Positions 1 to 64,000 of a stretch of 64,000 bases of DNA are shown here, in pieces. The translations under genes were made by a program, and so were the position numbers. Source of the DNA: Macrostomum lignano (Eukaryota). How positions within the stretch are numbered: position 1 is the stretch's first letter; each line of letters begins with the position of its first letter. The stretch lies in the NCBI GenBank assembly GCA_002269645.1, contig NIVC01002548.1:1-64000 (forward strand), written 5' to 3'. Under the pieces are notes generated by a model, which had not been told where the DNA came from, made no database searches, and worked only from the letters and a program-made list of their open reading frames with translations.

Positions 1-503
1 TCAGGCAAGCCCAGTTGTTGGAAGAAAGGTGCATGTTGCGTAGAAATCATCTTTTGCTCCAATAGTTGGCGATCTCGGGCTTTTTAACTATTCCATGTAA
101 AGCGACATGGCGACAAACTTCTTCATCTCGTCCACGGTCACGTCTTTCTACGCAGAGAACCTTTGAGGCAGGTTTGGCATCGGGATTGGTCCAAGCGCAG
201 AGCTGTTGCAGTAGGTCAGCAGTCAGAAACAGCTTGAAAAACGCAGCTGGATTGTCATCGGCAGTCTCTGGCAAGTCAGGATCCACACCAGGCATTCCCA
301 AGAATTCGGGCTCTGCATCTGGCCATTGATCCTGCCCAGCTTCCCGTGCCACCCAAGCATCATTTGGCAAGCCTCCGGCGTCTTCATTTGGCTGGAGATG
401 CAGGTCCTCCTCTTCTTCATCTTCACCTCATCCGCTGTTAGCCGCCTTCCTCCTCCTCTAGTTCGGAGTCGGTATCCGGATCAAAATGCACTTGAGCAGC
501 CAT
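1..503 (-). pseudogene. Decayed piggyBac-family transposase, 5' part (runs off window start)
   Basis: ATG at 503 (MAAQVHFD), acidic N-terminus, then PAAFFKLFLTADLLQQLCAWTN, (stop)KDVTVDEMKKFVAMSLYM and GIVKKPEIANYWS spread over different frames. These match the PGBD N-terminal FF.LF...TN / W.DVT..EMK.F / KP.I..YWS motifs. Frameshifts and an in-frame TAG are present; no TIR found. Confidence 0.75.
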
Positions 504-1301
504 GACAAACACTGTCCGATACTTGGAAATTATTGCACTAAATAAAGCTGCTGATCGATGATTCAATTAACTAATTGGCACTTGAATTTTATCGTGTAGC
601 TTCAAGCTTTCTTGATTTGATGAATCCCACAATTTTGCTGTGTCATTTATACCCACCCACCCGTCTATCCACCCCACCCCACTTTGTTTTTTGCTTTCAT
701 GTTTATCTTTTATTGCTACAAGTATAAGCTAATCCGCAAGCTACGTTGGTGAATAGAATCCCAACCAAGCACCAAATCCCAATCATTTGAATTCTTGCTC
801 TTATGGTCTGATATCTATAACATATCAGCACGATTATTATTGACACTTGTTGTAAGCTCAAGCCACGAGTGAAGCAGATGCAAATTGACAGCCCATTGTT
901 CGTAGCTTCTTTTCTCGCGCAGAGGCTTGTCCCCAGCAGCCCAGTGGGACAGCTCCATCGCCCGGGGCAACGCGGAATGTCTGGCTAGAACTTTTCCGTC
1001 AATATGTGGTTGTAGGCTGTTTCCTACAGGCAGCTCCGAGAGTGGTAACAGAAATTCAAAGGCTTTCTGGAAAGGAAAGCACTTCGTAGAACACACTGAG
1101 CGTTTTTGGGAGTGGTTGAGAGCCAATGGGCTTAGTGAGCTGTGTGGTTAGTAGAGTGCAGGAGTCTGTACATTGAGTAGCTCTAGCACCTGCAGATGAC
1201 TTTCCCTTCTCCATTGGCTGGGCCATGCTTTTAGTCCATATTTTGTGCGCTTCTGAAGCCAAACTATGGTAAAACAGGCTCGCTTTTTGTTGCACTTTCA
1301 G

Positions 1302-1656
1302 ATCCGACCCAAGCAGAGCCATGAAAGCCAAAGCAAAGCCGGACAAATTGGCCAGCAAGTCGAAGCAGCAAAACGACGGAAAGGCGAGGCAGCAAAAATC
1401 AAAGCAGCCATCGAAGGAGGCCGTGATCAGGTCGAGGTCGGAGCAGCTGCAGCAACAGCAACAGCAGGAGCAGCAGACTTCGCAGCCTCAGGAGACGCCT
1501 CCGGAGCAGCAGCAAGCCAGTAAGCTGAGCGGCTACACCAAAGTTCATCAGGCGATTGACGCGACCCACACTGTGGCGCAGGCGCTGAGTCTGCTTGGCC
1601 TGCGGGAGGCGCCAAAACCCAAGCTGCCAAGGAGGCAGGGAAGGAGGAAAAAGTAA
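1302..1656 (+). CDS. Possible terminal exon of an unknown Lys/Gln-rich protein
   Basis: Strong acceptor ttttgttgcactttcag at 1301, GC-rich open frame (SDPSRAMKAKAKPDK...QQQQ...RRQGRRKK) to TAA 1656; no family recognised, upstream exon not found. Confidence 0.3.
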
Positions 1657-2011
1657 CGACGCGCAGCGTACGAAGTGTCCTGACGACGTACAATTATCAT
1701 TTTTGTGTTTAACATTTCTTTAAACTCTCTTTAGACTCTTTTGTATGGAATTGTATCCGTGTTTCACGGAGCTCCACGGTGTTTTTATTGTCGTGAGAAG
1801 CGTTCAAACAGATATAAATATTTCTGGCAAAAATTTAAATTAGGAAAGGAAACGCGTGAAAAACACTTTGCATTACGACTCGTCAGCCTGTCGAGTTATC
1901 CAATCGAATGCTTAAGCTTTTTCACGCACTGAAGGTGTTTATGATAAAAACGCTTTGATTAGTTCGTATTAAGTACGCTCGTAACTATTCGTCCGTGATG
2001 TGATCTTATTG

Positions 2012-2352
2012 TCACGCCCTCAGATCCGCTTTCTTTCCATTGTCCTTTTTCAAGTCGTAGGCGGTGATAACATCCGGCATGGCTTTCTGTACGTACATCA
2101 TCGGGTCGCGAGGTCCGTCGAGCAGGAAGTGTGTTGTGAGGTGACCAACGCCCTTAACAGTGATGGAGCCCCTGGTCTCAAAGCTGTAGCCTCTCTGTTC
2201 CAGGCCTTCCCGCACGGTTCCCGTCACCTGTATGCGATCTTGAAGTCCGCTGCTCTCCATTCTTGAAGCGATGTTGACCGTGTCGCCCCAGATGTCGTAC
2301 TGGGGCTTGCGCGTGGCGATCACTCCGGCGATTACCACGCCGTGGTTCACTC
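2012..2352 (-). CDS. Adenylyl cyclase exon 11 (C2a end)
   Basis: aacccag|[36 protein letters not shown]...TGA 2012. Confidence 0.95.
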
Positions 2353-5300
2353 CTGGGTTGTAAAGTGCTTAAATTTAAAGTAGAACTTGAACATACGCAG
2401 ATGCGTTACTTCTCAGTCGCAATAATTTTTACACTCGGTGGAGCAACTAACATCCTGATGTTCTTGGCATTCGACAGCTGAACAATCGCAGACAGTTTTA
2501 AGTATCTCTACATCACCACGAGAACTAAAAGTTTAGTCTATCACTTCAATCAATTTATATGGTTTTAATGCGAAAGGTGTGTGCGATTTTCGCTAAATTA
2601 CTTAAGCAGGGAAGGCACAGTTTCAATTACTTTTAAGTGTGACAACATCCCATACTCTATAAAATGTATTCATTTCAGGAAAATCTGAACAAATGACACA
2701 ATACCAAACAGACACAATTGACACAGTAGCAAACAGACACAACTGACACATTACTAAACAGACACAACTGACACAATACCAAACAGACACAACTGACACA
2801 ATACCAAACAGACACAACTGACAAAATAGCAAACAGACACAACTGACACAATACCAAACAGACACAACTGACACAATACCAAACAGACACAACTGACACA
2901 ATACCAAACAGACACAACTGACACAATACCAAACAGACACAACTGACACAATACCAAACATACACAACTGACACAATACCAAACAGACACAACTGACACA
3001 ATACGCTCGTAGCAAACAGACACAACTGACACAATACGCTCGTAGCAAACAGACACAAGATACCAGAGACTAATCAGTGAAGTGGACTCACCGATGCGCA
3101 TCTTGAACGAGGCGAACAGGTTGCGATTGTGAATGCAGATGAGACGCAGCAGGGCGAGAGCAAAATCCGCTGTGTCTTCCAGGTGGCGCTGCCGTTGTTT
3201 CCTGCGCAGCTCCTGGCCGTCGCCCGGGTGCCGCTGGGTGTCGGCAGACAGGCCGGCAGCCGCCATGTAGGTGGAGCCGATAGTTTTAATTTTCTCCACG
3301 CAGCTGAACTGTCGTTGAAGATCGTCGAAATCTGAGATGATCTCGTTGAGCACTAGGCAGCAGGTCTGCTCATCGAATCTAGCCATGTCCATGTAGTACT
3401 CTGAGAAGTTGCAAATGGAAGCGAAGATCACGGTGGTCTCCCAGCAGTGCTCCGAGTAGATTTCCTGCGAGTTGAGAAAGTGCTCGGCCACGTGAGGCGG
3501 CAGGATGTTATTCACAAGCCGTTGATTTTTTCGCTTCATCTTCTCCGTGCTCTTGTTGGCCTCGTAGGCTTGAGATTTCCACATGAAGTCAAGCCGGACG
3601 GTGATCTCCACCAGGTGAGACTGGACCACCACGATGAGCAGAGCGGACAGGATTAACAGGTTGCAGTTGATCCACTGCAGAGGGAAATTATCCCGGTCAG
3701 CGCAGCAGTGCTTCTGCACCAAATCCACGCTGCGAAAGTCCGAATGAAAAGCGAAAAAGCTGGACAGAAGGTAGATGACGAACATGACCAGTCCGATGGC
3801 GGATTTCCACAGGAAACTGCTGTAGGTGAAGCAGGTCAGGCTGAGGATAGACAGCGAGGCCGAAAATGTTGTGTACTGGAAGTTGGGTTGGAAACGGTTT
3901 AGGGATGATTGCAATCGATAACTGGAAAATCTGTGCTGTTTGCCTATTTTGATATTGTTTCAGCTGTGTCAATTTAGTATTGAGTCTGTTTTTGTCTGTT
4001 TAGACTGTTGTGTGTATTTAGTATTGTGTCAGTTGTGTCTGTTTGGTATTGTGTCAGTTGTGTCTGTTTGGTATTGTGTCTGTTTAGACTGTTGTGTGTA
4101 TTTAGTATTGTGTCAGTTGTGTCTGTTTGCTATTGTGTCTGTTTGGTAGTGTGTCAGTTGTGTCTGTTTGGTATTGTGTCAGTTGTGTCTGTTTGGTATT
4201 GTGTCTGTTTGGTAGTGTGTCAGTTGTGTCTGTTTGGTATTGTGTCTGTTTGGTAGTGTGTCAGTTGTGTCTGTTTGGTATTGTGTCTGTTTGGTAGTGT
4301 GTCAGTTGTGTCTGTTTGGTATTGTGTCTGTTTGGTATTGTGTCAGTTGTGTATATTTGGTAGTGTCGAAGCATTGATTTGGTATTGAATGCGACTCGAA
4401 CACAAATACTCTGAAAGCCACAGTCAGATACTCCAAATACTACTAACAGTAGCTTAAATGCGTGCAAACTTGTCTGGCAAATTTAAATTTCACACACAGA
4501 GCTGAACTCTCACCTCGGGCATCGCCAGCTCTGCTCGATGGCAGACTCCGTCTGTCAGTGCACTGCTGCTCAGGCAGTAGGAAGTCCAGTTGCTGTCGTG
4601 TTGGCTGTTGACGTGGTCCTCCAAGTCCAAGCAACCAGTTTGTGTGAACTGTAAACGAATTCTTACGCGAAATATAAATTGCGCTTAACTTCAAAAATTC
4701 AAGGCTTGCATCAAGGTGAGCCATCTGTCGGCTATCTGTCGGTTAACAAATTTATTCGCCAACGAAGTCGAGTTGAAAAAGAGGATTTGGTTGTCCAAAT
4801 CTCAAGGGGTTGCAGCCTAGTGGTCAGAGCGTCGGACACGCGACTTGAAGGTTGAGGGTTCGATTCCCGATCCCACTGGAACAATTTAATGTTCAACCCA
4901 GCTGTAAAATGGGTGCCAGCATTAGCTGGGGTAATTGAGGGTGTGTGACGACGACCCCCCCCCCAGTCCTTGGACTGAAAAGCCGTACGCATCGTTCAGA
5001 TGCGCCGCGCAATAGCTGCGGCTGAGCTGTCGGTTGCACATCTGGCCCAATTATTATTTATTATTATCCAAAGATGGCAAACTTTACAGATCAGGCTTGG
5101 AGCGGCTTGTAACTAATTTGCAGGCTGTCATTGCATGCAGTTAAGTAAATATTACAAATAATTATTTCGCAAAACTGTGTTACCTTGGGAACCAAGATTG
5201 ACACGAGATTAGCCACCATTCCGATCAGTATGGAGCCGTTGACAAAAATTGACCAAATGTGTCCGCTCGCGATTTTCTGAAAAAAAAATAAAAATGTGTC

Positions 5301-8300
5301 AAAATGCTTACCTCTACTATGTAAGTAGACTAATGCGGATTTTAAATTCGCAACTCACCATTCGATCTGTTGTGAAGGCCACAGCGCAGGCGAACAGCGT
5401 GGTTAAGGTGACGAACGAGAACAGGTAAATTGGCACCATGGTCATCGAGCTGGAATGAGCGCGAGTTAATTGGTGAAAAGCATCTCATAAAACCAGCCTA
5501 AATGCTGGATTGTTTGCATTTGATTGGCATTGGGAAATGACAATAAGGGGAAAAAGGCTGAGTTGAGCTATCGACACTTCAGGATTCAAGTCGAGTGCTC
5601 TGCAAAGTTTGCAATAAGCACTTTATGAGTCTCATTTAGAAGAGAGAGCAGGGCTCGTAACAGTTGAAAAATTATGGTCAAGTGAGAGACTTGGAAACTT
5701 CTGCAGTCTGGCTGAAGTCTCATATCCTGGCTGTCTATGGGGATGATGAGCAGCTTTGATTAGCAGGTTGGTCCAAATTTGATGGCACTGTTGCCAAAAC
5801 TAGAAATTCACTCGCTTTAACAGTTCAATATTAGTCCGCACCTCGAATCCACCGCCAGTCTGCATACCCTCAACCTGTCTACCAATCTGTGTCCCTATCT
5901 ACCAATCTGTGTTCCTATCTACCAATCTGTGTTCCTATCTACCAATATGTGTCCCTATCTACCAATCTGTGTTCCTATCTACCAATCTGTGTTCCTATCT
6001 ACCAATATGTGTCCCTATCTACCAATCTGTGTTCCTATCTACCAATCTGTGTTCCTATCTACCAATCTGTGTTCCTATCTACCAATATGTGTCCCTATCT
6101 ACCAATCTGTGTTCCTATCTACCAATCTGTGTTCCTATCTACCAATCTGTGTTCCTATCTACCAATCTGTGTTCCTATCTACCAATCTGTGTTCCTATCT
6201 ACCAATCTGTGTTCCTATCTACCAATCTGTGTTCCTATCTACCAATCTGTGTTCCTATCTACCAATCTGTGTTCCTATCTACCAATCTGTGTTCATATCT
6301 ACCAATCTGTGTCCCTATCTACCAATTTGTCTCCTTATCTTCCTATCTGTTCTCTATATCTACCAATCTAGCTCCCTATCTACCAATTTGTCTTCCTGTC
6401 CCTACCTACCAATCTGTTCTCCCAATCTACCAATCTGTGTCCCTATCCACCAATATGTCTTCCTACCAACCTATACCAATCTGCCTCCCTATCTAGTACA
6501 CATTAATTCACAATCAATTATCTATCTCCAACTATACCCACACTGAACTTACCTACGCTGAGTCAGAATTTGAACGCAAAACGTGCCAGTGAGAAAGGCC
6601 AACAGAAGACAGCTGACTTCAATGGAGAAGTAGGGATCTCTCACGGTGCCGAACTGCAGATAGAGAGTTGCAGCGAAATGAACAAAATATATAAGGATGG
6701 TTAGGCTGTAACTATGAAGTTGACCCAGTTTATAATCCAAACTTTAACTCACACAGTGGGCAATAGTCTGACCTAGACTGTGACCTAGACTGTGACCTAG
6801 TCTGTCAACCAGCCTGTGACCCAGACTGTGACCCAGACTGAGACCCAGACTGTGACCCAGATTACGAGTATGACCCAGACTGTGACTCAGACTGTGACCC
6901 AGACTGTGACCCGGACTGTGACCCAGACTGTGACCTAGTCTGTGACCTAGACTGTGACCCAGACTGAGACCCAGACTGTGACCCAGATTATGACCCAAAC
7001 TGTGACCTAGTCTGTGACCTAGACTGTCAACCAGCCTGTGACCCAGCCTGTGACCCAGACTGAGACCCAGACTGTGACCCAGACTGTGACGTAGTCTGTC
7101 ACCTAGACTGTGACGTAGTCTGTCACCTAGACTGTGACCTAGTCTGTGACCTAGACTGTGACCCAGACTGAGACCCAGACTGTGACCCAGATTATGACCC
7201 AAACTGTGACCCAAACTGTGACCCAAACTGTGACCCAGACTATGGCTTTTATCAACAATAATCCTGATAAAAATATTCCCGACCTTCTTTTCCAGCCGGG
7301 GAAGCTTGAACCGCAGGTTGACGGGGTGGCAGTGCTCCTGGTACAAGCTGTCGATGGTATGAGACTGGATTGCCGAGCTCAACGCTTCGTTGATTACTGC
7401 ATCATTGACGCTTCGAGTTCGGTTGCCGTGATCATCGACTCCCATTCTAGTGGCGATTGTTTAGAGTAGAGTAAAGTCGAGAAGAGTAGAATAGAATAGA
7501 GTAGAGTAGAGTAAAGTAGATAAGAGTAGAGTAGAATAGAGAAGAGTAGAGTAGACAAGAGTAGACTAGAGTAGAGTAGAGTAAAGTAGATAAGAATAGG
7601 GTAGAGTAGAGTAGAGTAGAGTAGAGAGTAGAGTAGACTAGACTAGACTAGACTAGACTAGAGTAGAGTAGAGTAGAGTAGAGTAGAGTAGAGTAGAGTA
7701 GACTAGACTAGACTAGACTAGACTAGACTAGACTAGACTAGACTAGACTAGAGTAAACTAAAGTAGAGTAGAGTAAGGAGTAGAGTAGAATAGACTAGAC
7801 TAGAGTAGACTAGACTAGAGTAGAGTAGAGAAGAGTAGAGTAGAATAGAGCAGAGAAGAAACAAGCAGACTAGAGCAGAGAGTAGAATAGACAGTAGCAA
7901 AGCACCAATGAAGCCAGGTATGCAAAAGCAAAACTGACCCAGCCACCTTTTATGAATGTGAGATGCCGGCCGCCTTCCCTGACCAGCAGGTTCTGCTGCA
8001 TCGCCGCAGTGCTGAGGCTGCTGCTGCTGGTCAGCCGGCACCACCAGAAAAGTTTTCACCCGATGCTCTCTCAGATAAGCGTGCCGGCTTTCACCTTCGC
8101 CGTCCTCAAAGCTGTAATCTCCGCCGAGGCTGTCGCGGGTCACCTCGGTGATGTGCACCCGGCCAGGCCGGCCGCTGGACTCCAGGATCTCCGCCAGGTA
8201 GACGTCGCCCGACCAGACGTCGAACTGCAGTTTGTCGCGGCCGAGAACTCCGCAGATCACCGTGCCGGTGTGAATACCGACTCTCATGTCCACCGGGGCG

Positions 8301-11300
8301 TTGGTCATCACGCGGACTAGTCTGCCGATATGTATCGATAATAGAATTAAAGCCAAGCAGATTTAAAAAATTTGCCGATATGTATCGAAGTTAAAATAAA
8401 ATCCTGTCTATTATACATGGCCTATCTTATATAAATGTTCCCGTATATAGGGTTTGCCAATTAGGAGCCGTAGCCCAGTGGTCCAGCGCGGCGCTCTGAT
8501 GTACCAGCGGCCCAGGCTCGATTCCCAGTGTAGCCACACATTAATTTGGGGCTAAATTGGAATCTCGGCTTGGCTCTGCTCGGGCAATTAACGCCCTTGA
8601 GAACCAACCCCCCCCAAGGCGCAGTGAAGTGTACATGCCTAACGATAAATAAAGTCGGGGCCACTGTACACTCCTGTGTGAGTGCCTGTGCGTATGACTG
8701 CGTACGTGTCTGGGCGCTTGTGTGCCTGCTCAGGGGAGTCGGCGGAATGGGCAGTAATGCCTCTCGCCGGTTGTGTGACAATTTCGCCTAAAGTGCGCTT
8801 AAAGTCCCCTTTGCTGGCTGCCTCTAGGTTAGCCAGTTTAGGAGTTTTACCGATATGTATCGAAAGTCAATTTAAATTACACGTTCAATATGTATCGAAG
8901 ATTGAGTGGGAATAACACTCATTTTCAAACATTGCCGATATGTATCAAAACTGAGCTTACTCATAAATCATTTTCAAGCTCGTACTCGTATTTTAATAAG
9001 TCATGAGCATAAACTGACACTTTAAAATTTTATTAGCCCGCCCAGGCAGTCATATTTTATCGATGATGAAGAGCTGCTCCACAGTCCAATAAATTATGCT
9101 GGAGTTCGGCCTGAAGCCGGGGCTGCCGTCCGAAATTCGGGACTCCCGCTGAATCTGGGCCGCTGTGCCCAGGATTTGGACCGCAACAGCATGTACAGTC
9201 TGAGCCATGTGGGCTGGCCTTCATGGGTGTGAATTGACAGACCCCCCCCAAGCACCAAACGAACGCGTTTACGCACAAAATCCAACCAAGGGCCGTGTGG
9301 TGCAAAAGTCAAAAATAAAATTTCAAGCTCATGAAACTTTAAGCTTGTGAAAGTCGCACGAAAAAAAACTGGTGCTGATGATATCGAATGTCACATCGTC
9401 GAAGGCACTAAACTTTAATAATCTTAATTATTAAAACGTTTGAGGCCCACTCACGATATGGTGGAGATCATGTCCAAGCCCATCTCAACGCAGCACTTGG
9501 CGTGGTCGGCCCTGGGTTCCGGCAGTCCGGACACGCAGTAGTAGCAGTCACCCAGCAGCTTGATCCGCAGGCAGTTGTTGCTTTCAGCCAGCTGGTCGAA
9601 TCTGGCAAACAGAACGTTGAGCAGCCGGACGATGAACTCCGGGTCGTTCTGACGACACAGCGTGGTGAAACCGCAGATGTCCGCAAACAGAATGCTGGAA
9701 ATGCCGAGTCATCTTGGTTCAATTCTGTGCATTCAAAAAACTAATCATTGATTAGTTATCGAGCCAGCATGACACACTGTAGCACTGACGCATAGTTCTC
9801 ATTCATGGTCATTGTGACACGAGGCGAAGTCGGAATTTTGCAGGAAATTTGAAGAGGCCATCAAGATAAGTCGAGTGCTTAGGTCGAAGTGCATAAGTAA
9901 CTCTCTGGGATTTTAGAGATGCCGACAGCCTTGAGAGCTGAAAATTAGCTGCTTAAGGATTAAGAAGTTCTTAATGACGACAGGTAAAAGTCTCAGTCAG
10001 AGCCGGCTACGGCCTGTTGACCTGAGTTTGAGGGAGTTATTCGCACTGCATAGTCTCTGCAGTTCCGCCCTTTGCTTGCCTCATCCTCTTTAGGCTCTCC
10101 TTCTCCGTCTAAAGCTGTCTGTTTTCACTTCGTGACTCCGACTTTGAATTTTCATTTCCAGCATCTTTGCTCGTCCCCTCTTGTTCCTCGTTCAGCCTCC
10201 ACCAGAGATTAATATAGCCTGCATAATAAGTGTACACCAGGCAATGCAGCTACACCTGCCAAAGTCAACGAATCAAAAAAACAGCCCGACCCAGCTTGTG
10301 AAATGCAAACATGCAGCTACTGTATGCATGAAGTAGAAAGTTCCACTTTAACTATTTTATATTTGTACGAATTCTCTTTTGGCTACCAGTTTAGAAGATG
10401 TTTAATCTAGTGGGTAAAGTGGGTATAGTAAGCCTCAGCATTAGCTTCAGAAGTTGCTAAAATCAAAATTAGATTGTATCTTACTTAAGTACGAAAGGTA
10501 CTTAAATATACTTCAGTATTATTCATTTTTCGCACTCAGTCATGCGTACAAAAAATTCAGATGTACATTTGGCCTTCGCTGGGGGGGGGACGAAATTCAG
10601 ATGTACATTTGGCCTTCGCGGGGGGGGACGAAATTCAGATGTACATTTGGCCTTCGCGGGGGGGGACGAAATTCAGATGTACATTTGGCCTTCGCGGGGG
10701 GGATGAAATTCAGATGTACATTTAGCCTTCGCGGGGGGACGAAATTCAGATGTACATTTGGCCTTCGCGGGGGGACGAAATTCAGATGTACATTTGGCCT
10801 TCGCGGGGACGAAATTCAGATGTACATTTGGCTATATACTTGATCTTGGTCTATATACCAAGAAATTGATTAATTAAACAAAACATTAAAAACAAAACAC
10901 GTCTTAGAAACCGAATGTTGCTACTCACCTAACATTTTCATGTCTCTGTATGTAAACTTTGTTAAACATCGATCTGTGCGCTGGATTCTTCTCGGGATGT
11001 AGCAGCGGAGACGCCACGTACTCCGGCAGAAGCGACAGTATCAAACGGTCCTTGGGTAAATCAGTTTGTTAATTTTACTATTACATTTTTATACAGAAGA
11101 ACGTTACAATCGTCATTTTTTACTCCTCTTGACTGAGCGGGTGCTGTTTATCCCGAATCGATTTAAGGATCTGTGGTGACCACTAGGAATGATTCGAAAG
11201 TTGCTACGCAAGAAAACCATTGAAGAAAAAGTAATTAATTCCCTTTGGTTTTTGCAGGGCTTCTCGTGTGAGGAAAAGTATCAGCAAGAAATCATTGAGT

Positions 11301-14039
11301 AGAATAGACTCACTTCGGCTGCCTGGATACTTTAAGCTCTGGGCTTGAACTTCGATCTTATTGTGGCCAATGTGACAGCAGACCCTAATGCATTCGCTCT
11401 CATTTCCTTTGAGTTTATAAGGCTTCCTGTTTTGATTTTTGTCTTATGGATTTTATGCTTGTTAGTCTCATCAAAGTGAAATATTCGCCTTCACTTCCCG
11501 CCATTTCTCTTTGCAGAGTTTCCCTAGCCGGCGCTCACCAGCTTCTCCATTTCCAGCTTGGCGCGCAGTCCGGCTTCGTAATAGCGCCTGGTTTCCAGGA
11601 AAGTCTGCCGGCGGCCCATCTCCACGGGGCCGTGCACGAAAACGCCCACTATGTTTGCGGCGAGCAAGTAGAACGCGTTGGCCGCAAGCTGCATGCAAGG
11701 GCAATGGGGGTTCAATGTACACCAGCCAGCTGCTACGGGGTGAAGAATTCAATATACATTGGCCATGTCACTGTGGGGTGGGAGTTCAATGTACATTGGC
11801 CAGCCACTGGGGGGATAGGAGTTTAATGTACATTGGCCAGCCACTGGGGGGATAGGAGTTCAATGTACATTGGCCAGCCGCTGAGGAGATGGGAGTTAAA
11901 TGTACATTGGCCAGCCACTGGGGGATGGGAGTTCAATTTACATTGGCCAGCCACTGGAGGGATGGGAGTTCAATGTACATTGGCCAGCCACTGGGGGGAT
12001 GGGAGTTTAATGTACATTGGCCAGCCGCTAAAGGAAAGGAAATTTAAAGTAAATTATCCAGGGTATGGCAAATTGTTGTACCGATTAGCCAATCAATCTG
12101 TCAATGCGAGTTACGTGATTCAATATTACGGAAACTAAAGGTCGATATGACGATATCAGAACAGAAAAGTGACAAAAAAGCTTTTATCACACACAAAAAT
12201 TTTGACTACCACTACCAGCTCGTCACGAATGTGATTTCTAATCCGTGAATTAAGGAACCAGTTTGAGAGCTTAATCTCTACAGAAAACTTGCTAGATCCG
12301 ATCCAAAAGAATGCAGAAATGTTCTGTCTACCTTCAGCCTGCGAGCGTCAGTCGATGTGACTGACTCGGGGACGGGGTGGACTCCGGCCGCCCCCCCCCC
12401 CAGGGGCATGAGAGGCAGGACTTCTCACAGTTGAGTGCGCAGGCGAGTGGACGACAGGCCTTTTGCCCGTGATCTTGTCGGGCCTAATTAGAGCGAGGCG
12501 GCCGTCAGGGTGTGAAAACGGGAGAATGTGGAGCAAAGATAAGATCCCGCTCGCTTCATTCAGCTGCTCAGTTCCTACTGGCACTGATACATTTTCTGAC
12601 GTGACCTCCAACCAATAAAAGCTGCATTTTCGTGCAAGGTTATTTGGCTTAGGCTGACATCGCGTTTAAAAAGCAGTGAGCTGTTTACGCTTGAGCAGTC
12701 ATCAATTTGAGAACGGTCGCCCGCGTGTCCGGTGGATATTCAGGTGGGGGCGAAGTGACCTCGGATGACCTTTTAGTGCTTACCTCGAATGGCAATCATC
12801 AAGGTTTGAGAAACCTTGATAATTGCCATAATTGGGAGAAAATCACACGCTCTTCTAATTGCACTCAAACGTGGAACTGTTGAAAAATTACCCGTTTACT
12901 CTGACTACAACCCGGGTGTAGCGGCCAAAATCCCAAGATTTCGACGCTACCCTAATTTATTAAATCAAATAGGGATTCGGGCAGACAAGATGATTTATTT
13001 GCTGCTGAGCCATTGAGTGTCTCTGAAATCTGGTTGAAAAGCAATGAGCCTACTCGCAGAATTGCTACAAAGTGTAGCGATGGCGAAGATGCTGGTTCAA
13101 GCGAGAGACGCCACCCCACTCCAGCTCGCGTACCCGAGCACCGAAATCCGGTCGGTTCATTCCAGAAATTCTAGACAACAGGTGCAGCATCATGATGAGG
13201 CCGCAGCAGGCCAGCAGGCTGCGAACACGCAACGGCAAGAACAGGTAGGCGATGACCGTCATCAGCGAGCTGGTGAACAACCCGCTGCTCGGCTTCCAGC
13301 ACAGCGGATCTGGCTCCTCGCCGATGCGAATGACGCTGGCGCCCTGCAGCAGCAGGAAGCAGATGGCCAACCCGTAGCTCAGGTGCTGCTGCCGGGCCAG
13401 GCCAACGCGACAGCGCAGCATACCAATCAGGAGACCGCTGAAGCCGGCGAAGGCGACAGTGGAGAGGCTCAGGTGCAGCAGGGTGTTCTCAGATGGACCG
13501 CGGGCCGTCTGCGGCAGCTGCGTGACGGCGGAACCGGCGCTCAGAAGCGTCAGCGTTGCCACCAGAACGAGCAGGGAGCGATGGTTCAGCCGGCGAAAGT
13601 ACATCTGGTAGAGCTGCTCGAGCTCGGCGCCTGGGAACACCTTGGAAGAGAAGAGGCACTTGAACAGGATGGCCAGGAAGCGCCAACTCTCAGCGCAGTT
13701 CGCCGGCGGCTTGGTGTGCAGCAGGTCGCTGATGGTGTCCCGGTTCGGGTCCAGGCGCTGCAGGGCAGAGCTGTGCGACGATTCGGAGTCTCTGGGCCGA
13801 GTGTTCCATCGACCGCTGCTACTGCCAACCTTGCTGCCGCCGCGCGCACTGGCGGTGCCGCCGCCTTCGCTGCCACCGATTCTGACAATTTTCGTCGTTC
13901 TCTGAAGTCGCTGCCAGCCCGACGGGCGATCCGGGTTTCTTCGAAGCATTCGGGCGACTTCCTTCGGCGCCGATATTTGGTCGCCGTTGCCGACTGAAAC
14001 TGGATCGGCGTCCACCATCGGGGCCGGGTGGACGCTCAT
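2012..14039 (-). CDS. ADCY5/6: Transmembrane adenylyl cyclase (ADCY5/6-like), 11 coding exons, about 1165 aa
   Basis: Exons 14039-13134, 11688-11539, 11050-10929, 9694-9455, 8321-7947, 7446-7284, 6741-6553, 5449-5359, 4648-4514, 3875-3092, 2352-2012; GT-AG introns, phases consistent except exon 6/7. C1a motifs [30 protein letters not shown]; C2a motifs [29 protein letters not shown] (Lys/Asp ATP-specificity residues and Asn/Arg intact). [13 protein letters not shown] and [17 protein letters not shown] resemble ADCY5/6 from memory; subtype needs phylogeny. Confidence 0.93.
2692..3058 (+). repeat. 25-bp minisatellite (AAACAGACACAACTGACACAATACC)n
   Basis: About 14 tandem copies in cyclase intron 10. 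Confidence 0.95.
3092..3875 (-). CDS. Adenylyl cyclase exon 10 (TM10-12, most of C2a)
   Basis: acttccag|[11 protein letters not shown]...[14 protein letters not shown]...[17 protein letters not shown]...FKMRIG|GTGAGT, 784 nt, phase 0/1. Confidence 0.95.
3951..4365 (-). repeat. Same 25-bp minisatellite in inverted orientation (GGTATTGTGTCAGTTGTGTCTGTTT)n
   Basis: The unit is the exact reverse complement of the 2692-3058 unit; cyclase intron 9. Confidence 0.95.
4514..4648 (-). CDS. Adenylyl cyclase exon 9 (extracellular loop)
   Basis: tttacag|[25 protein letters not shown]...AMPE|GTGAGA, phase 0/0, with an NWT sequon and Cys residues. Confidence 0.85.
4806..5066 (+). mobile_element. tRNA-derived SINE, family A, copy 1
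   Basis: A-box-like TAGTGGTCAGAGC, B-box GGTTCGATTCC, 47-nt block 4896-4942 identical to 16578-16624, AT-rich tail. Confidence 0.75.
5359..5449 (-). CDS. Adenylyl cyclase exon 8 (TM9)
   Basis: ctcattccag|[30 protein letters not shown]|GTGAGT, phase 2/0. Confidence 0.85.
5876..6500. repeat. 20-bp minisatellite (TGTTCCTATCTACCAATCTG)n
   Basis: Tandem copies degenerating toward 6500; cyclase intron 7. Confidence 0.95.
6553..6741 (-). CDS. Adenylyl cyclase exon 7 (TM7-8)
   Basis: [29 protein letters not shown]...[18 protein letters not shown], strong donor GTAAGT at 6552; acceptor phase conflicts with exon 6 by one base. Confidence 0.75.
6768..7242. repeat. 12-bp minisatellite (GACTGTGACCCA)n
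   Basis: Cyclase intron 6; source of the LGHS-repeat pseudo-ORF. Confidence 0.93.
7284..7446 (-). CDS. Adenylyl cyclase exon 6 (C1b)
   Basis: ccactag|..[38 protein letters not shown]|GTCGGG. Confidence 0.8.
7464..7880. repeat. Pentanucleotide microsatellite (AGAGT)n/(AGACT)n
   Basis: Cyclase intron 5. Confidence 0.95.
7947..8321 (-). CDS. Adenylyl cyclase exon 5 (rest of C1a)
   Basis: tcggcag|[19 protein letters not shown]...QFDVWSGDV...GRVHIT; donor AG|GTGGCT chosen because its phase fits exon 6. Confidence 0.9.
8464..8800 (+). mobile_element. tRNA-derived SINE, family B, copy 1
   Basis: A box TAGCCCAGTGG, B-box-like GGCTCGATTCC; colinear with 21088-21401 including an identical 69-nt block (8714-8782 = 21317-21385). 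Confidence 0.78.
9455..9694 (-). CDS. Adenylyl cyclase exon 4 (C1a metal-binding Asp residues)
   Basis: tttccag|[12 protein letters not shown]...[34 protein letters not shown]|GTGAGT, phase 2/2. Confidence 0.95.
10553..10832. repeat. About 36-bp minisatellite GAAATTCAGATGTACATTTGGCCTTCGC(G)nAC, 8 copies
   Basis: Cyclase intron 3; variable-length G run. Confidence 0.93.
10929..11050 (-). CDS. Adenylyl cyclase exon 3
   Basis: cccaag|[13 protein letters not shown]...[11 protein letters not shown]|GTGAGT; too short for the ORF track; phase 0/2. Confidence 0.9.
11539..11688 (-). CDS. Adenylyl cyclase exon 2 (TM6, RQTFLETRR coiled coil)
   Basis: gcatgcag|[15 protein letters not shown]...EMEKL|GTGAGC, 150 nt, phase 0/0. 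Confidence 0.9.
11708..12030. repeat. About 38-bp minisatellite GGGAGTTCAATGTACATTGGCCAGCCACTGGGGGGAT
   Basis: About 8-9 copies abutting the exon 2 acceptor; cyclase intron 1. Confidence 0.92.
13134..14039 (-). CDS. Adenylyl cyclase exon 1 (N-terminus, TM1-5)
   Basis: ATG 14039 (MSVHPAPM); five hydrophobic segments; donor GTACGC at 13133, phase 0. An in-frame acceptor at 14094 lies upstream. Confidence 0.88.
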
Positions 14040-15460
14040 TGCCGTCCTCAGGATGAAGTTTCTGTGGCTTCTGAGTGCTGATTTAATTGGATCCTGCAGC
14101 AAGATAGAAATGGAGTAGTTTTGTTGGTGCTCTACAGGTATTAGCGGGTTACCGTATTCAACAACAACGCAAAAAAGGTCTTGTGTTTTCACAAAATATG
14201 AGCAGCATCACAGGGCAAACGTCGCGTGTGTTCAAAGTACTCAAAGTACTTATAAAGGTAATTCACAACGAAAATCGGTTAAAAAGTCACAAGGAAGACC
14301 TCAATCTTCTTTAGAAGATCATCTTCGTTCACGGAAAAAAAATCATGCGGACGCACAGACAGACAGAACCAATTCTGTATATTTCAGGTAGGGACGATTA
14401 CCGGTATTCAAATAGGAATACCTACGAATTTTCAAGCGTTGTAGCTGAAACCTTGATTCAGACTTGGCTTTGCCGCCGCTTCCGAACTCGAAGAGCTCTT
14501 TCTTCTTTTGCCATGCAACTCGGGCAGATGGAGAGCTGTTTAAATAGCCGTTAAAGCCTCCCTCCAGCTTCGATTAAATGCATTGGTGCAATGTTGCCGC
14601 CCCAGCTCGGCTGTTTGCTCACCAGAGTAGATAAGGAAGCAGGGTCGGACTTGAGCAAGTGAGGCTCTTAGCAACAGCTGAGGCCAAACTAAGATTTCGT
14701 ATGAGATTTGATAATAAAGAGAACACGTGTGTTTCTGAGATTCTGGGCCACCCACATCCTTAGGCTTATTCTACTCGTACTCGCGTAGACGTGCCGCATC
14801 GATATGAATTTTGTCAGGCCCAGCTTCCCAGCTGCATCACACATTGGAGTAGTCCTTCAGACTCGATAGGCAACAGTCTGACTGAGGTTGGACTTAGCAT
14901 AAATCCCGAGCTGATACCGCTGGGCCTTCGAACTCAGACTTTATGAAGTCTTTTCCCGTGAAACATAAGTCAACTCTGGTTGAGCAAGCATGAGATAAGA
15001 GCACAAAACTGCTGAGGCAAAATGTCAGGCATCGTGGTGTGATGGAAAATCTGTTCTCGGAAGCTTATCTGTTACTGAAATTCGAAAGACAACAAAAATT
15101 TCGCTTACAGTGTTGATGAAGCGGGATTCTGTGCGGTATAAGAAAGAAAAGCACAGAAATGCATTTGAAAATTTTATGCACGCGGGCTTCGCACATTCAA
15201 AAATCAATTTCGATGATTGCGGTGAGGTCATCGCCACAATCAGTCATTTTGCCTGCGTTTATTGTCATCTCGTTCAACGGTTACTCAGATTGCTGAATAA
15301 GTAGTAGAAATTATTTATTAAAGCTGCTTGCAAATTACTTTATTGACCATTTTGGCAGGAAAAATAGTCAATTTTCACTTGAATCTCAAATAGATGACAA
15401 GTTTGCTTTCTTTAAGTGATCGTGTTGTCAGTTGGTCATTCATTTCTGGATCCTTGGCTG

Positions 15461-16842
15461 TCACTCCGAACGCTTTTTTAGGATGTCCCGGTCCAGCATG
15501 AAGTCGGGGTACCTGGTGAAGCGCTTCTTCAGAATGCCACGGTCCAGCATGAAGTCGGGGTACCTGGTGAAGCGCTTCTTCAGAATGCCACGGTCCAGCA
15601 TGAAGTCAGGGTACCTGGTGAAGCGCTTCTTCAGAATGCCCCGGTCCAGCATGAAGTCGGGGTACCTGGTGAAGCGCTTCTTCAGAATGCCACGGTCCAG
15701 CATGAAGTCAGGGTACCTGGTGAAGCGCTTCTTCAGAATGCCCCGGTCCAGCATGAAGTCGGGGTACCTGGTGAAGCGCTTCTTCAGAATGCCACGGTCC
15801 AACATGAAGTCGGGGTACCTGGTGAACCGCTTATCAAGGTGCTTGATGCCGTCGTCCTGGTGAACGTTCTTCGTATCATCATGGTGCTTCTCTGCACCAG
15901 TTACATCCAATCTGCAAGGGAGAATGCAAAACTTCAGAATTAGACCACATGTAGCTGAAGGTCAAGCAAGTCCAGTTGCATTCAGTGCCAGTATTTTCTT
16001 CAAGGGGCCACCTTATCACGAGCTAAACTTAATAAAAATGTAATCAAATCCGTCTCTGCGACCCTGGGCGTCTGTCTCTTGTCACGGAATTTTGTGTTAC
16101 TACGCAGGCCAAAAGCTCCTCAGACATCTCAAGAGCTCTTCTGGTAAAAAGAGACCTTGGGCTTCTCAGTTTAGACCACAGACGCCCCTATTTATTCCAG
16201 ATTATGTAAGCCCAATGATTAAAAGTTTATATACATTTTACAGTCCACTGGGACTGCAGGTGATCTCTTGTCAGCGTGTGTCCCATCCCAAATCTTGGGT
16301 TTCAGATCTGAAGTCGCATAGGAAAGACTAATGCATTGAGAAGCTCTACAATGAAAGCTCAAAGGCCAGAGGTGTCAACTCAGAATTTCGCTATCCGTTC
16401 AAGAATTCGTGTTCTATCCGCTTTCCTAGTTTTGAATTGGGTCCTCGCAGCAAGAGGCGGTCTGTTGTTAGACCAAAAATGTGTTGTAGCCTAGTGGTTA
16501 GAGAGGGGTTCGATTCTCAACCTACTTAAAAAATTGTATCCTTAAGCATGAAATTTAATTCTGCATTGCTTCACTACACCCAGCTGTAAAATGGGTGCCA
16601 GCATTAGCTGGGGTAATTGAGGGTAAGTGTGGGGACCCCCCAGTCCTTGGACTGAACAGCCGTACGCAGCCTTCAGATGCTTCAGAGCTGTCGGCTGCAC
16701 ATTTTCCCATTATGGCAGGTGTAATGAAAAATACAAATTTTAAGACGTGTCATTTAAACTATTTAGCTAGGCAGATAGTTACTACAGGAACTCACACCAC
16801 GGCGCCGAGCAGGACTATCGACAGAATCAATGGCGATCGCAT
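15461..16842 (-). CDS. Neuropeptide prohormone, 165 aa, 2 exons (16842-16796, 15911-15461); 7 copies of FTRYPDFMLDR(G/D)IL
   Basis: Exon 1 ATG..MRSPLILSIVLLGAV GT|GTGAGT (phase 2) joins the acceptor ttttgcattctcccttgcag|A TTG (phase 2). Product: signal peptide MRSPLILSIVLLGAVVLDVTGA, acidic/His spacer, then KR/KKR-separated peptide copies. AATAAA on minus at 15344-15339 and 15319-15314. Confidence 0.88.
16481..16710 (+). mobile_element. tRNA-derived SINE, family A, copy 2 (in the prohormone intron)
   Basis: TAGCCTAGTGGTTAGAG...GGTTCGATTC head; shares the core and 3' body (CCCCAGTCCTTGGACTGAA.AGCCGTACGCA) with 4806-5066. Confidence 0.75.
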
Positions 16843-17367
16843 GGCAAAGCACTTTCTATAGTCAGAAGCGGAGCCTCTTCAGAAAGTTCCTTTCAGAAAG
16901 AGGGTCTTTTTAATTGTTGAGAGACTCTATCGCTGGGAAGCAGATGGCTCGGTAATGAAGACAAATGCGCTTGGAATAAAGGAAAAAGTTTTTATGCCAG
17001 CGACTCGGCTCTCTGGGCTAGAATGCGCCGTTATAAAGGGAAGCGTCACTGGGAACTCGCGCGCCTCCACACTCCCCGTCCCCTGCAGCAGTCGCAGCCA
17101 TCGCATCCGCGCCTTCTCTCATCTTCCCAACCTTCCATTGGCTGCTGGGCCTCCTTGCCATTTTCCTATGCCTTTGCGGGAAAGAAATTGAGAAGCGTTT
17201 GAAGGATCGCCCGGTCTAAAGATGATTAATTGACAGGGTCAGAAAAGTGACTTCATACTGGCCATCTTAATTTAAGAATTGAGGGATGACCTGAAAGCGT
17301 ATTGAAACTCAAAATTTGAAACTTAAAAAGTTAAGCGATTGGCATTAGCGCTGCGGTGGGATTTTAA

Positions 17368-19410
17368 CCCTCAGGTGGCAGAGGTGGGATGTGAACCCTC
17401 GGGTGGCAGAGGTGAGATGTGAACTCTCGGGTGGCAGAGGTGGGATGTGAACCCTCGGGTGGCAGAGGTGGGATGTGAACTCTCGGGTGGCAGAGGTACA
17501 TGTATGATGTGAACCCTCGGGTGGCAAAGATTGGATGTGAACTCTCGGGTGGCAGAGGTGGGATGTGAACCCTCAGGTGGCAGAGGTGGGATGTGAACCC
17601 TCGGGTGGCAGAGGTGGGATGTGAACCCTCGGGTGGCAGAGGTGGGATGTGAACCCTCGGGTGGCAGAGGTGAGATGTGAACTCTCGGGTGGCAGAGGTA
17701 TGATGTGAGCCCTCGGGTGGCAGAGGTGGGATGTGAACTCTCGGGTGGCAGAGGTACATGTATGATGTGAACCCCCAGGTGGCAGAGGTGGGATGTGAAC
17801 CCTCAGGTGGCAGAGGTGGGATGTGAACCCTCAGGAGGCAGCGGTGGGATGTGAACGCTCGGGTGGCAGAGGTGGGATGTGAACCCTCGGGTGGCAGAGG
17901 TGGGATGTGAACCCTCGGTGGCAGAGGTGGGATGTGAACCCTCGGTGGCAGAGGTGAGATGTGAACTCTCGGGTGGCAGAGGTATGATGTGAACCCTCGG
18001 GTGGCAGAGGTGGGATGTGAACTCTCGGGTGGCAGAGGTGGGATGTGAACTCTCGGGTGGCAGAGGTGGGATGTGAACTCTCGGGTGGCAGAGGTATGAT
18101 GTGAACCCTCGGGTGGCAGCGGTGGGATGCGAACCCTCGGGTGGCAGAGGTGGGATGTGAACCCTCGGGTGGCAGAGGTGGGATGTGAACTCTCAGGTGG
18201 CAGAGGTGGGATGTGACCTCTCAGGTGGCAGAGGTGGGATGTGAACCCTCAGGTGGCAGCGGTGGGATGTGAACTCTCGGGTGGCAGAGGTGGGATGTGA
18301 ACCCTCGGGTGGCAGCGGTGGGATGCGAACCCTCGGGTGGCAGCGGTGGGATGCGAACCCTCGGGTGGCAGCGGTGGGATGCGAACCCTCGGGTGGCAGA
18401 GGTGTGATGTGAACCCTCGGGTGGCAGCGGTGGGATGCGAACCCTCGGGTGGCAGCGGTGGGATGCGAACCCTCGGGTGGCAGCGGTGGGATGCGAACCC
18501 TCGGGTGGCAGAGGTGGGATGTGAACCCTCGGGTGGCAGCGGTGGGATGCGAACCCTCGGGTGGCAGCGGTGGGATGCGAACCCTCGGGTGGCAGCGGTG
18601 GGATGCGAACCCTCGGGTGGCAGAGGTGGGATGTGAACCCTCGGGTGGCAGAGGTGGGATGTGAACTCTCAGGTGGAAGCGGTGGGATGTGAACTCTCAG
18701 GTGGCAGAGGTGGGATGTGAACCCTCAGGTGGCAGCGGTGGGATGTGAACTCTCGGGTGGCAGAGGTACATGTATGATGTGAACCCTCGGGTGGCAGCGG
18801 TGGGATGCGAACCCTCGGGTGGCAGAGGTGGGATGTGAACCCTCGGGTGGCAGCGGTGGGATGCGAACCCTCGGGTGGCAGCGGTGGGATGCGAACCCTC
18901 GGGTGGCAGCGGTGGGATGTGAACCCTCGGGTGGCAGCGGTGGGATGTGAACTCTCGGTGGCAGAGGTACATGTATGATGTGAACCCTCGGGTGGCAGAG
19001 GTGGGATGTGAACCCTCAGGTGGCAGAGGTGGGATGTGAACCCTCGGGTGGCAGAGGTGGGATGTGAACCCTCAGGTGGCAGCGGTGGGATGTGAACCCT
19101 CGGGTGGCAGCGGTACATGTATGATGTGAACTCTCGGGTGGCAGAGGTGGGATGTGAACTCTCGGGTGGCAGAGGTGGGATGTGAACCCTCGGGTGGCAG
19201 AGGTGGGATGTGAACTCTCGGGTGGCAGAGGTGGGATGTGAACCCTCGGGTGGCAGAGGTGGGATGTGAACTCTCGGGTGGCAGAGGTGGGATGTGAACC
19301 CTCGGGTGGCAGAGGTGGGATGTGAACTCTCGGGTGGCAGAGGTGGGATGTGAACCCTCGGGTGGCAGCGGTGGGATGTGAACCCTCGGGTGGCAGCGGT
19401 GGGATGTGAG
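17368..19410. repeat. 28-bp G-rich minisatellite (GTGAACCCTCGGGTGGCAGAGGTGGGAT)n
   Basis: About 70 copies with recurrent variants (GGCAGCGG, GGTACATGTATGAT). Confidence 0.96.
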
Positions 19411-20624
19411 TCTTCAACCTTTATTCAAGATCGTCTCAAATTCAGAAGCCACATAACATTCACTTACTTCTCGGCACCTCGATAATATGCTGAAAATATT
19501 TTTCCCACCCCTCCCCACAAAACAAGTGCACCCACTGAAACTGAAAATAATTGATTTGGCTAGAGAAATCAATCACTTTATTGTGGGTGGCAGTGATGTA
19601 TCTATTTTATTCCCTTCAATTCTTTCTCTCTCTCTACTTGTAATCCCGACCCTTTTTCCCCCAGTTTCCTTCTATATCGTCTCCTTCCAGCATCCATCGC
19701 GAAACAGATGAAGCGAGCGGGCATAAACTGCCTGGATATTTCAGCTCGCACAGACAGGCAGGAGATCCCAGAACAATCCCTGTTCCCCAGACCCCAATTG
19801 CACTATTTGATCAGCAAGGGGGAGGCAGCACACGGCTTGCTCTCTTTATCAGCCCCTGCTCGCGCTAATTGAGTTATAAGCGGACAGGAATGACACAGGG
19901 AATTGAGCTCTTGCCTGACCCTGTCACGGCTGGTGCAATTTAAATCCGGGCCCTGAGAGCGCAGAGCCAGGTTTAAAGTTACTCGCTCCTGTGTGATGGC
20001 TTTTTCGACTAAAAACTTGCTTAAAAAGCTCATCGGCTAAACTTGTTTGTCAGAGTTCTCTCATAGCTGCATGCTCGCAAAAAAAGATTATTAAAGTTTC
20101 AAGTGAACTTTTGCAACACTGTCCCGATGGGGCGTGGATAATCTGAGATTATTCAGACCGAGCGAACAAACATCCATCATCCAGACCAGACACTGATAGC
20201 GGTGTTTGCAGTTGAAATATTGTGTCAATATGTACGTTTAATTAAGCAAATCGAAAAGTTTCACCTGATTGGTCTGAGAAATGATGGTGTCCGCGTTCTC
20301 ATTTGAAAAACAAGTTTGACTAATCGGTCGGTCTGACTATTTTGAGCTGAACTCAAACAATGTTTTTTCCATTTCTCCCACAGCGAGCGGTAAGGCAGAT
20401 CCGCTCCGTTCCGCTGACTCCCGAACACGCGCTCACACAGGGTGTACCGGTACAGCTGCCCTGACTTTATTTATCGTCAGGCATGTGCACTTGGAGGTGT
20501 TGGCCAAGGACCACTAGGAACACTTCGTTAGTCTAGTCTAGGCTAGTAGTCCTTGGTGTTGGCTCTCATGAGTGTGAATCGTACGACAAGACTGACCAAT
20601 TTTGATGTGTCCGCTCACGGAAGG

Positions 20625-20808
20625 TTGAGCGGCATTCAGAGAGTTGAGCAGCATACAGAGAGTTGAGCAGCATACAGAGAGTTGAGCAGCATTCAGAGAG
20701 TTGAGCAGCATACAGAGAGTTGAGCAGCATACAGAGAGTTGAGCAGCATACAGAGAGTTGAGCAGCATACAGAGAGTTGAGCAGCATACAGAGGGTTAAG
20801 CAGCATAC
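20625..20808. repeat. 19-bp minisatellite (AGAGAGTTGAGCAGCATAC)n
   Basis: About 9 copies. Confidence 0.93.
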
Positions 20809-21087
20809 CTGTATAGCTAGCATTAGTCACGTGCCGGTAAACAGAGCGAAATTAAGATAATTGGCCTCCGGCATCAGAACTCAATGCCAGCCAGCAAGTA
20901 TAAATACATATCGCCTAATTAGCAAGTCTGAAGCATTGTTAGAAACCAAAGTTGATTCATCCCAATGCGAGTAGAAATATCTGGGAATTATATTTTTAAA
21001 AGGCAGTCGCATTTGCCTATTTTCAGCCTTTATGCATTCACCTCTTCTGTTTGCTAATCATGCGAGTGTCACAGGTGCCACAAATGA

Positions 21088-21401
21088 GGGGGCGTGGCCT
21101 AGCAGGCTAGCGCGGCGTTCTGGTGTGCCAGCGGCCCAGGCTCGATTCCAAGTGCAGCTACAGATTATTTAGGGGCTAAATTGGAATCTCGGCTTGGCTC
21201 TGCTCGTGCAATTAACGCCTTTAAGGGCCAACCCCCAAGGCACAGTGCAGTGTACACGCCTAACGATAAATAAAGTTATGGTCGCTGCCTGTGCGTATGA
21301 CTGCGTACGTATCCGCGCGCTTGTGTGCCTGCTCAGGGGAGTCGGCGGAATGGGCAGTAATGCCTCTCGCCGGTTGTGTGACAATGTCGCTTAAAGTGCG
21401 C
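21088..21401 (+). mobile_element. tRNA-derived SINE, family B, copy 2
   Basis: Colinear with 8464-8800; degenerate A box, GGCTCGATTCC. Confidence 0.78.
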
Positions 21402-21480
21402 CAGGTCCCTGCCAGTAACAATGCATTATTCTACTCATGGTAGCAAGCAGACTTGGATTTTACATCAAAACCTAGAAAAT

Positions 21481-22430
21481 ATGAAAATAAGAATATTCCA
21501 CTTTACCTACGCGTTGCCTTTACTACTACTAAAAGTAGGTGAGAAAAAATTTCTGATTGCTTTAAATTCCAAAAGCTGGACGCTTGTTAAAATAATCTGG
21601 AATCAAAGATTGCATTTTATTTTGTTGGGTGCCTGCAGGCATGCGATTGAGTGGAGGAGGTGCTCAATGCTTTGGAAAAATCGGATGTGTTTCCTAGCAA
21701 ACAAAATGCTACAATATGATCATAATAAATTACAGAATGTGAGCTGTGCTAAATTGCTTGAGTAAATAAGGTGACAGAGAATCTTTTCAGATGTGCAGTC
21801 TCTTCTTCATCGTCGATAGACAGTTCTCATCACTATGACCATACTCATCACTATGACCATACTCATCACTATAACCATACTCATCCCCATGATCATCCTC
21901 ATCACTATGACCATACTCATCCTCATGACCATCTTCATCACCATGGCCATCCTCATCACTATAACCATACTCATCACTATAACCATACTCATCACTATGA
22001 CCATACTCATCACTATGACCATACTCATCACCATGACCATAGTCATCACCATGACCATAGTCATCACCATGACCATACTCATCACCATGACCATAGTCAT
22101 CACCATGACCATAGTCATCACCATGACCATACTCATCACTATGACCATACTCATAAACATGACCATACTCATCACTATAACCATACTCATCACTATAACC
22201 ATACTCATCACTATAACCATACTCATCACTATAGCCATATTCATCACCATGACCATAGTCATCACCATGACCATACTCATCACTATAACCATACTTATCA
22301 CTATAACCATACTCATCACTATGACTATACTCATCACCATAACCATACTAAGAAAATTTGCATCACCATCAATAGGATCCTTCCCAATGAACACCAGAAA
22401 AGCTTTACGAGTCCAGGTAGTATTTGCTAG
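21481..22430 (+). CDS. Candidate secreted His-rich repeat protein (exons 21481-21538, 21799-22430; 229 aa)
   Basis: MKIRIFHFTYALPLLLLKV G|GTGAGA joined to gtgcag|TC gives a signal-like N-terminus plus (HHYDHT)n; AATAAA at 22460-22465. The model needs the second AG (21798) rather than the stronger AG at 21790, so it may just be an 18-bp minisatellite. Confidence 0.33.
21820..22350. repeat. 18-bp tandem repeat (CATCACTATGACCATACT)n
   Basis: About 29 copies; stop-free in several frames. Confidence 0.95.
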
Positions 22431-22532
22431 AGCTTGCATGCCTATAACAAAATTTGATCAATAAACGTCTGGGATCACTACTGCCTGCATCCCATTATAG
22501 CAGGACCCCCCACAGAGTGACCGAGCGACTTC

Positions 22533-25133
22533 CTAGGCCAGACTGAAGTGCAGCTCCGTATTTGCCGGCAGCGCGGCCCGGGCGCCGAGAACCGCGTGCG
22601 GCGACACGCTGCAGCCCAGCAGGTTGAGGTAGACTAGATTCGGGCATCCGTTGGTTGCTAAGGCCGACAGGCCCTGTTGAAATGGAATCAAAATAACAAT
22701 TATAACATGAAGATTCGTGAAGGTACCGTGATATTCACGCAATCGCATTGCAACTCTCACCCCACTGATCCATGACGCAATTTCATTGCAACTCTCACCC
22801 ACCTGATCTATGACGCAATCGCATTGCAACTCTCACCTGATCCATGACGCAATTGCATTGCAACTCTCACCCACCTTATCTATGACGCAATCGCATTGCA
22901 ACTCTCACCTGATCCATGACGCAATTGCATTGCAACTCTCACCCACCTGATCTATGACGCAATCGCATTGCAACTCTCACTTGATCCATGACGCAATTGC
23001 ATTGCAACTCTCACCCACCTGATCCATTACGCAATCGCATTGCAACTCTCCCCTGATCCATGACGCAATTGCATTGCAACTCTCACCCACCTGATCAATT
23101 ACGCAATCGCATTGCAACTCTCACCCACCTAATCCATTATGCAATCGCATTGCATCTTTCACCTGATCCATGACGCAATTGCATTGCAACTCTCACCCAC
23201 CTGACCTATGACGCAATCGCATTGCAACTCTCACTTGATCCATGACGCAATTGCATTGCAACTCTCACCCACCTGATCCATTACGCAATCGTAGTGCAAC
23301 TCTCACCCACCTGATCTATGACGCAATCGCATTGCAACTCTCACTTGATCCATGACGCAATCACATTGCAACTCCCACCCATCTGATCCGTGGAGCGATC
23401 GCATTGCAACTCTCACCCACCTGATCCATTACGCAATCGCATTGCAACTCCCACCCATCTGATCCGTGGAGCGATCGCATTGCAACTCTCAACTGATCCA
23501 TGATGCAATCGCATTTGCAACTCTCACCCACCTGATCCGTGACGCAGTCGCATCCGCGAAGGGTCAGTCGGGTGAGTCTGGCTGAGCAGCCGCCAGCGCT
23601 TGCCAGTGCAGAGACGGCGTCATCCGTGACGTCGCAGCCGCCGAAGTCCAGCTCCAGCGGCGGCCCGGCCGGCCCGAGTCCGCGAGCGAGCCGTTCGACG
23701 CCCAAATCGGTGACGCGTCGGCAATCGCGGAGGCTCAGCTGCCGCAGGTTGGTCGCTCGGATCGCGATGTGAAAGAGGACTTCGTTGTTGATCTGAGAGC
23801 GATTGTTTGGTTACGATTGGCATCTTGCATCGTTAAAACTTGATGTATATTGAAGTTTGATTGCAAAGTGTTCTCAAACTAATTTGCGCTGAAACTCTTA
23901 GGTTTTATAAATAAAGTTCGATTTAAAAGACTGTAGTCTTAGCTCGTGTTCTGTTTTGGTAGATGTTTTTATCGGCTCTCTCAGTCTCTGGCCAGACCCC
24001 TCTAGGTGGAAGGTCCGCTAGACGCGAGCAGAAAGGTGGGTCTGCTGTTTCCATACTTGCGGAGAATATGACAATGAAGCCTCCATATCCTGTACAGCGA
24101 CGTTCAGCCGAAGTATGACGTCGATATCCATCGATTTAATGTAAAAGTACACGTCTGTCAGCGACGATGCTATGCTAGACGTGTGCAGTCATTCACTCCA
24201 AGGTTCAGTGACTGGTGGACTCCCTGAAGGCTGGGTGCAGCGAATCAGACGCACGCACACACAACACAGCACACAACAGCAGGGCAAGCAATGAGGACTT
24301 ACACCCTCGCAGCGGACCAGAGCCAGACTTCGCAGCCTTCGTCCGCACCGTCGCAGCAGCCGCTCCAAGCCGATTTCGCTGATCTCACGGCCGCTGTCGG
24401 CAAGCCGGAGCTCGCGGAGGCCGGGGCAGCCGCCGCCGGAGCCCAGCGCCGCCAGGCCGCTGTCGGTAACATTCGGGCAGCGGCGCAGGCAAAGGCGGCT
24501 GAGGCGCGGGCACATTCCATCGCCGAGGGCGCGCAGGCCAGAGTCGTCGACGCCGCGACAGTCGGCAACTTCGAGGCTGATAAGACGCGGCGCCGTCACC
24601 GGCAGGGCCAGGGTGACGCCGTGACAGGCCGCCAAGCGCAGATGGCGAAGGCGCTGGCAGCCGTGGAGCAGCTCGCGGGCGCCGAGCGCTGTCAGGCGCG
24701 GACAGGCGCGAAACGCGGCTCGCTGGAGACGCGGGCACCGGGAGCCAAGCAAGCTGAGCGCCCTGTCGGTCAGGGTGATGGAATTCGCCACGCTGACTCG
24801 AAGCAGGCCCAAGCAGTGCGGGTAGCTGGCGTAGCTGAGAATCTTCGTCACGCTGTCGATGGCCGCGTTGGCATCCAGGCGAGGATCGTGCAGCTCCAGG
24901 CCGGTCCACAGAGCCGGGTGCCAGGCGAGGCGGTACCAGGAGCGGCAGACGGCGGCGCAGCGGCACAGCTGAGGCGAGTCCAGGTAGCTGAAAGCCAGCA
25001 GGAGGACTCGGTCTGGCAGCTGCGGCTGCGCTGGCTCCTTCCGCTGCTGTTCCGGAGCCAGCGCATGCACTTTCCCGACGGGTTCAGCGCTGTCGCTTGG
25101 CAGTCCTTGACGTTCGCCTGTGGCTCTGCTCAT
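22533..25133 (-). CDS. FBXL7: F-box and leucine-rich repeat protein, FBXL7-like, 410 aa, exons 25133-24303, 23792-23532, 22673-22533
   Basis: F-box LPDRVLLLAFSYLDSPQLCRCAAVCRSWYRLAWHPALW (FBXL7-type LAW.P.LW), Cys-containing LRRs (L..C..VTD.GL..L); GT-AG introns all phase 0; probable 78-nt 5'UTR intron 25247-25170. Confidence 0.9.
22735..23531 (-). repeat. 38/34-bp minisatellite made of FBXL7 exon 2 end plus donor site
   Basis: Unit TGCGATTGCGTCATGGATCAG|GTGGGTGAGAGTTGCAA versus the true junction TGCGACTGCGTCACGGATCAG|GTGGGTGAGAGTTGCAA; about 22 copies. Confidence 0.92.
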
Positions 25134-25552
25134 GACATATGGTTTGGCAACTTTTTTGTTACTTTGTAGCTATTAAAAGAATTCCTTATAAAATTTACTA
25201 AAAGCATAAGTGAGACTTGTCAAAATCAAGGGAGCTGAAGTACGTACCTAAGCTTATACTGCCTAATTGCATTTTCATGATTTAACTCCTACCCTTCAAG
25301 TGACTAGATAAGACGGGCGCTAGTCAGTCGGGTGATGTATATCTATTGTGGTCCTGAATGTACGATGAATACCTACAACCACCAAGAAAGCTTTTGTGTG
25401 GCTGTTTGTGCATTTATCGTATCACTTATCTGAATAGTTTGAGAATGGAGTCAGTTGAGGGCAACAGATACACATGCGCATATTCAGCCCTCCCCACAGA
25501 TTCTATATTACCGACATGTCCCTAATGTACTTGGCAGCCGTCTCCGAGGCCC

Positions 25553-25648
25553 CGAAAACCCAGGGGTTTCGGCCATAGACACCAGCTGCTGCTAATGTCT
25601 TAAGAGCGGCAGAAGCAACAGTCTATGGTCAAAACCCCGGGGTTTTCG
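25553..25648. repeat. 28-bp imperfect inverted repeat with 40-bp spacer
   Basis: CGAAAACCCAGGGGTTTCGGCCATAGAC (25553-25580) versus GTCTATGGTCAAAACCCCGGGGTTTTCG (25621-25648). Confidence 0.7.
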
Positions 25649-25757
25649 CGCTGCCACCAGTCTGCTGAAGTGGGCAATTTAGGTAATATAATCTGAGGCT
25701 TAACCACTAGAGTAACTAACTAAACTAACTAATCCGAAGCCAAGGGAAGCAAGTATC

Positions 25758-26524
25758 GCTTTTGTCGATCTAAATGGGAATTTGGACAATCAAAGCGGGA
25801 CGCCATAGACATTCAAGCCAGGCCACAGCTCACACTCTAGTCATGGACTCAAGCAGTTTAGCAAAGTCTACTGAGGGAGCCTTGGCCATAGACTATAACT
25901 TTGGACATTCAATAGGGGAAAAAGCCATTCAAAACGGGAATCGGACTGAGATTTCATCATAGCTCTCTGTCCCTCTCTCCCCTGTTTGCTCGTCTTTGGC
26001 CTGAAAGCGACCCCCATTCAATGGCGCCACCAATTCTTGCAGCAGATTGCCAGCGGCTGATTGATGCGATTGAACAAAGGTCATCCATCGCATGAGCTGC
26101 AAGAATCGTGCAAACAACCGCATTCTGAATCGCTGCCAACTTTCGACTCGATGGCAGAGTGCAGAATCCCTTCCACGCGGTGGTCGGAAAGAAGGATTGT
26201 GCAAGGCCGGTCAGGAAATGAGAGAATTCTTCGTTGAGAAACTCGATGAAATTCCTTTCCTGACGCTCAAGGAGTTCTGACTTAATTTTGTTTTGCTTTC
26301 TGTAACGAACACTTTGTTCACTTTTAAATATTTCAGTGGCCCAGAGATATAAAGAGTACATCAAGTTGGGTGAATTCCAGTTTTAAATGGCTTTTTCCCA
26401 TTTCGATTGTCCATTCCACAATCTATGGTTGTGTATTCCCAAGCAGCCCAAGTCTGTGGCCTGGCTTGAATGTCTATGGCGTCCCGTCTTGATTGTCCGA
26501 ATTCCAATTTAGATCGTCAAAAGC
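25758..26524. mobile_element. Non-autonomous DNA transposon / MITE-like element with 71-bp TIRs
   Basis: 25758-25828 and 26454-26524 are reverse complements at 66 of 71 positions; interior lacks a recognisable transposase; TSD unresolved. Confidence 0.78.
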
Positions 26525-26553
26525 AAGTAGTGCCCCCCGCTAGACCAAGTGAG

Positions 26554-30420
<3,867 letters not shown>

Positions 30421-31091
30421 TCTTGTTAGGAAAACTGCAGACTCTCGCCTAACTGACTTGCTTGGACAGATAGAAGGACAATAATTGCTTTTGCGTCATG
30501 CTTTATATCTCTAAAAAACGATCTCGGTCTCCGTCCGCTCTAGCAAGCATGCAAACTCGACTCAATCATCTTTCTCTCACCTTTATTGTTGGTTGGTTGG
30601 TTTGCTTCTCTGCCAGTGGATGCGTGCAGGGGTTGGGTAGATGGTATCTAGCTAAAGCAGTAAAGTGTTGGGTCAGTGTGGCCTGCTAGTGCGTGTAATT
30701 AAAACTGTTAAAGCAGCTATGAGTTTCTTGTCCTACAGAACCCTAGCGGTTAAGTGTGACGCTTTTTTACAACACAATGCAGTTTCACAGGGAATGCAGT
30801 TCTTTGCTAAAAGTACACCCAGTAGCTAAAGCAGAGAGCTGGTATGTAAAATTTGTCAATGCCGCTTTGTTACTATGAGGAGCTGTCAGTGGGAGGACAC
30901 GGTAATCCTGTTAATCTGACTGTGCGACCTCTTGCATTGTTTCTCTTGTAAAGAAGATCGGTTTTTAGATTTTGTGATTTTGCCGCTTTCCTCGGGTTTC
31001 TTGTGCGCTCTGGTAATGCATGTCAACTGTGACTGTCCCAGTGTCTGCATCTGCCTTATAGTCAATCTGTTTCAGTGTGTCCGTCTTAGCG

Positions 31092-32685
<1,594 letters not shown>

Positions 32686-33693
32686 CTCCGCAGCGCCTCC
32701 CTTGCGGTCCCTACCAGTCTGTCTACTTCCGTTGCGGAAAGCCTCCCAGCTGTGTTTACTGGCCTCAACCATTCACAGAATAAAAACGAGACAGACCTCA
32801 CTGCAGACCTGTCGCGCACAGCTTGGCGCTCAAATTGCTAATGGAGTTTACAGATTTTTTCGCGCTCAATCTTAGCTTGGCCTGCATGGCTGGATAGAAC
32901 ATTTGCCTTGAGCCTCAAGAGAAAGATAATAAAGGCGGCAACGATTCAAGTTCGCACCTGGCTCGGAAGCCTGAGCTGCCCAGCTACCCGGGAGGGTGTG
33001 GCTCTGCCAATTAAATTCATTAAAAAGAAACAGCCAACAACTAAAGGTCAGCACAGTTTGAAAAGCAGAACCTAAAGTACAAACAGGTAAACCTCACCTG
33101 GTCTAATGACACGAAGCAATTAGCAATCAATTCCAACAGATGCGGATGAGATAATCCAGAGCTTCGATCTGGTCAGCTTTTAACTCTTGTCGGTGTTCGC
33201 CATGCGCTGTGTCAGAACTGAGCCAATGGCAACTGGTGAGAACCAGTCATCCCTACCCCCCAGATTCATGAATGCATACACTTCATGACGCGTGTCTGAA
33301 GTTATTACAATTTTTCTACAGCTAAATAACTGCCAGTTTCCTTCGCTAAGTTTCTTTTATTGCTTTATGAGAGCTGGCAGTAACAGCTTTGAGAATACAG
33401 ACTTAAGTGACTGGGTGGGGGAGACTGGGGTAGCAACTGTTCACACTTGCATCAGAAAGATTCCCGTAACTAGAAGCCTGACATGTGCCAACAGAGCAGC
33501 AAAACAGTTCTGCATTTCAGCTTTACTTTGGGAATTAATCATCTGCTTTTGCCAGGGCATTGGTAGAGCCTTTGCGGTTAATTAACAATCCATATTTCTT
33601 CACCTGGGAACCTAAAACAAATTATATCCTCATATTCTGCTCTTGAGAGTAGACTAGTAAGGACTTTTGTCAAGGAAAAGAATTCGAAATCGT

Positions 33694-34950
33694 ATCTGGG
33701 ATCTAGGATCTGGGATCTAGGATCTGGGATCTAGGATCTGGGATCTAGGATCTGGGATCTAGGATCTGGGATCTAGGATCTGGGATCTAGGATCTGGGAT
33801 CTAGGATCTGGGATCTAGGATCTGGGATCTAGGATCTGGGATCTAGGATCTGGGATCTAGGATCTGGGATCTAGGATCTGGGATCTAGGATCTGGGATCT
33901 AGGATCTGGGATCTAGGATCTGGGATCTAGGATCTGGGATCTAGGATCTGGGATCTAGGATCTGGGATCTAGGATCTGGGATCTAGGATCTGGGATCTAG
34001 GATCTGGGATCTAGGATCTGGGATCTAGGATCTGGGATCTAGGATCTGGGATCTAGGATCTGGGATCTAGGATCTGGGATCTAGGATCTGGGATCTAGGA
34101 TCTGGGATCTAGGATCTGGGATCTAGGATCTGGGATCTAGGATCTGGGATCTAGGATCTGGGATCTAGGATCTGGGATCTAGGATCTGGGATCTAGGATC
34201 TGGGATCTAGGATCTGGGATCTAGGATCTGGGATCTAGGATCTGGGATCTAGGATCTGGGATCTAGGATCTGGGATCTAGGATCTGGGATCTAGGATCTG
34301 GGATCTAGGATCTGGGATCTAGGATCTGGGATCTAGGATCTGGGATCTAGGATCTGGGATCTAGGATCTGGGATCTAGGATCTGGGATCTAGGATCTGGG
34401 ATCTAGGATCTGGGATCTAGGATCTGGGATCTAGGATCTGGGATCTAGGATCTGGGATCTAGGATCTGGGATCTAGGATCTGGGATCTAGGATCTGGGAT
34501 CTAGGATCTGGGATCTAGGATCTGGGATCTAGGATCTGGGATCTAGGATCTGGGATCTAGGATCTGGGATCTAGGATCTGGGATCTAGGATCTGGGATCT
34601 AGGATCTGGGATCTAGGATCTGGGATCTAGGATCTGGGATCTAGGATCTGGGATCTAGGATCTGGGATCTAGGATCTGGGATCTAGGATCTGGGATCTAG
34701 GATCTGGGATCTAGGATCTGGGATCTAGGATCTGGGATCTAGGATCTGGGATCTAGGATCTGGGATCTAGGATCTGGGATCTAGGATCTGGGATCTAGGA
34801 TCTGGGATCTAGGATCTGGGATCTAGGATCTGGGATCTAGGATCTGGGATCTAGGATCTGGGATCTAGGATCTGGGATCTAGGATCTGGGATCTAGGATC
34901 TGGGATCTAGGATCTGGGATCTAGGATCTAGGATCTGGGATCTGGGATCT
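33694..34950. repeat. Near-perfect 14-bp array (GGATCTGGGATCTA)n
   Basis: About 89 copies with no visible internal variants until the last units. Confidence 0.97.
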
Positions 34951-35454
34951 ATCTGTGTAGTTGTGCACATACGACCCCGTATATTTTTTTCTGAATCTGC
35001 ACTCATCCAACCACAACACGTATATGCATTGGCATCCGTCTACAGTTGGATCACCAGTTTAAAAATTCGTACTCAAAGTTTAAAGAGTTGCATCAGCAAA
35101 TCGCAAAACCTTTCCATTTGATGAAACGTGATTAAAAGCTAAAAATGTCCACTTTATCGACAAAATTGTCAAGAGGACTGGTGAATCAATGTACCAATAA
35201 TTGGTGCTCTCGTCCTGCAGGTAAGGAACTCGAGCCATACTGTCATTTCCTCGCTAGACTGGGTCCTGAAAATAAGTCTTTACTCCCTATGAGTGCGCGC
35301 ACTTTAAAGCAGCAAAAACAGATTTCCGAGCTTGCCTGTTCTGTAATGTTTCAATAGTGAGGAAGATGTGATATTTATCGAATGCATGCTTTTCTTTCGT
35401 ACTCAGATAATTGAGGTCAATATAGGAGTCTGCCTGCTTTAGTGCATGCCTGTC

Positions 35455-35810
<356 letters not shown>

Positions 35811-36194
35811 CGGCCTCTCTAAAAATATTTGAGTGCAGCGAGGACGCCTGTTTCGCACCTGTTCGAACCGGCTCTGTCCGACTCTCACCTGGATTGCAAA
35901 GTTACCCCACATACGTTCAAATTTACAATTTTACTCAAAGAGACCAGGAAACGTTTAAAAAGCAGCTCAAAGGAACAAAATAAGAAAGCAAAATGTTTTT
36001 TCCAGACACATAGGCCTCAGCAGCGGTGGAACAAACAGCTCTTAGTGCTGTAACCTGATTGATACCTAGGGGAGTGGTGAATTTGCCTAATTGCATTGGT
36101 AGCCATGGGTGTATTCTTTCACTGAAGTAAACAAAGAGAGGAGGTTGCTCAAAATCTAAAAATAATCTCCCTCCTATCTACTTTGAACTTTACT

Positions 36195-36830
36195 CTCCCT
36201 TCTCTCCTCTCCTCTCGTCTCACTTCTCTCTCCTCTCCTCTCTCCTCTCCTCTCGTCTCACTTCTCTCTCCTCTCCTCTCTCCTCTCCTCTCGTCTCACT
36301 TCTCTCTCCTCTCCTCTCTCCTCTCCTCTCGTCTCACTTCTCTCTCCTCTCCTCTCTCCTCTCCTCTCGTCTCACTTCTCTCTCCTCTCCTCTCTCCTCT
36401 CCTCTCGTCTCACTTCTCTCTCCTCTCCTCTCGTCTCACTTCTCTCTCCTCTCTCCTCTCCTCTCGGCTCACTTCTCTCTCCTCTCTCCTCTCCTCTCGG
36501 CTCACTTCTCTCTCCTCTCCTCTCGTCTCACTTTTTTCTCCTATCCTCTCGGCTCACTTCTCTCTCCTCTCTCCTCTCCTCTCGGCTCACTTCTCTCTCC
36601 TCTCTCCTCTCCTCTCGGCTCACTTCTCTCTCCTCTCTCCTCTCCTCTCGGCTCACTTCTCTCTCCTCTCTCCTCTCCTCTCGGCTCACTTCTCTCTCCT
36701 CTCTCCTCTCCTCTCGGCTCACTTCTCTCTCCTCTCCTCTCGTCTCACTTCTTTCTCCTCTCCTCTCGTCTCACTTCTCTCTCCCCCTCTCCCCCTGCCT
36801 TCTCTTATCTCCCCCTCTCTTCTCTCCCTC
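36195..36830. repeat. CT-rich repeat (CTCTCCTCTCGTCTCACTT-type)
   Basis: Direct reading. Confidence 0.92.
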
Positions 36831-37369
36831 TTCCACTCTCCTCTTTCTGCTCATCTCTCTAATCTCATTCTCCTCTATCCTCTCTCCTCTCTGCTTCTCA
36901 GAGAGCATTTCTACTCTCCTTCCTCATTTTCTGCCTGTCTGTCCTGTGCCTCTCTCCCCTAATCGCGTGGATGTGGTAGCCTGCAGGCTATTACAGGTAT
37001 TAGTTTAATATTCGGAAATGCACAACTTAAGACCCTCAATCAACCGAGTGAGTCTTTCATGCGTGCAGGCCTCGATCTGGAGATCATTCAGCCGACAATG
37101 AGCAGATGGCGAAATCGGAGACTCTAGCAGGAGATGTTCTCTTCTGCCTTGTCAAGCTTGAGCAAAATGGCAAGTATTAGCTGGATGAGTAAGTTTTCAG
37201 TTGAATGCCTCATGAGATGAGTTCCTCATGCCAACTAAAAAGGCCTGTGTCTCAGTGCCACAAGCCATTGCTGGCTAAAGTATAAACCTTAAAAGTGTAG
37301 TGATCGAAAAAGTTCCCCGAACCCAGTTTAAGCGTTCGATTCTTCCCAAATTCAAAATTCTCATTTGAA

Positions 37370-39470
37370 AACTTCAAATTGCAATCACAAAGCTCTTCAA
37401 ATTCCAATCACAAAGCTCCAAATTCTAATCACAAAGCTCTAACTTCCAATCACAAAGCTCTTCAAATTCCAATCACAAAGCTCCAAATTCTAATCACAAA
37501 GCTCTAACTTCCAATCACAAAGCTCTTCAAATTCCAATCACAAAGCTCCAAATTCTAATCACAAAGCTCTAACTTCCAATCACAAAGCTCTTCAAATTCC
37601 AATCACAAAGCTCCAAATTCTAATCACAAAGCTCTAACTTCCAATCACAAAGCTCTTCAAATTCCAATCACAAAGCTCCAAATTCTAATCACAAAGCTCT
37701 AACTTCCAATCACAAAGCTCTTCAAATTCCAATCACAAAGCTCCAAATTCTAATCACAAAGCTCTAACTTCCAATCACAAAGCTCTTCAAATTCCAATCA
37801 CAAAGCTCCAAATTCTAATCACAAAGCTCTAACTTCCAATCACAAAGCTCTTCAAATTCCAATCACAAAGCTCCAAATTCTAATCACAAAGCTCTAACTT
37901 CCAATCACAAAGCTCTTCAAATTCCAATCACAAAGCTCCAAATTCTAATCACAAAGCTCTAACTTCCAATCACAAAGCTCTTCAAATTCCAATCACAAAG
38001 CTCCAAATTCTAATCACAAAGCTCTAACTTCCAATCACAAAGCTCTTCAAATTCCAATCACAAAGCTATTCGAATTTTAATCACAAAGCTCCAAATTTCA
38101 ATCACTAAACTCCAAATTCGGATCACAAAGCTCCAAATTCCAAGCACAAAGCTCCAAATTCCAAGCACAAAGCTCCAAATTCCGATCACAAAGCTCCAAA
38201 TTCCAAGCACAAAGCTCCAAATTCCAAGCACAAAGCTCCAAATTCCAAGCACAAAGCTCCAAATTCCGATCACAAAGCTCCAAATTCCAAGCACAAAGCT
38301 CCAAATTCCAAGCACAAAGCTCCAAATTCCAAGCACAAAGCTCCAAATTCCGATCACAAAGCTCCAAATTCCAAGCAAAAAGCTCCAAATTCCAAGCACA
38401 AAGCTCCAAATTCCAAGCACAAAGCTCCAAATTCCGATCACAAAGCTCCAAATTCCAAGCACAAAGCTCCAAATTCCAAGCACAAAGCTCCAAATTCCAA
38501 GCACAAAGCTCCAAATTCCAAGCACAAAGCTCCAAATTCCAAGCACAAAGCTCCAAATTCCAAGCACAAAGCTCCAAATTCCAATCACAAAGCTCCAAAT
38601 TCCAATCACAAAGCTCCAAATTCCAATCACAAAGCTCCAAATTCCAATCACAAAGCTCCAAATTCCAATCACAAAGCTCCGAATTCCAATCACAAAGCTC
38701 CGAATTCCAATCACAAAGCTCTCCTAATTCTAATCACAAAGCTCCAAATTCCAATTTTGAAGCTCCAAATTCCAATCAAAAAACTCCAAATTCTAATCAC
38801 AAAGCTCCAAATTTCAATTTCGAAGCTCCAAATTCCAATAAAAAAACTCCAAATTCTAATCATAAAGCTCCAAATTCCAATCATAAAACTCCAAATTCTA
38901 ATCATAAAGCTCCAAATTCCAATCCCCAAGCTCTTCAAATTCCAATCACAAAACTCGCAAAATTCCAATCACAAAGCTCCAAATTCCAATCAAAAAGCTT
39001 CAAATTCCAATCACAAAGCTCCAAATTCCAATCACAACGCTCTCCAAATTCCAATCACAAAGCTCTCCGAATTCCAATCACAAAATTCCAAATTCCAATC
39101 ACAAAGCTCCGAATTCCAATCACAAAACTCTCCAAATTTCAATCACAAAGCTCCAAATTCCAATCACAAAGCTCTAAATTCCATTCATAAAGCTCCAAAT
39201 TCCAATCACAAAGCTCCAAATTCCAATCACAAAGCTCCAAATTCCAATCACAAAGCTTTAAGTTCCAATCACAAAGCTCCAAATTCCAATCACAAAGCTC
39301 CAAATTACAATTATAAAGCTCCAAATTCCAATCCCAAGGCTCCAAATTCCAATCATAAAGCTCCAAATTCCAATCACAAAGCTCCAAATTCCAATCACAA
39401 AGCTCCAAATTCCAATCACAAAGCTCCAAATTCCAATCACAAAGCTCCAAATTCCAATCACAAGCTCTAA
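37370..39470. repeat. 21-bp satellite (AATTCCAATCACAAAGCTCCA)n with a 65-bp higher-order block
   Basis: About 37390-38065 is a 21+21+23 trimer (AACTTCC recurs at 37441 and 37506); monomeric thereafter. Confidence 0.94.
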
Positions 39471-39959
39471 AATTATCGCAAAGCTTCCTAATTCCAAATA
39501 AAGTACTCGAAATCTTGTCCGAAGTCTATAAAAACTTATACCCTGGTCCCGGTGCAAAATGTATTCAGTACTTATCCAATTCCGCTCTCATTAAAGCGCA
39601 AGAAAATCCTGCTGCTTGGTAAATCAGAACCGCGTCTTCATCAGTGCTGAATAACATTTCAGACTGCAGCGCAGGGACCGCGGCAGCCTTGCATGTGGTA
39701 TGTCAGACAATATTTACACAACTCCCAGTGAAAGCGAGAGGAGAGTGCACTATTATTAAACGAAGGGTTCGCAGGCTGAGGCGAGCTGCTTAGAGCGTTT
39801 CAACACCAAAACACCAGGCGGCGTTAACTGAGACAAAAGTACTTTAACAGGAAACAGGCATCAAGCCTTGTGGGTCGAGAATGAAGGTGACAGTCAGATA
39901 TTCTGTGGCGGCATCGTCGCTTCAAAGCAATGGGCTGGCCCCAGCTTTCCTGATCTAAC

Positions 39960-40945
39960 TCTCTGCCGGCTTAGCGACTGCTTGTGTCTCTGCCGGCTTA
40001 GCGACTGCTTGTGTCTCTGCCGGCTTAGCGACTGCTTGTGTCGCTGCCGGCTTAGCGACTGCTTGTGTCTCTGCCGGCTTAGCGACTGCTTGTGTCTCTG
40101 CCGGCTTAGCGACTGCTTGTGTCTCTGCCGGCTTAGCGACTGCTTGTGTCTCTGCCGGCTTAGCGACTGCTTGTGTCTCTGTCTCTTCTCTGTCTCTTCT
40201 CTGTCACTTTTCTGCCGCTTCTCTGCCTCTTCTCTGCCTCTTCTCTGCCTCTTCTCTGTCTCTTCTCTGTCTCTTCTCTGCCTCTTCTCTGTCACTTCTC
40301 TGTCACTTTTCTGCCGCTTCTCTGCCTCTTCTCTGCCTCTTCTCTGCCTCTTCTCTGTCACTTCTCTGCCGCTTCTCTGCCTCCTCTCTGCCTCTTCTCT
40401 GCCTCTTCTCTGTCGCTTCTCTGCCTCTTCTCTGCCTCTTCTCTGCCTCTTCTCTGTCGCTTCTCTGCCTCTTCTTTGCCACTTCTCTGCCTCTTCTCTG
40501 TCTCTTCTCTGCCGCTTCTCTGCCTCTTCTCTGCCTCTTCTCTGCCTCTTCTCTGTCACTTCTCTGTCACTTCTCTGCCGCTTCTCTGCCTCTTCTCTGC
40601 CTCTTCTCTGTCACTTCTCTGCCGCTTCTCTGCCTCCTCTCTGCCTCTTCTCTGCCTCTTCTCTGTCGCTTCTCTGCCTCTTCTCTGCCTCTTCTCTGCC
40701 TCTTCTCTGTCGCTTCTCTGCCTCTTCTTTGCCACTTCTCTGCCTCTTCTCTGCCTCTTCTCTGCCGCTTCTCTGCCTCTTCTCTGCCTCTTCTCTGCCT
40801 CTTCTCTGTCACTTCTCTGTCACTTCTCTGCCGCTTCTCTGCCTCTTCTCTGCCTTTTCTCTGTCACATCTCTGCCGCTTCTCTGCCTCTTCTCTGCCTT
40901 TTCTCTGTCTCTTCTCTGCCTCTTCTCTGCCGCTTCTCTGCCTCT
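39960..40945. repeat. 27-bp (TCTGCCGGCTTAGCGACTGCTTGTGTC)n then 11-bp (CCTCTTCTCTG)n
   Basis: Switch between units near 40180. Confidence 0.94.
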
Positions 40946-41522
40946 TCAGCTAGTGCTAGTGCTCAAGTACGCACACGGGTACCCTGAGACCCCAGAGCGG
41001 CCCTGCTGTGCGCCCAAGTGAATCAGAGCCAGGCACTGGCAGCGAACTTGGCTGTTTCAATGAATTAAAGACAAAATGCGTGTCCGGTCAGATCAGCTGA
41101 AGCAGACGCATGCTGTCACGCCATAGTCAACAACTTGAATAAATCAGTTTTCATGATAATCTGGATAACGGACAACCCACAGGCTTAGCCTCAGCTCTTT
41201 GATCGTGAGAAGCGAAAATGAGAGCGCTAAACACAAATTCAACTCTTTGTCGCCGCTCGGATCAGACCCGTTATCTATCCAATCACGAACTTTATAATCC
41301 TTCAATTGAGCGAGAAATCTGTATTTTAATCCCCCAGGAGTGGCGTCACGCCGTCGCGAAAGGCGGGGTCTTCGAATAGGGATTTTCCAGTCACGTGGAA
41401 TTATTCCAGCTTGGTCTGGGCGGGGCGGCCTGACGATTTTTGACCGCGCCCAAACCACTCTCAACCTCTGCAAGCTTTTTGTTCTGAGTTGTCGATCACC
41501 ACGGTGTGGGGGATTATGGAAA

Positions 41523-42116
41523 GAATGGGATGGGATGAGATGGGATGGGATGGGATGGGATGGGATGAGATGAGATGGGATGGGATGGCATGGGATGGAA
41601 TGGGATGGGATGGGATGGGATGGGATGGGATGGGATGGGATGAGATGAGATGGGATGGGATGGCATGGGATGGAATGGGATGGGATGGGATGGGATGGGA
41701 TGGGATGGGATGGGATGAGATGAGATGGGATGGAATAGGATGAGATGGGATGGAATGGGATGGGATGAGATGGGATGGGATGGGATGGGATGCGATAGGA
41801 TGGGATGGGATGGGATGGGATGGGATGGGATGGGATGGGATGAGATGGGATGGGATGGAATGGAAGATGGGATGGGATGGGATGGAATGATGGGATGGAT
41901 GGGATGGGATGGATAGGATGGGATGGGATGGATGGGATGGGATGGATGAAATAGGGATGGGATGGGATGGGATGGGATGATGGGATAGGATGGGATGGGA
42001 TGGGATGGGATGATAGGATGGGATGGGATGGGATGGGATGGATAGGATGGGATGGGATGGGATGGATAGGATGGGATGGGATGGGATGGGATGGGATAGG
42101 ATGGGATGGGATGGAA
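41523..42116. repeat. (GATGG)n pentanucleotide satellite
   Basis: Direct reading. Confidence 0.96.
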
Positions 42117-42779
42117 TGGCTGTTTTTGCACAGCAGGCTGCCCAGTGTCCCTGAATCCAGCCCAGTCAGCAGCCAATTTCCCAAGATGTCGCAGTCAGTC
42201 GGCAGCTGTTCGAATCCCATGCAGTTTTTTTTTTCAAATTTCGTTCGCAAAACATTTTGAGTCGAATATTATATCGCCGTCGGATGTTTTTGCTACCCCC
42301 GTCGATGGCAACAGGTTCTGTCGCTATTGAGGCACGGATGCGAGACACGTAAAAATCCCTGATCCCAAATTTTCCCCATTCCTGACAGGCGGGCCGCGGT
42401 TGCTTCGATACAGTGCCGGCTGGAGCCTCGGGGAGGAAAAAGATGGAAATTTGATTTCCAACCGCCAGATGGGATGTCAAGCCGCAGACAGGGGGAAAAT
42501 TATCCTCACTAACTATATACGCATTGCTTGTTTCCGCGAAATAGTTTCGTCCTTGCTGACGAGCGCATAAATGCCGAAGCGCCTTCCGTGGCAACTGTGA
42601 AAAAGCAGAAATTAAGGCTGTGCAGAATCTGCGAACATCTTCGAAGATTTGAAGATTCGAAAATTTTCTTCTTTTAGCTAGCAGGCAATGCCTGCCGGTT
42701 CTCACGCTTGTCTGGGAAGCAGGGACTGCTAAAAATACGAGTCAGTGGACTGGAAGGCGGGATACCGTCATTTGACTGT

Positions 42780-42808
42780 GGGTTAGGGTTAGGGTTAGGG
42801 TTAGGGTT
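42780..42808 (+). repeat. Interstitial telomere-type repeat (GGGTTA)4GGGTT
   Basis: Exact TTAGGG copies. Confidence 0.85.
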
Positions 42809-43424
42809 GTTTTAAATTAAAATTAAATGTTTTAAATCCCTCCTTATTTTAAATTCTTGCTTTAAGTTTCCAATCCACCGACGCTATCTCCAGGAGTCCC
42901 TGTCTGAAGGCTCCGGTCTCTGATTGGCTGCCTGCCTGAGTGGTTGGCTCTCCAAAGATTTGCAGTTTCTGAATAAAGGAAATCAGCCCACGGCCCAGGC
43001 AGCTGCCACCCACCCTGCGAGCTCTGCTTTCACCAGAACTCTACAGCCATGCCTAACCAAGATAATTTCAGCTACGAAGACACAAGTCCGCAAGATGTTC
43101 CCGAGTTCCAGCTGGGTGAGTCCGGTGGCAAGTCTCAATAATTGCACTTTTCTCTGCTCTAGATCATCTGGATGACTTGAATAATAGAAATGTCTGTCAA
43201 ATCTATCTATGTGCATGCGGGCAGACTGCCAACTAAATTCACAGTGATTAAAACTCGGATTGCTGGTTTCGGCTTAGTGCGCGTGTACTTTCTATTTTTG
43301 TGTTGGATTGATGGCGTTTAAAAAATTCATTAATTTCACCATTCTTGGGGTCCAAGTGGGTCAGGGGCTGCCACTTTTCGTGACATTGAGAAATTTGACT
43401 CAGCACTCCCCTGACACCGCGGGA

Positions 43425-44430
43425 TGGGATCGGGCACTCTGATGACACTGAGATTGGGCATTCTGGTGACACTGGGATTGGGAACTCCCCTGACACTGAG
43501 ATTGGGCACTCTGGTGACACTGGGATTGGGAACTCCCCTGACACTGGGATTGGGCACTCTGGTGACACTGAGATTGGGCACTCTGGTGACACTGGGATTG
43601 GGCATTCTGGCGACACTAAGATTGGACACTCTGGTGACACTGAGATTGGGAACTCCCCTGACACTGAGATTGGGCACTCTGTTGACACTGAGATTGGGCA
43701 CTCTGGTGACACTGGGATTGGGAACTCCCCTGACACTGGGATTGGGCACTCTGGTGACACTGAGATTGGGCACTCTGGTGACACTGGGATTGGGCATTCT
43801 GGCGACACTAAGATTGGACACTCTGGTGACACTGAGATTGGGAACTCCCCTGACACTGAGATTGGGCACTCTGTTGACACTGAGATTGGGCACTCTGGTG
43901 ACACTGGGATTGGGCATTCTGGTGACACTGGGATTGGGAACTCCCCTGACACTGAGATTGGGCACTCTGGTGACACTGGGATTGGGAACTCCCCTGACAC
44001 TGGGATTGGGCACTCTGGTGACACTGAGATTGGGCACTCTGGTGACACTGGGATTGGGCATTCTGGCGACACTAAGATTGGACACTCTGGTGACACTGAG
44101 ATTGGGAACTCCCCTGACACTGAGATTGGGCACTCTGTTGACACTGAGATTGGGCACTCTGGTGACACTGGGATTGGGAACTCCCCTGACACTGGGATTG
44201 GGCACTCTGGTGACACTGAGATTGGGCACTCTGGTGACACTGAGATTGGGAACTCCCCTGACACTGAGATTGGGCACTCTGTTGACACTGAGATTGGGCA
44301 CTCTGTTGACACTGGGATTGGGCACTCTGGTGGCACTGGGATTGGGCACTCTGGTGGCACTGGGATTGGGCACTCTGGTGACACTGAGATTGGGCACTCT
44401 GTTGACACTAGGATTGGGCACTCTGGTGAC
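43425..44430. repeat. 24-bp minisatellite (TGACACTGAGATTGGGCACTCTGG / ...GGGAACTCCCC)n
   Basis: About 42 copies; explains the 351-423 aa pseudo-ORFs. Confidence 0.95.
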
Positions 44431-45492
44431 AGGAATCGGGTTTGCCCTAATTGGCACTGGAACTTGGCACTCTCTTTAACACCAGGAACAGAAATTAAGC
44501 ACTTCCCCACAACTGTCAAAGCTTGTACTTCCCACGGAGGAAGCGGCCATCTGGGTCAGGCAAAAGGCCATGCTGCATCATAGGAAGCAGACGACAGGAC
44601 CCCAGCAGAGATCTCGGAGGTCGATAAAAAGGCAGAGCAGGCCATGTTAGTTACCAGAACCCAGCAGAGAAATGCTGCTCAGAATCTGCTTCACTCTTCT
44701 CTGTCCCCTCCGTCTCCCGCTTCCCTCAACCCCAAACGTCTGTCTGTATCAGGAAACCAGAGGTCTGGGCTGCAATCCACTCTACATACTATTATAGTTC
44801 CGTGAATCTGGAAAAGTACCCCCTCCCCTAAACGTTAATCGGACATCTTGCACTTAAAGAACTTCTTCCAAAAGAAAAAGATTTTGAAGGAAAAACATTA
44901 AGTAAAATAAAGAATAAGAACGCAGCGCCGCCCACGCGAAGACTTCCACCCCATGGAAGAGGCGCGAGAGGCGGTGTACATGCCAGCTCGCGGCTCTTGA
45001 GGCTGTTGAGAGGGACATTGGGCAGCAGCAGGGAAGAGAAGAACTGGGGTTGGAGACAGAGCTTAGGCCACTGCTCTGCAACTGCTGCATTGCTAGTAGC
45101 ATTAGTCGCAGACACAGGAAGACACAGACTGGGCTTAACTGAAGTGTTTAACTTTCCTTAAGCTTGCATTGTTGCTTTGCTGATGGGAAATGATGAAATT
45201 TTGTTCTTCAGCCAGTAGGCAGCAGTGAGCCTGGCTGAGCAAATACTGCATGGGCTGTAGGGGGCTGCAGAGCTGCAGGAGTTCATTAGGAATGCGGCAA
45301 GCTTTTTGTACCGTCCTCTTTATTCCCTGTGTGGTCTAAGTCATCGATTGGCACCGTGCTGGAGAAAGCCCAGCGTTGGGTTCTTTCTTGATGCACACAG
45401 TGGCAGAATAGAATTGATAGAATAGAATAAATTAGCGTAGAGAGTAGAGTTTGATTAAAGCAGCATAGATGAGAATAATATATGATAGACTA

Positions 45493-47897
45493 CCAGTGAG
45501 ACTACAGACTGTTTCAGTGACACTACAGACAGTTTCAGTGACACTACAGACAGTTTCAGTGACAGTTTCAGTGACACTACAGACAGTCTCAGTGACACTA
45601 CAGACAGTCTCAGTGACACTACAGACAGTCTCAGTGACACTACAGACAGTCTCAGTGACACTACAGACAGTCTCAGTGATACTACAGACAGTCTCAGTGA
45701 CACTACAGACAGTCTCAGTGACACTACAGACAGTCTCAGTGACACTACAGACAGTTTCAGTGACACTACAGACAGTCTCAGTGACACTACAGACAGTCTC
45801 AGTGACACTACAGACAGTCTCAGTGACACTACAGACAGTCTCAGTGACACTACAGACAGTCTCAGTGACACTACAGACAGTTTCAGTTACACTACAGACA
45901 GTCTCAGTGACACTACAGACAGTCTCAGTGACACTACAGACAGTCTCAGTGACACTACAGACAGTCTCAGTGACACTACAGACAGTTTCAGTGACACTAC
46001 AGACAGTCTCAGTGACACTACAGACAGTCTCAGTGACACTACAGACAGTCTCAGTGACACTACAGACAGTTTCAGTGACAGTCTCAGTGATACTACAGAC
46101 AGTCTCAGTGACACTACAGACAGTCTCAGTGACACTACAGACAGTTTCAGTGACACTACAGACAGTCTCAGTGACACTTCAGACAGTCTCAATGACACTA
46201 CAGACAGCTTCAGTGACACTACAGACAGTTTCAGTTACACTACAGACAGTCTCAGTGACACTACAGACAGTCTCAGTGACACTACAGACAGTTTCAGTGA
46301 CACTACAGACAGTCTCAGTGACACTACAGACAGTCTCAGTGACACTACAGACAGTCTCAGTGACACTACAGACAGTCTCAATGACACTACAGACAGCTTC
46401 AGTGACACTACAGACAGTCTCAGTGACACTACAGACAGTTTCAGTGACAGTCTCAGTGATACTACAGACAGTCTCAGTGACACTACAGACAGTTTCAGTG
46501 ACAGTCTCAGTGATACTACAGACAGTCTCAGTGACACTACAGACAGTTTCAGTGACACTACAGACAGTTTCAGTGACACTACAGACAGTCTCAGTGACAC
46601 TACAGACAGTCTCAGTGACACTACAGACAGTCTCAGTGACACTACAGACAGTCTCAGTGACACTACAGACAGTCTCAGTGACACTACAGACAGTCTCAAT
46701 GACACTACAGACAGCTTCAGTGACACTACAGACAGTCTCAGTGACACTACAGACAGTTTCAGTGACACTACAGACAGTTTCAGTGACACTACAGACAGTT
46801 TCAGTGACAGTCTCAGTGATACTACAGACAGTCTCAGTGACACTACAGACAGTCTCAGTGACACTACAGACAGTTTCAGTGACAGTCTCAGTGATACTAC
46901 AGACAGTCTCAGTGACACTACAGACAGTCTCAGTGACACTACAGACAGTTTCAGTGACACTACAGACAGTTTCAGTGACACTACAGACAGTCTCAGTGAC
47001 ACTACAGACAGTCTCAGTGACACTACAGACAGTTTCAGTGACAGTCTCAGTGACACTACAGACAGTCTCAGTGACACTACAGACAGTCTCAGTGACACTA
47101 CAGACAGTTTCAGTGACACTACAGACAGTCTCAGTGACACTACAGACAGTCTCAGTGACACTACAGACAGTCTCAGTGACACTACAGACAGTTTCAGTGA
47201 CACTACAGACAGTCTCAGTGACACTACAGACAGTCTCAGTGATACTACAGACAGTCTCAGTGACACTACAGACAGTTTCAGTGACACTACAGACAGTTTC
47301 AGTGACACTACAGACAGTCTCAGTGACACTACAGACAGTCTCAGTGACACTACAGACAGTCTCAGTGACACTACAGACAGTCTCAGTGACACTACAGACA
47401 GTCTCAGTGACACTACAGACAGTCTCAGTGACACTACAGACAGTCTCAGTGACACTACAGACAGTCTCAGTGACACTACAGACAGTCTCAATGACACTAC
47501 AGACAGCTTCAGTGACACTACAGACAGTCTCAGTGACACTACAGACAGTTTCAGTGACACTACAGACAGTTTCAGTGACACTACAGACAGTCTCAGTGAC
47601 ACTACAGACAGTCTCAGTGACACTACAGACAGTCTCAGTGACACTACAGACAGTTTCAGTGACACTACAGACAGTTTCAGTGACAGTCTCAGTGATACTA
47701 CAGACAGTCTCAGTGACACTACAGACAGTCTCAGTGACACTACAGACAGTCTCAGTGACACTACAGACAGTCTCAGTGACACTACAGACAGTCTCAGTGA
47801 CACTACAGACAGTCTCAGTGACACTACAGACAGTCTCAGTGATACTACAGACAGTTTCAGTGACACTACAGACAGTCTCAGTGACACTACAGACAGC
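45493..47897. repeat. 21-bp minisatellite (CAGTGACACTACAGACAGTCT)n
   Basis: About 115 copies; explains the 826 and 563 aa pseudo-ORFs. Confidence 0.97.
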
Positions 47898-48397
47898 TCA
47901 CGTATATTTATGCCTTGGGATCTCAACCCCTACCAATCGTAATCTCTAGCTCCTTCCCTCTATCTGTGCCTCCATATTTCTGTCTGAGATGACCGTAGTT
48001 GCCCTCAAGACACACCGAGTCTGCCGCTTGAGTTCAGACAATTTCGCACCGATGCCGCCTCAGGGCTTCAGCCCCCTCCCCCTCTGTCGGCTAATTATCC
48101 TGCGAGATCCTTGACCTTCAATTCAAGTAGGCCCCAGTCTGCATGCAGTTGAAAATAAATGTTAATGGATTCGAATATTCGCGAGTGCGAGCACCAATTA
48201 CATCCCGCGCATCGATTCTCGGAGTTAATCCCCATTCTCAAAGTAGGGGATTAGAACGAATTTCAGTAAAAAGGGGGTTTTCTAGCACGCATGCACTCGG
48301 AACTGCTTTGAAGATCAAAAAGCCTCTGTTTGAGTCTAATGTTTTGGCTATATAAAGATACGAATTCACTTACTGCCAGGGCAAAATGGAAGCTTGA

Positions 48398-48665
48398 GAT
48401 CAGGGAATTACGATCAGAAAATGGGATCAGAAAATAGGGATCAGATAATGGGATCAGGAAATGGGGATCAGAAAATGGGGATCAGGAAACGGGGATCAGG
48501 GAATTGGGATCAGGAAACGGGGATCAGGAAATGGGGATCAGGAAACGGGGATCAGGAAACGGGGATCAGAAAATGGGGATCAGGAAATGGGATCAGAAAA
48601 TAGGGATCAGGAAATGGGATCAGGAAATGGGGATCAGGAAACGGGGATCAGAAAATGGGGATCTG
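48398..48665. repeat. About 14-bp repeat GGGATCAGGAAA(T/C)G
   Basis: Direct reading. Confidence 0.9.
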
Positions 48666-48731
48666 CGAAAAGGTCTGCGAAAAAGAACAAAGATGCCAAG
48701 GCGCCAGTAGTGTAAGTCTATCAGATTTTTT

Positions 48732-50777
48732 ATGATGCAACTCAAGCTTTTTACCATGCTCCTGGCAATTCAATGTACTCTTCCAGTCTGCGGCAGCAAC
48801 CTGTCAGGCGTGTCCGATATGCACCCGGCTCTCGGCCAGCGGGTTTTCACGATCGTCTGCTACTTGCTTATCTTTCTGGTCGGCCTCATCGGGAACAGCC
48901 TGGTGCTGCTGGTCAGCATTCGCGCTAAGCACTATCGCAGGTCTACCGTGCACGCGTACATCCTGCACCTGGCCGTGGCCGACATGCTGTTCCTCCTGTT
49001 CTGCGTGCCTGTGCACACCATCGTCTACGTCTTCGACGCCTACTGGCCGCTTGGCGACTTCGGCTGCCGTTTGGTGCACTTCGTGCAGTACCTCAACATG
49101 CAGGCGTCCGCCTCCTTTCTCGTTGCCATGTCGCTCGATCGGTACCTGGCCATCTCCGACCCCATGAGCAACCGACGACGAAGAGCCAATGCTCAGGTGA
49201 GAGCTTCAAATGATTAACTCGTACTCTTGTCTGACTATCAGCCACCTGCGTCATTAAATTGAAATTCGTACTCTTTTTTGACTATCAGCCACCTGTGCCA
49301 TAAAATTAACATTCAGGTGAACTCATCACGTGCGAAGTTATTAATTGTATCTCTGTGACGCCATCGAAAAAATCATCGATAGATTGTTTCCTGCGGCGTC
49401 ATTTAGACATCGTGGATCGGTTGCATGCTTCTTGTGACGTCAATTGAGACATTGTAGAAGGATAGATTTTTCGTGACGTCACGATCGTTTTTGACAAACG
49501 ATCGTACGTGATGTCACGGAGATCGTTCGTTTCGTAGATCGTTCGTTTCGACATCGTAGATTGATCGTTTTTGTGACGTCATAGAGACATCGTAGATCGA
49601 TCGTTTTTGTGAAGTCAAAGAGACATCGTAGATCGATCGTTTTTGTGAAGTCAAAGAGACATCGTAGATCGATCGTTTTTGTGAAGTCATAGAGACATCG
49701 TAGATCGATCGTTTTTGTGACTTCATTGAGACATTGTACATCGATCGTTTCTGTGACGTCATTGAGACATCGTCGATCGATTGTCTCACTGCGTCGTTAT
49801 CGCTTAGTACTCAATTGTCTTAGTCATCAGCCCTTAGAGTGACGTTCTCGATTATCCTTATATCCAGGCTCATAAAGTTAATTTCCTGAAGTGACGTCTC
49901 AAATTGGTTTTAAAACGACGTCTTTCAAGTTCTAATCCTTTCGCAGCTTGTAGAATTGAGTCATTTATGGAAATTAATTTCATTCCAGGCGGTGGCGGCC
50001 TCCCTGTGGCTGATATCCGGCCTCATCTCCCTGCCCTGGTTCCTCACCTACCAGCAAGAGACTGCCGGCGGTGAAAAGATCTGCAGCTACAAAATCATCG
50101 ACGAACGGCTGAAGCTGACGCTGTTCATCGGCCGGGCCCTGCTGGGCTACGTCATTCCCCTGCTGCTTATCGGCTACTTCTCCGGCAGCATGCTGTACCG
50201 GCTGTGGATCTTTCGCCGGCCGGAATCCAGCACACAGACGCTGCGTACCAAACGAAAGGTGACGATCCTAGTAGTGACCCTGGTGGCCTCCTTCCTGGCC
50301 TGCTGGCTGCCGTTCCACTTCGTCGATCTGGCCAGCGTCCTGTTCCCCTGCTTGCTGCTGGGTCAGCCGCCCGACGCCGACAGCATCTCGATGTACCTGT
50401 CCATCTCGCAGTGCTGCCTGATCCTCGGCTACGTGAGCTCCTGCGTCAATCCGATCATCTACAACTTCCTGTCCGAGAATTTCCGTCGCGGATTCCGTCA
50501 GGTCCTGTCGCGTCTCTGCCGCAGGCGCGTCCGAAACAGTCAGCAGGTCGCCCTGCCGATGATCCACCTGGGCGAGGCGCGGCACCAGCGGCTGACCAAC
50601 ACGCTGCGCACGCACCAGCCACCCACCGACAACAACAGCATGAAGAGGAGCAGCAAGGATCGCAGCGGCAGCAGCAGCGGCACGAAGCGCAATAACAATT
50701 TTGTGGGATTCCAGCGAGTGAACTGCAGCACGGTGGGCTCGACTCAGGCCGGGAGCAGTCAGACCCCGACACCGTGA
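48732..50777 (+). CDS. Class A neuropeptide GPCR, galanin / allatostatin-A receptor-like (exons ..-49196 and 49989-50777)
   Basis: GLIGN (TM1), LAVAD..F.L.CVP (TM2), W.LG...C, MSLDRY, CWLPFH, SCVNPIIYNFLSENFRRGF; phase-0 intron GTGAGA 49197 to cattccag 49988. Start codon uncertain (48732 versus 48819 or an upstream exon). Confidence 0.9.
49510..49785. repeat. 36-bp minisatellite GATCGATCGTTTTTGTGAAGTCAAAGAGACATCGTA
   Basis: In the GPCR intron. Confidence 0.9.
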
Positions 50778-51514
50778 GCTGCGGAACGGAGGTGAAATAT
50801 TGGGAATTCAACACGAGTTTGACTGGTCATTGTCCGACACTAATTAAAGTTTTGTTTTCGAAAAGAAAAAAAATTACATTCGATGTTTTTATGCATGTTG
50901 TTTTTCACACCTGATGAGAAGTCAATGAATAGTCGAAATACTGTACATGAGTAGATATTTTACTGCAGTTTTCTGCCACTCTCTGTCTCATTTTTGCCAT
51001 TGTGCTGCATCGAAACGTTTGCGAGTTTCTTTGACCAGAAGCGCTTTTTTGTTCGCAATATGACTTTTGACCAGTTTACGAGATAACACTGCGTTTGCGT
51101 TGGCACAGATGTTATTTAGATTTTTGACTGTACAAGTAGCTTTTGTCTTGTGCCACTCTGTGTAAAAACGTCATGTTTGTCAGCTGGTAGAAAAATCGCT
51201 AAGATTACTAATTTAGTTTGATGTGAATTGCTATAATTTCGTGAATTTTTTGTCCTTGTCCCTGTTAGCTACCACAAATATTATTGACTTTGCGTAGATT
51301 TTCATTGAGCAGTCAACGAAAATAACAAGAAACTGCTTGCTTATAAATGTTGTTCGTGTTGCAAAGCTTTGACGTTTAGAACTGGACAACAGCAAAGTAG
51401 CAAAATAAATTTTGTGTCTCAGTTGCGAAATTAAAACGGGAGCTTTGGATCGTGAAAATTGTTGACTTCTGGAGTATTAATGCCGCTTTGGACTGCCGTT
51501 AGTAACTCTTCAGC

Positions 51515-51536
51515 TAACTAGCTAAGAAACTAACTC

Positions 51537-51580
<44 letters not shown>

Positions 51581-51595
51581 CTAACTAACTAACTC

Positions 51596-51675
<80 letters not shown>

Positions 51676-52045
51676 AAAGCTAACTCACTAACTAACTAAC
51701 TAACTAAAAAACTAACTCACTAACTAACTAACTAACTCACTGACTAACTAACTCACTGACTAACTAACTAACTCACTAACTCACTAACTAACTCACTAAC
51801 TAACTAACTCACTGACTAACTAACTAACTCACTAACTCACTAACTAACTAACTAACTAACTCACTGACTAACTAACTAACTCACTAACTAACTAACTAAC
51901 TAACTAACTCACTAACTCACTAACTAACTAACTAACTAACTCACTAACTAACTAACTAACTAACTCACTAACTAACTCACTCACTAACTAACTAACTAAC
52001 TCACTAACTAACTAACTCACTAACTAACTCACAACCTCACTAACG
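51515..52045. repeat. (CTAA)n microsatellite with CTCA variants
   Basis: Direct reading. Confidence 0.96.
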
Positions 52046-52834
52046 AAATAATTAATCGAATGGCTGCCCAACGAAGTAACTACACAAATAAAAGTAAAAA
52101 AACGAAGTACCCAGCTACTTTACTTGTATTGTACTTTGTCCTTTTAGTGACCTTAATTCCGGAACCCGCCGGGAAGAGCCCGTGCGCAGTCGTGCAGAAG
52201 CGGCACTTAGTGATGCAACTTGTAAGACGTCAAAGCGAGCTCCGCCCTGTGCTGTGTAAATAGCTGACAAAGCTTTGAATTTTGACACGGGTCAAGCGGA
52301 AACAAAGCAGTTCGCCCGAGTGCAACAGACCCAGCAGGCTAATAAGTAAGTGACTGAATTGTGGGGAAAATTTCGGAAATTGTTTCGGAAGCCACATGGA
52401 GAACGGCAGCTACACAAGTCCATGGGGAGAGGGACACAAGTCCGGGACAGGATTAACACTAGTGCAGCATTAGCCGCAGCAACAATAACAAAACAAGCTA
52501 ATCAGGATTAACAGAAAAATAACAAGTCCAGGCGAGTGCCGTGCAGGTGAATGCACACCTGCGGCTGAGCCAGACAAGCGTGTCTACATGGGAGATACCG
52601 AACTCCCCATGAGAATAATGATAAGATAATTAGAGATTCTTTATACAGAATTCTGTATTAGGTCGAGTCCAACAATAAGTTGAGACCTTTCTAAGAAAGC
52701 CGATCTACAGATAATTCTCAGAAAATTATTTAGAGATGCTTTTTTGAATTTGCAAAACTTAGAGACAGACGATTCTTAGAAAGTTAAAGCGGTAGAAACG
52801 ATTCTATAAAGTCTGTTTTGGAGCATTAGAAAAT

Positions 52835-53283
52835 GATTCTTAGAAAGCAAACTCATATAGAACTTTCTTAGAAAGCAAACTCGTATAGTATACAGAAGTT
52901 TCTTAGAAAGCAAACTCATACATACGTTTCTTAGAAAGCAAACTCCGATAGAAGTTTCTTAGAATGCAAACTCATATAGAAGTTTCTTAGAAAGCAAACT
53001 CATACATACGTTTCTTAGAAAGCAAACTCATATAGAAGTTTCTTAGAAAGCAAACTCCTATAGAAGTTTCTTAGAAAGCAAACTCATATAGAAGTTTCTT
53101 AGAAAGCAAACTCATATAGAAATTTCTTAGAAAGCAAACTCCTATAGAAGTTTCTTAGAAAGCAAACTCATATAGAACTTTCTTAGAAAGCAATCTCATA
53201 TAGAAGTTTCTTAGAAAGCAAACTCATATAGTATATAGAAATTTCTTAGAAAGCAAACTCATAGAAGTTTCTTAGAAAGTAAA
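52835..53283. repeat. 28-bp minisatellite (TTTCTTAGAAAGCAAACTCATATAGAAG)n
   Basis: About 16 copies. Confidence 0.93.
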
Positions 53284-53744
53284 CTTAAAAATAATTCCTA
53301 GGCGACTAGACAAGCCATTTTCAGGTTGTCGACATGATTCTTAGAAACAAATTTACAATTTACAAACTTGAAGGCTAAAGGCAGTTAGTTCTACAGGAAA
53401 GGATTCTAAGAATCAAACAAAAGTCTCCATTTCAACCATTACGAACGAGAGCTAAAGAAGCCTTTCGACCATATATTTAAAAGCAAATTTCTGAGAAAAT
53501 CAAAGCGATTTAGTTTCAAACAATCGGATTTGAACCTCTTCGCTGAAAATAAAAAATCCTGGAAAAGAAATCGAATACTGTTGAAACGGCACGGTTCTTA
53601 CGAGCCAAAAACACAATCAAAGCATGCCCCACTGACCACAGTTCCAGATTATAAATAAAATCAATATGACGCAGTCAACAATGGTCTGCACTGGCTTGGT
53701 GCATGAGACCGGTTCACTGGTGCTTAATGGCGCAGAAATGCGGC

Positions 53745-56130
53745 GCCAGTTCACTAAACTACAACCTAGCTCCGGCGCCAGATCACTAAACTACAATCTA
53801 GCTGCGGCGCCAGATCACTAAACTACAACCTAGCTCCGGCGCCAGATCACTTAACTACAACCTAGCTACAGCGCCAGTTCACAACAGCTCCGGCGCCAGA
53901 TCACTAAGCTACAACCTAGCTACAGCGCCAGTTCACAACAGCTCCGGCGCCAGATCACTAAACTACAACCTAGCTACAGCGCCAGTTCACAACAGCTCCG
54001 GCGCCAGATCACTAAGCTACAACCTAGCTACAGCGCCAGTTCACAACAGCTCCGGCGCCAGATCACTAAACTACAACCTAGCTACAGCGCCAGTTCACAA
54101 CAGCTCCGGCGCCAGATCACTAAACTACAACCTAGCTACAGCGCCAGTTCACAACAGCTCCGGCGCCAGATCACTAAACTACAATCTAGCTCCGGCGCCA
54201 GATCACTAAACTGCAACCTAGCTACGGCGCCAGATCACTAAAATACAACCTAGCTACAGCGCCAGTTCACAACAGCTCCGGCGCCAGATCACTAAACTAC
54301 AACCTAGCTACAGCGCCAGTTCACAACAGCTCCGGCGCCAGATCACTTAACTAGAAACTAGCTGCGGCACCAGATCACTAAACTACAACCTAGCTCCGGC
54401 GCCAGTTCACAACAGCTCCGGCGCCAGATCACTAAACTACAACCTAGCTACAGCGCCAGTTCACAACAGCTCCGGCGCCAGATCACTAAACTACAACCTA
54501 GCTCCGGCGCCAGATCACTAAGCTACAACCTAGCTACAGCGCCAGTTCACAACAGCTCCGGCGCCAGATCACTAAACTACAACCTAGCTACAGCGCCAGT
54601 TCACAACAGCTCCGGCGCCAGATCACTAAGCTAGATCACTACCTAGCTACAGCGCCAGTTCACAACAGCTCCGGCGCCAGATCACTAAACTACAACCTAG
54701 CTACAGCGCCAGTTCACAACAGCTCCGGCGCCAGATCACTAAACTACAATCTAGCTCCGGCGCCAGATCACTAAACTGCAACCTAGCTACGGCGCCAGAT
54801 CACTAAAATACAACCTAGCTACAGCGCCAGTTCACAACAGCTCCGGCGCCAGATCACTAAACTACAACCTAGCTACAGCGCCAGTTCACAACAGCTCCGG
54901 CGCCAGATCACTTAACTAGAAACTAGCTGCGGCACCAGATCACTAAACTACAACCTAGCTCCGGCGCCAGTTCACAACAGCTCCGGCGCCAGATCACTAA
55001 ACTACAACCTAGCTACAGCGCCAGTTCACAACAGCTCCGGCGCCAGATCACTAAACTACAACCTAGCTCCGGCGCCAGATCACTAAACTACAACCTAGCT
55101 CCGGCGCCAGATCACTAAACTACAATCTAGCTCCGGCGCCAGATCACTAAAATACAATCTAGCTCCGGCGCCAGATCACTAAACTACAACCTAGCTACAG
55201 CGCCAGTTCACAACAGCTCCGGCGCCAGATCACTTAACTAGAAACTAGCTGCGGCACCAGATCACTAAACTACAACCTAGCTCCGGCGCCAGTTCACAAC
55301 AGCTCCGGCGCCAGATCACTAAACTACAACCTAGCTACAGCGCCAGTTCACAACAGCTCCGGCGCCAGATCACTAAACTACAACCTAGCTCCGGCGCCAG
55401 ATCACTAAGCTACAACCTAGCTACAGCGCCAGTTCACAACAGCTCCGGCGCCAGATCACTAAACTACAACCTAGCTACAGCGCCAGTTCACAACAGCTCC
55501 GGCGCCAGATCACTTAACTAGAAACTAGCTGCGGCACCAGATCACTAAACTACAACCTAGCTCCGGCGCCAGATCACTAAACTACAACCTAGCTACAGCG
55601 CCAGTTCACAACAGCTCCGGCGCCAGATCACTTAACTAGAAACTAGCTGCGGCACCAGATCACTAAACTACAACCTAGCTCCGGCGCCAGATCACTAAAC
55701 TACAACCTAGCTCCGGCGCCAGATCACTAAACTACAACCTAGCTCCGGCGCCAGATCACTAAACTACAACCTAGCTCCGGCGCCAGATCACTAAACTACA
55801 ACCTAGCTCCGGCGCCAGATCACTAAACTACAACCTAGCTCCGGCGCCAGATCACTAAACTACAACCTAGCTCCGGCGCCAGATCACTAAACTACAACCT
55901 AGCTCCGGCGCCAGATCACTAAAATACAACCTAGCTACAGCGCCAGTTCACAACAGCTCCGGCGCCAGATCACTAAACTATAACCTAGCTACAGCGCCAG
56001 TTCACAACAGCTCCGGCGCCAGATCACTAAACTACAACCTAGCTACAGCGCCAGTTCACAACAGCTCCGGCGCCAGATCACTTAACTAGAAACTAGCTCC
56101 GGCGCCAGATCACTAAACTACAACCTGCGG
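53745..56130. repeat. Composite satellite of 32-bp (AGCTCCGGCGCCAGATCACTAAACTACAACCT) and 22-bp (AGCTACAGCGCCAGTTCACAAC) units
   Basis: Mostly alternating as a 54-bp dimer, with runs of pure 32-mer. Confidence 0.95.
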
Positions 56131-56624
56131 CGCCTAAGTGAGTGCTTCGTTCGAGCGGATCTCAAAACTTTTAGCGTACGACTACAGCTTTGCATTCAGT
56201 TTTTGTTATTAAAGACTGCGGCCCCACAGCAAGGTAAAGCTCGTGTTTTACGAGTACTAAGGATAAGGAAGCATACACTGTCATTAACTGCAAGACCTAT
56301 AGCTGCTGTAGATGCATAGGCCAGATATCATCAATCCGGCAATTACCTCAGCAGCTAGCATGCGTCTCATGCAGCTCTGAAGTCAAACCAGCTTACTATA
56401 GCAGACAGCAAGCACATGAGTTCTGTAGCCTATTAATCTTATTTTTCATTCTTGCACACGAGAATTGATTTCAGTCTGTCTTTACAGGATTACTTGTATT
56501 CCTATTACGGAATTAAAAGTGCTTACGATGGCTATAAGCTGCTAGAGGAATGTCAGAGATCTTTGACTTGAAAATGACTCCCTGCGTGTCAGTGTTATTA
56601 TCAGGGATTCTGTTATACTATGCA

Positions 56625-57875
56625 GAGGATAGAGGGCCATTCTGCAAGTGAATACAGACTGATTTTCCATGTGGATAGATGGCCATTCTGCATGCGGATA
56701 GATGGCCATTCTGCATGTGGATAGAAGGCCATTCTCCATGTGGATAGATGGCCATTCACCATGTGGATAGAGGGCCACTCTGAATGTGACAAATTCTTGA
56801 TGTGGGTTCATGTGGATACCTCGTACTGCAGTTACGAGGTAAAGCCTAATTATCAGGTGAAAGCCTGCGGCAACCCCACACCAGCAATGCTTGGCGGCAT
56901 TCTAAATGGAATTGACCCCACAAGCACTGCAATTATAATTCTTGACAGGCATTTGGGCACTTAACAGGCAATTAAATTTGCAGACTATATAATTGAGGTA
57001 AAGAACATCTGGGTGAACTTCAATGGGAAACAATGCACCTTGACAGGTAACAAAGATGGGAGGAAGGATCCTGGATGCTACACAATGGATCCACATCCAG
57101 GGGCTATTATTTTTAATAGTCACGTGAGTCGAAAGTCGGTAGATTTTTTTTAAACTGCAGACCCAATCCCTTTCATTGGCTCCTTTGTACTTAGCTGAAC
57201 TTTGTACCCACCCGATAACCGCCAAACAAAGTAGAGTTTCAGGCCTTTGAAGTGTAGTGAGTGAGTCAATCTGAGATCTGCTGGCTGTCCAGCTAACAGG
57301 GCATTTTCGTAATTAACTGCATGGGACGGCCTTGCGATTACGATAGTGATGACGTAAGCCATGCTCAGTGACTAGGCTTAAAGAGCTACTGCATACGTTT
57401 TCTAGACTCGATTACTGTAGAGGGCCACGTGGACTCTCCATGTGGATAGAGGGCCATTCTGCATGTGGATAGAGGGCCATTCTGCATGTGGATAGAGGGC
57501 CATTTTGCATGTGGATAGAGGGCCATTCTGCATGTGGATAGAGGGCCATTTTGCATGTGGATAGAGATAGAGGGCCATTATCCGCGTGGATTAAGGGCCA
57601 TTATCCGCGTGGATTAAGGGCCATTATCCGCGTGGATTAAGGGCCATTATCCGCGTGGATTAAGGGCCATTATCCGCGTGGATTAAGGGCCATTATCCGC
57701 GTGGATTAAGGGCCATTATCCGCGTGGATTAAGGGCCATTATCCATGTGGATAGAGGGACATTATCCATGTAGATAGAAGGCCATACTGTATGTGGATAG
57801 AGGGCCATTTTGCATGTGGATAGAAGACCATTCTCCGTGTGGATAGAGGGCCATTATCCATGTGGATAGAGGGGG
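56625..57875. repeat. 23-bp minisatellite (TGGATAGAGGGCCATTCTGCATG)n interrupted by a 599-bp unique insert (56819-57417)
   Basis: Same unit on both sides of the insert; a TGGATTAAGGGCCATTATCCGCG variant run at about 57580-57740. Confidence 0.88.
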
Positions 57876-58167
57876 ATAAATCACCGCAGTTAATACTGCT
57901 TCAGCAACAAGACTAACAAAAGCAATTAAGGTCATATTCTGAGAAACAAATTTAAAAAACAGGCAGAATGATGAAGCAGCATAACCATCTGGCAGCTCAG
58001 ATATTCTTCATAAATCACTGAATATTTTGTATTTGAAACTTAAACATAACTATACAGACGCTCTTTGGCTGGGCAGTCGGAATTGAGCAGCGAATGTAAC
58101 TGAATGAATAATTATCGATAAAATTTCCATTCTACAGCAGCTTCCATTACACTCATCTAGAGATTGA

Positions 58168-58686
58168 ATGGCGACTCTCATAGAGATTGTAGGGCGATTC
58201 TCATAGAGATTGTAGGGCGACTCTCATAGAGATTGTAGGGCGACTCTCATAGAGATTGTAGGGCGACTCTCATAGAGATTGTAGGGCGATTCTCATAGAG
58301 ATTGTAGGGCGACTCTCATAGAGATTGTAGGGCGATTCTCATAGGGATTGTAGGCCGATTCTCAAAGAGATTGCAGGGCGATTCTCATAGGGATTGTTGG
58401 GCGATTCTCATAGAGATTTCAGGGTGATTCTCATAGAGATTGTTGGGCGACTCTCATAGAGATTTCAGGGTGATTCTCATAGAGATTTCAGGGTGATTCT
58501 CATAGAGATTGTAGGGCGACTCTCATAGAGATTTCAGGGGGATTCTCATAGAGATTGTAGGGCGATTCTCATAGAGATTGTAGGGCGATTCTCATAGAGA
58601 TTTTAGGGCGATTCTCATAGAGATTGTAGGGCGATTCTCATAGAGATTTTAGGGCGATTCTCATAGAGATTGCAGGGCGATTTTCT
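58168..58686. repeat. 23-bp minisatellite (AGATTGTAGGGCGACTCTCATAG)n
   Basis: About 22 copies just downstream of the ADAR stop. Confidence 0.94.
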
Positions 58687-58785
58687 CGATTCAGCAAGAC
58701 TTGAGTGAAAGAAGTCATCAAACCGAATCATACTTCAAGTAAACCAGCAATAAGTGAGGCTAAAAACCGGGTAAAAGCAGATCAA

Positions 58786-61654
58786 TCACAAAGTGAACTC
58801 CTGCAGCTCCCACGGCTTGGCCGCCCACAGGCCTTTGCCATTCTGCCGCAGGAAGCCAATCATGGCCGACTTCGCCGATCGGTATTCTGTGCAAGCCTCC
58901 TTGGCCTCGCGGTAGGTGATGCCGGATGACCCGGTCTTTGGCACCGGGGGCAGCCTCAGCTGCTGCTGGGGCCTCCTGCTCTGAGCCTGGTGCTGCCGCC
59001 TCAGCAGGTGCACCAGCCTGGCATAGTTGGCAAACAGGGCTCGCTTAGACAGTCGCGACGCATTGTCCGAGGCATCAGTGACAGTTTCGGGCACCAGCCG
59101 GCCAGTGGACGAGTTCACCAACTCGGGCTGGACACCGTCCAGGCAGTACCAGTTCAGCGAGCAGTCTGGCGCGGCCCGGGCCTGCCGGGGGTCCCGCTCG
59201 GTGACGCCCAGCAGAGCCGGCTCGGCCACGGGCAGGCCCGGGGCCGGCCGCTGCAGCCGGCCAATCAGAGCGCGCCGGCAGTGCGACCGGTTGAACGACG
59301 AGCCAATCACAATCGAGCGAAGGTACACCGGCTCAACTAGGCGGCTAAGCAGGCAGCCTTGAAGTCCGAGAAGGCACCAGGAGGCCACCTTGTCCGAGCA
59401 GGACATTGTGAGCAGCCGTTCGCCGCCGAGGATGCCGTCCCAGGTCTGCGCGACCAGGGTGGCGGGCACCGGGATGGTGCCTTCGCCGCACTCGATCTTG
59501 GTGCGCAACAGGCCGCGCGACGCTCTGGTCGGGTGCTCGTCCTCGTTGGCCGCTTCGGTGGCGTCGCCAGAAGCGTCGGCCGCGGCGCCGGGGTCCGTGG
59601 GCGCGAAGACTCGGGCGTCGCCGCAGGGCGAAGTGCTGATGTACAGGTGCAGGGACACCTCGGGTCGTAGGCTTTAGAGGCGACAAATGGGGAGATTATA
59701 AGCATTTTTGAAACTTTATTGTAAGAGTTTGGTTGCCCCGTGTATTGAATAGGGTTGCCAGTGTGTATTGAATAGGGTTGCTAGTGTGTATTGAATAGGG
59801 TTGCCAGTGTATTGAATAGGGTTGCCACTGTATTGAATAGGGTTGCCAGTGTGTATTGAATAGGGTTGCCAGTGTGTATTGAATAGGGTTGCCAGTGTGT
59901 ATTGAATAGGGTTGTCACTGTATTGAATAGGGTTGTCAGTGTGTATTGAATAGGGTTGCCACTGTATTGAATAGGGTTGTCACTGTATTGAATAGGGTTG
60001 CCAGTGTGTATTGAATAGGGTTGCCAGTGTGTATTGAAAAGGGTTGCCAGTGTGTATTGAATAGGGTTGCCAGTGTGTATTGAATAGGGTTGCCAGTGTG
60101 TATTGAAAAGGGTTGCCAGTGTGTATTGAATAGGGTTGCCAGTGTGTATTGAATAGGGCTGCCACCATTCATCAGTGTCAGGTGTTAGGTGTCAGGTAGT
60201 TTGCTCATACCTGACAGTTCACAGTGGATTCCTACAGCCAGGTAAACAGCTACCTTGCAATCATTCAGACGCATGTTACACAACCGACATTTGATCTGTC
60301 ACCCGAGAACTGAGCAAGCAGCAAAATGTTTTAAACTATGAATTTGATGGAAAAGCTGTCTCTGCATTATAATGTACCTGTGCCTGAGCAGAGTTCTGCT
60401 AAGTTGTATATATTTCTACACTGCATTGTTATAGTCGCGTGCAGGGTTGTTCTCTTGTCAAGCATTCTGGCATGTCTGAGTAATCTGTGAGTCTAATGAG
60501 AGTAAAATCGGGTAACATCTGAGTCTCATGACAGTCAAAGCGAGTAATCTCTGAGTCTTATGAAAGTCAAATTGGGTAATCTCTGAGTCTCATCGGAGTC
60601 AAATTGGGTAATCTCTGAGTCTCATGAGAGTCAAGGCGGATAGCCTTTGAGTCTCATTGGAGTCAAATTGGATAATCTCTGAGTCGCATGAGGGTCAAAT
60701 GAGGTAACCTCTGAGTCTCATTGGAGTCAAAGCGGGTAACCTCAAGAGTCTCATGAGATTCAAAGCGGGTAACTTCAAGAGTCTCATGAGAGTCAAAGCG
60801 GGTAACCTCAAGAGTCTCATGAGATTCAAAGCGGGTAACCTCAAGAGTCTCATGAGAGTCAAAGCGGGTAACCTCAAGAGTCTCATGAGATTCAAAGCGG
60901 GTAACCACTGAGTCTAATGAAAGTCAAAGCGGGTAACGTCAAGAGTCTCATGAGAGTCAAAGCGGATAACCTCAAGAGTCTCATGAGATTCAAAGCGGGT
61001 AACCTCAAGAGTCTCATGAGAGTCAAAGCGGGTAACCTCAAGAGTCTCATGAGAGTCAAAGCGGGTAACCTCAAGAGTCTCATGAGATTCAAAGCGGGTA
61101 ACCTCAAGAGTCTCATGAGAGTCAAAGCGGGTAACCTCAAGAGTCTCATGAGAGTCAAAGCGGGTAACCTCTGAGTTTCATGAGAGTCAAGGCGGGTAAC
61201 TTCTCAGTATGGAAGCGGCAACCCCCCAGTTTCTAAGAAACTGCTCTTGCTCACCAAAACTTGGAACCGTTGGTCGCCAGTTGAAAAATTGATTCAGAGT
61301 TGCTCTTGATGGCGGTGGCCAGCTGGTGATGAAAAAATTGCAGCAGGCATCTCCGGCTGAGAACCTCGGCGTGACAGTCGAGGAGGCAGGAACCGCTGGC
61401 GTCCAGGTGCTGGCCGGAGAGGCACTTGGTCCCGGTGGTCACGCACACGACGGTCAGGTCTGCGCTGGGGTCCAGGTCGGGTCCGCGGCTCATGACGATG
61501 CCGGCCAAGACTTTGCGGCGGGCCAGGCGCTCCGACAGGCCGGAGGCGAGCTGCTCGAACTGGTCTCGAACCAGGCGCTGCACCGAGTCGGCGAACGACT
61601 GCTCGGTCGGGGTGGCGGCCGGCGCTTGGCAGGGCGAGGCCGAGTCGCCGCTGC
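58786..61654 (-). CDS. ADARB1: ADAR2-like dsRNA adenosine deaminase, last two exons (61654-61255, 59671-58786); 5' exons not found in window
   Basis: [29 protein letters not shown] (Zn His and catalytic Glu), [55 protein letters not shown]. The QTWDG.L.GERLLTM form is ADAR2-like rather than ADAR1 or ADAT1. Phase-2 intron TG|GTGAGC...ctaaag|C. The 5' end of the upstream exon is uncertain. Confidence 0.93.
59738..60165. repeat. 23-bp minisatellite (GTGTATTGAATAGGGTTGCCAGT)n
   Basis: ADAR last intron. Confidence 0.94.
60490..61203. repeat. 33-bp minisatellite (GAGTCTCATGAGAGTCAAAGCGGGTAACCTCAA)n
   Basis: ADAR last intron; the unit contains the palindrome TCTCATGAGA. Confidence 0.94.
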
Positions 61655-61734
61655 CTGCGAATATTGGCGACGGCGAGAATGAGGATTGAGGCGATTGACT
61701 GACCGAGTTGTACGAGGGGGAGTGCGGGTTTTAA

Positions 61735-62615
61735 AGGCAGAGGGCGGATTTTGATGGAGAGAGCGAATTTTGGAGAGGGCGGATTTGAAAGATGGGACGG
61801 CGGATTTTGATGGGGATGGCGGATTTGAAAGATGGGACGGCGGATTTTGATGGGGATGGCGGATTTGAAAGATGGGACGGCGGATTTTGATGGAGAGGGC
61901 GGATTTTGATGGAGAGGGCGGATTTTGAAAGATGAGACGGTGGATTTTGATGGCGAGAGCAGATCTTGATGGTGAAGGCGGATTTTGATGGGGATGGCGG
62001 ATTTGAAAGATGGGACGGCAGATTTTGATGGGGAGGGCGGATTTTGATGGTGAGGGCGGATTTTGATGGAGAGGGCGGATTTTGATGGAGAGGGCGGATT
62101 TTGAAAGATGAGACGGTGGATTTTGATGGCGAGAGCAGATCTTGATGGCGAGAGCAGATCTTGATGGTGAAGGCGGATTTTGATGGGGATGGCGGATTTG
62201 AAAGATGGGACGGCAGATTTTGATGGGGAGGGCGGATTTTGATGGTGAGGGCGGATTTTGATGGAGAGGGCGGATTTTGATGGAGAGGGCGGATTTTGAT
62301 GGAGAGGGCGGATTTTGATGGAGAGGGCGGATTTTGAAAGATGGGGCGGCAGATTTTGATGGGGAGGGCGGATTTTGATGGTGAGGGTGGATTTTGATGG
62401 AGAGGGCGGATCTTGATGGTGAGGGTGGATTTTGATGGAGAGGGCGGATTTTGAAAGATGAGACGGTGGATTTTGATGGCGAGAGCAGATCTTGATGGTG
62501 AAGGCGGATTTTGATGGGGATGGCGGATTTGAAAGATGGGGCGGCAGATTTTGATGGGGAGGGCGGATTTTGATGGTGAGGGTGGATTTTGACGGGGAGG
62601 GCGGATTTTAATGGT
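61735..62615. repeat. 19-bp-based minisatellite (TGGAGAGGGCGGATTTTGA)n with variants
   Basis: Explains the 384 aa pseudo-ORF 61490-62644. Confidence 0.93.
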
Positions 62616-64000
62616 GAGAGGGGGGACTGTAAGAAAAACGCCACCCTTTGCCCCAGTGAGCAGTTATCTTTCGACCAGCGTCTATCACTTAGCCAGCCAT
62701 TTTGATATTGAAAAATGCTTAAAAAAAACTATGAAAACCGGGCGGAAGCTTCAATCCATCCAATCTTCGCCCTCCGCTCTTCCCAATCCCTCCTCACCCA
62801 GCCCAACTCTGCATCGCGTGGCGCAAGTTGCGTCACTCAAAAGTCAACACTGAGCTAGAATTTACTGAGCACTCTCAAAGATGGCGACTTTTTAATGTTG
62901 TTGAGTATACATATTTATCATCAACTTGATGATATGAACATGATATTTATCATTTAGTTCAACTATTGATTCGATAACTAGAATGCATAATGGACTTACT
63001 AGGAAAATTCATCAAAGACACAAGCCTTGTCGAAAATAAATTTAACTAAAATATTTTTACCACCAGCATTTTGTTATTATTCTTTCATTAGTTGTAATAA
63101 TTAGTTCAATCAAATACGAGTGTAATATCATAAAATATGAAATTCATCACCCTTGATGTGCGCCTGTAATAATAATCAGCAATCTTTAATGTACCAAAAT
63201 GGCAACACGCTTTACAGAGTAGCTCATTTCTATCTGCGCTCGCTTGATATCTAACTGAATCAGTTCATTTAAATAAATTGATTAAATTTCTGCCCAGCAA
63301 TACAGAGAGTCTAACCTTCAGCAGTTCTCCCAAATAAATTTCATATCTTTAGATTTACGCTTGAAATTTCACGGAAAATCAGTCACACTGTTCTCGTTTC
63401 GAGGGACGTTTTGAGGTTAAAAAAGGGCATAGTGATAGCTATTTTTCAGCATCTCGACATTGAATTATACACTGATGTCGCTTATTAAAACAGCCTACAA
63501 TGTACACACATAGCAATACGATTCCGACAGTACCGCGTCATGTTTGTTTTAAATTTCAGTTTAATTAGCCAATCCTTAACTCTCGCGGCTTTTTTAAATC
63601 CAAAGTGCCTCTGCCTTTAAGTCTATAGTGACTCCAACGCCAAAACTTGACGTAGCTCAGAGTTAGGGTTAAGCCATGGCTCTAAGGCTTTGATGCCAAA
63701 GCTTAAAGAAGTGCTGATATCTTAAGCTAGATGGCTGGCTTTTAGGGCGGATGCATTTTTGCTTTCAACATAGCTTTCCTCGAGAAACGAACAATAGTGA
63801 CTGTGCAAGGTGAAAAGCTACAATGTAGTTTCTTTTAAATTAGTATTTTCTTTGTTACCTTCTCAACGGGGCGCAGGTGGCTAGTCTATTGTATAACCAG
63901 TTACCTATTCTATATATATTTTCTCTAGATTTCTATAACTAGAAATTAATGCCTGGAAAATGGGAGTGGTCCCCTACTCAGCCACCTATTTTTTGCGTTG

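Follow-up and report, generated by a model that had tools for sequence, protein, structure and literature searches.

A candidate precursor of multi-copy, non-amidated peptides encoded by a 51-bp tandem repeat in Macrostomum lignano

Lineage-restricted precursors that carry many copies of a peptide are a routine product of neuropeptide mining, and the biology of prohormones cut at dibasic sites is itself conventional. Arthropod orcokinin has the sequence NFDEIDRSGFGFN. The pedal peptide of Aplysia is PLDSVYGTHGMSGFA (PMC5860471). The Platynereis dumerilii pedal peptide 2/MLD precursor (V5TCS9) and its relatives from transcriptome assemblies consist of a signal peptide, a short spacer and many non-amidated ~10-mers. 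Each of these units is bounded by KR, KKR or RKR, opens with MLD, includes a Gly and finishes in LL, LI or IL ahead of KKR; the residues of the canonical core, MLDx[IV]Gxx[LI]L, form an unbroken run that follows immediately on the basic site. Schmidtea mediterranea ppp-1 and ppp-2 encode repeated, non-amidated 11-12-mers that end in LL and are flanked by KR/KKR, for example RSFYDPIGGGLL and FRYFDKIGSDLL (PMC2953531 Table S5). Annelid-type MLD precursors carry a conserved C-terminal peptide, RQLDExxEGxIGR, seen in P0008 and P0012-P0021; since neither ppp-1 nor ppp-2 of Schmidtea has it, it is not a universal feature. The neuropeptides of M. lignano, a regenerating flatworm used as a transgenic model, have so far been poorly described.

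Here we describe a two-exon gene on the minus strand of a 64,000-nt stretch of M. lignano DNA (contig NIVC01002548.1, positions 1 to 64,000; hereafter the window), which is likely a genuine, expressed gene for a 165-residue prohormone-type preproprotein with multi-copy non-amidated peptides, presumably neuropeptides or hormones. A 47-nt exon (16842-16796) is joined to a 451-nt exon (15911-15461), giving a spliced CDS of 498 nt whose 165-aa translation has no internal stop. The coding part of exon 1 (16796..16842) runs 47 nt from the ATG and encodes MRSPLILSIVLLGAV and supplies bases one and two of the Val16 codon, together forming the n- and h-region of a predicted signal peptide, as read from the sequence, the spliced translation and the same residues in the GenBank protein PAA83947.1 (see below); by translation, the start of exon 2 (15896..15911, minus strand) completes Val16 and encodes LDVTG, the predicted c-region. 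The 884-nt, phase 2 intron between them (15912..16795, minus strand) runs from GTGAGT to a polypyrimidine-TTGCAG, exon 2 being preceded by the acceptor ...TTCTCCCTTGCAG. Three closely spaced GT dinucleotides occur in GTGGTGTGAGT, and exon 2 is in frame only with the GTGAGT donor (phase 2). Upstream, an in-frame stop lies 14 codons 5' of the ATG, and a tentative 3' splice-acceptor-like site, CTCCGCTTCTGACTATAG (16856..16876, minus strand), recognised from sequence only, ends 13 nt 5' of the ATG; this could represent a spliced-leader trans-splice acceptor, trans-splicing affecting about 39% of M. lignano genes (PMC5730564). Downstream, the frame closes with Ser-Glu-TGA (15461..15469, minus strand), the C-terminal dipeptide and stop codon, and AATAAA poly(A) signals follow on the same strand at 15339-15344 and 15314-15319 (117 and 142 nt past the stop), with a third at 15258-15263 (198 nt past the stop). 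A preliminary description of this DNA had claimed two such signals after the stop, both of which are present, and had proposed the two-exon model with its 47-nt exon, phase-2 junction and GTGAGT/CAG sites, which proved exact; the junction is also read by PAA83947.1. GC3 of the CDS is 0.81, compared to 0.77-0.84 in other coding exons of the window, which overall has 47.7% GC. Within the 884-nt intron Rfam and ARAGORN returned no Rfam or tRNA match, and a tRNA-derived element, suspected there from a T-arm-like GGTTCGATTCTC on the plus strand, was dropped on this ground.

The product reads, in order, MRSPLILSIVLLGAVVLDVTG, AEKHHDDTKNVHQDDGIKHLD, KR, six units of FTRYPDFMLDRGIL-KKR, one of FTRYPDFMLDRDIL-KKR, and SE before the stop, so that the previously proposed layout of leader, spacer, KR, six plus one KKR-followed copies and SE-stop matches the translation exactly. 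After an initial M-R-S, the N-terminus has a hydrophobic core of 14 residues and then the small-residue motif VTG/AE (the slash marking the predicted cleavage). Arg2 represents the n-region, residues 4-17 (PLILSIVLLGAVVL) attain a Kyte-Doolittle 11-residue mean of up to 3.05, the peak spanning residues 5-17, and hydropathy falls at the predicted cleavage site, where Val occupies -3 and Gly -1 (rule applied by eye). By these heuristics (hydropathy and the -3/-1 rule only), the N-terminus qualifies as a putative cleavable signal peptide. The acidic, His-rich spacer AEKHHDDTKNVHQDDGIKHLD and the first dibasic site KR (15827..15895, minus strand; computed pI 5.6, GRAVY -1.87) are followed by seven in-frame 51-nt units (15470..15826, minus strand), each encoding FTRYPDFMLDR(G/D)IL plus KKR, with Gly in units 1-6 and Asp in unit 7. 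Basic sites are found as KR ahead of copy 1 and as KKR behind each of the seven copies. No copy contains a C-terminal Gly as amidation donor, all ending in ...GIL-KKR or ...DIL-KKR, and the earlier remark that no Gly precedes the basic site therefore holds for all seven. A Pfam scan of the precursor found no domain above threshold.

The gene had been described as unannotated-looking, a view that needs correcting: a near-identical locus on NIVC01000393.1 is already annotated as BOX15_Mlig001732g5, but as a "hypothetical protein" of M. lignano (PAA83947.1; UniProt A0A267GET4) with the repeats collapsed to four. This protein, which lacks both a functional name and a Pfam domain, is identical to the product of the window gene in signal peptide and spacer, at the junction and in the sequence of the peptide; its N-terminal stretch ...LLGAVVLDVTGAEK... 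(...GAVVLDVTG...) spans the predicted exon junction, and the intron of the NIVC01000393.1 locus is identical to that of the window but for one indel. The copy number differs, with 4 in PAA83947.1, 9 in its own genomic locus and 7 in the window. Because the protein has four repeats versus nine in its own locus, the PAA83947.1 transcript model is, from this comparison, imperfect, the repeats having been collapsed or an intron drawn in. Judged from the two loci, with 7 units in the window and 9 in GenBank, the array behaves as a coding VNTR; if this is true, copy number (7 vs 9) would translate into peptide dose per transcript as a rapidly evolving trait. The Mlig_3_7 annotation from which PAA83947.1 stems was built only from RNA-seq transcripts, and its GenBank submission discarded transcripts overlapping the repeat annotation (PMC5730564). 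Here lies an annotation hazard: as tandem 51-bp repeats make up the coding exon, it may be lost to repeat filters and is collapsed when transcripts are assembled from short reads, and such peptide precursors are probably under-counted in M. lignano and similar genomes. The name Mlig001732 occurred neither in the literature text searched nor in the supplements of PMC5730564 and PMC5946080.

A repetitive exon of this kind might be no gene at all: a minisatellite could have produced the ORF as a by-product, with both transcript and protein reflecting annotation noise. Minisatellites abound in the window and yield long ORFs in several frames; dozens of repeat-derived ORFs (110-826 aa) do exist elsewhere in it, the plus strand of the same array is open for 143 aa, and PAA83947.1 differs in repeat number from its own locus, all of which would fit this explanation. 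TRF placed the array at 15471-15832, with a period of 51 bp (exactly 17 codons), 7.1 copies, 95% matches and no indels, and tblastn within the window detected no further copy of the repeat. The window units vary by TTG/CTG, CGT/CGG and CCC/CCT, and the last unit carries GGC>GAC, ATT>ATC, CTG>CTA, AAG>AAA and CGC>CGT, with GGC>GAC as the sole amino-acid change. When the 7 window units and the 9 from the near-identical locus in GenBank were pooled (16 in total), 10 of the 11 distinct variants were synonymous in the proposed frame, versus 22.9% expected (binomial P=3.4e-6), a test that comprises only 11 variant types from concerted-evolution arrays at two almost identical loci. The proposed frame was the best of the six; the antisense frame scored 7/11, because third-codon positions are shared, and in it TTG/CTG is an S/N change (RSSMKSG vs RSNMKSG in the plus-strand ORF). 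These data support purifying selection on the peptide frame. They also agree with the earlier statements that variation among the copies is nearly all synonymous and that the TTG/CTG change is non-synonymous in antisense. A period in whole codons, with synonymy in one frame only, argues against a minisatellite by-product, as do the separate upstream ATG exon with its hydrophobic leader, the consensus splice sites in the sole working phase, the stop, the AATAAA signals, a transcript-derived annotation with the same junction and GC3 at coding level; we regard the by-product explanation as highly improbable.

A word-indexed search of 5.8 billion proteins returned the M. lignano protein itself only, an exhaustive phmmer/HMMER search of 1.84 billion representative proteins returned itself and six spurious repeat matches (for example TPR proteins and translated simple repeats), and a scan of JGI metagenomes gave no match. 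A protein with FTIYPKAMLDKELLG repeats (P0007, 53% identity) was rejected as a chance resemblance; it comes from a 3-kb JGI metagenome contig with packed co-directional genes and is without dibasic sites. Text searches of 8.3 million papers for FTRYPDFMLDRGIL, RYPDFMLDR and YPDFML gave no occurrence, and the Collins 2010 supplements (PMC2953531) contain no YPDF, LDRG, MLDR, DRGI or FTRY. From these searches the gene appears to be without a detectable homologue outside M. lignano and, since no orthologue was found, there is no cross-species conservation that would support function.

Comparison with known peptide families was conducted at the level of the repeat unit and of the precursor. The amidated flatworm families (FLP, NPF/NPY, RL/RMamide, Wamide and others, as listed in PMC2953531 Table S4) and allatostatin-A/buccalin were rejected because no Gly donor precedes the basic site. 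Orcokinin and Aplysia pedal peptide resemble the M. lignano peptide in being multi-copy, non-amidated and of similar length, and orcokinin also has [IL]-D-R, but their C-terminal GF motif is absent in M. lignano and the alignment scores are at shuffle level. The same was true of pairwise comparisons with Schmidtea ppp-1, ppp-2 and spp-16, S. japonicum npp-26 and C. elegans NLP-15; for Schmidtea ppp the alignments were no better than shuffles (p 0.35-0.9). The ppp units have an R-Y-x-D start in common with (T)RYPD, whereas their D-x-I-G core is absent in M. lignano and the unit length is 14 versus 17.

The unit comes closest, though weakly, to spiralian MLD/pedal-peptide-2 and planarian ppp peptides (MLDxIGxxLL-KKR versus MLDR-GIL-KKR with a gap of three residues), with 2.7-3.6% of shuffles scoring equally; this comparison was chosen post hoc after about 10 other families, and P ~0.03 is hence not significant. 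The precursor could accordingly be read as a highly derived macrostomid orthologue of MLD/pedal-peptide-2, that is MLDx[IV]Gxx[LI]L minus three core residues plus FTRYPDF, rather than as a new family, which we consider somewhat unlikely. The units KR-MLDRIGSSLL-KKR (P0013) and KR-MLDPIGAGIL-KKR (P0020) share MLD(R), G, IL/LL and KKR with ...F-MLDR-GIL-KKR, and the architecture is the same (multi-copy, non-amidated and KR/KKR-bounded); multiple non-amidated copies of 10-15 residues between basic sites, as in pedal peptides, are indeed present. Yet the contiguous core [MFY][LFYM]-D-x-[IVL]-G-x-x-[LI]-[LI] is not found near the N-terminus of the unit, where FTRYPDF stands in front and MLD-R-GIL is three residues short, and the C-terminal RQLDExxEGxIGR peptide is missing, the precursor ending in ...KKRSE and the stop. 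The M. lignano unit beats ~97% of shuffles with an HMM of the family unit and in the best Smith-Waterman comparison, but the HMM score is 3.5 bits in two fragments (135/5000 shuffles as high), a narrower, earlier family HMM is matched by 135/2000 shuffles (6.8%), and the precursor against the pedal-peptide/MLD family reaches an hhalign probability of 3% and a BLASTP E of 0.42. Profile searches seeded with planarian and annelid members returned neither the M. lignano protein nor any canonical M. lignano member, and phmmer from the M. lignano protein returned no pedal-peptide family member. The lack of a canonical member would suit a derived orthologue, but such a member may have gone unseen owing to the repeat-overlap filter of the GenBank submission.

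The preliminary description had matched the peptide to no named family and had suggested that it may define a new one, to be checked in flatworm and other databases. The first point stands insofar as no match is significant, but its exclusion of pedal peptide/orcokinin was too firm, given the units of P0013 and P0020; likewise, the searches yielded no significant family match, and the weak MLD/pedal-peptide-2 resemblance leaves a new family plausible but insecure. Tentatively, and with slightly less than even confidence, we propose either a Macrostomum-restricted, non-amidated peptide family (FTRYPDFMLDRGIL or YPDFMLDRGIL) on a coding VNTR or a derivative of the MLD/pedal-peptide family in mid-change. 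If the latter is true, a bilaterian neuropeptide would here be drifting beyond recognition via core deletion and N-terminal extension.

In the proposed processing scheme, the signal peptide would send the protein into the ER, and PC2-type convertases of the regulated secretory pathway would cut after KR44 and after each KKR. Removal of the basic residues by a carboxypeptidase would then yield six FTRYPDFMLDRGIL (average mass 1744.0) and one FTRYPDFMLDRDIL (1802.1), all with a free C-terminus, along with the acidic spacer peptide. A second cut is possible at K-K-R-F-T-R/Y in each unit because Arg occupies both P4 and P1, and it would release YPDFMLDRGIL (1339.6). M. lignano has a neuron-specific PC2: expression of the homologue RNA815_2403.2 lies in the nervous system, and knocking it down by RNAi kills the worms (PMC4490696). 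A reporter driven by a PC2 promoter likewise marks the nervous system (PMC12435804).

The same layout occurs in planarian and annelid precursors, where a signal peptide and a short spacer lead into non-amidated 10-12-mers bounded by KR/KKR, and from this architecture the precursor is probably that of a lineage-restricted neuropeptide, although its peptide has no motif significantly matching a known neuropeptide family among those compared. The peptides would most likely serve as neuropeptide or peptide hormone, acting on a GPCR. A secreted, non-neuronal multi-copy peptide (for example a gland product, a mating or water-borne pheromone, or a seminal-fluid or defensive peptide), matured by furin-type cleavage in the constitutive pathway, is an unlikely alternative to which the R-F-T-R minimal furin-type motif in each unit besides KKR would point, as would the lack of homologues typical of fast-evolving reproductive or exocrine products. 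Against such a role, the layout is close to that of the planarian and annelid neuropeptide precursors, the net charge of ~0 and pI of 6.0 are not of the cationic antimicrobial type, and selection keeps the copies identical, as expected of a receptor ligand. For the favoured neuropeptide or hormone, the modelled gene supplies a defined candidate ligand that can be taken into in situ hybridisation, RNAi and peptidomics and into the deorphanisation of GPCRs. The predicted peptide is without the amidated C-terminus of allatostatin-A/buccalin ligands, which bears on its pairing with a galanin-type GPCR that is located 32 kb away and is a candidate receptor by proximity alone.

Reading the minus strand over 15300-17000 and assembling the exons reproduced exactly the two-exon gene of the preliminary description. 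Exon 1 (16842..16796, minus strand; 47 nt, ATGCGATCGCCATTGATTCTGTCGATAGTCCTGCTCGGCGCCGTGGT) is followed by GTGAGT and an intron of 884 nt whose 3' end reads TTTTGCATTCTCCCTTGCAG, and its splicing to exon 2 (15911..15461, minus strand) yields a CDS of 498 nt that encodes 165 aa in an uninterrupted reading frame. The donor region (GTGGTGTGAGT) holds three close GT dinucleotides, of which GTGAGT is the only donor that leaves the two bases needed for an in-frame exon 2. An in-frame stop lies 14 codons 5' of the ATG, and AATAAA signals are found 117, 142 and 198 nt past the TGA. Tandem Repeats Finder delimited the array at 15471-15832 (period 51 bp, 7.1 copies, 95% matches, no indels), and translation of the seven units gave six copies of FTRYPDFMLDRGIL-KKR and one of FTRYPDFMLDRDIL-KKR; tblastn revealed no second copy of the gene within the window. 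A pyrimidine-rich tract with a TATAG end (16856-16876, minus strand), 13 nt 5' of the ATG, resembles a 3' splice acceptor and, judged by sequence, may be a candidate spliced-leader trans-splice site of the peptide-gene mRNA.

Since the window is rich in minisatellites whose ORFs reach 826 aa and occur in several frames, the coding status of the array needs judging. These minisatellites are very dense (2623-3058, 5889-6546, 17355-19417, 21771-22464, 28541-29080, 36183-36962, 38058-39470, 39868-41021, 41144-42250, 43248-44519, 45455-47949 and 61490-62644), with long ORFs on both strands in two or three frames each, the 826-aa ORF lying at 45469-47949; one of them, of 28-bp period and ~40 copies, lies directly upstream of the peptide gene. 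ORFs of the minisatellites other than the 51-bp array are repeat artefacts and form the background for judging that array. For the variants, we pooled the seven window units with nine from the near-identical GenBank locus on NIVC01000393.1 (L001), in which 10 positions vary, giving 11 distinct nucleotide variants. As the preliminary description had claimed, variation between copies is nearly all synonymous in the proposed frame (10/11 variants versus 22.9% expected, binomial P=3.4e-6), the sole replacement being Gly>Asp in the terminal unit. The proposed frame scores highest of the six, followed by the antisense frame that has third-codon positions in common with it (7/11), and the remaining four frames reach 1-2/11. 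Moreover, the repeat period is exactly 17 codons, GC3 of the CDS is 0.81 compared to 0.77-0.84 in the GPCR and deaminase exons of the window (GC of the whole window, 47.7%), and the repeat exon comes with its own leader exon, with splice sites that match the consensus in the only phase that works, and with a stop codon and poly(A) signals. Although minisatellites elsewhere in the window also yield long ORFs in multiple frames, these features together favour a real coding exon and make it very improbable that the peptide ORF is a meaningless product of the repeat.

A word-indexed protein search returned a single match, BOX15_Mlig001732g5 (PAA83947.1 / UniProt A0A267GET4), a hypothetical protein of 114 aa from Macrostomum lignano whose N-terminus (MRSPLILSIVLLGAVVLDVTGAEKHHDDTKNVHQDDGIKHLDKR) is identical to that of the predicted product, including the intron-split Val16. 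The Mlig_3_7 GenBank annotation was made from RNA-seq only, using StringTie/TACO assemblies and de novo transcripts placed by BLAT, with gene ends set by trans-splicing and poly(A) reads (PMC5730564). Given this origin, PAA83947.1 is indirect evidence of a transcript spliced across 16796|15911. The gene model is correct and has independent support. L001 aligns with the window nearly free of mismatches, the intron differing by one 1-nt indel, and the units number seven in the window (15470-15826, minus strand), nine in L001 (11010-11474) and four in PAA83947.1. As the locus holds nine units but its deposited protein four, the deposited model points to a collapsed transcript, probably a short-read one threaded onto the genome; CCAG|GTAC occurs in every unit, which allows a GT...AG "intron" of n x 51 nt to be placed in frame at any point of the array. 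The earlier impression of an unannotated gene thus holds in part: the near-identical locus is annotated, albeit unnamed and with an incorrect number of repeats. The removal of transcripts overlapping repeat annotation ahead of GenBank submission (PMC5730564) agrees with the earlier remark that repeat masking conceals genes of this sort. The gene is useful to the M. lignano community and also illustrates how tandem-repeat exons come to be mis-annotated.

The precursor starts with Arg2 and a 14-residue hydrophobic core (11-residue Kyte-Doolittle mean up to 3.05), after which a VTG|AE motif places Val at -3 and Gly at -1. An acidic, His-rich spacer of 21 residues leads to KR, seven 14-mers each with a trailing KKR, and a terminal SE. 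Because Gly precedes the basic site in 0/7 copies, C-terminal amidation is not expected, in agreement with the earlier prediction. We consider it likely that the product is a multi-copy precursor from which convertases release a non-amidated peptide, probably a neuropeptide; genes of this sort are well known and would not surprise a specialist. That the secreted peptide is instead non-neuronal appears unlikely. M. lignano has a PC2 homologue with nervous-system expression, the knock-down of which is lethal to hatchlings (PMC4490696), and pan-neuronal reporters have been driven from the PC2 promoter (PMC12435804). The precursor would enter the ER co-translationally, PC2-type convertases would cut after KR and KKR, and a carboxypeptidase would remove the basic residues, releasing FTRYPDFMLDRGIL in six copies (average 1744.0 Da, pI 6.0) and FTRYPDFMLDRDIL in a single copy (1802.1 Da) to act on a GPCR. 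Each unit (15470-15826, minus strand) also contains K-K-R-F-T-R|Y, in which P1 and P4 are occupied by Arg and P6 by Lys. Basic residues at these positions fit the monobasic and furin-type cleavage rule, so the predicted 11-mer YPDFMLDRGIL (1339.6 Da) is a realistic alternative to the 14-mer.

The peptide gene has no detectable homologues, and its copy number differs between the near-identical loci. An exhaustive phmmer search of 1.84 billion representative proteins returned nothing beyond the query itself and six spurious hits to repeats, scanned JGI metagenome contigs yielded no relative, Pfam gave no match above threshold on the precursor, and the peptide string is absent from the searchable full-text literature. 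The most striking spurious match, P0007 (FTIYPKAMLDKELLG repeats), was rejected as chance because its metagenome contig is short, with co-directional genes packed closely together, and the protein lacks dibasic sites. Nearly all Schmidtea prohormone families are amidated (Collins et al. 2010, PMC2953531, Table S4), and the amidated ones were excluded on this ground. The precursors ppp-1 (RSFYDPIGGGLL) and ppp-2 (FRYFDKIGSDLL), labelled "pedal peptide prohormone-like" (Collins et al. 2010, PMC2953531), are non-amidated and multi-copy, with the same KR/KKR layout as the M. lignano precursor. In pairwise alignment with the M. lignano peptide, ppp-1 and ppp-2 did not outscore shuffled peptides (p 0.35-1.0), and spp-16, S. 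japonicum npp-26, Aplysia pedal peptide, orcokinin and NLP-15 likewise remained at shuffle level.

When profile searches were started from ppp-1 and ppp-2 and then repeated from the first matches, they recovered a larger family that takes in the Platynereis "Pedal peptide neuropeptide 2 MLDpeptide" (V5TCS9) and has units of the form KR-MLDx[IV]Gxx[LI]L-KKR (variants MLDRIGSSLL-KKR and MLDPIGAGIL-KKR). The M. lignano unit ends in F-MLDR-GIL-KKR and thus has MLD(R), G, IL and KKR in common with this MLD family, with a three-residue gap. An HMM of 39 family units gave the M. lignano unit 3.5 bits in two fragments, equalled by 135/5000 shuffles (2.7%), and 71/2000 shuffles (3.6%) matched its best Smith-Waterman score against the family units; with an earlier, narrower HMM, 6.8% of shuffles reached the score. 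In further comparisons, hhalign against the planarian profile gave a probability of 3%, BLASTP against an MLD precursor gave E 0.42, and the C-terminal RQLDExxEGxIGR peptide of annelid-type MLD precursors is absent from the M. lignano precursor. As this comparison was picked post-inspection, after ~10 other families had been tried, the resemblance is a lead rather than membership, and a derived MLD/pedal-peptide member, which would compete on classification and not on mechanism, is a tentative possibility. No M. lignano protein is among the MLD-family profile-search matches; either the peptide gene is the derived local MLD representative, or the repeat filter removed the canonical M. lignano gene. 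Sequences from transcriptome assemblies (Logan ERR550402 contig L002 and proteins P0008 and P0012-P0021) form an apparently coherent MLD/pedal-peptide-2 precursor family with MLDxIGxxLL repeats and a conserved C-terminal RQLDE[IT]xEG[FLA]IGR; among the precursors found, only the Platynereis member carries a name.

Several other genes lie in the window. Exons of an adenylate/guanylate cyclase span 2012-14192 on the minus strand (Pfam Guanylate_cyc, E 6.9e-19 for 2754-3914). Further ORFs there are cyclase-like (2012-2350 and 7748-8356) or encode a membrane region (13065-14192). This cyclase gene is co-stranded with the peptide gene, its first exon lying ~1.1 kb downstream of the latter's poly(A) signals. 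In M. lignano, trans-splicing resolves multi-gene transcriptional units (PMC5730564), and given these units, co-transcription of the two genes is conceivable from their arrangement. Two exons of a rhodopsin-type peptide GPCR lie on the plus strand (48732-49217 and 49956-50777; Pfam 7tm_1, E 4.5e-30 and 1.2e-22), ~32 kb from the peptide gene; the nearest solved structure to the joined product is galanin receptor 2 (E 4.7e-47), followed by somatostatin and opioid receptors. The minus strand also carries an F-box/LRR protein exon (23361-25133; F-box-like, E 3.4e-14) and an adenosine-deaminase (editase) gene of ADAT1/ADAR type (58786-61583; A_deamin, E 1.3e-58).
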